In this document: positions 1 to 58,135 of the stretch, one piece after another
How positions within the stretch are numbered: the first letter of the stretch is position 1
How the letters are laid out: every line of letters starts with the position of its first letter
Source: an uncultured Bacilli bacterium
GTDB lineage: Bacteria > Bacillota_I > Bacilli_A > RF39 > UBA660
Direction: 5' to 3'
Assembly: GCA_944332635.1 (NCBI GenBank)
Contig: CALVKI010000007.1
Location: forward strand, 1-58,135
Length of the DNA: 58,135 nt
Translations under genes and position numbers: made by a program
The notes under the pieces: model-generated
The model's database searches: none
What the model was told of the DNA's origin: nothing
What the model saw: the letters and a program-made list of their open reading frames with translations, nothing else

Positions 1-87
1 AATACTGCTGGTGATTTGTATGTTTCTTATTATGTTGCTGAATTAAAAACATATATGTCTGCATTACTTAGAGATAGACAATATTAA
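1..87 (+). CDS. 3' end of a truncated CDS (…YVAELKTYMSALLRDRQY*), product unknown
   Basis: Open frame 1 from the window edge to TAA at 85-87, followed by a terminator. Confidence 0.55.
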   Translation, partial: NTAGDLYVSYYVAELKTYMSALLRDRQY

Positions 88-175
88 ATATGAAAGATTA
101 AAGTAATGTTTTTGTCATTATTTAAAACAGTTCATTACAAAGTGAAAATAATATTTTGTTGGGAGAATATATATT

Positions 176-206
176 AAAGGGTTGAAAAGGTTCAACCTTT
201 TATTTT
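176..206 (+). terminator. Rho-independent terminator
   Basis: GGTTGAA-AAGG-TTCAACC hairpin followed by TTTTATTTT. Confidence 0.7.
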
Positions 207-254
207 GCTTTCTTTTTTTGAAGTTTTACTATATAATAAAAATGAGGTGTATAA

Positions 255-1109
255 ATGAAAGTATTAGTAGATGTTGCTAGCAAAGAAATTTCTAATTATG
301 TTGATTTATGTGATGGTTTATTACTCGGTTTAGAAAATTTTTCTGTTTTAAACTCTGTTACTTTCTCTTTGGATGAAATTAAGCAAATTGTAGAAACGTA
401 TCCAAAGATAGAATTTTTTGTTAAGTTGGATAAAAATATATTTAATGATGAGATAGATAATGTAAAAAACATATTACAAGAGTTAGATCAAATGTCTATT
501 TCAGGAGTTTTCTTTTATGATTTAGCGGTTTTACAGTTGAAGCAAGAGTTATCTTTATCTTTTAATTTAGTTTGGTCTCAAACACATATGGTTACTAATT
601 CTCGTACGTGTGATTATTATTATAATAATGGTGTTGAGTATGCTTTACTTTCTAAAGAAATTACTTTAGATGAAATTGTAAATATTGCTAGGTGTTCATC
701 TATTAAGACGATTGTTGAAGTTGTTAGTCTGCCTAGTGTTGGATATAGTAGGAGAAGGTTGGTTCATAATTATTATGAAGATTTAGGTGAATTTGGTGAT
801 TCTAAACTTACAATTTTAGAAAAAATTAGTAAACAAAAAATATTAGTAAAAGAGGAGAAGAATGGTACTGGTTTTTTACTTGATGAAGTGTTAAATGGTA
901 CTTCGATTATTTGTTTATTATATCAAGCAGGCGTTGATTATGTATTGTTTCGAGAGGAAAAAATTCCATCTTTTTTGGAACTTATTGGTGATACTAAAAA
1001 ATATATTGATTCTGGGTGCTGTGATACTTCTTATGTTGAAAAATATAAAAAATTGGGGGATAGTACTGGTTTCTTTTTTAAGAAGACTATCTATAAGGTG
1101 AAAAAATGA
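255..1109 (+). CDS. trhP1: Peptidase U32 family protein, TrhP1/YrrN-like tRNA hydroxylation subunit
   Basis: U32-like motifs (THMVTN, LSKEITLDEI, YSRRRLVHNY); lacks the Fe-S Cys cluster as YrrN does; ATGA overlap with a YrrO-like gene. Confidence 0.7.
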   Translation: MKVLVDVASKEISNYVDLCDGLLLGLENFSVLNSVTFSLDEIKQIVETYPKIEFFVKLDKNIFNDEIDNVKNILQELDQMSISGVFFYDLAVLQLKQELSLSFNLVWSQTHMVTNSRTCDYYYNNGVEYALLSKEITLDEIVNIARCSSIKTIVEVVSLPSVGYSRRRLVHNYYEDLGEFGDSKLTILEKISKQKILVKEEKNGTGFLLDEVLNGTSIICLLYQAGVDYVLFREEKIPSFLELIGDTKKYIDSGCCDTSYVEKYKKLGDSTGFFFKKTIYKVKK

Positions 1110-2290
1110 AAAGAATAGAATTGCTTTCTCCAGCGGGTGATATTGAAAGATTAAAAGTTACTTTATTGTATGGTGCAGATGCTGTTTATATTGGAGGAGA
1201 GAAATATGGACTTAGAGCGAATGCTACTAATTTTACATTGGATCAAATAAGAGAAGGTTGTAACTTTGCCCATAATTTAGGTAAAAAAGTATACCTTACA
1301 GTTAATATGGTTTTTCATGATGAGGATATGGATGGGATAGAAGAGTATATCGCTTCTGTTGTTGATGCAGGAATTGATGCATTTATTGTTAGTGATCCTT
1401 TTATTATTTCTTATATTAAAAAAAATTTTTCTCAGGTAGAAGTTCATTTATCCACACAAGATTCTACAACTAACTATAAAAGTGTTGAATATTTTCAAAA
1501 ACAAGGGGTTGATAGAGTAGTATTAGCTCGTGAAGTATCATTTTTTGAAATAAAAGAGATTATAGAAAAAACTGGTATTGATATTGAAGTTTTTATTCAT
1601 GGTGCTATGTGTACTTGTTATAGTGGTAGATGTGCTTTGTCTAATTATGTTACTAATAGAGATGCCAATCGTGGTGGTTGTGCACAGGTATGTAGATTTG
1701 CGTTTGGAGTTGAGGGAAAAAAGGATTTTACTTTTGCTACTAAAGATAATAATTTAGCTAGGTATATTGGTCAACTTATTGATATTGGTGTTACTAGTTT
1801 AAAAGTAGAAGGCAGGATGCGATCATTATACTATTTAGCAACGGTTATTGGTACTTATCGTGAAATAATAGATAGATATTACAATAATACTTTAACTGAA
1901 GATATTTTAAGAGTTTTGGAGGATAGACTTTCAAGAGTTGCTAATCGTGCTGTTTCTACTCATTATTTCTTGAAGATGGCAGATGCAACAGATCAATATT
2001 ATACTGGTAGAAATGAGGCTAGTAATCAGGATTATTTAGGGCAAGTTATTTCTTATGATAAAGCTAAAAAGTTAGTTAAATTTTATGAAAGAAACTATTT
2101 TCAAGTTGGTGATTTAGTTGAACTTTTTACACCGTCTGGTAATAGAGTTTCTTTTATCATAGAAAAATTGTATGATGAAGATATGAATCAATTGAACGTA
2201 GCTAGACACCCTGATAATATATATTATGTATATTTAGATACTGATATAAATATAGTTAAATATTCTATGATACGTTTACTTCATCATTGA
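1106..2290 (+). CDS. trhP2: Peptidase U32 family protein, TrhP2/YrrO-like tRNA 5-hydroxyuridine synthesis
   Basis: ELLSPAG, GADAVYIG, HGAMCxxYSGRC…NRGGCAQVCR, SLKVEGRM. Confidence 0.85.
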   Translation: MKRIELLSPAGDIERLKVTLLYGADAVYIGGEKYGLRANATNFTLDQIREGCNFAHNLGKKVYLTVNMVFHDEDMDGIEEYIASVVDAGIDAFIVSDPFIISYIKKNFSQVEVHLSTQDSTTNYKSVEYFQKQGVDRVVLAREVSFFEIKEIIEKTGIDIEVFIHGAMCTCYSGRCALSNYVTNRDANRGGCAQVCRFAFGVEGKKDFTFATKDNNLARYIGQLIDIGVTSLKVEGRMRSLYYLATVIGTYREIIDRYYNNTLTEDILRVLEDRLSRVANRAVSTHYFLKMADATDQYYTGRNEASNQDYLGQVISYDKAKKLVKFYERNYFQVGDLVELFTPSGNRVSFIIEKLYDEDMNQLNVARHPDNIYYVYLDTDINIVKYSMIRLLHH

Positions 2291-2720
2291 TTGGATGAAT
2301 GTTATGGGAAAAGATTTGTAGAGGAAATAGAAAAGGCTTGTTTGAATATTGAAAATAATGTAAGTATGATTAATAGGGGATAATTATATTTTTTGTTTTT
2401 TCTATTGGGATGTTTATAATTTAAATTTTTATGAAAAAATTAATAGTAAATTCTATGATAGTTCATTTAAATAATTTAAAATTTGTGATGAAAATTATAA
2501 TATAAAGGTGGTTAGCAGTAGAAAATTGAATTATATCTACAAGTATAAAGTTGTTATTGGTGATAATTCTTTCTATGTTAATTGTTTCAATGAAGGTGTT
2601 TATTGATAAATAAAAAGGTGAAAAATCACTTTGCTTTATTTATCGTCAGGTGATACAGAAAACTTTAATAAAGATATAGAAGAGGTTGTTTTAAAAAAAG
2701 ATATTTAATGGAGATTTGAC

Positions 2721-3848
2721 ATGGAACAATTAGAGAAAATTAAACATAATTTTTTAAAAATAGAGAATACCTATTCTTCTTATGCTACTAGAAGTAATAA
2801 GGTGATTCGTTTTTGTCCGATAGTTGATGATATACGAGCTCCTTTTTTTCGAGATGTAGATCGTATTATTCATGCACTTAGTTATACAAGATACGCTGAT
2901 AAAACACAGGTATATTCTTTTAAACAAAATGATCATATAAGTGAAAGAATGTTACATGTTCAGTTAGTTAGTAAAGTTGCTAGAACAATTGGTAGAGCAC
3001 TTAATTTAAATTGTGATTTGATTGAGGCTATAGCTTTAGGACATGATGTTGGTCATACTCCTTTAGGACATACTGGAGAAGCTTTACTTAATGAAATTTC
3101 ATTGCGTGAATTAGGGGAATATTTTGCTCATAATATTCAAGGGGTTCGGCATTATATGGAAGTTGAAAATCATGGTGAAGGGCTTAATCTTTCTGTTCAG
3201 GTGTTAGATGGTATTATGTGTCATAATGGAGAAATGTTATCTAATATTTATATTCCAGCATTTAAAACAAAGGAGGAGTTTTTAAAGCAATATCATAATG
3301 CGTATCATGATTTAAAAGCTTCTAGTCATAACCATCCAATGACTTTAGAGGGTTGTGTTGTTCGTATTAGTGATATTATTGGTTATATTGGGCGTGATAT
3401 AGAAGATGCTATAGAGCTTGGTCTTTTTGAAAGAGACGAACTTCCTAGTGAAATAACTGCAATTTTAGGTAATACTAACAGTGATATTATGAATACAATT
3501 ATTTTGGATATTATAGAAAATAGTTTGGATAAACCTTATATTGCATTAAGTGATGTGGTATATCAGGCGTTATTTTCTTTAAAAAAGTTTAATGCTAAGA
3601 ATATTTATAGTAATAGTATGACTAAAGAAGAAATTGAATATTATCGTATGGGAATGAATAAATTATATTATGTTTACTTGGAGGATGTTAGAAGACATAA
3701 TATTGAAAGTATTATTTATACAATTTTTTTAAATTTTCAGTGTCCTCGATATGTAGATTTTACTAGCGAAAAAAGAATGGTTATTGATTTTATTGCAGGT
3801 ATGACTGATGATTTGTTTATAAGGGAAGTTAGGCGGATAACAAAATAA
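2721..3848 (+). CDS. dgt: dGTP triphosphohydrolase-like HD-domain protein
   Basis: RDVDRI, KTQVY, HDVGHTPLGHTGE, HN, TLEG, DIIGY..DIEDA, DFIAGMTD. Confidence 0.85.
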   Translation: MEQLEKIKHNFLKIENTYSSYATRSNKVIRFCPIVDDIRAPFFRDVDRIIHALSYTRYADKTQVYSFKQNDHISERMLHVQLVSKVARTIGRALNLNCDLIEAIALGHDVGHTPLGHTGEALLNEISLRELGEYFAHNIQGVRHYMEVENHGEGLNLSVQVLDGIMCHNGEMLSNIYIPAFKTKEEFLKQYHNAYHDLKASSHNHPMTLEGCVVRISDIIGYIGRDIEDAIELGLFERDELPSEITAILGNTNSDIMNTIILDIIENSLDKPYIALSDVVYQALFSLKKFNAKNIYSNSMTKEEIEYYRMGMNKLYYVYLEDVRRHNIESIIYTIFLNFQCPRYVDFTSEKRMVIDFIAGMTDDLFIREVRRITK

Positions 3849-3851
3849 TAC

Positions 3852-3880
3852 TTGATTTTTTTCTGATAATGTGTTATAAT
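3852..3880 (+). promoter_or_regulatory. SigA-type promoter with extended -10
   Basis: TTGATT-17-TATAAT with TGn; implies the next gene starts at ATG 3911, not 3869. Confidence 0.65.
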
Positions 3881-3910
3881 TTGGCTACTTTATTGAAATG
3901 GGGGAAAATT

Positions 3911-4654
3911 ATGAAGAATTATTTAGAAGATGTTAAAACTAAAAGAGTAAATAATGATGGGGATTGTTATATTACTAGTGTTGAAATATATGAAGCTGAA
4001 GTAGGTGAGGGAAAATCGGAAAATCGTATATCTATTGGTTATGCTAATGGTGAGACAGATGCTGATATTGTATGTTCACCTAACAATGTTCAAAGAATAG
4101 AAGAACGACTTTATCACCAAGTAGTTAGAGGTGGAGCTAATGACGTTAAACTTGTAAAGCGTCATGTGAGTGGAGTGATTAAATCTTTTTCTATTGGTGT
4201 TGGTAGTAGTATTGCTAGTGCAGCTTTACTAAATTGTAGTGCAACGACAGCTAATCCAATTGTTATAGGTGGTGTATCTGGTACACTTGCTTTGGTTGGT
4301 GGTGTTGTTGCAGCATTAAATTGGAAGAATTATCGCGGGTTGTTGGATGAAAATGATAGTTATAAAATTCGTTTAAAACAAGCTCCTATGGCTTTGGATT
4401 ATTTTCAATGGTCACCTAATGCTTGGCGAGCATTGGATGGTAAAAATGAAAAAGCAAAGATTACAAGGTATAATAATCTCTTAGAATTGTCTAATAATGG
4501 TTTTAATCCGTGTTCTTTATTTGCTGGAGAGACAGGTATAGGTCTTACTAATCTTGAGATTTCTAGATTAGTGCAAAGAGCACGTAGAGAAGAACGTTTA
4601 GGATTAGAATTTTCAGCTATAAATAGTGGAACTTCTCAGAAATATAAAAAATAA
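3911..4654 (+). CDS. Hypothetical membrane protein with two central hydrophobic segments
   Basis: Long ORF with GGGG RBS and its own promoter; no family recognised. Confidence 0.7.
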   Translation: MKNYLEDVKTKRVNNDGDCYITSVEIYEAEVGEGKSENRISIGYANGETDADIVCSPNNVQRIEERLYHQVVRGGANDVKLVKRHVSGVIKSFSIGVGSSIASAALLNCSATTANPIVIGGVSGTLALVGGVVAALNWKNYRGLLDENDSYKIRLKQAPMALDYFQWSPNAWRALDGKNEKAKITRYNNLLELSNNGFNPCSLFAGETGIGLTNLEISRLVQRARREERLGLEFSAINSGTSQKYKK

Positions 4655-4668
4655 TTTTTTATTGCTGC

Positions 4669-4697
4669 TTGCATATATTTTTTAAATGTGATATACT
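4669..4697 (+). promoter_or_regulatory. SigA-type promoter of greA
   Basis: TTGCAT-17-TATACT with TGn. Confidence 0.6.
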
Positions 4698-4742
4698 ATC
4701 GCAAGTTGAGTTTAAAAATAAACATGATGAGGTGATATTGTT

Positions 4743-5213
4743 ATGAAGAATAAAAATACAGTATATTTGACACAAGAGGGTTTGGATACTTTAAAGAAAG
4801 AGTTAGATGATTTAATTAATGTTAGACGTCCAGAAAATGTTCAAGCTATTAAAGAAGCTCGTGCGTTAGGTGATTTATCAGAGAATGCAGAGTATGATAC
4901 AGCTCGTAATGAACAGGCTGTTATTGAAGCTAGAATTAAGCAATTAGAGAAAATGCTTGAAAATGTGTCTATCATTTCAGATGTTTCTACAGATTTTGTT
5001 AGTATTGGTAATACAGTAGCAATTAAATATGTAGATGATGATGAAGAAGATGAATATAAAATTGTAGGTAGTCAAGAAGCCAATCCATTTGAAAGTCGAA
5101 TTTCTAATGAAAGTCCTATTGCTCAAGCGTTGTTTAATCATAAAGTTGGTGATATAGTGACTGTTGAAAGTCCTAATGGCGCTTATCAAGTAGAGATAAC
5201 AGCAATCCAATAA
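4743..5213 (+). CDS. greA: Transcription elongation factor GreA
   Basis: EARALGDLSENAEYD, ISNESPIAQAL. Confidence 0.97.
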   Translation: MKNKNTVYLTQEGLDTLKKELDDLINVRRPENVQAIKEARALGDLSENAEYDTARNEQAVIEARIKQLEKMLENVSIISDVSTDFVSIGNTVAIKYVDDDEEDEYKIVGSQEANPFESRISNESPIAQALFNHKVGDIVTVESPNGAYQVEITAIQ

Positions 5214-5239
5214 AACGAAGATTTGTTCTTCGTTTTTTT
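5212..5239 (+). terminator. greA terminator
   Basis: AAAACGAAGA-TTTGT-TCTTCGTTTT then a T run. Confidence 0.8.
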
Positions 5240-5243
5240 GAAA

Positions 5244-6028
5244 TGTATATTTGTAAATGGTGTGAGACAAAATTTATATAAAAAATAAAAGCAATATGAC
5301 ATAGTTAATTAGTAATTATTGAATATTGTTTTTTTCTATAATTTGTTGTCTCATCTCAATGAGAGAAAGCCAATTGAATGATTGCATAGGAATATTGTTA
5401 GAGCGTTTAAGATAAGTTTTCATTTGTTTTAATAAATCATCATAAGAATAGAATTTAAGATATGAATAGAATCTTTGTTAATCATTTCTATGACTTCTTT
5501 ATACTTATGTCTAGGGGTTCTAGGCTTAATCAGTTTATGAGTTATGCCTAATTTATTTAGAATGTTATCTAAAGGGTGTGTTTTATCTGTTTTTATAGTG
5601 TAAGTAAATTCTTGACTATTATCAGTTTGTATAATTTCAGGTTTGTAACCAAAATAAACAATAGCACGTTTAACAAAATCGATGGTAGAATAAGAAGATA
5701 GTTCTTCATCAGTATGAGCGTTAGGATGTTTAGATAGAGGTTTATGAGATTTATAAATTAATAAATTCTTAGTTCCATCAAATTTTTTATTCCAACGCAT
5801 AACAGATACTTTAGAACACTTATATCTCCTACAAACAAAAGAGATAGGATTTCTGTTTTTATATAATAAAACAGCATAATGTTTAGTATTTAAACTATGT
5901 GGATAATGTGTTATACTTGTCATAGCGATAAGTCCTTTCTAATAATAATGTTTTGTGATAATTACATTTTACTAGACTTATTGCTTTTTTACTATATATA
6001 AAAGTTGCATATCAATTGTAACACTACA
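5244..6028 (-). mobile_element. Decayed IS481/IS1202-like insertion sequence
   Basis: TGT…ACA termini with imperfect IRs (15/25 by hand); DDE transposase remnant inside; flanked by a 19-nt exact direct repeat ATTTGTTCTTCGTTTTTTT (5221-5239 and 6029-6047). Confidence 0.75.
5429..5923 (-). pseudogene. IS481-like DDE transposase, internally deleted and frameshifted
   Basis: N-terminal HTH (CRRYKCSKVSVMRW…HPNAHT) joined directly to IQTDNSQEF…HKLIKPRTPRH; first catalytic Asp region missing. Confidence 0.8.
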
Positions 6029-6120
6029 ATTTGTTCTTCGTTTTTTTTTTTAAAACTATTTAAAAAATAAAAAAAATAAGTTATACTGATATAGTATAAA
6101 AGAATAGGGGTGCTTCTCAT

Positions 6121-7677
6121 ATGATTATTAGAAAACCATATGCTTTTTTAATTAAAAATTTTAGAAAGATTCATATATTTTTGCTTATTTTATGTGGTTT
6201 TATTTATTATAAATGTATGCAAACAAGATCTTTTGTTACAGAGTTTTTACAGCTGGAGACATATGATGCATATTATGAACCTATTACTAAATATGCAAGC
6301 ATATTTGCACTCATAGTACTTCTTATTATTATTGGATTATCTATTGTTTTGGTAGTTTTACTTCGATATAAAAAGAAACCATGGAAGTTATATATGGTTC
6401 CGCTTTGTAGTTATATTTTTTTGTTTTTTACTTTTGTGTTAACTATTTCACTTTTTTCTGGGTACGATTCTTCTTCTGGAACGACAGGAATTCGGGCTAT
6501 TAATGATTTATTATTTATGGGAACGATTCCACAATATCTAGTTATTATTATTTTATTAATACGAATATTTGGTATTGATTTGAATAAGTTTGATTTTAAA
6601 TCTGATCAAGAATATTTAGAATTAAGTAGCGAAGATAGAGAAGAAATTGAAATTAATATTAATATCGATAAAGATAGCTTTAAACGAGGCATTAAGCGGT
6701 TGAAAAGAAATATTGGATATTTTTATCAAGAACATAGTTTTATTTTGAATATGGTAGCTTTTATATTTGTAGTTGTATGTATAATTTCTGTTTATCAATT
6801 TGTATTTATTGTGCATAAGTCTTATAAACAGGGAGATATTATTGAAACTAATGGGTATACAATAAATATTAATCATAGTTATTTTACGGATAAAAATTAT
6901 CGTGGAGAGATTATTTCAAAATCTAGTGATTTTGTTATTTTGGATGTTACTATTAAAAATAATGTTTATGAGAGAGAATTTAATTTAAATAGGTTTCATG
7001 TTATGAATGGCATTGGTAATTATACTCAGACATATGAAACTTATTCTAGTGATTTTCAAGATTTAGGCAAGACTGTTGATAAACTCACTTTGAGTAGAGA
7101 TGAATCGAGGAGACTTTTATTAGTTTTTAAAGTCGATAGGGGATTGGATCCTAATAAATTTGTTCTTTATTATCAGGAACTTGAGAATAAAAAACCATAT
7201 TTGAGAAAAATTAAATTGAATATGATTGATTATAGTGAAATTGAAAAACAAAAGATTAAAGTTTTACGCGAGGAAGAAACGATATCGCTTGGTAATCAAA
7301 AATTATCTTTTTTGATTGAAGATGTTAGTTTATTAAATCAAACAATTTATAGTACTTGGGGATGTACTAGTCGGGATAATTGTGCTGCTCAATCAAATAA
7401 TTTGATTGCGAAACAGGGCAAATTAATATTGCAGATTTTCTTTGTTTCATCAGATTTCTCTGGTAAAGATTTCGTTGACTTTTCTATGGAATATGGTAAA
7501 ATTGATTATATAGATAGTAAAGGTAAACGGCAAGAGATTGATATAGTGGATGCATTGGATAGAAATTATAATGGTAACTATATGTATTTAGAGGTTCCTC
7601 AGAGTTTACAAGAAGCAAGCGTGATTCGGTTGGTATATACAGTTAGAAATAAACAATATGTATATAGGTTAAAATAG
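6121..7677 (+). CDS. Hypothetical polytopic membrane protein with large C-terminal extracytoplasmic beta-rich (DUF4352-like) region
   Basis: About 5 TM segments in the first 230 aa; FVILDVTIKN beta-sandwich-like motif. Confidence 0.6.
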   Translation: MIIRKPYAFLIKNFRKIHIFLLILCGFIYYKCMQTRSFVTEFLQLETYDAYYEPITKYASIFALIVLLIIIGLSIVLVVLLRYKKKPWKLYMVPLCSYIFLFFTFVLTISLFSGYDSSSGTTGIRAINDLLFMGTIPQYLVIIILLIRIFGIDLNKFDFKSDQEYLELSSEDREEIEININIDKDSFKRGIKRLKRNIGYFYQEHSFILNMVAFIFVVVCIISVYQFVFIVHKSYKQGDIIETNGYTININHSYFTDKNYRGEIISKSSDFVILDVTIKNNVYEREFNLNRFHVMNGIGNYTQTYETYSSDFQDLGKTVDKLTLSRDESRRLLLVFKVDRGLDPNKFVLYYQELENKKPYLRKIKLNMIDYSEIEKQKIKVLREEETISLGNQKLSFLIEDVSLLNQTIYSTWGCTSRDNCAAQSNNLIAKQGKLILQIFFVSSDFSGKDFVDFSMEYGKIDYIDSKGKRQEIDIVDALDRNYNGNYMYLEVPQSLQEASVIRLVYTVRNKQYVYRLK

Positions 7678-7688
7678 GAGAAATAGAT

Positions 7689-9506
7689 ATGGAAATTTTA
7701 AAAGTTTTTGATAAGAAATTTGTTAAATATCTTAAATTTGCTGTTGTAGTAATCGTAATTACGTTGTTTTTATGGTTTTTGGTTATTCATCCTTTGATTC
7801 TTTTTCGAGGATATGAAAAAGAAATTGAAAAAGCTGCAGCGCGGTATTATGAAATTAATCCAAGCCAGCTACCAACTGGTACTCGCGTAAAAACATTAAG
7901 TATACAAGAATTGTTTGATCAAGCTTATTTAAAAGAAGATTTTTATGTTCCGTTTTCTAAGAAACCGTGTTCTATTAAGGATAGTTGGGTTAAAGTCAGA
8001 AAAGAAGATGGTGAGTATAAGTATTATACATATTTAAAATGTGGTATCATTTCTTCTAACGTTGATCATTCTGGTCCAGAAATTACATTAAATGGTGCTG
8101 ATGAAGTTACTATTAATTTGGGAGCTAATTATAAAGAAGAGGGCGTTAAAAGTGTGATTGATAACACTGATGGAAAAATGAATGTTGATGATGTAGAAAT
8201 AGATTCTAGTGATGTTAATACTAATAAGGCAGGGACTTATAAAGTTGTATATAGTGTTGCTGATAGTTTGAATAATACTACTCAGGTTATTAGAACTGTT
8301 AAAGTAGTTGAAAGATTGAAGAATACTGTTAATAAGGCTACTAATAAAATGGGAGTATATACTGGTGCTAATCCTAATAATTATATTTATTTTTCTGGAA
8401 TGTTATTTAGGATTGTAAATATTGACGGGGATGATGTGAGAATTGTTGCTGAACAAGATGTTAGTAATGTTAATTATGCATCTATAGATGAATGGTTAGA
8501 TTATTATTATGAACATATAGCTCAAGAATCTAAAAAGTATGTTGTAAAAAATGAATATTGTGATATGAATGCAACTGATGATAATATTTCTACATTAAGT
8601 AGCTGTAGTTCTTTTACTAAAGAAAGTTACGTATCTATTTTATCTGCATCGGATATTAATAAAGCTACTACTAGTGATGGTAATTGGTTACGTCCTGATA
8701 GTATTTCTTGGGTAAGAAATGAAAAGGATGATAAAAACGCTTATACTGTGAGAAATAGATTCTATAATACAAATGCAACATATATGGCGTTTGATCAAAA
8801 TTATAATTTTGGTGTTCGCCCTGTTTTGACTATTAGTGGTTCTGCATTGATAGATGATGGTGAAGGAACTAAAAATAATCCTTATTCTATAGGTGATTTT
8901 TCATCTGCTACTGCTGGAGATAAATTAAATACACGTTATTCTGGGGAATTTATTTCTTATTCTGGTATGTTATGGAGAATTATTGATGTTGATTCAGATG
9001 ACACTACAAAAGTAATTGCTGATACTACTATATATAATGATGGTGCAAGAGTTCTTACACATTATGATACTCAGTCTAAAGCTAAAATTTATAATCCAAA
9101 AGAGCGTGGTAATGTAGGATATTTTATTAATAATCAAGCAGTACAGTATTTTAATACGAATTATTTTGTAACTAAAGAAATTGAAGTTCCTATTTATAAT
9201 AATATGATTAGATATGGTACGGAAAGCACTACAAAGAAATATAAGGTAAAACTTTCTGCTCCTAATATGTATGAGATGTTTAGTGCATTTGATTATAATT
9301 CTGATACAATGAAATCTTATTGGTTATTGAATTCATCAAAAAAACAATATACTAAAGCTTTGATTTCTGATATTGGTGTAGTAATGTATGGAGATTTATA
9401 TGATAATGCAGAGTATGGCATTCGTCCTGTTGGTTATTTAGATAAAAATTGTTCAATTGTAAGTGGTCACGGTACTTATGAAGATCCTTATGTTATTATG
9501 AAATAG
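7689..9506 (+). CDS. Membrane-anchored surface protein: pilin-like helical domain + DUF5011 Ig-like domain + two DUF6273-like repeats
   Basis: N-terminal TM; AAARYY..LP…LFDQAYL; GPEITLNG…AGTYKVVYSVAD; two copies of YSGML(F/W)RI…G(V/I)RPV…G.GT..(N/D)PY. Confidence 0.7.
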   Translation: MEILKVFDKKFVKYLKFAVVVIVITLFLWFLVIHPLILFRGYEKEIEKAAARYYEINPSQLPTGTRVKTLSIQELFDQAYLKEDFYVPFSKKPCSIKDSWVKVRKEDGEYKYYTYLKCGIISSNVDHSGPEITLNGADEVTINLGANYKEEGVKSVIDNTDGKMNVDDVEIDSSDVNTNKAGTYKVVYSVADSLNNTTQVIRTVKVVERLKNTVNKATNKMGVYTGANPNNYIYFSGMLFRIVNIDGDDVRIVAEQDVSNVNYASIDEWLDYYYEHIAQESKKYVVKNEYCDMNATDDNISTLSSCSSFTKESYVSILSASDINKATTSDGNWLRPDSISWVRNEKDDKNAYTVRNRFYNTNATYMAFDQNYNFGVRPVLTISGSALIDDGEGTKNNPYSIGDFSSATAGDKLNTRYSGEFISYSGMLWRIIDVDSDDTTKVIADTTIYNDGARVLTHYDTQSKAKIYNPKERGNVGYFINNQAVQYFNTNYFVTKEIEVPIYNNMIRYGTESTTKKYKVKLSAPNMYEMFSAFDYNSDTMKSYWLLNSSKKQYTKALISDIGVVMYGDLYDNAEYGIRPVGYLDKNCSIVSGHGTYEDPYVIMK

Positions 9507-9521
9507 GTGGGAGATGGTAGT

Positions 9522-10328
9522 ATGAGAAAAAGGACTAGGCTACTGATTTTGAAAAAAAAGAAGGTATTTCTAATTGTTGGAATTCTATCTTTTTTATGTT
9601 TAGTATTTGCTATTATATTCTTATTATTTTATAATTATTATCCTATCGAGTCTAGAATAGGAAGAATAGAAGAGTATGCAAAAAATGATAAAGAAGATTA
9701 TACTACGGTCGGGTGGCTTAGAGTTCAAGGTACAAATATAGATTATCCTATAATTTATGCTCCATCTTATGATTTTAGTGGAATGACATATGATTTCTTA
9801 TGGAATGAAGTAAAGAGTGATAATTTGTTAAATCAAATAACTGTGAGTGGTCATAATATCTTAAATCTTTCTTCTAATCCTTTAGTTGCTAATGAAAATC
9901 ATAAACGATTTGAACAATTAATGAGTTTTATTTATTTAGATTTTATTAAAGATAATAAATATATACAATATACTGCAAATGGGAATGATTATTTATATAA
10001 GATATTTTCTGTAGCTTTTTCTAAAAAGTCAAATATAAAAAAGTTTACAAGAGAAGATTTATCAAGAGAAGAGATGAAAGAGTATTTAAATCAGTCTCTT
10101 AATGATAGTATTTTTGAATTTGATGTGGATGTTGATGAAAATGATAAAATACTTTCTTTAGTAACTTGTACGCGTATGTTTGGTCATTATAATGATATTG
10201 AATTTAAGATTGATGCTAGATTAGTTAGAAAAGGTGAATTAAAATTAAATTATGGAGTTAACAAGACTGAAAAATATCATGAGATAGAGAAAATCATGGA
10301 AGGTGGAGAAAATGATGAAAAAGTATAG
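9522..10328 (+). CDS. srtB: Class B sortase
   Basis: N-terminal TM; VGWLRVQGTNIDYPI, GHN, LSLVTC catalytic Cys. Confidence 0.85.
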   Translation: MRKRTRLLILKKKKVFLIVGILSFLCLVFAIIFLLFYNYYPIESRIGRIEEYAKNDKEDYTTVGWLRVQGTNIDYPIIYAPSYDFSGMTYDFLWNEVKSDNLLNQITVSGHNILNLSSNPLVANENHKRFEQLMSFIYLDFIKDNKYIQYTANGNDYLYKIFSVAFSKKSNIKKFTREDLSREEMKEYLNQSLNDSIFEFDVDVDENDKILSLVTCTRMFGHYNDIEFKIDARLVRKGELKLNYGVNKTEKYHEIEKIMEGGENDEKV

Positions 10329-13116
10329 TAGAGGAATAATAGGGGTTTTTATACTTTTTATTATCGGTGTTGTTCTATTTAGTGGTTATGATGAGCTAAC
10401 TTCTAGAGAGAAAGTTAATGTTAGTAAAAAGGAAATTTTAACAAAAACAACAGATGGAAAAACTTGTAATAATGCTGAGGAAATGAATGATGAATATTCA
10501 CCTACAGTTTCGTTTGACAAGGGTCAAGCGATAGTTAAGGTAGCTAAAGGTAGTTTTAAAGTTACTAATGTTACTAATTCACAGTATTTGACTAATGATC
10601 CTATGGCTTTAGGAGTTGTAACGCCTGAAAATCCTATGGTAGTTACATTTAATACTAATGCTTCTGGTGATGTTGGTTTACATTTTGTTTTGACTGAGAC
10701 TGATGATATTTGTCTTTCTTATGATGAAGCGCCTTTAAATAATGAAGGAAAAAAGTCTGGTACTTATGAGTTTGATATGACATTGCAGTTGAAACCTCAA
10801 TTAGACACTCCTTTGAAAAATAATGAAAATTATAATGGTATATGTAGTGTTTTTAGAACTGGTGTTGGTTATGAAAATTATAAAGATATTTTTAAATCTG
10901 CAGGAGTTAGTAAGAATGATATAGAAAAGTATAATTATAATGTAGTAAATGATTTTCAAAGGGATACTTATAATAGTATAATTCCTTACTGTTTATCTTC
11001 GAATCAGGTTACTTTTAATTATACAGAGAAACAGACTGCTTCTTTGATTGCATCGGCAATTTTTGTTGTTAGGAATCAAGGAACTAGTAGTTCTGGGTCT
11101 GATGTTTCAGAATCATTTATGAGTGCATTTAATGATACTAAGAGTAAGGCTTTAGAATTAGGACATGATTATACTCATTTAGTTAAAAACGGTAGTCTTG
11201 ATGATACACGTTTTGGAGAAACTTGTGACTGGAAAAAAGATAAAACGGAAAATGATTATTATGTAAATAAAGATTATTATTATGCTAAAGAGGAAGATTC
11301 TGAAAATATAGAGTATACTTATCATTATACTTCTGGTGAAACAGAAAAGGTTTCTGGTGGTTCTTGTACTAGAGTTTGTGAAGAAGCAACTGTTGTTGAA
11401 TATGGACCTCCGGTTGCTTCTAAAGCAGGTCTTTGTTTTGAATATAAGGTTCGAGTAACTAGTAGAGTAGTTTGCAATTCAGATTTAAAAATAACACCAC
11501 CTCCTACTCCTAATATTTGTACTCCTACACCTTATTGTAATCAGGTTTCTGGTTTTGTTCATCAAGGTGGACCAAATGAAGATTTTGAAAAGTGTATTCA
11601 AGAGTGTGATGGTGGAAAGTATAGTCAAAGTTGTAGTAATAAGTGTTATAGCGAAGTTTATGAGTCAGGTGATACTGGATATAATCCTTTATCAATTCGT
11701 TATGGTGATGATTCTATAGTACAAAAGATGTGGAGTAGTTCATTTCCTGGATATGTTGGACGTTATGAATGGCAAAATGGTAGTATTGTTTGGGTCGGTG
11801 AAGGTTATGGTCGTTGGTATCAAGAATTTGAGGATGCTAAAACACGTAGTGATCACGGTACTTACAATGTTTATTCAGGTTTTAAGAAGGAAGATTATGG
11901 CAATGGTAATCATTGTCAAGATAATTGTTATTGGTCTGGTTGCTCAACTAAGTCTTATTTGAATGAATCAGATGTTGCTGATGATATAATTGATAATATG
12001 AAAAAATATAATCAAGCGGTTGCTACTTGCAGTGCATCAGCGAGTTGTACAACTAAAACTGCTGAATTTACAATAGGTGTTGATTATACAGATACCGATG
12101 GTAATAAACATACTGTAGATTTCCCATTGTCTAGTTCTAAAGTTGATTCTTCTAAATTGCCAAGCCATGGAGAAGGATTTAGTGGTAGTACTTCTGGAAC
12201 AGAAATATTTATACCTGAATTGACTATTACTCCAGAAGATCAAGACGGTTATGCAGGATGTTATGATGATGCTAGTGCTAAAAATTGGTATCAAGTTGCT
12301 TGGAGTTTCCCTGGAACTTGGATTAATAATAAAACTGGTGAAATTAGTTATGTTGATAAATCAGGCAATACTGCTTGGCATAAACAAGAAGGAAAATTCT
12401 GTGTGCCATTAAATGCAGCTAGTGTTAATATTAAGTGGTGGGAATGGAAGCTTTTAGGCTCAAATTATTCGGATTCACAAATAGAAGATGAGTTAGAAGA
12501 TAATTATAATATTCATGCTTCTACTACAGATTTTGGATATTTTGGATGGAATTTTGATTTTAGTTGTTTTTATGCATTAAAGAATGAAGAAGTTACAACT
12601 GATGATAACGATTGTCCTGATGGAGATGAGTGTAAAACTACTATTTCTACAGAGGATTATGTATTTAGAATCGTTGATTTAAATGATTTATTCCCTAAGA
12701 GTTCTGAAACTACAGAAAATAATCAGAGTAAGATATCAGCTACTGGACGTCAACCTGGATATAATTGGACATTGGATGCGTCTAATGATGGTGATCAGAT
12801 GACTGCGTTTAGTTTACTGACTAAGAATCCTGAATATAGTATTAATCCAATAGAATTGATTAAGAATATTCAAGCTAAAGGTGAAAGTATTTATTCTGAT
12901 GCATATTTGGATTATAGGATTACCTTAGAAAGTGAGGATATTAAATATTTAAGAAATTATAATAAAGATCATAAATATACAGATTATCAAGGCTCAACTG
13001 CTGTTAAAAATGGTGTAACGTCTTATTGGAGTAATGTAATTACTGAACTTAAGAACAGAGGTCAAGTTTCTGAAAGAGCAGAATATGGAGCTAATAACTC
13101 TGGAAAGGGGGCATAA
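10312..13116 (+). CDS. Large Cys-rich secreted or anchored protein, candidate adhesin
   Basis: N-terminal signal/TM, about 25 Cys, Trp/Tyr/Asn/Ser/Thr-rich; no family recognised. Confidence 0.7.
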   Translation: MMKKYSRGIIGVFILFIIGVVLFSGYDELTSREKVNVSKKEILTKTTDGKTCNNAEEMNDEYSPTVSFDKGQAIVKVAKGSFKVTNVTNSQYLTNDPMALGVVTPENPMVVTFNTNASGDVGLHFVLTETDDICLSYDEAPLNNEGKKSGTYEFDMTLQLKPQLDTPLKNNENYNGICSVFRTGVGYENYKDIFKSAGVSKNDIEKYNYNVVNDFQRDTYNSIIPYCLSSNQVTFNYTEKQTASLIASAIFVVRNQGTSSSGSDVSESFMSAFNDTKSKALELGHDYTHLVKNGSLDDTRFGETCDWKKDKTENDYYVNKDYYYAKEEDSENIEYTYHYTSGETEKVSGGSCTRVCEEATVVEYGPPVASKAGLCFEYKVRVTSRVVCNSDLKITPPPTPNICTPTPYCNQVSGFVHQGGPNEDFEKCIQECDGGKYSQSCSNKCYSEVYESGDTGYNPLSIRYGDDSIVQKMWSSSFPGYVGRYEWQNGSIVWVGEGYGRWYQEFEDAKTRSDHGTYNVYSGFKKEDYGNGNHCQDNCYWSGCSTKSYLNESDVADDIIDNMKKYNQAVATCSASASCTTKTAEFTIGVDYTDTDGNKHTVDFPLSSSKVDSSKLPSHGEGFSGSTSGTEIFIPELTITPEDQDGYAGCYDDASAKNWYQVAWSFPGTWINNKTGEISYVDKSGNTAWHKQEGKFCVPLNAASVNIKWWEWKLLGSNYSDSQIEDELEDNYNIHASTTDFGYFGWNFDFSCFYALKNEEVTTDDNDCPDGDECKTTISTEDYVFRIVDLNDLFPKSSETTENNQSKISATGRQPGYNWTLDASNDGDQMTAFSLLTKNPEYSINPIELIKNIQAKGESIYSDAYLDYRITLESEDIKYLRNYNKDHKYTDYQGSTAVKNGVTSYWSNVITELKNRGQVSERAEYGANNSGKGA

Positions 13117-13122
13117 TCATTT

Positions 13123-13587
13123 ATGAATAAAGCAATGTTAACGGTTGGAATTATTATTTTGAGTTTAGCAACGTTGTTAATGATTAATATTATTTCTAAT
13201 TATTCATCAGGTAGTGAGTTGGATTACTACCTGGTGAAAGAAACATCAGAAGCTGCTATGGTGGATGCTATAGATGTAGCATATTATCGTCAGAATGGAT
13301 TACTTCGTATTGATAAAGAAAAATTTGTTGAAAGTTTTGTTAGAAGATTTGCTGATTCTGTAGATACAACTAGAAATTATCAACTTTCTTTCTATGATTT
13401 AAATGAAGTACCACCTAAGGTAAGTGTGAAAGTCGATTCTTCTACCGTTTTAAGTTTTAAAGGTTCTGATTTGGAAATGTCAACAAAGTTAGATGCAATT
13501 TTAGAGAATACTTATGAGTCTGATCCGTTAGTTACTAAGGAAATAAATGACCCTAAGAGTGACTTTGGTAAGCCAGTAGAAGAGTAA
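13123..13587 (+). CDS. DUF5411-like / TadE-like minor pilin candidate
   Basis: N-terminal hydrophobic helix; YYLVKETSEAAMVDA…KEKFVESFVRRFA; position immediately before cpaB. Confidence 0.55.
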   Translation: MNKAMLTVGIIILSLATLLMINIISNYSSGSELDYYLVKETSEAAMVDAIDVAYYRQNGLLRIDKEKFVESFVRRFADSVDTTRNYQLSFYDLNEVPPKVSVKVDSSTVLSFKGSDLEMSTKLDAILENTYESDPLVTKEINDPKSDFGKPVEE

Positions 13588-13606
13588 GAAGGAAGGAGAG
13601 GATAAA

Positions 13607-14425
13607 ATGGGAAACCTTGGTATTGGAATAAAAAAATTTTTGTCCAATAAAAATACTGTCACGGTTGTTGGCGTAGTTGTTGCAGTATTAGTGTTATATA
13701 TTGCTTATAATATGCGTGTTCAAGCTGCTGTTAATCCAATTAGTGTTCCATATGCAATTGAACAAATTGAACCAGGAACACAAATTACAGAAGATATGGT
13801 GGGAATAATGGAGATTCCACCTTCTATGCTTGAAGGTGATGTGATTAGAAATCAAGCTGATGTTATTGATAAATATTCTAATGCTGATACATTAATACCA
13901 CAAGGAAGTTTGTTTTATACTAGACAAGTAGTCGAAAAGGAACAACTACCTGCTAATATTATTTTGGATTATCCAAAGGGTTATGTTTTATATAATATGC
14001 CTGTTAATATAGAATCTACATATGGTAATTCTATTTATCCAGGTAATTATATTGATATTTATTTAAAAATCACAAGAAAAAGTACAGGAACTGAAACTGC
14101 TACGACTAATTCTGATAGTGAATTGATGCAATATGGTAAATTTATTCAGAATGTTAAAGTGTTAGCAGTTAAAGATTCTTCTGGTCAACCTGTTTTTTCT
14201 AATTTAGATGAACAAAGAACACCAGCAATGTTAGTTTTTGCTTTACCTGAGCAATATTATATTTTACTTAAAAAGGCTAGTTATTTGACATTATATGATT
14301 CTGAATTAGTTCCAGTTCCAACTAATGAAAGCTTGCAGGATAAACCAGATGATTTAGAAATGAGTAGTGAAAGTCTTCGGGATTGGATTGAAACAGTTAC
14401 TTATTGGGATGAAAGTATGGGGTAG
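13607..14425 (+). CDS. cpaB: Flp pilus assembly protein CpaB/RcpC (SAF domain)
   Basis: TM, then VPYAIEQIEPGTQITEDMV (SAF), IYPGNYIDIY, QNVKVLAV. Confidence 0.8.
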   Translation: MGNLGIGIKKFLSNKNTVTVVGVVVAVLVLYIAYNMRVQAAVNPISVPYAIEQIEPGTQITEDMVGIMEIPPSMLEGDVIRNQADVIDKYSNADTLIPQGSLFYTRQVVEKEQLPANIILDYPKGYVLYNMPVNIESTYGNSIYPGNYIDIYLKITRKSTGTETATTNSDSELMQYGKFIQNVKVLAVKDSSGQPVFSNLDEQRTPAMLVFALPEQYYILLKKASYLTLYDSELVPVPTNESLQDKPDDLEMSSESLRDWIETVTYWDESMG

Positions 14426-14454
14426 ATATTAAAGAATAAAAAGGAGTTGGTCAT

Positions 14455-15855
14455 ATGAACGAGAATATTTTTGATAAACTAGATTTTGGACCCTTGCGTC
14501 CATTGTTAGATAATGATGATATTACTGATATTTCTTTTGATAATAATGGTCAGATTTGGGTGCGTTCTTTAACGCAAGGGTCACTTAGGGTTGAGGTTCA
14601 GGGATTGACTCCTGAATTTATAGAAAAATTGGCATTTCAATGTTCTAATGTTATGGGTACTACCTTTAATAATGCTAAGCCGTTTTTAGATGCTGAATCT
14701 GCTGAGTTGCGTTTGAATTTTGTTCATCCTTCTATTGCGACGAATGGTATAGCAATGGTTATCCGTAAGACTCCTGCTAAAATTCGATTAGAAAAAGATA
14801 AGTTGCTTAAAGATGATTATTTTACACAAGATATCCATGATATTTTGATTAAATGTGTTGAGGGTCATTGTAATATTATTGTGTGTGGAGAGACTGGTTC
14901 TGGTAAAACAGAATTCGTTAAATATTTAGCTAGTCATACACGTACTAATGAAAAAATTATTACTATTGAAGATACTTTAGAACTTCATTTAGATAAGATT
15001 TTTCCTCAACGTGATATTGTTGCTATGAAAACTAATAATGTTGCTAGTTATACTGATGTATTGGTTACTTGTATGCGTCAGAATCCTAAGTGGATTTTGC
15101 TTTCAGAAGTTCGTAGTGCTGAGGCAGTTTCAGCTGTTCGTAATTCTATTTCTTCTGGACATAATATTTTATCTACTATACATGCTGATAAAGCTTCTGC
15201 TATTCCGTATCGTTTATATAGTTTGATGGAAACGGATTTGGATGTTAATCAATTTTTAAATACAATTTATCGGTATATTCAAATTGGAGTTCATATTAAA
15301 GCATATTATAGTAAAGAACTTGGAAAATTTCATCGTGAAGTTGATGAGGTTTGTGAGTTTTATGTTGATGAAAATAATCAACCACAGACTAGGATTATTT
15401 ATCAAAAATTATTTGGGCAAGATCCAGTTATGCGTAAGCCAAGTCCTCATTTAATTGAATATTTAGAAAATCAAAATATTGATATTAATGCAATTACTGA
15501 GCATTTGAGTGATGACTTACCTTTTCATGATGATGTAGAAAGAGAAGAATATATGGAAAGCCATAAAGAAAATGGTAATTTAGGTAATGTTACTACTGAA
15601 TCTACTATGTCAGAAGTAGTTCCTCAAGTAGCTAATATTACTCCAGTAGTACAACCTATCATTCAAACAATTTCTAATAATCAAGTTCCTTCATCTTTAA
15701 ATGTTACACCAATGGTACAAGTACCGGCTACACCTAGTATTGTATCTTCTAAAAATGTAAGTTCTGAAGTGGTTCCTAATGTACCTACTTCTGATAAAAA
15801 AAATGTTCAAATACCGGCGATTGTAGATTTTTCATCTTTAGGTAATTTAGAGTAG
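14455..15855 (+). CDS. cpaF: CpaF/TadA/VirB11-family secretion ATPase
   Basis: Walker A GETGSGKT, Asp box IEDTLEL, MRQNP..ILLSEVR, His box STIHA; low-complexity C-terminal tail. Confidence 0.92.
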   Translation: MNENIFDKLDFGPLRPLLDNDDITDISFDNNGQIWVRSLTQGSLRVEVQGLTPEFIEKLAFQCSNVMGTTFNNAKPFLDAESAELRLNFVHPSIATNGIAMVIRKTPAKIRLEKDKLLKDDYFTQDIHDILIKCVEGHCNIIVCGETGSGKTEFVKYLASHTRTNEKIITIEDTLELHLDKIFPQRDIVAMKTNNVASYTDVLVTCMRQNPKWILLSEVRSAEAVSAVRNSISSGHNILSTIHADKASAIPYRLYSLMETDLDVNQFLNTIYRYIQIGVHIKAYYSKELGKFHREVDEVCEFYVDENNQPQTRIIYQKLFGQDPVMRKPSPHLIEYLENQNIDINAITEHLSDDLPFHDDVEREEYMESHKENGNLGNVTTESTMSEVVPQVANITPVVQPIIQTISNNQVPSSLNVTPMVQVPATPSIVSSKNVSSEVVPNVPTSDKKNVQIPAIVDFSSLGNLE

Positions 15856-15871
15856 AAAAGGGGGCAAATTT

Positions 15872-16774
15872 ATGTATATAGAGGAATTAGTTTTTTTAAT
15901 TGTCTTGGTTGTTGTTATTGCTCTTTATCGTAATTATAAGGGTCAAAATGTAGGTAAATTTATTACGACTCAAATGCAAGGTCTTTATGATAGGTTTGCA
16001 CCTTATTCATTTAAAGTTGTGCGAGAAAAAACAAAAGAATTAGGACAAGAATATACACCAAGACAATATTTAATACAAGTGATTATAATGGCATCATTTA
16101 CAGGAGTAGTTAGTTATTTATATTTCTATAATTTATTTATTTCATTAGTTTATATGGTTATTGTTGTTGCGTTTATTCCTTATTTATCTTATTTAAGATG
16201 TAAAAGGGTTTATAGTGAATTTATTTTTGAGCAAATTCAAGTTTATACTTCTAATACAATTATGGAATTTGCAACAACACAATCATTTGTAAAAGCATTG
16301 GAAGGTGTTCGTAATTCTGGTATTTTAGAAGATCCAGTTAAAAGTGATGTTGATCATATGATTGAACTTGCTTATGAAAATGGTAGTATCGAAGAGTCTC
16401 TTACTTATATGAGTCAATTATATCCTTATTATATAGTAAAGAATATGCATCAATTATTTTTACAAATTACTAAAGAAGGTGCAAGAAATTCTATGGATTC
16501 TTTAGATAATATGCAACTCGATATAGATATGCTTGTAGAAAGTGTTTATCGTGATCGTATAGAACGTGCTTCTTTTCATAAGTCCTTTCTACAATTTGGT
16601 ATTATGCTTTATTTATTAGTAATGTTGACACAGTATCTTTTGGGGCGAGAAACTTATTTAATTATGTTAGAACGATGGTATGTTAAATTTCTACTTCATG
16701 CTGTTTTAATTATTAATACATACTTCTTGTTAAAAGGTGAAAAATATTACAATGAGAATGTAGGTGCTGAATAA
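15872..16774 (+). CDS. tadB: TadB-like pilus platform membrane protein
   Basis: TM–2TM–helical domain–2TM layout directly after CpaF. Confidence 0.7.
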   Translation: MYIEELVFLIVLVVVIALYRNYKGQNVGKFITTQMQGLYDRFAPYSFKVVREKTKELGQEYTPRQYLIQVIIMASFTGVVSYLYFYNLFISLVYMVIVVAFIPYLSYLRCKRVYSEFIFEQIQVYTSNTIMEFATTQSFVKALEGVRNSGILEDPVKSDVDHMIELAYENGSIEESLTYMSQLYPYYIVKNMHQLFLQITKEGARNSMDSLDNMQLDIDMLVESVYRDRIERASFHKSFLQFGIMLYLLVMLTQYLLGRETYLIMLERWYVKFLLHAVLIINTYFLLKGEKYYNENVGAE

Positions 16775-17559
16775 TGGTAGAAGTAGTTATTGTAGGTGCA
16801 ATTATTATATTTGTTTTAATATATAATAATACGATTGATAAGAATAAGTTTATTGCTGATAATGAAAAGTATTTTGATATTTTAAGAGAGGAAGATTATA
16901 ATTTTTTAGTGTATGCAAAATATGGTGAAGATGTTGATCCAAATATATTATTTAGAAAGAGGATATATTATGCTATTTTAGTTGCTGTGGTATTTTTATT
17001 TATTTTTTTAAATCAATTGTCTTTTCTTAATGTTGTATTTTGTATTGTTGTAGCAGCTTTGGTTTTTAAAATGCCATATACACAGCTTAAATCATTTTAT
17101 AAAGCTCATTTGCATGATATTGATGTTATGTTGCCGTATTATTTAAAGAGTTTAGAAATTTTAATTCAGCATTATACGGTTCCTGTTGCTTTAGGTAAAT
17201 CTATTGATGATGCTCCTGATATTTTTAAACCTGGACTTCGAAGACTGATTGAACGTATTAATTCGGGTGATTCAACGATTGATCCTTATATGGAGTTTGC
17301 AAATACGTATCCAGTAAGGGATTCTATGCGTATGATGCGTTTACTGTATCGTTTGGGTCTTGGTTCACAAGAGAGAAAACAGGAAAGATTGATGATGTTT
17401 TCTAGAACTGTTTCAAATTTACAAAATAAAGCACGGGAAACAAAGTATAAAGAACGTTTAAATCATATGGAAAATCAAACTATGGTTATGTTAGTAGTTA
17501 CTGGTATGGGAACTATGGTTGTGATTTTAATTTCTATGATGATGATGTTTAACATGTAA
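16774..17559 (+). CDS. tadC: TadC-like pilus platform membrane protein
   Basis: LPYYLKSLEILI…VPVALGKSI T2SSF-like segment; C-terminal TM; coupled to tadB. Confidence 0.75.
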   Translation: MVEVVIVGAIIIFVLIYNNTIDKNKFIADNEKYFDILREEDYNFLVYAKYGEDVDPNILFRKRIYYAILVAVVFLFIFLNQLSFLNVVFCIVVAALVFKMPYTQLKSFYKAHLHDIDVMLPYYLKSLEILIQHYTVPVALGKSIDDAPDIFKPGLRRLIERINSGDSTIDPYMEFANTYPVRDSMRMMRLLYRLGLGSQERKQERLMMFSRTVSNLQNKARETKYKERLNHMENQTMVMLVVTGMGTMVVILISMMMMFNM

Positions 17560-17574
17560 ACCATATAAATTTTA

Positions 17575-17603
17575 TTGTAAAAGTGCAATTATGTTGGTAT
17601 AAT
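17575..17603 (+). promoter_or_regulatory. Internal SigA-type promoter upstream of the Flp-like pilin
   Basis: TTGTAA-17-TATAAT with TGn. Confidence 0.7.
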
Positions 17604-17643
17604 ATATAGTGTATATAGAATAGGAAAGGATGTGTATGTTTTA

Positions 17644-17841
17644 ATGAAAGCAGCAACAGGAGAATTAAATTTGACAGTAATTACGCTTATTGCTATTGCA
17701 GCAGTAATTGGTTTTTTCTGGATTATGTGGCCTAATATTCAAGAATCTATTAATTCTCAATGGGATACTATTAATGATAGAGATAAGGCTAAAAATCAAG
17801 GTAGCTTTTCTTATATTATTTTAGAAGATTTGTATAAATAA
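17644..17841 (+). CDS. Flp-like major pilin candidate
   Basis: 65 aa; short leader MKAATG, then a hydrophobic helix and amphipathic tail; follows tadC and has its own promoter; lacks the canonical E+5/Y motif. Confidence 0.65.
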   Translation: MKAATGELNLTVITLIAIAAVIGFFWIMWPNIQESINSQWDTINDRDKAKNQGSFSYIILEDLYK

Positions 17842-17855
17842 GGGTGGTGTAGAAA

Positions 17856-18299
17856 ATGCGAGATGCTTTAGGTGGAGTTGTTAATTTAACAATGATAGTT
17901 GTATTCCTAGTCTTGGTATGTGGGTATTTAGCATTTAATGTTAATTATACTAAAGCATTTCGTGTTAAAAATTATATTATTACATCATTGGAGCAATATG
18001 AAGGTAATTGTAAGAGTGGTACTGCCTGTTCAGATAAAATACAGTCATATATTAAGCAAGTAGGTTATAGTGCACCTGATTTCAAATTGGATGATTATAC
18101 TTGTAATTATGGGTATTGTTATAAAGAGTTTAAGGTTTCTAACGAAGTGGATGGTTCTGTTTCTGAATCTAAGAATCAAGTTTATTATCGGGTCGTTACT
18201 CAAATTAATATAGATATACCAATTGTCAACAGGATTATGCCTGGTTTAAAAATATTTCAAATTTCTGGTAATACAAAGTTGATAACGCCGTTTAAATAG
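17856..18299 (+). CDS. TadE-like minor pilin candidate
   Basis: MRDALGG leader, hydrophobic helix, small Cys-paired domain and terminal beta strands. Confidence 0.6.
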   Translation: MRDALGGVVNLTMIVVFLVLVCGYLAFNVNYTKAFRVKNYIITSLEQYEGNCKSGTACSDKIQSYIKQVGYSAPDFKLDDYTCNYGYCYKEFKVSNEVDGSVSESKNQVYYRVVTQINIDIPIVNRIMPGLKIFQISGNTKLITPFK

Positions 18300-18313
18300 G
18301 TGAGGTGACTTTT

Positions 18314-19330
18314 ATGAATGTTATTGTTAGTAATGAACAACGTAATGTTTTATCAGGATTAGATATTGATATAATTAAAAGTATTACTGGTGAATATGAT
18401 GCAAATGAAATAGTCGAAATGTTTAAAAATTTTTTCTATAATAAAATGATTTTAGATGTTACTGCTGTAAAAGATTATCATAGTGTTAAAAGTTTTCAAA
18501 CTATTGCTATGGGGTTGGATGTAGAAAAAATCGTTTTCTTTTTACCTGAAGGAAGTGATGTTTGTACTTCTAACTTTTTGTCTAAATTAGTTTCTATGGG
18601 AATTTATAATTTTACGACTAATGTAGAGGGTGTAAAATATTTATTGGAGCATCCTAATACATATAAACAAGTTGCCCATATTCAACAGTTGAACGATGTT
18701 TCTAATAATACTAGTATAGCTACTGTAAATCAAATTAATGATTCAAGGATTACTAATAGAGTACAAGGATCTAAAATTATAGGAGTTAGAAACGTTACAG
18801 AGCATGCAGGAGCTACAACGTTTATTTATATTCTGAAAAAGGAATTGAAGTCTTTTTTTGGGGATACTGTTATTGCTTTAGAGCTTAATAAGCATGATTT
18901 TCAGTTTTTTGGAGATCGGAATATGATATCCATTAGTTCTGATCAGTTACAAAGTTCTTTAGCTCGTTATGCTGGAGCTTCGGTACTTTTAGTTGATTTA
19001 AATGATTATCCGGATGATTCTAGTTGTGAGGAGGTTCTATATTTGTTGGAACCATCAACTATTAAGCTTAATAAATTGATGAAAAAAAATAGAAATGTTT
19101 TTTCAAAGCTTCAGAATAAAAAGATTATTTTAAATAAGAGTTTACTTTCAAACAGGGATGTTATGGATTTTGAATATGAGGCGAAAGTTAGAGTCTTTTA
19201 TAATATGCCTCCTTTGGATGAAAGAAAGAAAAATCAGATTTTTGATGATTTTTTATCTAGATTAGGTTTAATATCTAAAAAGGAAGATAAAAAGGATTCG
19301 GGAAAAATTTTTGGCTTATTTAGAAGGTAA
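18314..19330 (+). CDS. CpaE/TadZ-like degenerate MinD/ParA-type pilus localisation protein
   Basis: Receiver-like N-terminus; KIIGV..V..HAGATTF degenerate Walker A; C-terminal GKIFGLFRR amphipathic helix. Confidence 0.6.
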   Translation: MNVIVSNEQRNVLSGLDIDIIKSITGEYDANEIVEMFKNFFYNKMILDVTAVKDYHSVKSFQTIAMGLDVEKIVFFLPEGSDVCTSNFLSKLVSMGIYNFTTNVEGVKYLLEHPNTYKQVAHIQQLNDVSNNTSIATVNQINDSRITNRVQGSKIIGVRNVTEHAGATTFIYILKKELKSFFGDTVIALELNKHDFQFFGDRNMISISSDQLQSSLARYAGASVLLVDLNDYPDDSSCEEVLYLLEPSTIKLNKLMKKNRNVFSKLQNKKIILNKSLLSNRDVMDFEYEAKVRVFYNMPPLDERKKNQIFDDFLSRLGLISKKEDKKDSGKIFGLFRR

Positions 19331-19332
19331 TG

Positions 19333-19361
19333 TTGACAAATACTTTATTTTAAGATAATAT
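19333..19361 (+). promoter_or_regulatory. Internal SigA-type promoter upstream of the VirB2-like pilin
   Basis: TTGACA-17-TAATAT. Confidence 0.7.
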
Positions 19362-19385
19362 AACTTTATTGAAGGAGTGTTGTTT

Positions 19386-19742
19386 ATGTTAGATTTATTT
19401 CAAGTAGGTGTTGTTGGGAATGCTAGTGATAATTGTGGAGGGTTAGCTCCAATTGTTAGAATTATAAAAAAAGGAGTATTTCCTATTGTACAAATTGGTA
19501 TTCCAATTCTATTGATTGTATTTGGTACAATTGATTTAGGAAAAGCTGTTATTTCTAGTGATGAGAAAGAAGTAAAACAAGCACAAAGTCGTTTAATAAA
19601 AAGATGTATTTATGCTGTTGCAATATTCTTTATTACCACTTTAGTAACTTTGCTTATGTCTTTAGTTACTACTGGTACTGAGGGTGGAGATAAAGAAGCA
19701 AATACTACTGGATGGGCTACTTGCTGGAATAGTATTAAATAA
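19386..19742 (+). CDS. VirB2/TrbC-like T4SS pilin
   Basis: Two hydrophobic helices joined by a charged loop (DLGKAVISSDEKEVKQAQSRLIKR); strong GAAGGAG RBS. Confidence 0.7.
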   Translation: MLDLFQVGVVGNASDNCGGLAPIVRIIKKGVFPIVQIGIPILLIVFGTIDLGKAVISSDEKEVKQAQSRLIKRCIYAVAIFFITTLVTLLMSLVTTGTEGGDKEANTTGWATCWNSIK

Positions 19743-19757
19743 AAATGATACAAAATT

Positions 19758-19787
19758 AAATAGTAAAGTAATTGCTATTTTTTTTTT
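19758..19787 (+). terminator. Weak terminator after the VirB2-like pilin
   Basis: AAATAGTAA/TTGCTATTT stem (one GU pair) plus T run. Confidence 0.5.
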
Positions 19788-19800
19788 ATTTTGATATACT
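19772..19800 (+). promoter_or_regulatory. SigA-type promoter for the downstream T4SS genes
   Basis: TTGCTA-17-TATACT with TGn. Confidence 0.6.
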
Positions 19801-19833
19801 TAATCTGTATATTTCTTATATGGAGTGGTGAGA

Positions 19834-21036
19834 ATGAAAAAGTTCAAATTTTTCATATTTATTTTTATCTTTAGTATCTTATATTTTTTTCCATATAATA
19901 CAAAAGCTTTGAGTAATAAAGTGGTTAGTTGTGATTATCAATTTATAAATAGTAGTGGGAAGAAAGTGCAATTAGAATATGAAATTTATTCTGATGGAAC
20001 TGTGAAGACACCTTTTAAAGATGGTACCTTATATGATAAAAATGGTATTTCTTGGTATCATAGTGATCGTTTTGAATCTATTTATTATAGTGCTGCAAAA
20101 ATTAATAGTTCTACTGTTACTTGTCCTTCTATTTATATTCAAGAAAATGATTTAAATGTTACGGTTTATCCATATCCGCTTAATAGTAAAACTTGTAGTG
20201 GACATTGCTATAATATTACTTCTGGTGCTTTAAAATTATCTAGTTGGGCTAAAGATATTGGCGTTAAGAGTAAAAGGGTGTTGTCTACTTGTACAGGTTC
20301 TAGTATGGGTTTTTATAATCGTAAAAGCTACATTCTTCCATATTTTAGACTTTATTCTGATGGGACAAAAGAATGGAGTGTAGATGGTGAAACTTATGTT
20401 TCAATTACTCAGGCTATTACCGGTACAGTTGGAGGAGAAGATTTTTCCATTACTGTTAATGATTCTTTAATTAATTCTATTTTTTCTTCTTCACAGGTAA
20501 TTTGTCCTGAACAGATTTATCGTTGTGTTACAAAAGAGCAGAAAGGTTATTCTTACGAGTTATCCGCTGGTGTTAGCTATTGTACTAAAGATGATTTAGG
20601 AAGTAGTGATGGTCAGGGTTTTGGTTCTGGCTATTTTAGTGGGGCTTTTGGTGACCCTAATGGTGATAATAGCGATAGCGATTCCGATGATTCTGATGTT
20701 TTAACAGATTTAAAGGAAGATTTAAATTCTTATAATCAGAATCCAGATTGTAACTCTCTTTTAGGAAGTACAGCTGATGAAGATTCTGTTGCTTGGTTAT
20801 TGCAGCAACTTTTAAATTATATTAAAATTTTAGGCCCAATTTTGGTTGTTATTTTAAGTAGTTTGGATTTTGCAAAAGCGATTATTGCGAGTGATGATGA
20901 GAATATGAAAAAAGTAGAACGAAAATTAATGATTCGTTTGGTTTTAGCAATTGCACTATTTTTAATACCAGTATTGGTGAGTGTATTACTTAATATTTTT
21001 GGTATTACAACGGATCAGATTTGTGGATTGAAATAA
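19834..21036 (+). CDS. Secreted Cys-rich repeat protein with C-terminal VirB2-like pilin domain
   Basis: Signal peptide (…NTKA); two YSDGT…CP.IY repeats; acidic linker; C-terminus PILVVILSSLDFAKAIIASDDENMKK…RL aligns with the preceding pilin. Confidence 0.75.
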   Translation: MKKFKFFIFIFIFSILYFFPYNTKALSNKVVSCDYQFINSSGKKVQLEYEIYSDGTVKTPFKDGTLYDKNGISWYHSDRFESIYYSAAKINSSTVTCPSIYIQENDLNVTVYPYPLNSKTCSGHCYNITSGALKLSSWAKDIGVKSKRVLSTCTGSSMGFYNRKSYILPYFRLYSDGTKEWSVDGETYVSITQAITGTVGGEDFSITVNDSLINSIFSSSQVICPEQIYRCVTKEQKGYSYELSAGVSYCTKDDLGSSDGQGFGSGYFSGAFGDPNGDNSDSDSDDSDVLTDLKEDLNSYNQNPDCNSLLGSTADEDSVAWLLQQLLNYIKILGPILVVILSSLDFAKAIIASDDENMKKVERKLMIRLVLAIALFLIPVLVSVLLNIFGITTDQICGLK

Positions 21037-21051
21037 TGGTAGGTGATATTA

Positions 21052-23133
21052 ATGACAGATACTGGTACAGCTGATGTTTTTGGTAACTTAGGTAGAAGTT
21101 TAGGACAAATTTTTAATGTTTGTGTTTATTCTCTTTTGGGATTGGTATATCAAATATTTTTTAATGTTGCTAGTGCACAATTATTTGAGAATGAAACTAT
21201 TAAAAACTTTTATGGACGCGTTCAATTAATTATTGGTGTGTTTATGGTTTTTAAGCTTGCTGTTTCAATTTTACAAGGAATTATGGATCCAGATAAATTT
21301 ATGAATCCTAAGGAGGGGTTTGGAAATTTTATTACTAGAGTCGTTATTTCTCTTTCTTTACTTACTGTATTAGTTCCTATTAATATTCCAAATGTGGAAC
21401 AGGCTAATTCTTTTGAAAAATATCTTAATAATAATGGACTTTTATTTGGAACTTTGTATTCTTTACAAGATAGAATTTTATCTAACAATACTTTGGGTAG
21501 ATTAATACTTGGTACGACGGATAATGCAATAGATAACACTAATACTGATACTTCGGGAATGACAGAGGCGGAAATTCAAACTGAAAAGTTACAGAGTTCA
21601 TCTAGAATTTTTACCTCGACAATTTTAAAGGGTTTTTTAAGAATTAATTTACTTCCTGAGGGAGTTCGTAAATCTGATGATGAAAATGATCAGGAGAATT
21701 GGATGTGTGGTAAGCATATTGGAAACGATGAAAAAGATATTATCAATGCTTATAGATTATTGGATGTTTCTCCAGAAATATTGCTTGATGATTCTATTGT
21801 AAAAGCAAAATGTGATTTAAATGAATCTTTTGGTGGTTGGATTGGAAACGTCTTTAATATAGGAGGAGATGCTAAATACTTATTTGCATTTAATTGGTGG
21901 CCAATTTCTATGGTGGTTGGTATATTATTTTTGGTTATTTTAATTGGTTTTACTGTTGATATTGCAATAAGATCTATTAAATTAGCTATTTTGAGACTTA
22001 TTGCACCAATTCCAGTCATTAGTTATATTGAGCCTAAGTCTTCAAAAGATGGTGGGATGTTTTCTTCTTGGCTAAAGGCATTAACATCTACTTATTTAGA
22101 TTTATTTTTGAGACTAGCTATTGTATATTTTGTTATTTTCTTAATTCAAGATATGATTGTTAATGGAATTGTTATTAATGAGGCAACTGGCTTAGTTGGT
22201 ATGTTTTCAATTATCTTTATTTGGATTGGTTTATTCTTTTTTGCAAAGATGGCACCTAAGTTTATTAAGGATGCACTTGGATTGAAGGGTACTATGTCTA
22301 ACGTTGGCCTTAGTGGTATTCTTGGTGGTGCAGGTGCCTTGTTTGGTGGAGGTGGTCTTGCTGGTGCTGGTGCTGGAATGTTATCTAGTATGAATAATGC
22401 GGCAGAGGCGGCTGCTCAAGGAAAGCAAGCACCTCCTGCTTGGCAAAGTGGTGCTAATTTAGCCGCACAAATTAAGACAGGTGATCCTAAAGCAAAAGGT
22501 GGACTTATGAATTCTATTAATGATAGATTAATGCGAGAGGCTGGAATTAATCGTGCAAGAAAACTTTATGGTGTTACTGCTAATGGTTTAGCAAAAGCTA
22601 AAGATAATATGTTTGGAGCACAAGGTGAAGCAGCAAGATTACAAGATTTTTACGATCGCTTAACCCAAGGAAATTTAACACCAGAAGAAATGAATAGAGT
22701 TGCTATGGAAGGTGGAATAACTACTGATGCCCATGGAAATCAAGTTGTCTCTGATGCTTATCGTAAAAGGGCATACAAAAAACTGTCAGATGCTCAAACT
22801 TATGCTGCTAAAGCTAAAACTCATTATGAAGATGCTAAGAAATTTGCAGATTCACATCGTATTACTCCATCTTTTGAAGAAGAACATCGTTGGAGTATAA
22901 AAGAGCGTATGGGATTAGGTAAACAACCAAGATATCGTGCAGATTATCGTGCTGAAAGTGGACGGACTAATGCTCATCAAACAATGGGTGATCGTATATT
23001 TGGTTCTCCAGAGAAGTGGGATGTTGATGGTAGTTCTAGAAATGATAATAGATGGTCATCTGGTAAGTTTGGTGCTGATTTAAATGATGTTCATGATAAT
23101 AGTGATACGACAAATAATACGCCTAGTGCTTGA
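21052..23133 (+). CDS. virB6: VirB6/TrbL-like T4SS channel protein with long C-terminal extension
   Basis: Polytopic; IRSIKLAILRLIAPIPVISY…WLKALTSTYL motif; Gly/Ala-rich region followed by a hydrophilic tail. Confidence 0.75.
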   Translation: MTDTGTADVFGNLGRSLGQIFNVCVYSLLGLVYQIFFNVASAQLFENETIKNFYGRVQLIIGVFMVFKLAVSILQGIMDPDKFMNPKEGFGNFITRVVISLSLLTVLVPINIPNVEQANSFEKYLNNNGLLFGTLYSLQDRILSNNTLGRLILGTTDNAIDNTNTDTSGMTEAEIQTEKLQSSSRIFTSTILKGFLRINLLPEGVRKSDDENDQENWMCGKHIGNDEKDIINAYRLLDVSPEILLDDSIVKAKCDLNESFGGWIGNVFNIGGDAKYLFAFNWWPISMVVGILFLVILIGFTVDIAIRSIKLAILRLIAPIPVISYIEPKSSKDGGMFSSWLKALTSTYLDLFLRLAIVYFVIFLIQDMIVNGIVINEATGLVGMFSIIFIWIGLFFFAKMAPKFIKDALGLKGTMSNVGLSGILGGAGALFGGGGLAGAGAGMLSSMNNAAEAAAQGKQAPPAWQSGANLAAQIKTGDPKAKGGLMNSINDRLMREAGINRARKLYGVTANGLAKAKDNMFGAQGEAARLQDFYDRLTQGNLTPEEMNRVAMEGGITTDAHGNQVVSDAYRKRAYKKLSDAQTYAAKAKTHYEDAKKFADSHRITPSFEEEHRWSIKERMGLGKQPRYRADYRAESGRTNAHQTMGDRIFGSPEKWDVDGSSRNDNRWSSGKFGADLNDVHDNSDTTNNTPSA

Positions 23134-23165
23134 TAGAGTTTAAATATAATGGAGTGTGATATATA

Positions 23166-23483
23166 GTGAATTATTTAATACCTGCTAATACGAAGAAGGG
23201 TCAATTAATCTTAGGATTATTTAGACCTTTCGATTTAATTTTATTTTTATCTGGGGTGATGGTTACTATTATTTTGTTGGCGTTTTTGCCACTTACTAAT
23301 ACTTGGCTTACTATTTTAATTATTAGTCCTGCTGTTATTTGTGGATTTCTTGTAATGCCAGTACCTTATTATCATAATATTTTAAATATTATTGTAGAAA
23401 TGTATCAGTTTTTTTCAGAACCTCAAGCATATCATTGGAAAGGTTGGTGTTTTATGGATGAAAAAGAAAATAGTAGGAAGTAA
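23166..23483 (+). CDS. VirB3/PrgI-like small 2-TM protein
   Basis: YLIPAN..KGQLILGLFRPFD plus two TMs; upstream of VirB4. Confidence 0.65.
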   Translation: MNYLIPANTKKGQLILGLFRPFDLILFLSGVMVTIILLAFLPLTNTWLTILIISPAVICGFLVMPVPYYHNILNIIVEMYQFFSEPQAYHWKGWCFMDEKENSRK

Positions 23484-24009
23484 TTTTACGGAGAATTGGT
23501 TACCTGTTAAAGCTATTCAAAATGGGATGATTATTACATATGATAATTTGAAAGTTTCTGGGGTTAAGATTTCTCCACGCAATATTTTTATTTTAGATCC
23601 ACAAGCTCAGGATAATGTGTTGATTAGTTTAAAAAATTTTTATAATATGATAGATTTTGAGTTTTGGTTAGTAGTTGCTGATAGGCCTGTAGATATTTCT
23701 GTTTATATGTCTCAATTACAACTTTTATATAACGAAACTCAGTCTCCGGCTATACGTAAGTTGATTATGCAAGATATTGAAAAGGGTAATTCTTTTATTA
23801 ATAACAATATTGTTGATACTGAATATTATTTCTTATTTAAAGAAAAAGATTCTGATGTTGTGCAAAAACGAGTTCGTATGTTAATTCAAGGTCTTGCTAG
23901 TTGTGGTCTTAATGCTTCACAAACAACGAATGATGATTTAAGAGTTATTTTAGATAATTTTTTAAATGGTGGAAAAACTACTGAATTTGGGACGGTGATG
24001 CCTATATGA
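23458..24009 (+). CDS. VirB4-associated conjugation protein (TrsD/TraC-N-like)
   Basis: LPVKAIQNGMI…VKISPRNIFIL motif typical of the small gene between prgI and virB4; overlaps both neighbours. Confidence 0.55.
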   Translation: MKKKIVGSNFTENWLPVKAIQNGMIITYDNLKVSGVKISPRNIFILDPQAQDNVLISLKNFYNMIDFEFWLVVADRPVDISVYMSQLQLLYNETQSPAIRKLIMQDIEKGNSFINNNIVDTEYYFLFKEKDSDVVQKRVRMLIQGLASCGLNASQTTNDDLRVILDNFLNGGKTTEFGTVMPI

Positions 24010-25799
24010 GTACTAGTATAAGAAGCCAATTGGCTCCTAAGGGACTTAGTTTTCATCCTAGTGATTTCTTTATTAGTGATAAGTATGCAACTATTCTTAC
24101 AGTAGTATCTTATCCTAAATATATTACACCTGGATATTTATCATCTTTAACTAATATGCCAGGAATAAAGGTTGTTGTTAAACACATTCCTGTTCCTTTT
24201 CAAGTTATGTCTAAAATGTTAAATAGGCAAGTTGCGGAGTTGAAAGAAAGGTATCAACGTGAAAAAGATCAAACAATGCGTGAAAGATATCGTCAGGATG
24301 CTGAAAGCTTGGAATATTTTACATCTATGCTTGCAGGTAGTCAGGCACGTATTTTTGATTTTCAAATGCATATTATGATTACTGCTGATACAAAAGAATC
24401 GTTAGAGTTAAAGAAAGTAAATGTAAAAAATTATTTAGATGCAATGGAATTAAAGGGGATTTCTTTACGTTTTGAACAAGAGAAAGTTTTAAAAAGTATT
24501 TTACCTATTTTTCCTTCTCAAGATGTAGAACAGAGAATTGGTACACCGATACCTTCTGTAACTATTGCGGCTATGTATCCTTTTATTTTTGATAGTATTA
24601 AAGATCCTGGATTGGCTACTTTATTGGGTGTTGATTTCTCTGGTGGAGTTATTTTATTTAATCAATTTTTATACAAAATTCGTAAAGAGAATAATCGTAA
24701 TAATGCTAATATGATTATTTTGGGTACTTCCGGGTCAGGAAAATCTACTGCAGCAAAGGTTATGCTTCGTACTCATATTCGTAATGGTTGTCAAATTGTT
24801 GCTATTGATCCAGAAGATGAATTACGGGAAATTACTCAAACTTATGGTGGTGACACTATTGATATTGGAAAAGGTGGAGAATTTGGCTTAATCAATCCTT
24901 TAGAAGTTATCATTGATGCTGATGAAGAAGAGATTAAACAAGGACTAGGTTATACGGTCTTGACTCGTACATTACAATTTTTAAAAGCGTTTTTAAAATA
25001 TTACGCTCCATCTATCGAAGATGATGTTTTGGGTATGTTTAGTGATGTTGTTCAAGATACTTATAAGAGGTTTGGTATTGATTTTAATACTGATTTTTCA
25101 CAATTTACTTCAAATGATTATCCAACATTTTCTGATGTTTATGCTACTATTAAAGGGCGTTTAATGTCTATGACAGAGCAAACACGAGAAAGAGATGTTA
25201 TGGAACGGTTGGAATTACGAATTCGCCCACTTACGAAAGAATTAAGATTTTATTTTGATGGTCATACAACCATTAGTCGAGATAGTGACTTTATGGTATT
25301 TAATATTAAAGAATTGATGAATACAGATTCTAATATTCGTGATGCATTATTCTTTAATGTTTTGAAGTATGCATGGGGTCTTTGTTTAGACTTTAATGTG
25401 GATACCGTTTTAATGGTTGATGAAGCACATGTATTGTTAGGTGCAAATAATGAGCTTGGTGCAGAGTTTTTGGCACAAGTTCAAAGACGTGCTAGAAAAT
25501 ATAATACGGGAACAATTATTATTACACAGCAACCTAGTGATTTTGTTGCCAGTGAGAAAGTTTTGATGCATGGTAAAGCGATTTTTGATAACGCTTCTTA
25601 CTATTTAGTTATGGGATTAAAGAAACAGGCGGTAGAAGATTTAAGTTTGTTAATTGATTTAAATGATAGTGAGAAAGAAAGTATTAAGAGGTATTCTCAA
25701 GGAGAGGCATTATTTGTTTGTGGTAATAGGCGTATGCGTATTAATATTGCTGTTACCAAAGAAGAATTAGATTCGTTTGGTTCTGGTGGAGGTTTTTAG
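24006..25799 (+). CDS. virB4: VirB4-family T4SS ATPase
   Basis: NANMIILGTSGSGKS, IDPEDE, INPLE, MVDEAH, RARKY, ITQQPSDF. Confidence 0.92.
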   Translation: MSTSIRSQLAPKGLSFHPSDFFISDKYATILTVVSYPKYITPGYLSSLTNMPGIKVVVKHIPVPFQVMSKMLNRQVAELKERYQREKDQTMRERYRQDAESLEYFTSMLAGSQARIFDFQMHIMITADTKESLELKKVNVKNYLDAMELKGISLRFEQEKVLKSILPIFPSQDVEQRIGTPIPSVTIAAMYPFIFDSIKDPGLATLLGVDFSGGVILFNQFLYKIRKENNRNNANMIILGTSGSGKSTAAKVMLRTHIRNGCQIVAIDPEDELREITQTYGGDTIDIGKGGEFGLINPLEVIIDADEEEIKQGLGYTVLTRTLQFLKAFLKYYAPSIEDDVLGMFSDVVQDTYKRFGIDFNTDFSQFTSNDYPTFSDVYATIKGRLMSMTEQTRERDVMERLELRIRPLTKELRFYFDGHTTISRDSDFMVFNIKELMNTDSNIRDALFFNVLKYAWGLCLDFNVDTVLMVDEAHVLLGANNELGAEFLAQVQRRARKYNTGTIIITQQPSDFVASEKVLMHGKAIFDNASYYLVMGLKKQAVEDLSLLIDLNDSEKESIKRYSQGEALFVCGNRRMRINIAVTKEELDSFGSGGGF

Positions 25800-25823
25800 A
25801 AGTTTAGAAGGTGGTGATGTTTA

Positions 25824-28148
25824 GTGCCGGCAATGAAAAATGATGATATACACGAAAATAATGTAGTACAAAGTGATTCTCAGGGGCAAGTAACTGGTGC
25901 TGAACAACCTCAAAGTTTGGGAGATTCTAGAGCTTCCAAAAAGGAACATGAAAAGCAATCTGCTCAAGAAGGAGTTCAAAAGGCTGGTAAAGCAACGGGG
26001 GCTGCTATTGGTGCTTATTTGGGTGGAAGTGCAGGTGCTAAAGTAGGAGCAAAAGTAGGGGATGCTATTGGTAAATCTAAAGTAGGTCAACAACTTGGAA
26101 AAAATTTAGCTAAAAATCCTATTACACGAAAAGCTTTGTCTAAGGTTAATGATAGTGGTGCAATTGATGCAGCCAATAAAGTAACTGATATAGCAACTTC
26201 TGATCCAAAAGGTGCTATGGGAACTAGTACTCCTGGTGCTTCTGCTTCTAGTGGAGAAAGTTCGAGTGGAGATAGTGTTTTAGATAAAAAAGCAAAATCT
26301 AAACCCAATTTTTTAGGTGATGATGAGAGTAATTCAAATGAAGAAAAGTCTACATCAATTGATGGTATGTTTTCTGGAAGTATGAAGAAAAAATTAGCAT
26401 TGAGTGCTATATTATTTGGTGGAGGATTTTTTATTATCATATTTTTCGTTGTTATTGCTCAAGGAAGTGGAATTGTTACTAGTTATGATGATGCATTTGG
26501 TGTTAGCGATGCTACTGGAGGAATGACAGGTGGTGTGGATTATGAAACAGCAGATCCAGAAGCTCGTGCTTTCTTTGATCGAGTTAGGGATGTCAAAAAT
26601 TCTTTTCAATCGCAAGGAAAGACTTTTGATGCGGTTTATATTTCTGCTATTTATAGTGTTTTAAATCAGCGTGGTGCTAAATTATCTTATAATGATATGA
26701 CTACACAAGTTATTACTGAATTTGCTAATGCTATGTTTTCTGGAAATAGTTTTAGCAAAGAAGTATTTAAACAAAATTTGATTAATGTTATTTTTCCTAA
26801 GTATTTACCTAATAAAAGTCAGCAAACATATGAAAATATGGCAGATGAGGTTTTTGATTATTATGACAATTATTTCAGTTTAATTGGTGCAACAGCTTCT
26901 AATTGTGCTAGTTTAGGTTCTTGCATTTATGAAATTAAAGGTTTTTATATTGAAGGTCGTGGAAATGTTGCTAAGTCTTTGTCTATTACTGATTTGAAGG
27001 TTCGTTTGATGCAATGTTCTGGTCAGTTTGGTGGCGGTACTTGGGGTGAACCACTTGAAGGAGAAGAGCTAGTTCCGTTTGAACAGTATGTGTTGGGTGT
27101 GGCTTATCAAGAAATTGGTCCTTCCGCTCCAGATGAAGCAATTAAAGCTCAAATGGTTGCTGCAAGGAGTTTTGCTTTGGCAAGACCTACAGCAATGGGA
27201 AATGCTCTTGGAAAAAAATTAGAACAAGAATCTAATGGTCAATGGATTTTACAAATGTCTGCTTGTGTTGCTGATCAAGTATATTGTAATCCTAATTTAG
27301 GATGTTCGGCTATGAATGATGGAGATCAGTATGGTACTGTACGTAGTGGAACTGGTTATGCAGTCAGATTAAAAGATCCATTGCCTTCTGATCATAAAAT
27401 GAGAACTCTTGCTAATGAAACTATGGGGGAAGTTTTAGTTAATGATCAGGGATATATTATTTCTACAGGATATCTTGCTACTGAACAAAATAAGTTTATG
27501 GATCTTGCTAATCAAGGTCTTAATTATAAGCAAATATTATTGCAAGTTTATAATTCGGGAAGTAGAAATTATGGGGCAACGGATATTGATAAAATGAGTT
27601 GTAATACTGGTTCTGGTAGTGGTTGTAATAGTACTGGAAGTACAGGTCCATATGCAGGATGGAAACAGGCAGATCCTGCATGGGCTAATATTACTATAGG
27701 TAATACAAGTTCTACTATTGGCGGAGTTGGTTGTCTAGTTACTTCTATTTCTATGTTAATTGCTAAAAGTGGAGTAGCAGTTAATGTTGATGGTGATTTT
27801 AATCCAGGTACTTTTGTTCAAAAATTAAATCAGGTTGGAGGATTCCAAGGAGCTAATTTTGTTTGGGGTTCTGTAAGTAATGTTGCACCAAATTTTCAGT
27901 TTGTAAGTAAAGCTTATGTTTCAGGACAATCTCAACAGCAAAAATTATCTACACTTCAAGGTTTACTTGATCAAGGTTATTACGTAGTTGCTGAAGTAAA
28001 AGGTAATACTGGTCAACACTGGGTAGCTATTGATGGTATTAATGGAAGTACAATATTGATGATGGATCCAGCTAGTCAATCTACTAGTATGTGGCAACAG
28101 TATGATTGGGTTAATACTAGTCAATATGCATATTTCAAAGTGGTATAG
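25824..28148 (+). CDS. T4SS-associated wall hydrolase (VirB1 position): TM + SpoIID/LytB domain + C39-like peptidase
   Basis: EQYVLGVAYQEIG…EAIKAQMVAARSFA…DQVY; WKQADPAW…GCLVTSISM…HWVAI…MDP. Confidence 0.8.
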   Translation: MPAMKNDDIHENNVVQSDSQGQVTGAEQPQSLGDSRASKKEHEKQSAQEGVQKAGKATGAAIGAYLGGSAGAKVGAKVGDAIGKSKVGQQLGKNLAKNPITRKALSKVNDSGAIDAANKVTDIATSDPKGAMGTSTPGASASSGESSSGDSVLDKKAKSKPNFLGDDESNSNEEKSTSIDGMFSGSMKKKLALSAILFGGGFFIIIFFVVIAQGSGIVTSYDDAFGVSDATGGMTGGVDYETADPEARAFFDRVRDVKNSFQSQGKTFDAVYISAIYSVLNQRGAKLSYNDMTTQVITEFANAMFSGNSFSKEVFKQNLINVIFPKYLPNKSQQTYENMADEVFDYYDNYFSLIGATASNCASLGSCIYEIKGFYIEGRGNVAKSLSITDLKVRLMQCSGQFGGGTWGEPLEGEELVPFEQYVLGVAYQEIGPSAPDEAIKAQMVAARSFALARPTAMGNALGKKLEQESNGQWILQMSACVADQVYCNPNLGCSAMNDGDQYGTVRSGTGYAVRLKDPLPSDHKMRTLANETMGEVLVNDQGYIISTGYLATEQNKFMDLANQGLNYKQILLQVYNSGSRNYGATDIDKMSCNTGSGSGCNSTGSTGPYAGWKQADPAWANITIGNTSSTIGGVGCLVTSISMLIAKSGVAVNVDGDFNPGTFVQKLNQVGGFQGANFVWGSVSNVAPNFQFVSKAYVSGQSQQQKLSTLQGLLDQGYYVVAEVKGNTGQHWVAIDGINGSTILMMDPASQSTSMWQQYDWVNTSQYAYFKVV

Positions 28149-28157
28149 GAGAAAATT

Positions 28158-28940
28158 ATGAAAAAGGGAAAATTAAAATATATTATTATTATTGTTATTG
28201 TGCTTATTTATGGTAGTATAATGTATTTGGTTTTTGGTGTTAGTGAAACTAGAAAAAGAAAAACAACTACTACGTTGTTAGTAGGTACTTCTGCTGTTTG
28301 GAATTATTCATCACAGTCTTGGATGAATATTACAAAACCATCTTTACTCTCTAATTTAAATTGGCAAAAATTTAAAATATATGTGGATAATCAATATTTT
28401 GGTAAGTATTTAGTTTGGAAAGACGATCAATGGTATTTATTTGATAATAATAAAAATGCTGTTTCTTATCAAGGAAATTTATTTGCTTATAAAGCTGATT
28501 TTGATATGGATATTGTAAATTTTTCTACTACTGACATTAAAGATTATAGTTATGTTAATAAAGTTTTAGTAGAACATGATCTTGATATTAATTCTGATTT
28601 TACATTGGCTCATGTTTCAAATGTAGATTTTGATAAAGATGGTGTTATGGAGCAATTTTATGTTGTTAGTAATGTTTTTGCTATTGATTTTTTCCCTGAT
28701 AAATATTTTTCTTTTGTATTTATGGTAGATGATAATCAAATTTATATGTTATATGAAGATGTAGATATTAATGAAGGGGTTAATGGATGTAAGCCTAATT
28801 TATATACAGTTGCAGATGTTGATAATGATCAAAATTATGAATTAATTTTAACTTGTGCAAAATATAGTAATCAAACTCCACTTACTATGCTATATGAGTT
28901 TGATGATAATATGTTTAAAATTAAAATTTCTAATCAATAA
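28158..28940 (+). CDS. Bitopic membrane protein with two DxDxDG-like Ca-binding (FG-GAP/VCBS-like) motifs
   Basis: N-terminal TM; VDFDKDGVMEQ and ADVDNDQNYEL. Confidence 0.6.
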   Translation: MKKGKLKYIIIIVIVLIYGSIMYLVFGVSETRKRKTTTTLLVGTSAVWNYSSQSWMNITKPSLLSNLNWQKFKIYVDNQYFGKYLVWKDDQWYLFDNNKNAVSYQGNLFAYKADFDMDIVNFSTTDIKDYSYVNKVLVEHDLDINSDFTLAHVSNVDFDKDGVMEQFYVVSNVFAIDFFPDKYFSFVFMVDDNQIYMLYEDVDINEGVNGCKPNLYTVADVDNDQNYELILTCAKYSNQTPLTMLYEFDDNMFKIKISNQ

Positions 28941-28995
28941 ATAATGACGATATGAAGTTTTGATGTTATAATATTTGGCGAAAGGGAGTAATTGA

Positions 28996-38450: not shown

Positions 38451-39186
38451 ATTCATGGATTAAGGTAAGTGTGGACATAAAAAGTGTCTACATTTTTTGT
38501 TATAATAAAAAATTGATAAAGGAAATGATAGAAATTTACCAAAATTTATAATTTCTAGAGGCTTAATTTTGAAGTGGTTTTTTAGAAAAATTAAGAAATC
38601 AAAATGTTATTAATTAAAAAGAATTTTAGTGTTGGTTGTTTGAATGTTATAGTTAAAATAATAATAGATATGGAATTCATTAAATATGAATTAAAAGTTG
38701 AAGATGAATAATAGAATAATGAAGGAATATCATTAGTTGTTATGTTAAATAATAAGATTATTAAGGAAAAATAATTGTAATTAGTTAAAAATAGGAAGGA
38801 TTTTTTTACTTATATAATTTTAATTATAGATATTTTATGAAATTAAATATAATTTATTGAATAAATACAATATTTTGAATATATAGCGATTGTTTGTGTT
38901 AGTTAGTCAAAATAAAAATAAGAAAAAAATCTATTGAATATATTTAATAATTGAAAATTTTGAAAGAATAATATTCATAATTGTTGTTGATAATTTGTAT
39001 TATAAAAAAGTTAGTTAAAGAAGATAATGTACATATATTTTAACTAAAATGATTATTAAGCTGTTAAAAAAATATATAAAATTACTTGTGTATTAATATT
39101 ATTTAAAACTTTAAGTATTGATTAAAATATAAAAGATAAATTAAGTATATAATTTAACTGTTGTTGAACTATAATTTTTATTTCAA
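38451..39186 (+). mobile_element. Heavily decayed IS remnant, possibly IS30 family
   Basis: About 740 bp without an ORF, lying between the two arms of a split hairpin; faint transposase-like fragments (NKIIKEK, LYN, VVDN, KMI) and an IS30-like end TGTTGAACT…ATTTCA; boundaries approximate. Confidence 0.35.
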
Positions 39187-39231
39187 TAAACTACTACTTT
39201 TTACCAAATTTTGAAAATTTATGGTAATTTC

Positions 39232-39260
39232 TTGATGTCAAAATACTTTTATTATATAAT
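39232..39260 (+). promoter_or_regulatory. SigA-type promoter of lon
   Basis: TTGATG-17-TATAAT. Confidence 0.6.
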
Positions 39261-39296
39261 AGTAAGCAGTATTTAAAATTTGGAGGTGGACTATCT

Positions 39297-41621
39297 ATGA
39301 ATAATAAAAAACTAGCAGTTTTAGTTTTGAATGATGTGGTAGTCTTTCCAAATAATGAAGTAAGAATCGAATATGATGATACTTTTCAAAAAGCTAGTAT
39401 TGATTATACTGACAGTACGGATGATAAATATTTGGTTATTGTAAATCCTATAGATTCGAATTATGTGGAGGATGTTACTTCTTTACCTAGCTATGGTATT
39501 TTAGGGCAGTTAAAATTAAAATTAACTGTTCCAAATGGGAAAACAAGAGTGGTTATTCAAGGTATACGTCGAGTTTCAGTCAGTAATTATTTTTATGATA
39601 ATGGTTTTTATCATGTTGATGTGAAAGAAATTTCTTGTATTTCTACAAGTGATGAAAAAAACTATTTTACTTTGCTTATGAAATCTTTAAATCGTTATAT
39701 TGAAAAAGCACCTTATATGAGTAATGCTGTTGTTAGCCAGTTGGATTCTGCTGATACGCTTGATGAACTTTGTGATCTAGTTGGTTCTTTTTTGCCTGTT
39801 GATTATGCAAAAAAGAAAAAATATGTACTTACTATTTCTCCTATTGAAAGAGCTCATCTTATTATTGAAGATATGAATGAAGAAGTAAAATTTTTAGAGC
39901 TCGAGCGGAAAATAGAAAATGAAGTAGAGCAAGAAATAGAAGAAAGCCAAAAAGAATATTTTCTAAGAGAAAAGCTTCGTGCTATAAAACGTGAATTAGG
40001 AGATATTAATAGTAAGGAAGATGAAGTAGAAAGTTTAAAGAAAAAACTTTCTAAATTAAAATGTAATTATAAAGTAAAAGAAAAAATTAGAAATGAGATT
40101 TCTAGATATGAGGCTAGCAGTAGTCACTCACCTGAAATTGGTATGATTCGAGATTATTTAGATTGGATGTTTCATTTACCTTGGAATATTTACACAAAGG
40201 ATATTAGTGATTTAACTAAGGTAGAATCTGTTTTAAATTCTAGTCATCATGCTTTAGATGAAGTAAAAGCACGTATTTTAGAATATCTTGCTGTTAAACA
40301 AAATACTAATAATTTGCGTAGTCCTATTCTATGTTTAGTTGGTCCTCCTGGAGTTGGTAAGACTTCGCTTGCACTAAGTATTGCATTTAGTCTTGGCAGA
40401 AAAGTGGCAAAAATTAGTGTTGGTGGTATTAATGATGAAGCTGAAATTGTTGGTCATCGTCGTACTTATGTAGGTGCAAATCCGGGTAGAATTATTCAAG
40501 GAATTCGTAAAGCGGGGACTGCTAATCCTGTTTTTATTATTGATGAGATTGATAAGATGACAAAAGATATAAAAGGAGATCCTGCAAGTAGTTTACTTGA
40601 AGTGTTAGATCCTGAACAGAATGATAAATTTTCTGATCATTACATTGAGGAAGAATTTGATTTATCAAAGGTGTTATTTATTGCTACTGCTAATTATATT
40701 GATCAAATTCCTTATGAGCTTCGTGATCGTTTGGAAATTATTGAACTTACTAGTTATACAGAATACGAAAAAGTTGATATTGCTAAAAATCATTTAATTC
40801 CAAGAGCTATGGATGAGCACGGTTTAACGTCTTTACAAATTCAATTGGATGATTCAGCAATCATGGATATGATTCGGTATTATACGAAGGAAGCTGGAGT
40901 TCGTGATTTAGATAGAACTATTGCGACATTATTTAGAAAGGTCGTAAAAAAAATATTATTAGAAAAAGAACAGATATTTTATCATATTACAGCGAAAGAT
41001 TTGGAAAAATTTTTAGGTAAGAGGAAATATAGTTATGAAAAGACTGGGAAAAAGGCAGAAATAGGAGTTGTAAATGGTATGGCATATACTGTTTTTGGTG
41101 GAGATATTTTGCCAATCGAAGTGACTATGTTTCCTGGTAAGGGTGAACTTATTCTTACTGGTTCTTTGGGGGATGTTATGCAGGAATCTTGTCAAATTGC
41201 TTTTAGTTATATAAAAGCTAAAGCCCATGATTTTTTAATTCCTATTAAGATGGTTTCGGAAAATGATATTCATCTTCATTTTCCAGAGGGAGCAGTTAAT
41301 AAGGATGGTCCATCTGCTGGTATTGCTATTACAACAGCTATGATTAGTCTATTTAAAAATCAGGCGATAGCTAATGATATTTCTATGACAGGAGAGATTA
41401 CTTTACGTGGACGAATTCTTCCTATAGGAGGTCTTCGTGAGAAAGTAATAGGATCTCATAGGGCAGGAATTAGAAAAATATTTTTACCTAAGGAAAACAA
41501 AGCTGATTTAGAAGTTATTCCGGAGGAAGTAAAAAAAGATATTAAATTCACTTTTGTAGAAAATTACCTTGATGTTTATAAGCAATTATTTGGAAGTAAT
41601 AAAGAGCATGATGGAAAGTAA
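39297..41621 (+). CDS. lon: ATP-dependent protease La (LonA)
   Basis: GPPGVGKT, GHRRTYVGA, IIDEIDK, KDGPSAG, PIGGLREK. Confidence 0.97.
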   Translation: MNNKKLAVLVLNDVVVFPNNEVRIEYDDTFQKASIDYTDSTDDKYLVIVNPIDSNYVEDVTSLPSYGILGQLKLKLTVPNGKTRVVIQGIRRVSVSNYFYDNGFYHVDVKEISCISTSDEKNYFTLLMKSLNRYIEKAPYMSNAVVSQLDSADTLDELCDLVGSFLPVDYAKKKKYVLTISPIERAHLIIEDMNEEVKFLELERKIENEVEQEIEESQKEYFLREKLRAIKRELGDINSKEDEVESLKKKLSKLKCNYKVKEKIRNEISRYEASSSHSPEIGMIRDYLDWMFHLPWNIYTKDISDLTKVESVLNSSHHALDEVKARILEYLAVKQNTNNLRSPILCLVGPPGVGKTSLALSIAFSLGRKVAKISVGGINDEAEIVGHRRTYVGANPGRIIQGIRKAGTANPVFIIDEIDKMTKDIKGDPASSLLEVLDPEQNDKFSDHYIEEEFDLSKVLFIATANYIDQIPYELRDRLEIIELTSYTEYEKVDIAKNHLIPRAMDEHGLTSLQIQLDDSAIMDMIRYYTKEAGVRDLDRTIATLFRKVVKKILLEKEQIFYHITAKDLEKFLGKRKYSYEKTGKKAEIGVVNGMAYTVFGGDILPIEVTMFPGKGELILTGSLGDVMQESCQIAFSYIKAKAHDFLIPIKMVSENDIHLHFPEGAVNKDGPSAGIAITTAMISLFKNQAIANDISMTGEITLRGRILPIGGLREKVIGSHRAGIRKIFLPKENKADLEVIPEEVKKDIKFTFVENYLDVYKQLFGSNKEHDGK

Positions 41622-42264
41622 AAATAAGAAGATTGTAGATGACTGGGTTTCTAGTTTATATTTAAAAAATTATTTGGCTACATGTTCTGTTCAACAATTA
41701 TGTGAACTTGTTTCTGATTTTAATTTCTTTCAGTCTTTTCTTTATGATTGTAGTGTGTTATTTAGAGAAGAACCAGTATTTTTATTATTAGATGATATTT
41801 TTTTGAAAAAAATCTCTGATGTTGTTAATAGTAATCGCTTTTCCTTTTATGAAAAAGCAATTTCTGAACTTTCTAACGAAGTTATAATAGGGGTTAATGA
41901 TCTGTCTTGTATGTCAGATTACATTAAGCAAAGTAGAATTATTAATTATTTATTATTTCAAGAAGAATATCGTAAAAGACAAATTGATACTATTGATAAG
42001 CTTATTGAAGTTAATATTAATGATTTTGTTGCATTTACAGGAATTAAAGATGGAAAACAATATTTATCTACATTTGATGTCTTGTCCAGTTTGAATTACT
42101 TTACCTATATTTGTCCTGAATGTTTTCAAGATAGTGATTTTTATTCTAATACTCTTTCTTTTTTAGATTCTTGTTGTAAGGTTTCGTTTTATAGAAAGAT
42201 GGGGAAAGATTATCGATATGCAATAAGAACGAAGAAAGCTATTCAAAAAGTAAAAAAGAGTTAA
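41608..42264 (+). CDS. Hypothetical protein
   Basis: Long ORF coupled to lon; no motif recognised. Confidence 0.65.
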   Translation: MMESKNKKIVDDWVSSLYLKNYLATCSVQQLCELVSDFNFFQSFLYDCSVLFREEPVFLLLDDIFLKKISDVVNSNRFSFYEKAISELSNEVIIGVNDLSCMSDYIKQSRIINYLLFQEEYRKRQIDTIDKLIEVNINDFVAFTGIKDGKQYLSTFDVLSSLNYFTYICPECFQDSDFYSNTLSFLDSCCKVSFYRKMGKDYRYAIRTKKAIQKVKKS

Positions 42265-42281
42265 TTATTTGACTCTTTTTT
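42252..42281 (+). terminator. Terminator of the lon operon
   Basis: AAAAAAGAGTTA…TGACTCTTTTTT. Confidence 0.65.
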
Positions 42282-42308
42282 CATATTCATTTTTATTTTT
42301 CATATACT
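42281..42308 (+). promoter_or_regulatory. Putative SigE-type promoter of spoVID-ysxE
   Basis: TCATATT…CATATACT resembles the sigma-E consensus; the Bacillus operon is sigma-E controlled. Confidence 0.45.
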
Positions 42309-42325
42309 CTGGTAGGAGGGATAAA

Positions 42326-43054
42326 ATGCGAAAAGTTATTTCGTTTGATAAAAAATTAGAATTTAAAACTATGATAGGGGAAGTAACTTCAATTTCTTTA
42401 GATCCTGATTTAAAATTTTCTGATGATGGTGATGTATCAGGAGAGTTAATTATATCTGGAAAATATAAGTTGACAGCTGCTTCAAGGTTGGAAGATGATT
42501 TTTTGTTTTCTTTACCTGTAGAGATTGCGTTAAGTGAAAAGTTGGAAGAAGATACTCGTAATGTTTATGTTGATGATTTTCATTATCAAGTAGATGCTGA
42601 TGATGATATTTTGAATTGTCATATTGATTTGGTAATAGAAGGAGTTGAAAAAATTGATGTTAAAGATGAAATGGAAAATGATTTAGAGAATAAGCCAAAA
42701 GAGGAAATAAGTGATATGAGAATTGAGTCTAATTTATTGGATTTATCAAGTAAACAAGAATTAGAGGAACATTTGATGATTGATGATCATTCTTTGGAAA
42801 AAAATGAAGTGAAAACAGAGGTTGTTGAGAGTAGTGAAAAGGTAGAGGAACATGCTGTTGGATCTTTATTCTCTTCATTTAAGGATAGTGATGAGAGTTT
42901 TGCAACTTATTCTGTTTATATTATTCGAGAAAATGATACTATTGATACTATTATGACAAAGTATAATGTTCATCGTGAAGAATTAGAAGATTATAATGAT
43001 TTAGATAATTTGATGATTGGTACAAAAATCATTATTCCAACTCAACATGAATAG
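42326..43054 (+). CDS. spoVID: SpoVID-like spore coat morphogenetic protein (N-terminal SpoVID domain, C-terminal LysM)
   Basis: IGEVTSISLD…GELIISGKY…LPVEI…VDDFHY; acidic linker; YIIRENDTIDTI..KY…L…N LysM; precedes a ysxE-like gene. Confidence 0.75.
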   Translation: MRKVISFDKKLEFKTMIGEVTSISLDPDLKFSDDGDVSGELIISGKYKLTAASRLEDDFLFSLPVEIALSEKLEEDTRNVYVDDFHYQVDADDDILNCHIDLVIEGVEKIDVKDEMENDLENKPKEEISDMRIESNLLDLSSKQELEEHLMIDDHSLEKNEVKTEVVESSEKVEEHAVGSLFSSFKDSDESFATYSVYIIRENDTIDTIMTKYNVHREELEDYNDLDNLMIGTKIIIPTQHE

Positions 43055-43934
43055 CTCATATTTTCATAATTGTTTTTATGTTCGTGGAAAGAAAGTAATA
43101 GAAACTGATGAGGGAAAGTTTTTTATTGTTCCTAAAAGTCGTGATAAGAAAAAAATCTTTCACTATTTAGAAATGAAAAAATTTCCTTTCTTTTTACCTG
43201 TTGAGATAGTAAATAGAAATTCTTATGAAATTTATCGTTATGTTGAAGATGATACTAATATTCATGATAAAGCGATTGATTTAGTTCATATTCTTAGTTT
43301 GCTTCATGTAAAAACAACAACTTATCAAGAAGTTGTTTTAGATAATGTGAAAAAATTATATGAAGATATTTTAAATCAGCTTGATATCTTATTTCAATTT
43401 TATGAAAAGTTAGTAGAAAATATAGAATCTCATATTTATATGTCACCAGATGAATATTTATTTATTCGTAATAGTAGTTTATTTTATCAAAATTTAGAAC
43501 AAAGTAGACATTATTTAGAGTTATGGTATCAAAATAAGAAACAAGCTAGTAAAGAACGTATAGTTTTTTTACATGGAAAACCTTGTTTAGATACTTTTAT
43601 TGATGGTAATAATCCTTACTTTATGGAGTGGGATGATTCTTATCGTGGGTACGTTAGTTATGATTTTTTATATTTTTATAAAAAAAATTCTCTTATATTA
43701 GAAATGCAGTCTTTATTTCAAATTTATCAAAGTAAATATCCTTTTTCTGATGATGAGAAGTATTTATTTTTTTGTCTTATATTGTTAGATCAGAAGATAG
43801 AATTTACTTCTAATTATTATGAAAATACAGTGTTAGTTCAAAATAGGGTTTCTTATGCAATGAAAGTAAAAAAATTTATTTTAGAACAGGATCAGAAAAA
43901 TCAAAAAGCAAATCAAGAAGAATTCAGCGAGTAA
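43047..43934 (+). CDS. ysxE: YsxE/CotS-like spore coat kinase-like protein
   Basis: IETDEGKF, LSLLHVKT, YMSPDEYLF, VFLHGK; synteny with spoVID. Confidence 0.7.
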   Translation: MNSSYFHNCFYVRGKKVIETDEGKFFIVPKSRDKKKIFHYLEMKKFPFFLPVEIVNRNSYEIYRYVEDDTNIHDKAIDLVHILSLLHVKTTTYQEVVLDNVKKLYEDILNQLDILFQFYEKLVENIESHIYMSPDEYLFIRNSSLFYQNLEQSRHYLELWYQNKKQASKERIVFLHGKPCLDTFIDGNNPYFMEWDDSYRGYVSYDFLYFYKKNSLILEMQSLFQIYQSKYPFSDDEKYLFFCLILLDQKIEFTSNYYENTVLVQNRVSYAMKVKKFILEQDQKNQKANQEEFSE

Positions 43935-44093
43935 AATGATAGCATTTAATCTTGTAGTAATAAAAATTAATAGTATTATTTGGTAGAAAACAATAATTAA
44001 AGTTGCTACTATACCTAAAAGATAGAATATGTTATTTCTTCTTTTTTGTTTGCAATAATTGCATCTGCAAAATAGGTTATGTTTTGTTTTCAT
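43881..44093 (-). CDS. Small hypothetical membrane protein with CxCxxC
   Basis: AGGTGA RBS, ATG, two hydrophobic segments; convergent overlap with ysxE. Confidence 0.55.
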   Translation of the reverse strand: MKTKHNLFCRCNYCKQKRRNNIFYLLGIVATLIIVFYQIILLIFITTRLNAIILLAEFFLICFLIFLILF

Positions 44094-44142
44094 AAAATCA
44101 CCTAGTATAATTTATGATTTTATTTTATTTTTGTTATTTTTG

Positions 44143-44171
44143 TTGACATATATAAGTAAATCTATTATAAT
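44143..44171 (+). promoter_or_regulatory. Consensus SigA promoter
   Basis: TTGACA-17-TATAAT. Confidence 0.85.
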
Positions 44172-44176
44172 GTTAT

Positions 44177-44191
44177 TGATAATTATTATCA
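44177..44191. promoter_or_regulatory. Fur box (7-1-7)
   Basis: TGATAAT-T-ATTATCA, an exact match to the Bacillus Fur consensus, at the transcription start of a Fur-family gene. Confidence 0.8.
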
Positions 44192-44204
44192 TTAAAGGTG
44201 AATT

Positions 44205-44594
44205 ATGAATACACGTAATACAAGACAAAAAGAAATAGTATTAAAAACTTTGTGTGAGTTAAAAACTCATCCTACAATTTTAGAACTGTATCAAGCTGTT
44301 TTGCATAAGGATGCTTCTATTGGTCAAGCTACAGTTTATCGAAATGTTTCTAAATTAGTAGAGGAAGGAAAAATTCAGAAGGTGTTAACTAAGGATGGTG
44401 TAACCCACTATGATGGTGATTGTAGAAATCATTCTCATTTTATGTGTAATAGTTGCCATAGATTGTTTGATTTATACGGGGTTAATACTAATAATTTAAT
44501 TAAGGCTGTAAGAAAAAGCTCCTGTTTTATAATATCTAATACTTATGTTCTTTTTGAAGGAATTTGTGAAGAGTGTATGGATAAATGCTATTGA
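44205..44594 (+). CDS. Fur-family transcriptional regulator (PerR-like)
   Basis: RNTRQK, HPT, ATVYRN, HSHFMCNSC, GICEEC; next to rubrerythrin. Confidence 0.9.
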   Translation: MNTRNTRQKEIVLKTLCELKTHPTILELYQAVLHKDASIGQATVYRNVSKLVEEGKIQKVLTKDGVTHYDGDCRNHSHFMCNSCHRLFDLYGVNTNNLIKAVRKSSCFIISNTYVLFEGICEECMDKCY

Positions 44595-44617
44595 TTAATA
44601 ATAATTATGAAGAATCA

Positions 44618-44646
44618 TTGCGATACTTTGTAATTTGTGGTATGCT
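44618..44646 (+). promoter_or_regulatory. SigA-type promoter of rubrerythrin
   Basis: TTGCGA-17-TATGCT with TGn. Confidence 0.6.
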
Positions 44647-44707
44647 ACAGATGGTAAGTGTTAAAGTGTATTCTTTAATATAATTTATATGAAAGAAGGT
44701 ATTTTGA

Positions 44708-45250
44708 ATGGAATTAAAAGGAAGTAAAACTGAACAAAATTTAATGACTGCTTTTGCAGGAGAAAGTCAAGCTAGAAATAAGTATACTTATTATGCTAGT
44801 AAAGCACGTAAAGATGGGTATGAACAATTAGCTGCTATATTTGAAGAGACTGCTAATAATGAAAAAGAGCATGCTAAGCTATGGTTTAAAGAATTACATG
44901 GTGGAGAAATTCCTGATACAGCCACTAATTTAGAAGATGCTGCTGCTGGTGAGAATTATGAGTGGACAGATATGTATAAAAACTTTGCTGAAACAGCAAG
45001 AGAAGAAGGTTTTACGAGACTTGCTATGCTTTTTGAAAAAGTTGGGGAGATTGAGAAAGAGCATGAAGAAAGATATCTAACATTACTTCGTAATATTAAA
45101 GATGATAGAGTATTTAAAAAGGATGGAGACAAGATTTGGGTATGTCGTAATTGTGGTTATGTTTATACTGGAAAAGAAGCTCTTAAAGTTTGTCCTGTAT
45201 GTGCTCATCCACAAAGTTTTATGGAGGTTAAAGCAGATAATTATCAATAA
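44708..45250 (+). CDS. rbr: Rubrerythrin
   Basis: [32 protein letters not shown]…CPVCAHP. Confidence 0.96.
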
Positions 45251-45262
45251 AGAAGGGGCTAA

Positions 45263-45867
45263 AGAACTGCTTTAAAGGAAATCTACACGAAATGGAAAGC
45301 GTGTGGATTTTTTTATATTAAAATTAAGATAAATAGTTGAAAAAAATGACAAAAATTAAGGCAGTTAAAATGGTTTTAATTGATAAGAAATCTAAAAGAA
45401 TTATTTTAGGTAAAAAAATATCAAAATATAGTAAAGAATATTGATATAGATGATATTTATATGTTGATATCATGTAAGTAAAGTTTGAGTGTGATGGAAA
45501 ACAAAAGTTTTTTTCATTAATCAATTATAGTATAAAAATATTAATATTATGTATTGGTAAATTTTTAGATAATGATTTTATAGAAAATAATTTAAATCTA
45601 TTAAATAATTGTGATTAAAAACTAAAAGATATAATGTTAAATATAGAGCGAGGTAAAATGTATAAAAGTGATATGTATAATATAAAAATTGCCAAAATAA
45701 ATATAATTCTAAGTACTTATAATCCTTTAATAGAAATACTCAATGGTTAATTTATCAAATTTTGATATGAGCGATTATCTTAAAAAATTGATGAATTACA
45801 AATTGGGTTAAACAAATTTGTATACTATAATAATGGCAGAATGATTAAAAAACTATCAAGGTAGTCA
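45263..45867 (+). mobile_element. Decayed IS3-family remnant
   Basis: OrfB-like fragments (YVDIM*…KQKFFSLIN, NPLIEILNG, KIDEL…YYNNGRMIKKL); end CAAGGTAGTCA resembles the reverse complement of AGAACTGCTTTA; TAA on both flanks. Confidence 0.55.
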
Positions 45868-45924
45868 TAATTAGAATCTTTTATTTTATGTATAAATTTA
45901 TCAAATCATTTTTAATGTTATTTT

Positions 45925-46218
45925 TTATGGTAATTTGTCTTCTTGGGCTAGATAATATAGATATGAAAATGTGCTAGCAAAGATTATAACACTGTTAATT
46001 AGTCTTCGCTCTTGATTATTTTTAATTGTTTGTTCTGTAATATATATGCATAATAGAGTTGTTATTGTTATTGTCCACCCTAGTTTTTGTAAAGCTTTAT
46101 TTTGATTGGTAATTTTTTTTAGGTTGTTTCCGTAGTTTATAAAACTTATCATTAAAATAAAACTTATTATTATCCATTGTATGAATGTCTGATTGATTAA
46201 TAACTTTTCATTTTTCAT
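45925..46218 (-). CDS. Small hypothetical 3-TM protein
   Basis: 97-aa ORF with three hydrophobic segments; no RBS evident. Confidence 0.55.
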   Translation of the reverse strand: MKNEKLLINQTFIQWIIISFILMISFINYGNNLKKITNQNKALQKLGWTITITTLLCIYITEQTIKNNQERRLINSVIIFASTFSYLYYLAQEDKLP

Positions 46219-46274
46219 ACTATAGTATATGTTTCAAATTGTTTTGTTTATGTTATAATGATGACGGTGATGTT

Positions 46275-48458
46275 ATGAAAAAACATGAACTTTTAGTACC
46301 TGTTGGAGATATGGCCTGTTTAAAACAAGCAATTGCTAATGGTGCAGATGCTGTTTATGGGGCATGTCAAAATTTTGGGGCTAGAAAGTTTGCTAATAAT
46401 TTTACGAATGATGAAATTATTGAAGCTATTAGATTGTGTCATTTATATGATGTTAAGTTTTATGTTACGATGAATACGTTAGTGAAGGATTTTGAAGTTC
46501 CGTATTTTTTGGATCAGATTGAGTTTTTGTATAAGCATGGTGTTGATGCTGTTATTATGCAAGATTTTGGTATGATTTGTTATGTATTAAAACATTATCC
46601 TAATTTAGAAATTCATGCTTCTACACAATGTAATAATTCTTCTTATGAGATTGTGAAGTTATTTTATGATATGGGAGTAAAAAGGGTAGTGTTTTCAAGA
46701 GAATTATCTTTGGAAGAAATAAATGATATTAAAGTACCTGTAGAGAAAGAAGTTTTTGTTCATGGTGCATTATGCATTTGTTATTCTGGTTGTTGTCTTA
46801 TGATCTCTATGATAGGTGGAAGAAGTGGAAATCGTGGAGAATGTGCTGGGTCTTGTAGATTACCTTATCAATTATTTTATGACGAGAAAAAGTTAATTGA
46901 TACTTCTTATTTATTAAGTACTAAAGAATTGAATACTAGCTATCATTTTCAAGAACTTTTGAATAGTGATATTTATAGTTTTAAAATTGAAGGAAGAATG
47001 AAAAGTCCAGAATATGTTGGATTTGTTACTAAAATGTATCGTCATCTTATAGATTCTAATGGTGATATTAATGGGTTAGATTTGGAAACGGAAAAGTTGA
47101 AAACGATTTTTAATCGAGAGTTTACTTTTGGTCATTTATTTCATTGTAGTGTTGAAGAACTTAGAAATGTGGTTAGTCCTAATCATATCGGTCTTCCTAT
47201 AGGTAGAGTAGTTAATGTTGATAATAAAAAGATTCAAATTAGATTAGATAGAGATTTGCATCAAGGGGATGGTATTCGTTTTTTAGAGAGTGGAAAAGGG
47301 TTTATTGTTAATTATTTATATAATAGCAATGGTTTTCTAGTTTCTAAGGTTAATAAAGGTGAAATATGTAGTATTGATAATAAAATTGGATTACAAAAGG
47401 TAGAAAATGTTTCTAAAACTTTAGATTATGTACTTATGCAGGAGATGAAAGAGTTACCTGTAAGGAGTATTCCTATTACATTTTTTGTTAAAGCTCATAG
47501 AGGTGAAGCTTTTACTGTTCAAATCAATGATGGTATTAGAAAAATTACAGTTTCTGGAAGTATTGTACAAGAATCCATTACTTCACCTGTTAGTGATGAA
47601 CGTATTAGGATACAATTGGAAAAGTTAGGAGGAACACCTTTTGTAAGTCAGTCTACTGTTATAGAAATGGATTCTAATGTTTTTATATCACTTCGTGAAA
47701 TTAATGAACTTCGTCGTGAACTAATAAATCAGTTACTAGCATTGAGAATGGCTCCTAGATATAATCCCATTATAAATGCAGTTTCTTTTTCTAAACTTTC
47801 TTTTAATTATGATATAAGTAAAACAGCTTTAGTTTACACTGATGAACAAATGGATATTTGCTTAAAATTGGGTTTTTGTAGAATTTATACACCTAATTTG
47901 TTGTTATTTAAAGAAAACCAGATGCATGATAATGTTTATTATTGTTTACCACGTACATTACTGCAGATTAGTGAAGCGTTTAAATCAAGAAATTTAGTAA
48001 GAGAAATATGTGATGTTTCTAATTGTGGTAGTGTTATTGGAGACTATACGTTAAATATTTTTAACATTTATACGGCTTATTATTTATATCAATTAGGTTT
48101 TTCTAAACTTACTCTTTCTCCAGAACTTTCTAGTTCTGAAATTATGGATTTTGTTGAAAAATTTAAACAAACATTTGGGTGTATGCCTAATATTGAGATT
48201 ATTTGTTATGGATTAGTTGAAGACATGATTATTAAAGGAAATATTTTGAATTTAAAAGAAAATAATTATCATTATTCTTTGAAAGATTTACATCATAGAA
48301 AGTTTCCTATTTATTATAAAGATGGTCGTACAGTTATTTTAAATTATGAAGCTAGAAATTTTGAGGAATATTCACAATTAAAGTCAGTGGCTTCTTTTCG
48401 TTATCAGTTTTTTTTAGAAAGTAAAGATGAAGTTATTAATATTTTAAAAAATAATTAA
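46275..48458 (+). CDS. rlhA: Long U32 peptidase-family protein, RlhA-like (23S rRNA hydroxylation) with DUF3656-like region
   Basis: ELLVPVG, HGALCICYSGCC…RSGNRGECAGSCR, FKIEGRMKSPEYV, QLEKLGGTPF. Confidence 0.75.
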   Translation: MKKHELLVPVGDMACLKQAIANGADAVYGACQNFGARKFANNFTNDEIIEAIRLCHLYDVKFYVTMNTLVKDFEVPYFLDQIEFLYKHGVDAVIMQDFGMICYVLKHYPNLEIHASTQCNNSSYEIVKLFYDMGVKRVVFSRELSLEEINDIKVPVEKEVFVHGALCICYSGCCLMISMIGGRSGNRGECAGSCRLPYQLFYDEKKLIDTSYLLSTKELNTSYHFQELLNSDIYSFKIEGRMKSPEYVGFVTKMYRHLIDSNGDINGLDLETEKLKTIFNREFTFGHLFHCSVEELRNVVSPNHIGLPIGRVVNVDNKKIQIRLDRDLHQGDGIRFLESGKGFIVNYLYNSNGFLVSKVNKGEICSIDNKIGLQKVENVSKTLDYVLMQEMKELPVRSIPITFFVKAHRGEAFTVQINDGIRKITVSGSIVQESITSPVSDERIRIQLEKLGGTPFVSQSTVIEMDSNVFISLREINELRRELINQLLALRMAPRYNPIINAVSFSKLSFNYDISKTALVYTDEQMDICLKLGFCRIYTPNLLLFKENQMHDNVYYCLPRTLLQISEAFKSRNLVREICDVSNCGSVIGDYTLNIFNIYTAYYLYQLGFSKLTLSPELSSSEIMDFVEKFKQTFGCMPNIEIICYGLVEDMIIKGNILNLKENNYHYSLKDLHHRKFPIYYKDGRTVILNYEARNFEEYSQLKSVASFRYQFFLESKDEVINILKNN

Positions 48459-48527
48459 TAATTTATTTTATAGTATTAAAATCTTTCTTTTTATGATAAA
48501 ATAGTTTTAGATAGGAAGTGATAAATA

Positions 48528-49061
48528 GTGGATAAAAAAGAGGATCAAAAAAGGAAAATTCCAACTAAAAATTATATTATTTTATTAGTTTTGTTTATTG
48601 CTATTATTGCACTGGTTTTATATTTATGTAATTTATATCATATTTATGATGCGCATCAGAGAGAAGTTCCTGTAATTCGTGATACTCTTTTTGAAATTCA
48701 ACCAGAAGAAATAGAACATTATGTCATGGAAAATCCTACTACGGTTTTTTATATGTGTACAGCAGCAGATGAAACATGTAGAAATTATGAGAAGGATTTG
48801 AAAAAATTAGTTCAAAAAGAGGAATTGCAAAGTGCTATTATTTATATTAATTTAAGTAATGTTGATTCAGATGAATTTGTAAGTACTTTTAATACCAAGT
48901 ATCCATATAAAATATCTTTAAAAAAGAATTATCCAGCATTTGTTGTTTTTCAAGAAGGAAAAATTATCAGCATTTTACAAGCGGATAAAAATAGTAAGCT
49001 TACAATTTCTGATACAGCACAATTTATAAAATTAAATAAAATTCAAAAAGAGGGAGAGTAA
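48528..49061 (+). CDS. Membrane-anchored thioredoxin-like-fold protein
   Basis: N-terminal TM; FYMCTAADETC, IIYIN, YPAFVVFQEGK. Confidence 0.55.
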   Translation: MDKKEDQKRKIPTKNYIILLVLFIAIIALVLYLCNLYHIYDAHQREVPVIRDTLFEIQPEEIEHYVMENPTTVFYMCTAADETCRNYEKDLKKLVQKEELQSAIIYINLSNVDSDEFVSTFNTKYPYKISLKKNYPAFVVFQEGKIISILQADKNSKLTISDTAQFIKLNKIQKEGE

Positions 49062-49087
49062 TCTTCTTTTTCGTTAGGAGTGAGGTT

Positions 49088-49609
49088 ATGAATCATATTG
49101 TATTATTTGAACCAGAAATTCCTCAAAATACGGGGAATATTATGCGCACTTGTGTTGCTACAGGTTCTAAGTTGCATTTAATAAAACCATTAGGTTTTAT
49201 GTTGGATGATGCTCATTTGAAAAGAGCAGGTGTTAATTATTTAGATAAGCTTAATTATGCTGTATATGAAAATTTTGATGATTTTTTGTCTAAAAATAAA
49301 GGAATATATTATTATTTTACAAGATATGGAAAAAAACCACATAGTAGCTTTGATTATAGTAATTTTAATGATGATAATTTATACTTTATTTTTGGGAAAG
49401 AATCCACTGGCATACCTAAAGAAATATTACAAAAAGATTTGAATCATTGTATTCGTATTCCTATGACTGATGGTGTTAGGGCATTAAATGTTTCTAATAG
49501 TGTTGCGATTGTAATTTATGAAGTATTACGGCAACAAAATTATCGTGGGTTATTATTTATGGAACCATCTGATCAAGGACATAAGGGTCCTGATTATTTA
49601 GAAAAATAA
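49088..49609 (+). CDS. trmL: tRNA (cytidine/uridine-34-2'-O)-methyltransferase
   Basis: EPEIPQNTGNI.RTC, FGKESTG, RIPM…RALNVSN. Confidence 0.93.
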   Translation: MNHIVLFEPEIPQNTGNIMRTCVATGSKLHLIKPLGFMLDDAHLKRAGVNYLDKLNYAVYENFDDFLSKNKGIYYYFTRYGKKPHSSFDYSNFNDDNLYFIFGKESTGIPKEILQKDLNHCIRIPMTDGVRALNVSNSVAIVIYEVLRQQNYRGLLFMEPSDQGHKGPDYLEK

Positions 49610-49626
49610 AAAGAAAAATAGCTATA

Positions 49627-50762
49627 TGAACTGTACCCTTTAGAGTAGATATTAATAAAAAAGCAGTTCAATAAAAGTGTTATAATACATTTCCTGAAGG
49701 ATGTGTATTTTTTTATGGTTTCGGAAGGTCAAAAAGTTGCTTCATATTTAATGAAATTTAAAATTGAAGTACTTGATATAAATTTGGTAAATATGGTGGT
49801 AGAGTGTAAGTGGTAAAAAACTATAATATTAGTTCAACTACAATTTGGAATTGAATTTCAAAAGATAGAAAACAGGGAACATTAGAAAATGGTATTTTTC
49901 ATAGGTGTGGTAGGTTCAAACAATTTGATTTAACAAAAGAAGATTGAAAATAACGATATGAAATATTAAAATAAACAAGTCTTCCTCAAGGTACTATAAG
50001 AGAAAAGATAACATTTATAAATTAATTATAAACTTACAAATATTTGTGCCGTACTGAATATAAGTCCTAAAACTTATTATAAATATAGAAATAAGGAGTA
50101 TCCTAATTACTATGATTAATAATAAAATAAATTGTTGAAGATATATGCCTAAAATATGGTGTAGTTATGAATGAAAAAAAGTGATTAAAAATAATGAAAA
50201 ATATAATTTAATGGCTAAATATATAAGGAAGTCAAAGAATAAAAATAACGATAAAACAATCAAGGAAAATGTTAAATCCAACTTATTAAAGATAAATTTT
50301 ATTACTGATGCATTAAACAAAGTGTGGTATATAGGTGTAACATATTTAATATTTAAAGGATCTAGAGTATATTTATCTACAATATTAGATTTATATGATA
50401 GATATGTCGTAGTATACAAAATATCTAAATATAATGATAATAAACTAGTAATGGATACTATTAGCAAAAGAAAAAGGTGTACAGAGAGTTATTTATAGTG
50501 ATTAGGATTCTAATATACATTTTATCATAATAAAGTCATATGTAATCAAATAGAATTCAAAATTCTATGAGTAGAAAAGGAAATTCGATAAATTATTCTC
50601 CTATGGAAAGTTGATATTATTTTCTAAAAAAATTTTCTACAACAATAATTATTTAAATTATAGAAGAATGGATATTATTTTATAATACAACTAAGAAAAA
50701 TATTTTTTCTTTTATTAATATACTGCTTTTTTATTGATATCTCATTTTTGGAGTTCACATCA
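49627..50762 (+). mobile_element. Decayed IS3-family (IS150-like) element
   Basis: 41-bp IRs TGA…TCA (49627-49667 and 50722-50762, 30/41 by hand); 3-bp ATA target duplication; OrfB fragments. Confidence 0.85.
50181..50498 (+). pseudogene. IS3 OrfB transposase fragment
   Basis: NLL..NF…NKVW..(TD>IG)VTY…YLSTILDLYDR; first catalytic Asp lost. Confidence 0.8.
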
Positions 50763-50831
50763 ATAATTTGCTTTTCTTTTTTTATTAAGATATAATTTGT
50801 ATGTTTATTATTTGTTAGTGAGGGGAGTTTC

Positions 50832-51647
50832 ATGTTAACTAGAAAAGAAGAAATAGAGCGTAGCATAATTACTAAATTTCGTAAAGATATTTGGAGACCT
50901 TTTACAAAGGCTGTTAGAGATTATCAATTAATTCAAGAAGGTGATAAAATAGCGGTTTGTATTTCTGGGGGAAAAGATTCTATGTTGTTGGCAAAATGTA
51001 TGGAAGAGTTAAAAAAACATGGGAAAGTGCATTTTGATCTTTGCTATATTGTTATGAATCCAGGATATCGTCCTAATATATATGCACAGATATTAGAGAA
51101 TGCTCGTATTTTAGGAATTGATATAAAAGTTTTTAAGTCTAATATTTTTGATGTTGTTGACAATCTTAATTCATCTCCCTGTTACCTGTGTGCTCGTATG
51201 AGGAGAGGTTTTTTATATGCACGTGCACAGGAAATGGGGTGTAATAAAATTGCTTTAGGTCATCATTTTGATGATGTTATAGAAACTATTTTATTATCTA
51301 TTTTTTATGGTGGTGAATATAAAAGTATGCTGCCTAAATTATGGAGTAGCAATTTTGATGGAATGCAGTTAATTAGACCATTATATTTGGTGAGAGAAAA
51401 TTCTATTATTCAGTGGTCTAAGTATAATAAGTTAACATTTATTAATTGTGCTTGTAAGTTTACTGATTCTTCTATGATTGATTCTAAACGTTTAGAAATG
51501 AAACAGTTAATTCAGCAATTTGAAAATAAATACTCTAATATTGGTGCAAATATTTTTAAATCTTCAGAAAATGTTAATATAGAAACTATTTTAGGTATAA
51601 AAAAGAATGGAGAAAAAATTTCTTTTTTGGATAATTATGATAAATAA
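50832..51647 (+). CDS. ttcA: tRNA 2-thiocytidine biosynthesis TtcA family protein
   Basis: PP-loop SGGKDS, PCYLCARMRRG, GHHFDD, IRPL. Confidence 0.92.
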   Translation: MLTRKEEIERSIITKFRKDIWRPFTKAVRDYQLIQEGDKIAVCISGGKDSMLLAKCMEELKKHGKVHFDLCYIVMNPGYRPNIYAQILENARILGIDIKVFKSNIFDVVDNLNSSPCYLCARMRRGFLYARAQEMGCNKIALGHHFDDVIETILLSIFYGGEYKSMLPKLWSSNFDGMQLIRPLYLVRENSIIQWSKYNKLTFINCACKFTDSSMIDSKRLEMKQLIQQFENKYSNIGANIFKSSENVNIETILGIKKNGEKISFLDNYDK

Positions 51648-51899
51648 TTATTCTTTTTTTTTATTTTATGTTATATTATTAATATAATTATTATTTGTAT
51701 ATAGGTGAATGTAAGTTGCAGTTGAAAGTTAAAAAAATATTAATATATAAAATATTTTAGTTATAGAAAATAATGTATAAAAATTTTTTTTTTTGGATAA
51801 TTATTATAAATAATTATTATTTTTTTTTATTTTATGATATATTATTAATATAATGATGATATGGAGATAGGTGAATGGAAGATGCAGTTGAAAGTCCAA
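51568..51899 (+). repeat. Tandem duplication of two 166-bp units (51568-51733 and 51734-51899)
   Basis: GGATAATTAT at 51629/51795 and ATAGGTGAATG at 51701/51867, both offset by exactly 166 nt. Confidence 0.9.
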
Positions 51900-52792
51900 A
51901 AACGATGCGTATTTTGCAGTGTTTAAATTGGCATTTAGATAGTATTTGTAAAGTGGCTCCAATTATTAGAGAACAAGGTTTTCAAGCTGTTCAGGTTGGC
52001 CCTTTACAACCTTTAAAAGAAAATGGATATGAACATTGGTGGATGTCTTATCAGCCGTGTGCTTTAACTATTGGTAATCAGTATGGGTCTAGAGAGGATT
52101 TTATACATTTATGTGATGTTTTACATAATGAGGGCCTATTAGTGTTTCCTGATGTTGTATGTACTCATGTTGCTGGTGCAGTTGACGGAACTTTGTGTCC
52201 ACATGAAAAAGTGGATAAAAAATTAACTGAAAATTTTGCTTTTTGGCGGGATGCTAAATTAATTGAAGATTGGGATGATAGATTTCAAGTTATACATTAT
52301 TGTGCAGGATTGCCTACTTTTGATTTAAATAATGTACATTTGCAGGATTATATTATATATTTTTTAAATGATTTTATTTGTTGTGGAGCAGATGGATTTC
52401 GTTTTGATTCTGCTAAAAGTATTCCAACACCACAAGAAGGTTGCAATTTTTTTTCTAGAGTTTTAGGAAATTTGAATGGTGAAAAACTCTTTAATTATGG
52501 TGAAGTTATTTTTGCAGATGAGAATTTGATATCTATGTATGTAGAGTATTTAAATGTTCTTACAAATACTTGGAGTAATAAAAAAAATGATGTTGTTTTA
52601 TTTTCTGAAAGTCATGATTCGTTTTTAGGCCTTGGTTATACTAGAAGTAAAAGTTCTCAACAAATTACTTCAGAATATAGTTGTTTAGTGCAACATTATT
52701 TTCAAACACTTTATTATGCACGACCTTTTGATGATGAGTGGAAGAGTTCTTCTATAAAAGAAATACATCAAAAATGTATGATGAAAAAATGA
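51875..52792 (+). CDS. GH13 alpha-amylase-family protein, catalytic barrel only
   Basis: WWMSYQP, DVVCTH, GADGFRFDSAKSI, YGEV, SESHD; no signal peptide. Confidence 0.85.
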   Translation: MEDAVESPKTMRILQCLNWHLDSICKVAPIIREQGFQAVQVGPLQPLKENGYEHWWMSYQPCALTIGNQYGSREDFIHLCDVLHNEGLLVFPDVVCTHVAGAVDGTLCPHEKVDKKLTENFAFWRDAKLIEDWDDRFQVIHYCAGLPTFDLNNVHLQDYIIYFLNDFICCGADGFRFDSAKSIPTPQEGCNFFSRVLGNLNGEKLFNYGEVIFADENLISMYVEYLNVLTNTWSNKKNDVVLFSESHDSFLGLGYTRSKSSQQITSEYSCLVQHYFQTLYYARPFDDEWKSSSIKEIHQKCMMKK

Positions 52793-52795
52793 ATT

Positions 52796-52825
52796 GTATA
52801 AAAATGTTCTTTTCTTCTCATAAGA
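52796..52825 (+). promoter_or_regulatory. Putative SigG/SigF-type promoter of sigG
   Basis: GTATA-18-CATAAGA resembles the forespore sigma consensus. Confidence 0.5.
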
Positions 52826-52845
52826 GAGATGAAAGGAGCTTTTTT

Positions 52846-53622
52846 ATGGCAAAATATAAAGTGGAAATTAGTGGTATAGATACTAGCAGTATTCCAGTAC
52901 TTAGTAATGAGGAAATGAATGACTTATTTATAAAATTAAAACAGGGTGATCAAATTGCTAGAGAACGTTTAGTAGAAGGAAATTTAAAGTTAGTTTTATC
53001 TATTTTGAAAAGATTTCATTATCGTGTTGAAAATATGGACGATTTATTTCAAATAGGTTGTGTTGGATTATTAAAAGCGATTGATAATTTTGATTTGTCT
53101 CATGAAGTTAGGTTTTCTACTTATGCAGTTCCTATGGTATTAGGAGAAATAAGAAGATATTTAAGAGATAATAATAGTGTTCGGGTTAGTCGTTCTCTTC
53201 GTGATATTGCTTATAAAACTTTAAAGTATAAAGAAGAGATTTATAATAAAACAGGACAGGAACCTAAATTAGAAGATATTGCACATGATCTTGGGGTGGA
53301 TTTGTTTGATGTTATCCAAGCGTTGGATTCTTTACGTGATCCTGTTAGTATGTTTGAACCTATTTATTCTGATGGTGGTGATACTATTTATTTAGCTGAT
53401 CAGATTGAAGATAAACAAGCTAATAGTAATCGAATTTCTATGAGAGTAGCTTTAGATGAAGCAATTAGTGAATTAGAAGAAAGAGAACAATTTATCTTAG
53501 ATGAAAGATTTATTGTCGGAAAAACTCAAATGGAAATAGCAGAGCAATTACAAATTAGTCAAGCTCAAGTATCTAGGATTGAAAAGGGTGCTATTAAACA
53601 ATTAAAGAAAGTTTTGAAGTAG
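52846..53622 (+). CDS. sigG: Forespore sigma factor SigG
   Basis: KVEISGIDTS.IPVL N-terminus, DDLFQIGCVGL, RFSTYAVPM, EPIYSDGGD, ISQAQVSRIEK; followed by ylmC. Confidence 0.92.
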   Translation: MAKYKVEISGIDTSSIPVLSNEEMNDLFIKLKQGDQIARERLVEGNLKLVLSILKRFHYRVENMDDLFQIGCVGLLKAIDNFDLSHEVRFSTYAVPMVLGEIRRYLRDNNSVRVSRSLRDIAYKTLKYKEEIYNKTGQEPKLEDIAHDLGVDLFDVIQALDSLRDPVSMFEPIYSDGGDTIYLADQIEDKQANSNRISMRVALDEAISELEEREQFILDERFIVGKTQMEIAEQLQISQAQVSRIEKGAIKQLKKVLK

Positions 53623-53652
53623 TTTGCATATATTTTATTAGGTGATTATCAT

Positions 53653-53883
53653 ATGCTGTTATCAGAACTTCAAAATAAGACGATTGTATCCGTTGTAGAC
53701 GGAAAGAATGTTGGTAACATCATAGATGTTAATGTTATGATGGATGGTCATATTGAATCGTTAATTATAGAATCTGGTAAATCATTTTTAAATTTTAATA
53801 GGGGTAACGATACTAAAATATTATGGAAAGATATTACTAAAATAGGTGAGGATGTTATTTTAGTAAATATAAATAGAAAATGA
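53653..53883 (+). CDS. ylmC: YlmC/YmxH PRC-barrel sporulation protein
   Basis: LSELQNK.IV…DG..VG.I.D…W.DI.KIGEDVILV. Confidence 0.88.
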   Translation: MLLSELQNKTIVSVVDGKNVGNIIDVNVMMDGHIESLIIESGKSFLNFNRGNDTKILWKDITKIGEDVILVNINRK

Positions 53884-54599
53884 AAAATTTAAAAAAAATA
53901 TTTAGTTGTATTGTTTTATCTTTTTTTATTTCTTTATTTTTTGTTTTTATTTTTGGTCAAAGAGTTAATCCTATTTTTGTTAATTATTTGAGTGGTGAAG
54001 TGGAGAGAGTAACTTCTAATGTTGTTAATTCTGTGGTAAATGAGTCATTAACTTCTCAAATTAATGAATCACTATTTTCTGTTACTAGAAATGATAATAA
54101 TGAAGTGGAAATGATTGATTATAATACTGAAAAAGTAAATTCTTTATTAAGTGATATAAATCAAGCTATTTATTCAAAGCTTTATGATTTAGAAGAGGGG
54201 AAGATTGATGAGTTTTTTTTATCATCTTCTTTAAGTGGTGTTAATTATCAGTTTGTTGATTCTGGAATAGTTTGTGAAATTCCTTTTGGAGCTTTAACAG
54301 GTAATGGTTTTTTAGCAAATTTAGGCCCTGTAATTCCTGTTAAAATGTCTTTTTTAGGACAAGTAAATAGTAATTTAAAAACTAAAGTTACAAGTTATGG
54401 TATTAACAATCTTCTTTTGGAAGTTTATATACAAGTTCAGATTAAAGAAAAGATTAGTTTACCTAAGTCTTCTGATATAGTTACTATTAATATAGAGGCT
54501 CCTCTTAGTATTAAAATTATTTCTGGAGTTGTTCCTGATTATTATGGTGGTATTATTGATAAAAATTCACAGTCTACTTTTTTTTCGGGAAATGGGTAG
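53880..54599 (+). CDS. yunB: Sporulation protein YunB
   Basis: IPFGALTGN..LANLGP.IPVK, YGINN, ISGVVPDYY. Confidence 0.9.
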   Translation: MKNLKKIFSCIVLSFFISLFFVFIFGQRVNPIFVNYLSGEVERVTSNVVNSVVNESLTSQINESLFSVTRNDNNEVEMIDYNTEKVNSLLSDINQAIYSKLYDLEEGKIDEFFLSSSLSGVNYQFVDSGIVCEIPFGALTGNGFLANLGPVIPVKMSFLGQVNSNLKTKVTSYGINNLLLEVYIQVQIKEKISLPKSSDIVTINIEAPLSIKIISGVVPDYYGGIIDKNSQSTFFSGNG

Positions 54600-54631
54600 C
54601 ATATGTTATAATGGTTGGGTGAGGTGATATT

Positions 54632-54913
54632 GTGAAAAAATATGATATACGTGGACAATATTATGAATTGATATCTGGTGATGATTGTTTTCATTATGAT
54701 GAGGTAAAAGAATATATTACTGATTATTTTGATCCATTTGATTATATTTTTGGCGATTTTTCTGGGGGTAAAGTTCGTTTAAAAGGTTTTTATGATTCAA
54801 TAAATAAGAATGTAAAAAAATATAATGATATTCAATATTTAAATATATATATAAAAGAGTATTGTAATTTTGGTTCGAAAACGTTTCTGCTAAAAAAACT
54901 TCATAAAAAATAG
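54632..54913 (+). CDS. yutD: YutD/DUF1027 family protein
   Basis: FDYIFGD…RLKGFY…YIKEYCNFG. Confidence 0.85.
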   Translation: MKKYDIRGQYYELISGDDCFHYDEVKEYITDYFDPFDYIFGDFSGGKVRLKGFYDSINKNVKKYNDIQYLNIYIKEYCNFGSKTFLLKKLHKK

Positions 54914-54978
54914 TTGTAATTTATTTAAAATACGTTATAATTATATTGTATAGATAATAAAGGGAGGACTTATTTGTT

Positions 54979-55242
54979 ATGAAAGAAAAGAAAATGATGA
55001 AGATTGTTTCAGATGATGGCTCTAGTGAAGAAGTAGAGGTTGTATTCGCTTTTGAGTTTAAAGATAATAAAAAAGAATATGTCATTTATACTAAAAATGA
55101 ACGTGATGAAGATAATAATATTACAATATATGTTTCAAATGTTGATCGTACAAATGGAGAAACTAAACTTATAGGTGTTGAATCTGAAGAAGAGTGGAAT
55201 CGTATTAAAGATGTTTTGAGAGAACTTGCTAAAAATGAATAG
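54979..55242 (+). CDS. DUF1292 domain protein
   Basis: DDGSSEEVEVVFAFE…KEYVIY…VESEEEW. Confidence 0.75.
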   Translation: MKEKKMMKIVSDDGSSEEVEVVFAFEFKDNKKEYVIYTKNERDEDNNITIYVSNVDRTNGETKLIGVESEEEWNRIKDVLRELAKNE

Positions 55243-55256
55243 TAGGAGGATTTGCA

Positions 55257-56417
55257 ATGGATAATGTTATTTTAAAATTAGTAACCAATTTTGATGGAGT
55301 GATTATTAATCCTTCTAAAAGAATTAAGTTGAGTGAGTTGTCTGCTTCTAATGTTCGTGCTAAGCTTGATTCATTATCTCAATCAAAAATAATTTCTATT
55401 CCACTACAATATTTGGAGCAAGCAAATAAAGATAAAAGAAAAATAATTTCTATTCCACTACAATCTTTAGAACAAGCAAATCAGAGTGTAGCCATCAATA
55501 ATGGGGGACATAATACGGCTCCTTATGCTACGCAAAATCAAAGTAGTATTGTTAATGATAATATTATTTTGGGAGATTGTAGTCGATATACTAGTCAAAT
55601 TTTTACTACTGAGGGTAGCAGATTAATTCGCTTGACTGATGTTATGTATGCTAGAGTAGTTAATAATGCTGATACTTCTTCTTTTGATGATACTTTTTCG
55701 GCATTGTCAACAGAAAATATTGTGAATTCAGGAAGTACTGGTGTTAAAAAAGCTGCATATTCTAAAGCAAAGGTAGAAAAATATGGAAATGAAAAGTTGC
55801 CAACTAATATGCTTACTGATAATGGATTGTTTGATACTTTTTCTACTAGCAGTAGAGAAGTTCCTATCGTAGTTTCAGAACGCCCAGAAAAGTTTTTGTT
55901 TAATGATTTGGCTGATGTTGTTGAAACTGGAGAAAGACCGGTAGAAATGAATGAAGAGAATATTTCTTTAGATTTATTGCAGACTATTAAGAATACTTCG
56001 GGAGAAGATCTTGATATAGAGTCTCTTTTGGCTGATGTTGCAAAATTTCAAAAAGAGGAAAATGACAGTAAAAATAAAATGGCTGCTGCTAAACGAGAAT
56101 TTCAATCTAGTGCTCAACTTTTAAAAACGGCTGCTCAAAGATATAGTGATTCGAGTCAAGCTTTGGCTAATGTAACAGCTCAGGCATATGCTTATTTGGA
56201 TGAAATAAAAAATAATATAGGAAATAATATTAAAAGAACAGAAGAGTTTGCGGCTATGACTGAACAACAAAAACGAGAAGCACAAAGAATCGGAGTGGCT
56301 GCTGATAAAATTGAAGCACGTGTTCAAGAGTTTAATAATGTTCTTGCTGTTGCTCCTAATAGTAAGGAGCATGGTGAGGATAAGACTTATTCAAGAGGAT
56401 ATAATATAGCTGCTTAA
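55257..56417 (+). CDS. Hypothetical protein with C-terminal coiled coil
   Basis: AGGAGG RBS; Ala/Gln/Glu heptad region; no family recognised. Confidence 0.7.
   Translation: MDNVILKLVTNFDGVIINPSKRIKLSELSASNVRAKLDSLSQSKIISIPLQYLEQANKDKRKIISIPLQSLEQANQSVAINNGGHNTAPYATQNQSSIVNDNIILGDCSRYTSQIFTTEGSRLIRLTDVMYARVVNNADTSSFDDTFSALSTENIVNSGSTGVKKAAYSKAKVEKYGNEKLPTNMLTDNGLFDTFSTSSREVPIVVSERPEKFLFNDLADVVETGERPVEMNEENISLDLLQTIKNTSGEDLDIESLLADVAKFQKEENDSKNKMAAAKREFQSSAQLLKTAAQRYSDSSQALANVTAQAYAYLDEIKNNIGNNIKRTEEFAAMTEQQKREAQRIGVAADKIEARVQEFNNVLAVAPNSKEHGEDKTYSRGYNIAA
55386..55481 (+). repeat. In-frame duplication with 54-bp period (KIISIPLQ.LEQAN x2)
   Basis: AAAATAATTTCTATTCCACTACAAT at 55386 and 55440. 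Confidence 0.9.
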
Positions 56418-56445
56418 AAGAATATATTGTTATTCTTTTTTTTTT
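56416..56445 (+). terminator. Terminator
   Basis: AAAAGAATA…TATTCTTTT plus T run. Confidence 0.55.
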
Positions 56446-56467
56446 AATTTTTTCATATACTTTAATT

Positions 56468-57355
56468 ATGAAAGAGCATATAATGTATTATTATAATTTA
56501 TTGGAAATTGATGCGTTTGAAAAAAAAGAAGTTTATTATTTTAAAAGTAATAATAAATTATTTTCTTTTGAAAAAGTACAAAATATAGAAAAAAGTAAAA
56601 AAGTATTTGATATTTTACAAAAAATTAACTATGTTAGGGAATATAAAATTATTTATAATATTTATGGTGAAATTTTTACTAAGGTTTCTAATGATTGGTA
56701 TGTGTTATTTCAACATCTTGATAATAAATATAATCTTTTAGGTAACCTTTTACATCCTATTAATGTTTCTAAATTGGTTTCAGTTAATAATCCTATTTTG
56801 TGGAGTTATTTATGGAGTAAAAAAATAGATTACTATGAATATCAATTTGAACACATATCTGAGATGTATCCTTTAATTTTAGAAAGTTTTAACTATTATG
56901 TTGGATTAGCTGAAAACGCTATTTCATATTTTTCGTATAATTTACATTCTATGGAATCTTTTGATGTTTTTTTATGTCATGAGCGAATTTCTTATTCTAA
57001 GTATTTCAATCCTCTAAATATTACAATAGATTATTATCCACGTGATATTGCTGAATATATAAAATTTTTGTTTTTCTCTAATAATTATAAAGATTTTTCT
57101 TTTCTTAATTTCTTTAAATATCTAAATTTTAATTATAATGATTATATTTTATTATTTTCTAGATTGTTGTTTCCATCTTATTATTTTGATGTTTATGATT
57201 GTGTTGTTAGTCAGAAATGTGATGAAAGAGAATTAAGTAAAATTATTTTTCTAGTTAATGATTATTATGCTTTTTTACAAAACATTTATCAACTAATTTG
57301 TACTTTTATAAAAATACCTAGTATTGATTGGATAAAAAAAAGAGAAATGTTATGA
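56468..57355 (+). CDS. yutH: YutH-like spore coat protein (CotS family)
   Basis: LWSKKIDYYE, ESFNYYVGLAENAISY, CHER, RDIAEYIK, RLLFPSYYFD. Confidence 0.8.
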   Translation: MKEHIMYYYNLLEIDAFEKKEVYYFKSNNKLFSFEKVQNIEKSKKVFDILQKINYVREYKIIYNIYGEIFTKVSNDWYVLFQHLDNKYNLLGNLLHPINVSKLVSVNNPILWSYLWSKKIDYYEYQFEHISEMYPLILESFNYYVGLAENAISYFSYNLHSMESFDVFLCHERISYSKYFNPLNITIDYYPRDIAEYIKFLFFSNNYKDFSFLNFFKYLNFNYNDYILLFSRLLFPSYYFDVYDCVVSQKCDERELSKIIFLVNDYYAFLQNIYQLICTFIKIPSIDWIKKREML

Positions 57356-57583
57356 TACATTTCTTACCTCTTTGATTTCGGGAATTTCATTAATTAATAA
57401 TTGTTCAATGCCATCTTTTATGGTGATGTCCATCATAGGACATTCCTGGCAAGCTCCTTTCAGTTTAATATATACTATATTTTCTTCATATTTTATAAAC
57501 TCTATGTCTCCACCATCATTGATTAAAAATGGACGCAGTTTTTCAATTGTATACTGGATTTGTTTTTCTATATCTTTTTTCAT
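57350..57583 (-). CDS. nifU: NifU-like (Nfu/YutI) Fe-S cluster carrier
   Basis: LRPFL..DGGDIE…GACQECP…GIE. Confidence 0.9.
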   Translation of the reverse strand: MKKDIEKQIQYTIEKLRPFLINDGGDIEFIKYEENIVYIKLKGACQECPMMDITIKDGIEQLLINEIPEIKEVRNVS

Positions 57584-57692
57584 AAAATCACCTAGTGATA
57601 TTATATCTTGTTTTTTTTAATACGTAAACTATTTTTCGTAGTTCTTGTTAATGTTTGTGATTAATGATATACTAGTAATAGGAAGTGTTTTA

Positions 57693-58064
57693 ATGGGTCA
57701 ATATAAAAAAGGAGAAATTGTAACAGGGTGTGTTACTGGAATTGAAAAATATGGAATTTTTGTTAGTCTTGATGAATACTATAGTGGATTAATACATATT
57801 TCTGAGATATCTGATTTTTTTGTTAAAAATCCAGCAGATTATGTTTATGTGGGAGAGACTATTAGGGCTTTAGTTATTGATGATAGTGACTTAGAGTCGT
57901 ATCATGTAAAGTTAAGTATTAAGAATATTGATTTTAAATTTTCAAAGAAAAAAAGAAAGAAAATAATTGAAACAGCAAGTGGGTTTAGTACTTTACAACA
58001 GTCTTTGCCTCTTTGGATTTTAAAGAAAAAGAAAGAAGTTTTGTTAAAAATGCAAAAAAATTAA
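57693..58064 (+). CDS. S1 RNA-binding protein (GSP13/YugI/CvfD family)
   Basis: G.VTGIEKYGIFV…GLIHISEIS..FVK, SGFSTL…LP.WI. Confidence 0.85.
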   Translation: MGQYKKGEIVTGCVTGIEKYGIFVSLDEYYSGLIHISEISDFFVKNPADYVYVGETIRALVIDDSDLESYHVKLSIKNIDFKFSKKKRKKIIETASGFSTLQQSLPLWILKKKKEVLLKMQKN

Positions 58065-58082
58065 AAAAATTAGTTGATTGTA

Positions 58083-58111
58083 TTGACAAACATTAAAAAT
58101 GTTGGTATATT
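58083..58111 (+). promoter_or_regulatory. Strong SigA-type promoter pointing out of the window
   Basis: TTGACA-17-TATATT with TGn and A-tract upstream. Confidence 0.7.

Positions 58112-58135: not shown

Follow-up and report, generated by a model that had tools for sequence, protein, structure and literature searches.

A pilin-like module joined to a Cys-rich domain in a chromosomal T4SS cluster of uncultured gut Bacilli: a candidate surface-displaying minor subunit

Of two recent accounts, one states in its available portions that the type IV secretion system (T4SS) classes of Gram-positive bacteria lack VirB2 homologues, and the other names the T4SSs of the Patescibacteria as the one recently identified exception (Microb Genom 2025, PMC12102498; FEMS Microbiol Rev 2025, PMC12857230). 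As set out in those portions, the Patescibacteria systems resemble the locus described here in their arrays of VirB2-like pilins of the PF18895 type (in the present case a transitive link by profile), in being monoderm and MPF-FATA-like with VirB3, VirB4, VirB6 and VirD4, and in their chromosomal location, clusters without a relaxase, small genomes and at least two divergent, adjacent pilin paralogues (PMC12102498; PMC12857230). They differ in that the host here is a gut lineage of the Bacillota (class Bacilli), the T4SS is joined to a Tad cluster, a signal peptide is present on one paralogue, which in one clade also bears a folded passenger of 240 aa, and a predicted outward Cys pair flanks the hairpin. 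Fusions of a pilin with a passenger are not mentioned in the available portions of the Patescibacteria accounts (PMC12102498; PMC12857230), and none was found in Bacillota in the accessible parts of the literature on PF18895, Gram-positive VirB2-like pilins and RF39 T4SS and Tad systems.

The Mycoplasma ICE is alike in its VirB4, the family of which (NF045975) is matched over its full length here, and in the pilin-like families NF045849, matched by 16 of 26 modules (best E=5.9e-5), and NF045848, a model of 322 positions matched by 12 of 26 at positions 60-127 (best E=7.2e-6); to judge from the names of the families and the lengths of the models, there too a small pilin-like protein seems to stand beside a longer module-bearing one. 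However, these module matches are below the curated NCBIfam cut-offs, those of the fusion itself far below them (12.5 bits against 40 for NF045849, Mbov_0395 pilin-like, and 17.4 bits against 90 for NF045848, MMCAP2_0566), the ICE genes are mobile whereas the present cluster is a fixed chromosomal trait of an entire family, and the passenger attached here, at the N-terminus, is unrelated.

The Gram-negative VirB2/TrbC and VirB5 arrangement is alike in outline, with a hydrophobic helical hairpin encoded next to VirB6, VirB3 and VirB4 and a separate means of surface binding. It differs from the present locus, in which PF04956 finds no match, a VirB5-like gene and outer-membrane parts are absent, the putative binding domain is joined to a paralogue of the pilin and does not form a protein by itself, and a Cys pair stands where head-to-tail cyclisation occurs in some VirB2/TrbC pilins. 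Modular type IV pilins, such as the bimodular pilins of Streptococcus sanguinis, also link a functional module to a pilin module in a minor subunit that decorates the filament, but they belong to an unrelated fold and machinery (a type IV filament, not a T4SS) and carry the graft C-terminally, unlike the N-terminal graft here.

Gram-positive T4SSs are generally said to lack pilins, and the present interest lies in a Bacillota lineage with pilin-like genes fixed in its T4SS operon, one of them built to display a folded domain. Should the subunits assemble, the lineage would provide a monoderm T4SS fibre as the second such example, and one independent of a culturable host, a natural means of decorating such a fibre, and possibly a donor lineage or a parallel for the Patescibacteria system, with the variable passenger as a handle on partner specificity in abundant, unstudied animal-gut bacteria.

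Organisation and conservation of the T4SS and Tad cluster

The window, i.e. the whole 58,135-nucleotide stretch of DNA that was analysed, carries Tad and T4SS genes in one conserved block, the order of which is maintained in related loci. Apart from the fusion gene, it comprises the following features.

13607 to 17841, forward strand: Tad-type pilus genes, namely RcpC/CpaB-like, TadA ATPase, two TadB/C-like and a Flp-like gene of 69 aa (PF16976, PF00437; TadB/C and Flp labelled by position and size only)
19386 to 19742, forward strand: pilin 1, leaderless, 118 aa, two-helix hairpin with one Cys before helix 1 and one after helix 2
19758 to 19787, forward strand: AT-rich hairpin of 8-9 bp resembling a terminator, with a run of 10 T behind it, immediately after the stop codon of pilin 1
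21043 to 23133, forward strand: VirB6/TrbL-like polytopic membrane protein (PF19597 TrbL_4, E=0.0011, sub-threshold), directly downstream of the fusion and conserved in related loci
23166 to 25799, forward strand: VirB3-like protein (105 aa) and VirB4 split into ORFs of 183 and 597 aa (NF045975)
25824 to 28148, forward strand: candidate cell-wall hydrolase, SpoIID-like plus C39-like (PF08486, E=8.4e-11; PF13529, E=1.5e-4)
28996 to 31287, forward strand: VirD4-type coupling protein (PF02534, E=3.6e-55; NF045973, 307 bits, above the cut-off of 250)

The VirB6-like, VirB3-like, VirB4 and VirD4 genes all lie less than 10 kb downstream of the fusion. The three ORFs at 23166 to 25799 match NF045975 (Mbov_0397-type VirB4) in register, at positions 2-96, 101-276 and 294-891 of 894; the largest VirB4 ORF scores 352.5 bits, below a cut-off of 590 that was set for the unsplit protein, and the split is kept in relatives. 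The monoderm-type VirB4 together with VirD4 assigns the system, on sequence grounds, to the Gram-positive (MPF-FATA-like) T4SSs. Relaxase families were not found among the 49 window ORFs scanned, and PF03432, PF02486 and PF08751 were not found in the genome, Mob_Pre relaxases occurring on other contigs only. The combination that would mark a conjugative element (a relaxase in or beside the cluster, an integrase and element ends) was not found, and the cluster is syntenic in all 20 species of the genus; a chromosomal and vertically inherited T4SS is the best explanation.

The fusion gene is present in each of the 20 species, and in related loci the second pilin gene keeps a fixed position between pilin 1, found upstream of it in 74 of 78 loci, and VirB6. 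In a class-wide sample of 150 genomes plus that of the window, the T4SS is a chromosomal system found throughout the family; 17 genomes have the module and the identical 17 an orthologous split VirB4 (at least 60% identity), while none of the remaining genomes, the nine with distant VirB4 types included, has the module at E≤1e-5. This co-occurrence represents few independent instances, since most of it comes from a single family of related genomes.

Pilin 1 has 1104 homologues. In related loci, 75 ORFs of 100-124 aa were identified, none with a true signal peptide, and its identity across loci is 50-92% as against 32-76% for the fusion. The region following it (19735-19835) folds with a minimum free energy of -16.6 kcal/mol (z = -2.17); of 74 related loci, 72 have a run of at least eight T behind pilin 1 and 58 a qualifying hairpin, with a consensus stem of eight pairs in 40 aligned sequences. 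A consensus terminator scan of 17500-21300 returned 0 sites, having missed the AT-rich hairpin because it demands three G-C pairs. Promoter-like sites do not exceed those in shuffled sequence (26 versus 23.0 ± 4.4).

Domain order and topology of the fusion protein

The fusion ORF (19834-21036, forward strand) is real and encodes 400 aa from the ATG at 19834, with GGAG 8-12 nt upstream; the mechanical ORF begins further upstream, at GTG 19825. The protein consists of a signal peptide, a folded Cys-rich domain, a flexible linker and a two-helix hairpin, in that order.

19834 to 19911, forward strand: signal peptide, residues 1-26, with a basic n-region and a hydrophobic core, ending NTKA before LS
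19912 to 20619, forward strand: Cys-rich, beta-rich N-terminal passenger domain, residues 27-262, eight Cys
20620 to 20748, forward strand: disordered Gly/Asp/Ser/Asn linker, residues 263-305, pLDDT below 50, the most variable region
20749 to 21036, forward strand: C-terminal pilin-like module, residues 306-400, and stop codon

The signal peptide and the Gly/Asp/Ser linker of the preliminary description were both recovered, the former in the N-terminus MKKFKFFIFIFIFSILYFFPYNTKA followed by LS, for which the model gives a helix at residues 2-18, and the latter at residues 263-305, predicted to be disordered (pLDDT below 50 at 269-293 and 298-308). Among the 78 proteins at the second position, 67 are signal-peptide-like by a crude rule, and the misses that were checked proved to be GTG starts. 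Position-2 ORFs of 243-296 aa (L047, L056, L057 and L059) were considered as truncations and rejected, their frames being open from GTG starts.

The C-terminal module runs from Cys306 through a helix at 319-352, a charged loop and a helix at 355-389 to Cys397 (helices as in the model), the inter-helix loop having six K/R. The protein has ten Cys in all, of which C33, C97, C121, C125 and C397 are kept in 27 of 27 aligned orthologues, and where Cys pairs are lost, the loss is coordinated. The gene lies in a T4SS operon, and the topology predicted from the signal peptide, the basic loop and the Cys pairs places the passenger outside the cell; both support the display proposed in the preliminary description.

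Two short RNA-library contigs fall on the region, X19 (227 nt) on pilin 1 and X20 (162 nt) identical to 20149-20309; they are not counted as evidence of expression, since DNA carry-over is possible.

The pilin-like module and the passenger

Judged by sequence, the hairpin and the leaderless 118-aa pilin 1 are paralogues. A gap-free alignment pairs residues 330-394 with residues 38-102 of the upstream ORF (32% identity, 71% positives, BLASTP E=1e-13), in agreement with the kinship to the small upstream pilin claimed in the preliminary description, both of whose quoted strings are present; at the profile level the common module extends from Cys306 to Cys397 (alignment A2), in which Cys, Pro, DF-K-A, the basic loop and the final Cys hardly vary.

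By transitive profile homology, the module is assigned to a family of very large size that overlaps with Pfam PF18895 (T4SS_pilin; gathering cut-off 26.6 bits). The fusion (15.7 bits, E=0.016, profile positions 3-71 of 71), the 22 of 27 orthologues that match (best E=7e-4) and pilin 1 (19.4 bits, E=0.0011) all stay below the cut-off. It is reached by relatives in A2 (L033 36.3, L032 29.0 and L030 26.6 bits), and the A2 profile retrieves sequences that pass it (P0329 39.2, P0365 33.3, P0253 32.8, P0252 31.5 and P0251 29.8 bits). The architecture of PF18895, a pair of long, hydrophobic helices with a short charged loop between them over about 70-100 residues, is seen in the two model helices (pLDDT about 72), and the fusion gene adjoins T4SS core genes, as would be expected of this family. 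The sub-threshold matches of the module are all to conjugation 'pilin-like' families and none to other anchors. PF04956 (VirB2/TrbC) has no match in 13 window proteins or 26 relatives (E≤0.01), 27 orthologues (E≤0.1) or 59 representatives (E≤0.001), and the fold search with the whole model, dominated by the hairpin, returned generic helical hairpins only. The VirB2-like identity proposed earlier is supported by the PF18895 and NCBIfam pilin-like links, which are sub-threshold here, with relatives that pass PF18895, and is not supported by PF04956.

The passenger (residues 27-262) is folded confidently in the predicted model and is beta-rich, and the model has no structural neighbour and matches no known fold. 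Apart from scattered chance-level matches, no Pfam family was found for these residues in 27 orthologues (E≤0.1), and there is no PHROG or PDB sequence match; VirB5-like homology was not found in these three sources. The two diverged repeats described earlier could not be recovered, residues 28-140 and 141-262 sharing an 8-residue BLASTP match (E=0.087). Internal duplication was also rejected by hhalign profile-profile comparison of the 27-sequence alignment (probability 1.3%), and what is repeated is limited to two short motifs, Y-x-hydrophobic-Y-S-D-G-T and C-P-x-x-I-Y.

The passenger is specific to its clade and diverges more rapidly than the module does, which supports the reading in the preliminary description. 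Pairwise identity averages 0.39 and 0.46 in the two halves of the N-domain, 0.27 in the linker and 0.66 in the module, which is the best-conserved part. The N-extension of the second pilin is bimodal (44-104 aa in 44 loci, 258-423 aa in 19), most relatives having a short one only and the large passenger being restricted to one clade; passengers of other lineages are unrelated to the one here.

Possible roles of the fusion protein

The explanation that we favour, with middling confidence, is that the fusion is a minor, surface-displaying paralogue of the T4SS pilin-like subunit, encoded by the second of two adjacent pilin-like genes. The N-domain would be exported by Sec, with cleavage of the signal peptide after NTKA, and the hairpin inserted so that its basic loop faces the cytoplasm and its two ends the outside. 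Disulfides may link Cys306 with Cys397, a pair that would point outwards, and join the Cys of the passenger in pairs; the predicted pairs are 153-224 and 231-250, and probably 33-97, 121-125 and 306-397. As a point against, no catalyst of the DsbA-like, VKOR or DsbB families was found in the genome (71% complete). Pilin 1 would be produced in excess over the fusion because a terminator-like hairpin follows its gene, and the VirB6 platform would take pilin 1 as the main and pilin 2 as the minor subunit, a division for which the higher identity of pilin 1 across loci also speaks. The passenger, tethered by roughly 45 residues at the surface of a T4SS stalk or putative filament, would bind a partner-cell or host surface. 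As for the minor pilin displaying a domain on a T4SS filament that was envisaged at first, the paralogy, the operon and the outward passenger are in its favour, the filament itself being hypothetical. The lack of a PF04956 match and the sub-threshold PF18895 scores of the fusion and of pilin 1 weigh against the favoured explanation. A complex prediction for pilin 1 (A4) and residues 300-400 of the fusion (A1) scored 0.00 and, run without controls, is uninformative either way.

The hairpin might instead be a generic membrane anchor that tethers exported domains, the fusion being an ordinary surface protein in a T4SS operon that neither co-assembles with pilin 1 nor enters a filament; we consider this possible, though rather unlikely. 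The preliminary description had named such an anchor as evidence against a pilin, and this is partly what was found. Fusion is not rare in the family, 62 of the best 150 representatives carrying a passenger or a second module; the module is N-terminal with a passenger following in 27 of these 150 and C-terminal in 30. It also stands N-terminally on NlpC/P60, amidase, SGNH, L,D-transpeptidase and CHAP proteins encoded away from the T4SS. The passengers include the Pfam domains Amidase_3, NlpC/P60, GDSL/SGNH, YkuD plus Big_2, C39-like and CHAP, and the genome analysed here has an NlpC/P60-module fusion beside housekeeping-like genes (YceG/MltG-like by eye and a methyltransferase-like ORF). For such wall-enzyme passengers a membrane anchor is the simpler reading, which may therefore hold for the fusion as well. 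A tether that spans the wall would be expected to have an acidic, flexible stretch joining the ectodomain to its anchor, and the linker here suits one. Against a generic anchor stand the fixed place of the gene, with pilin 1 on one side and VirB6 on the other, the module being the best-conserved part of the protein, its strict co-occurrence with a single T4SS type (in 17 of 17 genomes and in none of the others at E≤1e-5) and sub-threshold matches confined to pilin-like families.

There is also a broader and distinctly speculative reading. The small-genome gut Bacilli family may rely, like the Patescibacteria, on a fixed chromosomal T4SS plus Tad for cell contact, with the PF18895-like hairpin as a 'mounting tag' that attaches exchangeable cargo to a fibre or stalk built by the T4SS. 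Among such cargo would be lineage-specific adhesins (the Cys-rich domain here) and NlpC/P60, amidase, CHAP, SGNH and L,D-transpeptidase enzymes, giving a decorated Gram-positive T4SS pilus that binds and cuts the wall of the partner.

It is quite improbable that pilins 1 and 2 form, without any pilus, a short conduit on VirB6 through both membrane and wall, in which the N-domain would be a cap, a wall-binding or a gating element. Most Gram-negative T4SSs, according to the available part of a review, need pilin subunits even in the absence of a pilus (PMC12857230), and the conserved adjacency to VirB6 and the 34-residue model helices, which exceed the need of a bilayer, would suit a conduit. 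However, the second pilin of most related genera has a variable extension of 20-80 residues only, so that a folded cap is not a general requirement, and the fast divergence of the passenger is unusual for an internal machine part.

A role as an exclusion or kin-recognition factor, whose variable exposed domain would mark carriers and prevent redundant mating, or attack, among kin, is very improbable: a variable, surface-exposed, clade-specific ectodomain on a conserved anchor in a T4SS operon would suit it, exclusion genes being commonly located in transfer operons, but similarity to known exclusion proteins was not found in Pfam, NCBIfam or PHROGs, and nearly every same-lineage neighbour would be excluded by a chromosomal system that the whole family possesses.

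Layout of the fusion and affinity of its C-terminal module

The preliminary description of this locus was largely right in what it had observed, and the feature itself is real. The window (28% G+C, with a strongly positive GC skew) is contig C7 of a 1.45 Mb genome (G000) assembled in 112 contigs and 71% complete. The features considered here are listed below.

Genes and protein segments of the locus
Upstream of the fusion: DUF5411, sortase and large surface proteins
Upstream of the fusion: Tad-type set of RcpC, TadA, two TadB/C-like proteins and a Flp-like protein
19386-19742 (+): pilin 1, leaderless ORF of 118 aa
19834-21036 (+): fusion (pilin 2), 400 aa
Fusion N-terminus: signal-peptide-like, its end falling between NTKA and LS
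Fusion residues 27-262: N-domain with many beta strands and Cys
Fusion residues 263-305: linker of Gly/Asp/Ser/Asn
Fusion residues 319-352 and 355-389: long helices of the C-terminal module, with Cys306 and Cys397 at the flanks
Downstream of the fusion: VirB6/TrbL-like protein
23166-25799: VirB3-like protein (105 aa), 183-aa ORF and 597-aa ORF, together matching one 894-position mycoplasma-ICE VirB4 model in register
Downstream of the fusion: SpoIID/C39-like hydrolase
Downstream of the fusion: 260-aa protein
Downstream of the fusion: VirD4
Contig C42 of G000 (L003:1477-2325): third module copy, 283 aa, module N-terminal and NlpC/P60 C-terminal

The C-terminal part of the fusion, as had been noted, aligns with the upstream 118-aa ORF beginning at ATG 19386; the alignment is ungapped (32% identity, E=1e-13). 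The two diverged repeats proposed for the N-domain were not recovered, the BLASTP match covering only 8 residues (E=0.087) and the profile-profile probability being 1.3%. The assignment of the C-terminus to the VirB2/TrbC pilins stood in part: its affinity is to the 'T4SS pilin' type of PF18895, whereas the canonical VirB2/TrbC family PF04956 was absent from every Pfam scan of window proteins, orthologues, relatives and representatives. PF18895 scores of pilin 1 (19.4 bits) and the fusion (15.7 bits) lie below the cut-off of 26.6, and 22 of 27 fusion orthologues match it sub-threshold; several module relatives reach or exceed the cut-off (36.3, 29.0 and 26.6 bits). The NCBIfam matches of 26 aligned modules, all sub-threshold, are all to conjugation proteins, namely NF045849 'Mbov_0395 pilin-like' (16/26), NF045848 'MMCAP2_0566' (12/26), NF045889 (10/26) and NF045890 'pLS20_p028' (8/26). 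These matches of the module and its relatives place it among the PF18895-type 'T4SS pilins'. Since NCBIfam names mycoplasma ICE proteins 'pilin-like', its presence in Mollicutes-related bacteria is, by itself, not new. A module sequence search for solved pilin structures returned none.

The suggested scan of the own genome for further module proteins yielded the copy on contig C42, which adjoins housekeeping-like genes; in many same-genus genomes its orthologues lie on the same contig as the T4SS cluster, about 20-25 kb away. Relatives have numerous further copies, in which the module is stand-alone (100-139 aa), C-terminal after a signal peptide and passenger, or N-terminal before Amidase_3, NlpC/P60, GDSL/SGNH, YkuD + Big_2, C39-like or Cys-rich domains. 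A profile of the 26 modules (candidate L031 being excluded because the start rule had clipped its module) retrieved 11,045 representatives from 1.84 billion proteins at E<=1e-3, of which 7,933 also reach E<=1e-10. The best 150 of the 11,045 comprise 88 stand-alone modules, 30 with an N-terminal and 27 with a C-terminal passenger, 4 tandem modules and 1 with passengers on both sides. Pfam scanning of 59 of these 150 showed PF18895 to be passed by five; most passengers matched no Pfam family, and a few were CHAP, NlpC/P60, GDSL or Flg_new. That the module also anchors wall enzymes is in keeping with a plain membrane-anchor role.

Distribution and co-occurrence with VirB4

The fusion was found in all of 20 same-genus species genomes (55-79% identity), with the small pilin adjacent every time. 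A search for related loci identified 78 in gut MAGs, labelled Bacilli, Tenericutes, Mycoplasmatota, Mollicutes or Erysipelotrichaceae and including two Candidatus Faecimonas species. Comparison of 26 window proteins with these loci by tblastn gave an identical gene order from the sortase to VirD4 among the matches listed, and the gene flanked by pilin 1 and VirB6 bears the module every time. Only the module gene and VirB6 are visible on the short contig of L109; L073 and L077 represent further module genes, located at different places in their genomes.

In 63 pilin 2 proteins that start like a signal peptide and contain the SVAW motif, the number of residues preceding the motif is bimodal, 44-104 in 44 and 258-423 in 19, and none of 75 pilin 1 ORFs of 100-124 aa has a true signal peptide. 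Pilin 2 is thus common to the system as a whole, and the large passenger has been elaborated in a single clade.

Sampling across the class covered 150 genomes (completeness >=85%) and the window's own. Of these, 17 carry the module: those of all 14 other genera of the family, two from other families, and the window's own. An orthologous split VirB4 (>=60% identity) is present in the same 17, and the module was absent at E<=1e-5 from nine genomes whose VirB4 types are distant (24-33% identity); as the sampled genomes are related, this amounts to concordance rather than a statistical test. The ~600-aa format of the C-terminal VirB4 ORF is kept in all 17, and in the window the stop and start codons of the VirB4-matching ORFs overlap; the arrangement looks like a natural three-gene split, not a pseudogene. 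In one genome of another family (G037:C76:9903-11024, locus L026), three tandem module genes precede the orthologous VirB4 by about 3 kb.

The pilin 1 stop is directly followed by an AT-rich hairpin and then ten T (19758-19787, z = -2.17), a stretch nearly invariant in sequence across genera (TTGCTATTTTTTTTTT). A run of at least eight T follows pilin 1 in 72 of 74 related loci, and the hairpin was recognised in 58 of the 74. Alignment of 40 of the 69 distinct sequences gave a consensus stem of 8 pairs, with few compensatory changes because the underlying sequence is conserved; a terminator scan demanding GC pairs did not flag it. A leaky terminator at this position, if pilin 1 is a major subunit, would let pilin 1 be made in much larger amounts than pilin 2.

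The N-domain and its possible display

A word-indexed search with the fusion retrieved 135 proteins at E<=1e-3; among the 120 matches listed, the fusion homologues are mostly full-length, 40-99% identical and none named. Alignment of 27, picked for spread, revealed ten conserved Cys positions. C153 and C224 are missing jointly in 9/9 sequences without either one, and C231 and C250 in 3/3, as expected of disulfide partners, which argues for folding of the N-domain outside the cell. The two N-domain halves have mean pairwise identities of 0.39 and 0.46, against 0.27 in the linker and 0.66 in the module; the passenger thus evolves faster than the module. Three orthologues (P0098, P0103 and P0107) and the locus L062:9605-11107, at about 500 aa, carry an extra N-terminal segment of about 100 residues showing the same C-x-Y ... 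C-P-x-Y motif pattern, which suggests a stepwise addition of small, putatively Cys-stapled units.

The full-length model has a pLDDT of 76 (N-domain ~90, linker <50, hairpin ~72), and the N-domain modelled by itself, from the window and 19 same-genus loci, reached pLDDT 92.5 and pTM 0.88. Foldseek searches of PDB and BFVD with this model gave zero neighbours at E<=1e-3, and the N-domain sequence had no match in PDB and no usable match in the ESM Atlas; the predicted passenger appears to be an orphan fold.

Display of the passenger on a T4SS pilin-type subunit is a plausible reading, although these results do not set it apart from a membrane-anchor role. The fusion would be exported by Sec and its signal peptide cleaved, the hairpin inserted N-out/C-out with its basic loop (six K/R) inside, and disulfides formed, including a Cys306-Cys397 clamp. 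The VirB6 platform would then take it up along with pilin 1, and the passenger, flexibly tethered, would be presented for binding. G000 encodes many Cys-rich exported proteins, but the Thioredoxin_4/DsbA-like, VKOR and DsbB families were not found in it, which counts against this mechanism as far as a genome 71% complete can.

Related systems and the surrounding genes

Excerpts of a 2025 study of Patescibacteria T4SSs (PMC12102498) describe Gram-positive T4SS classes without virB2 homologues, and those of a 2025 review (PMC12857230) state that Gram-positive T4SSs have neither VirB2 nor VirB5, Patescibacteria being the one exception recently identified. The chromosomal T4SSs of Patescibacteria, which have no relaxase, include arrays of divergent PF18895/VirB2-like pilins that are essential (PMC12102498, PMC12857230, in the parts consulted). 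As described there, the Patescibacteria system is alike in kind to that of the window, and its pilin arrays resemble the tandem module genes of G037; the window system, however, belongs to the Bacillota and has in addition a signal-peptide-bearing paralogue with a passenger. The literature searched (in excerpts, supplements being outside its scope) held no description of pilin-passenger fusions.

No relaxase was detected among the 49 window ORFs scanned, nor were PF03432, PF02486 and PF08751 in the 71% complete own genome. Mob_Pre (MOBV) relaxase genes or fragments occur elsewhere in G000 (C97:12755-13420, C37:819-1241 and C98:3933-4421, with fragments at C50:1467-1835 and C61:35-184), and the chromosomal T4SS might serve small mobilisable elements in trans.

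The block at 6121-19330, syntenic with the T4SS in related loci, encodes the sortase, an Ig-like surface protein, family-less proteins of 518 and 937 aa, DUF5411 and the Tad-type pilus set. Few genes of the block diverge as fast as that of the 937-aa protein (24-76% identity). Between greA and the start of this block lies a short ORF, 5429-5923 (-), that matches part of the rve integrase core at a sub-threshold score.
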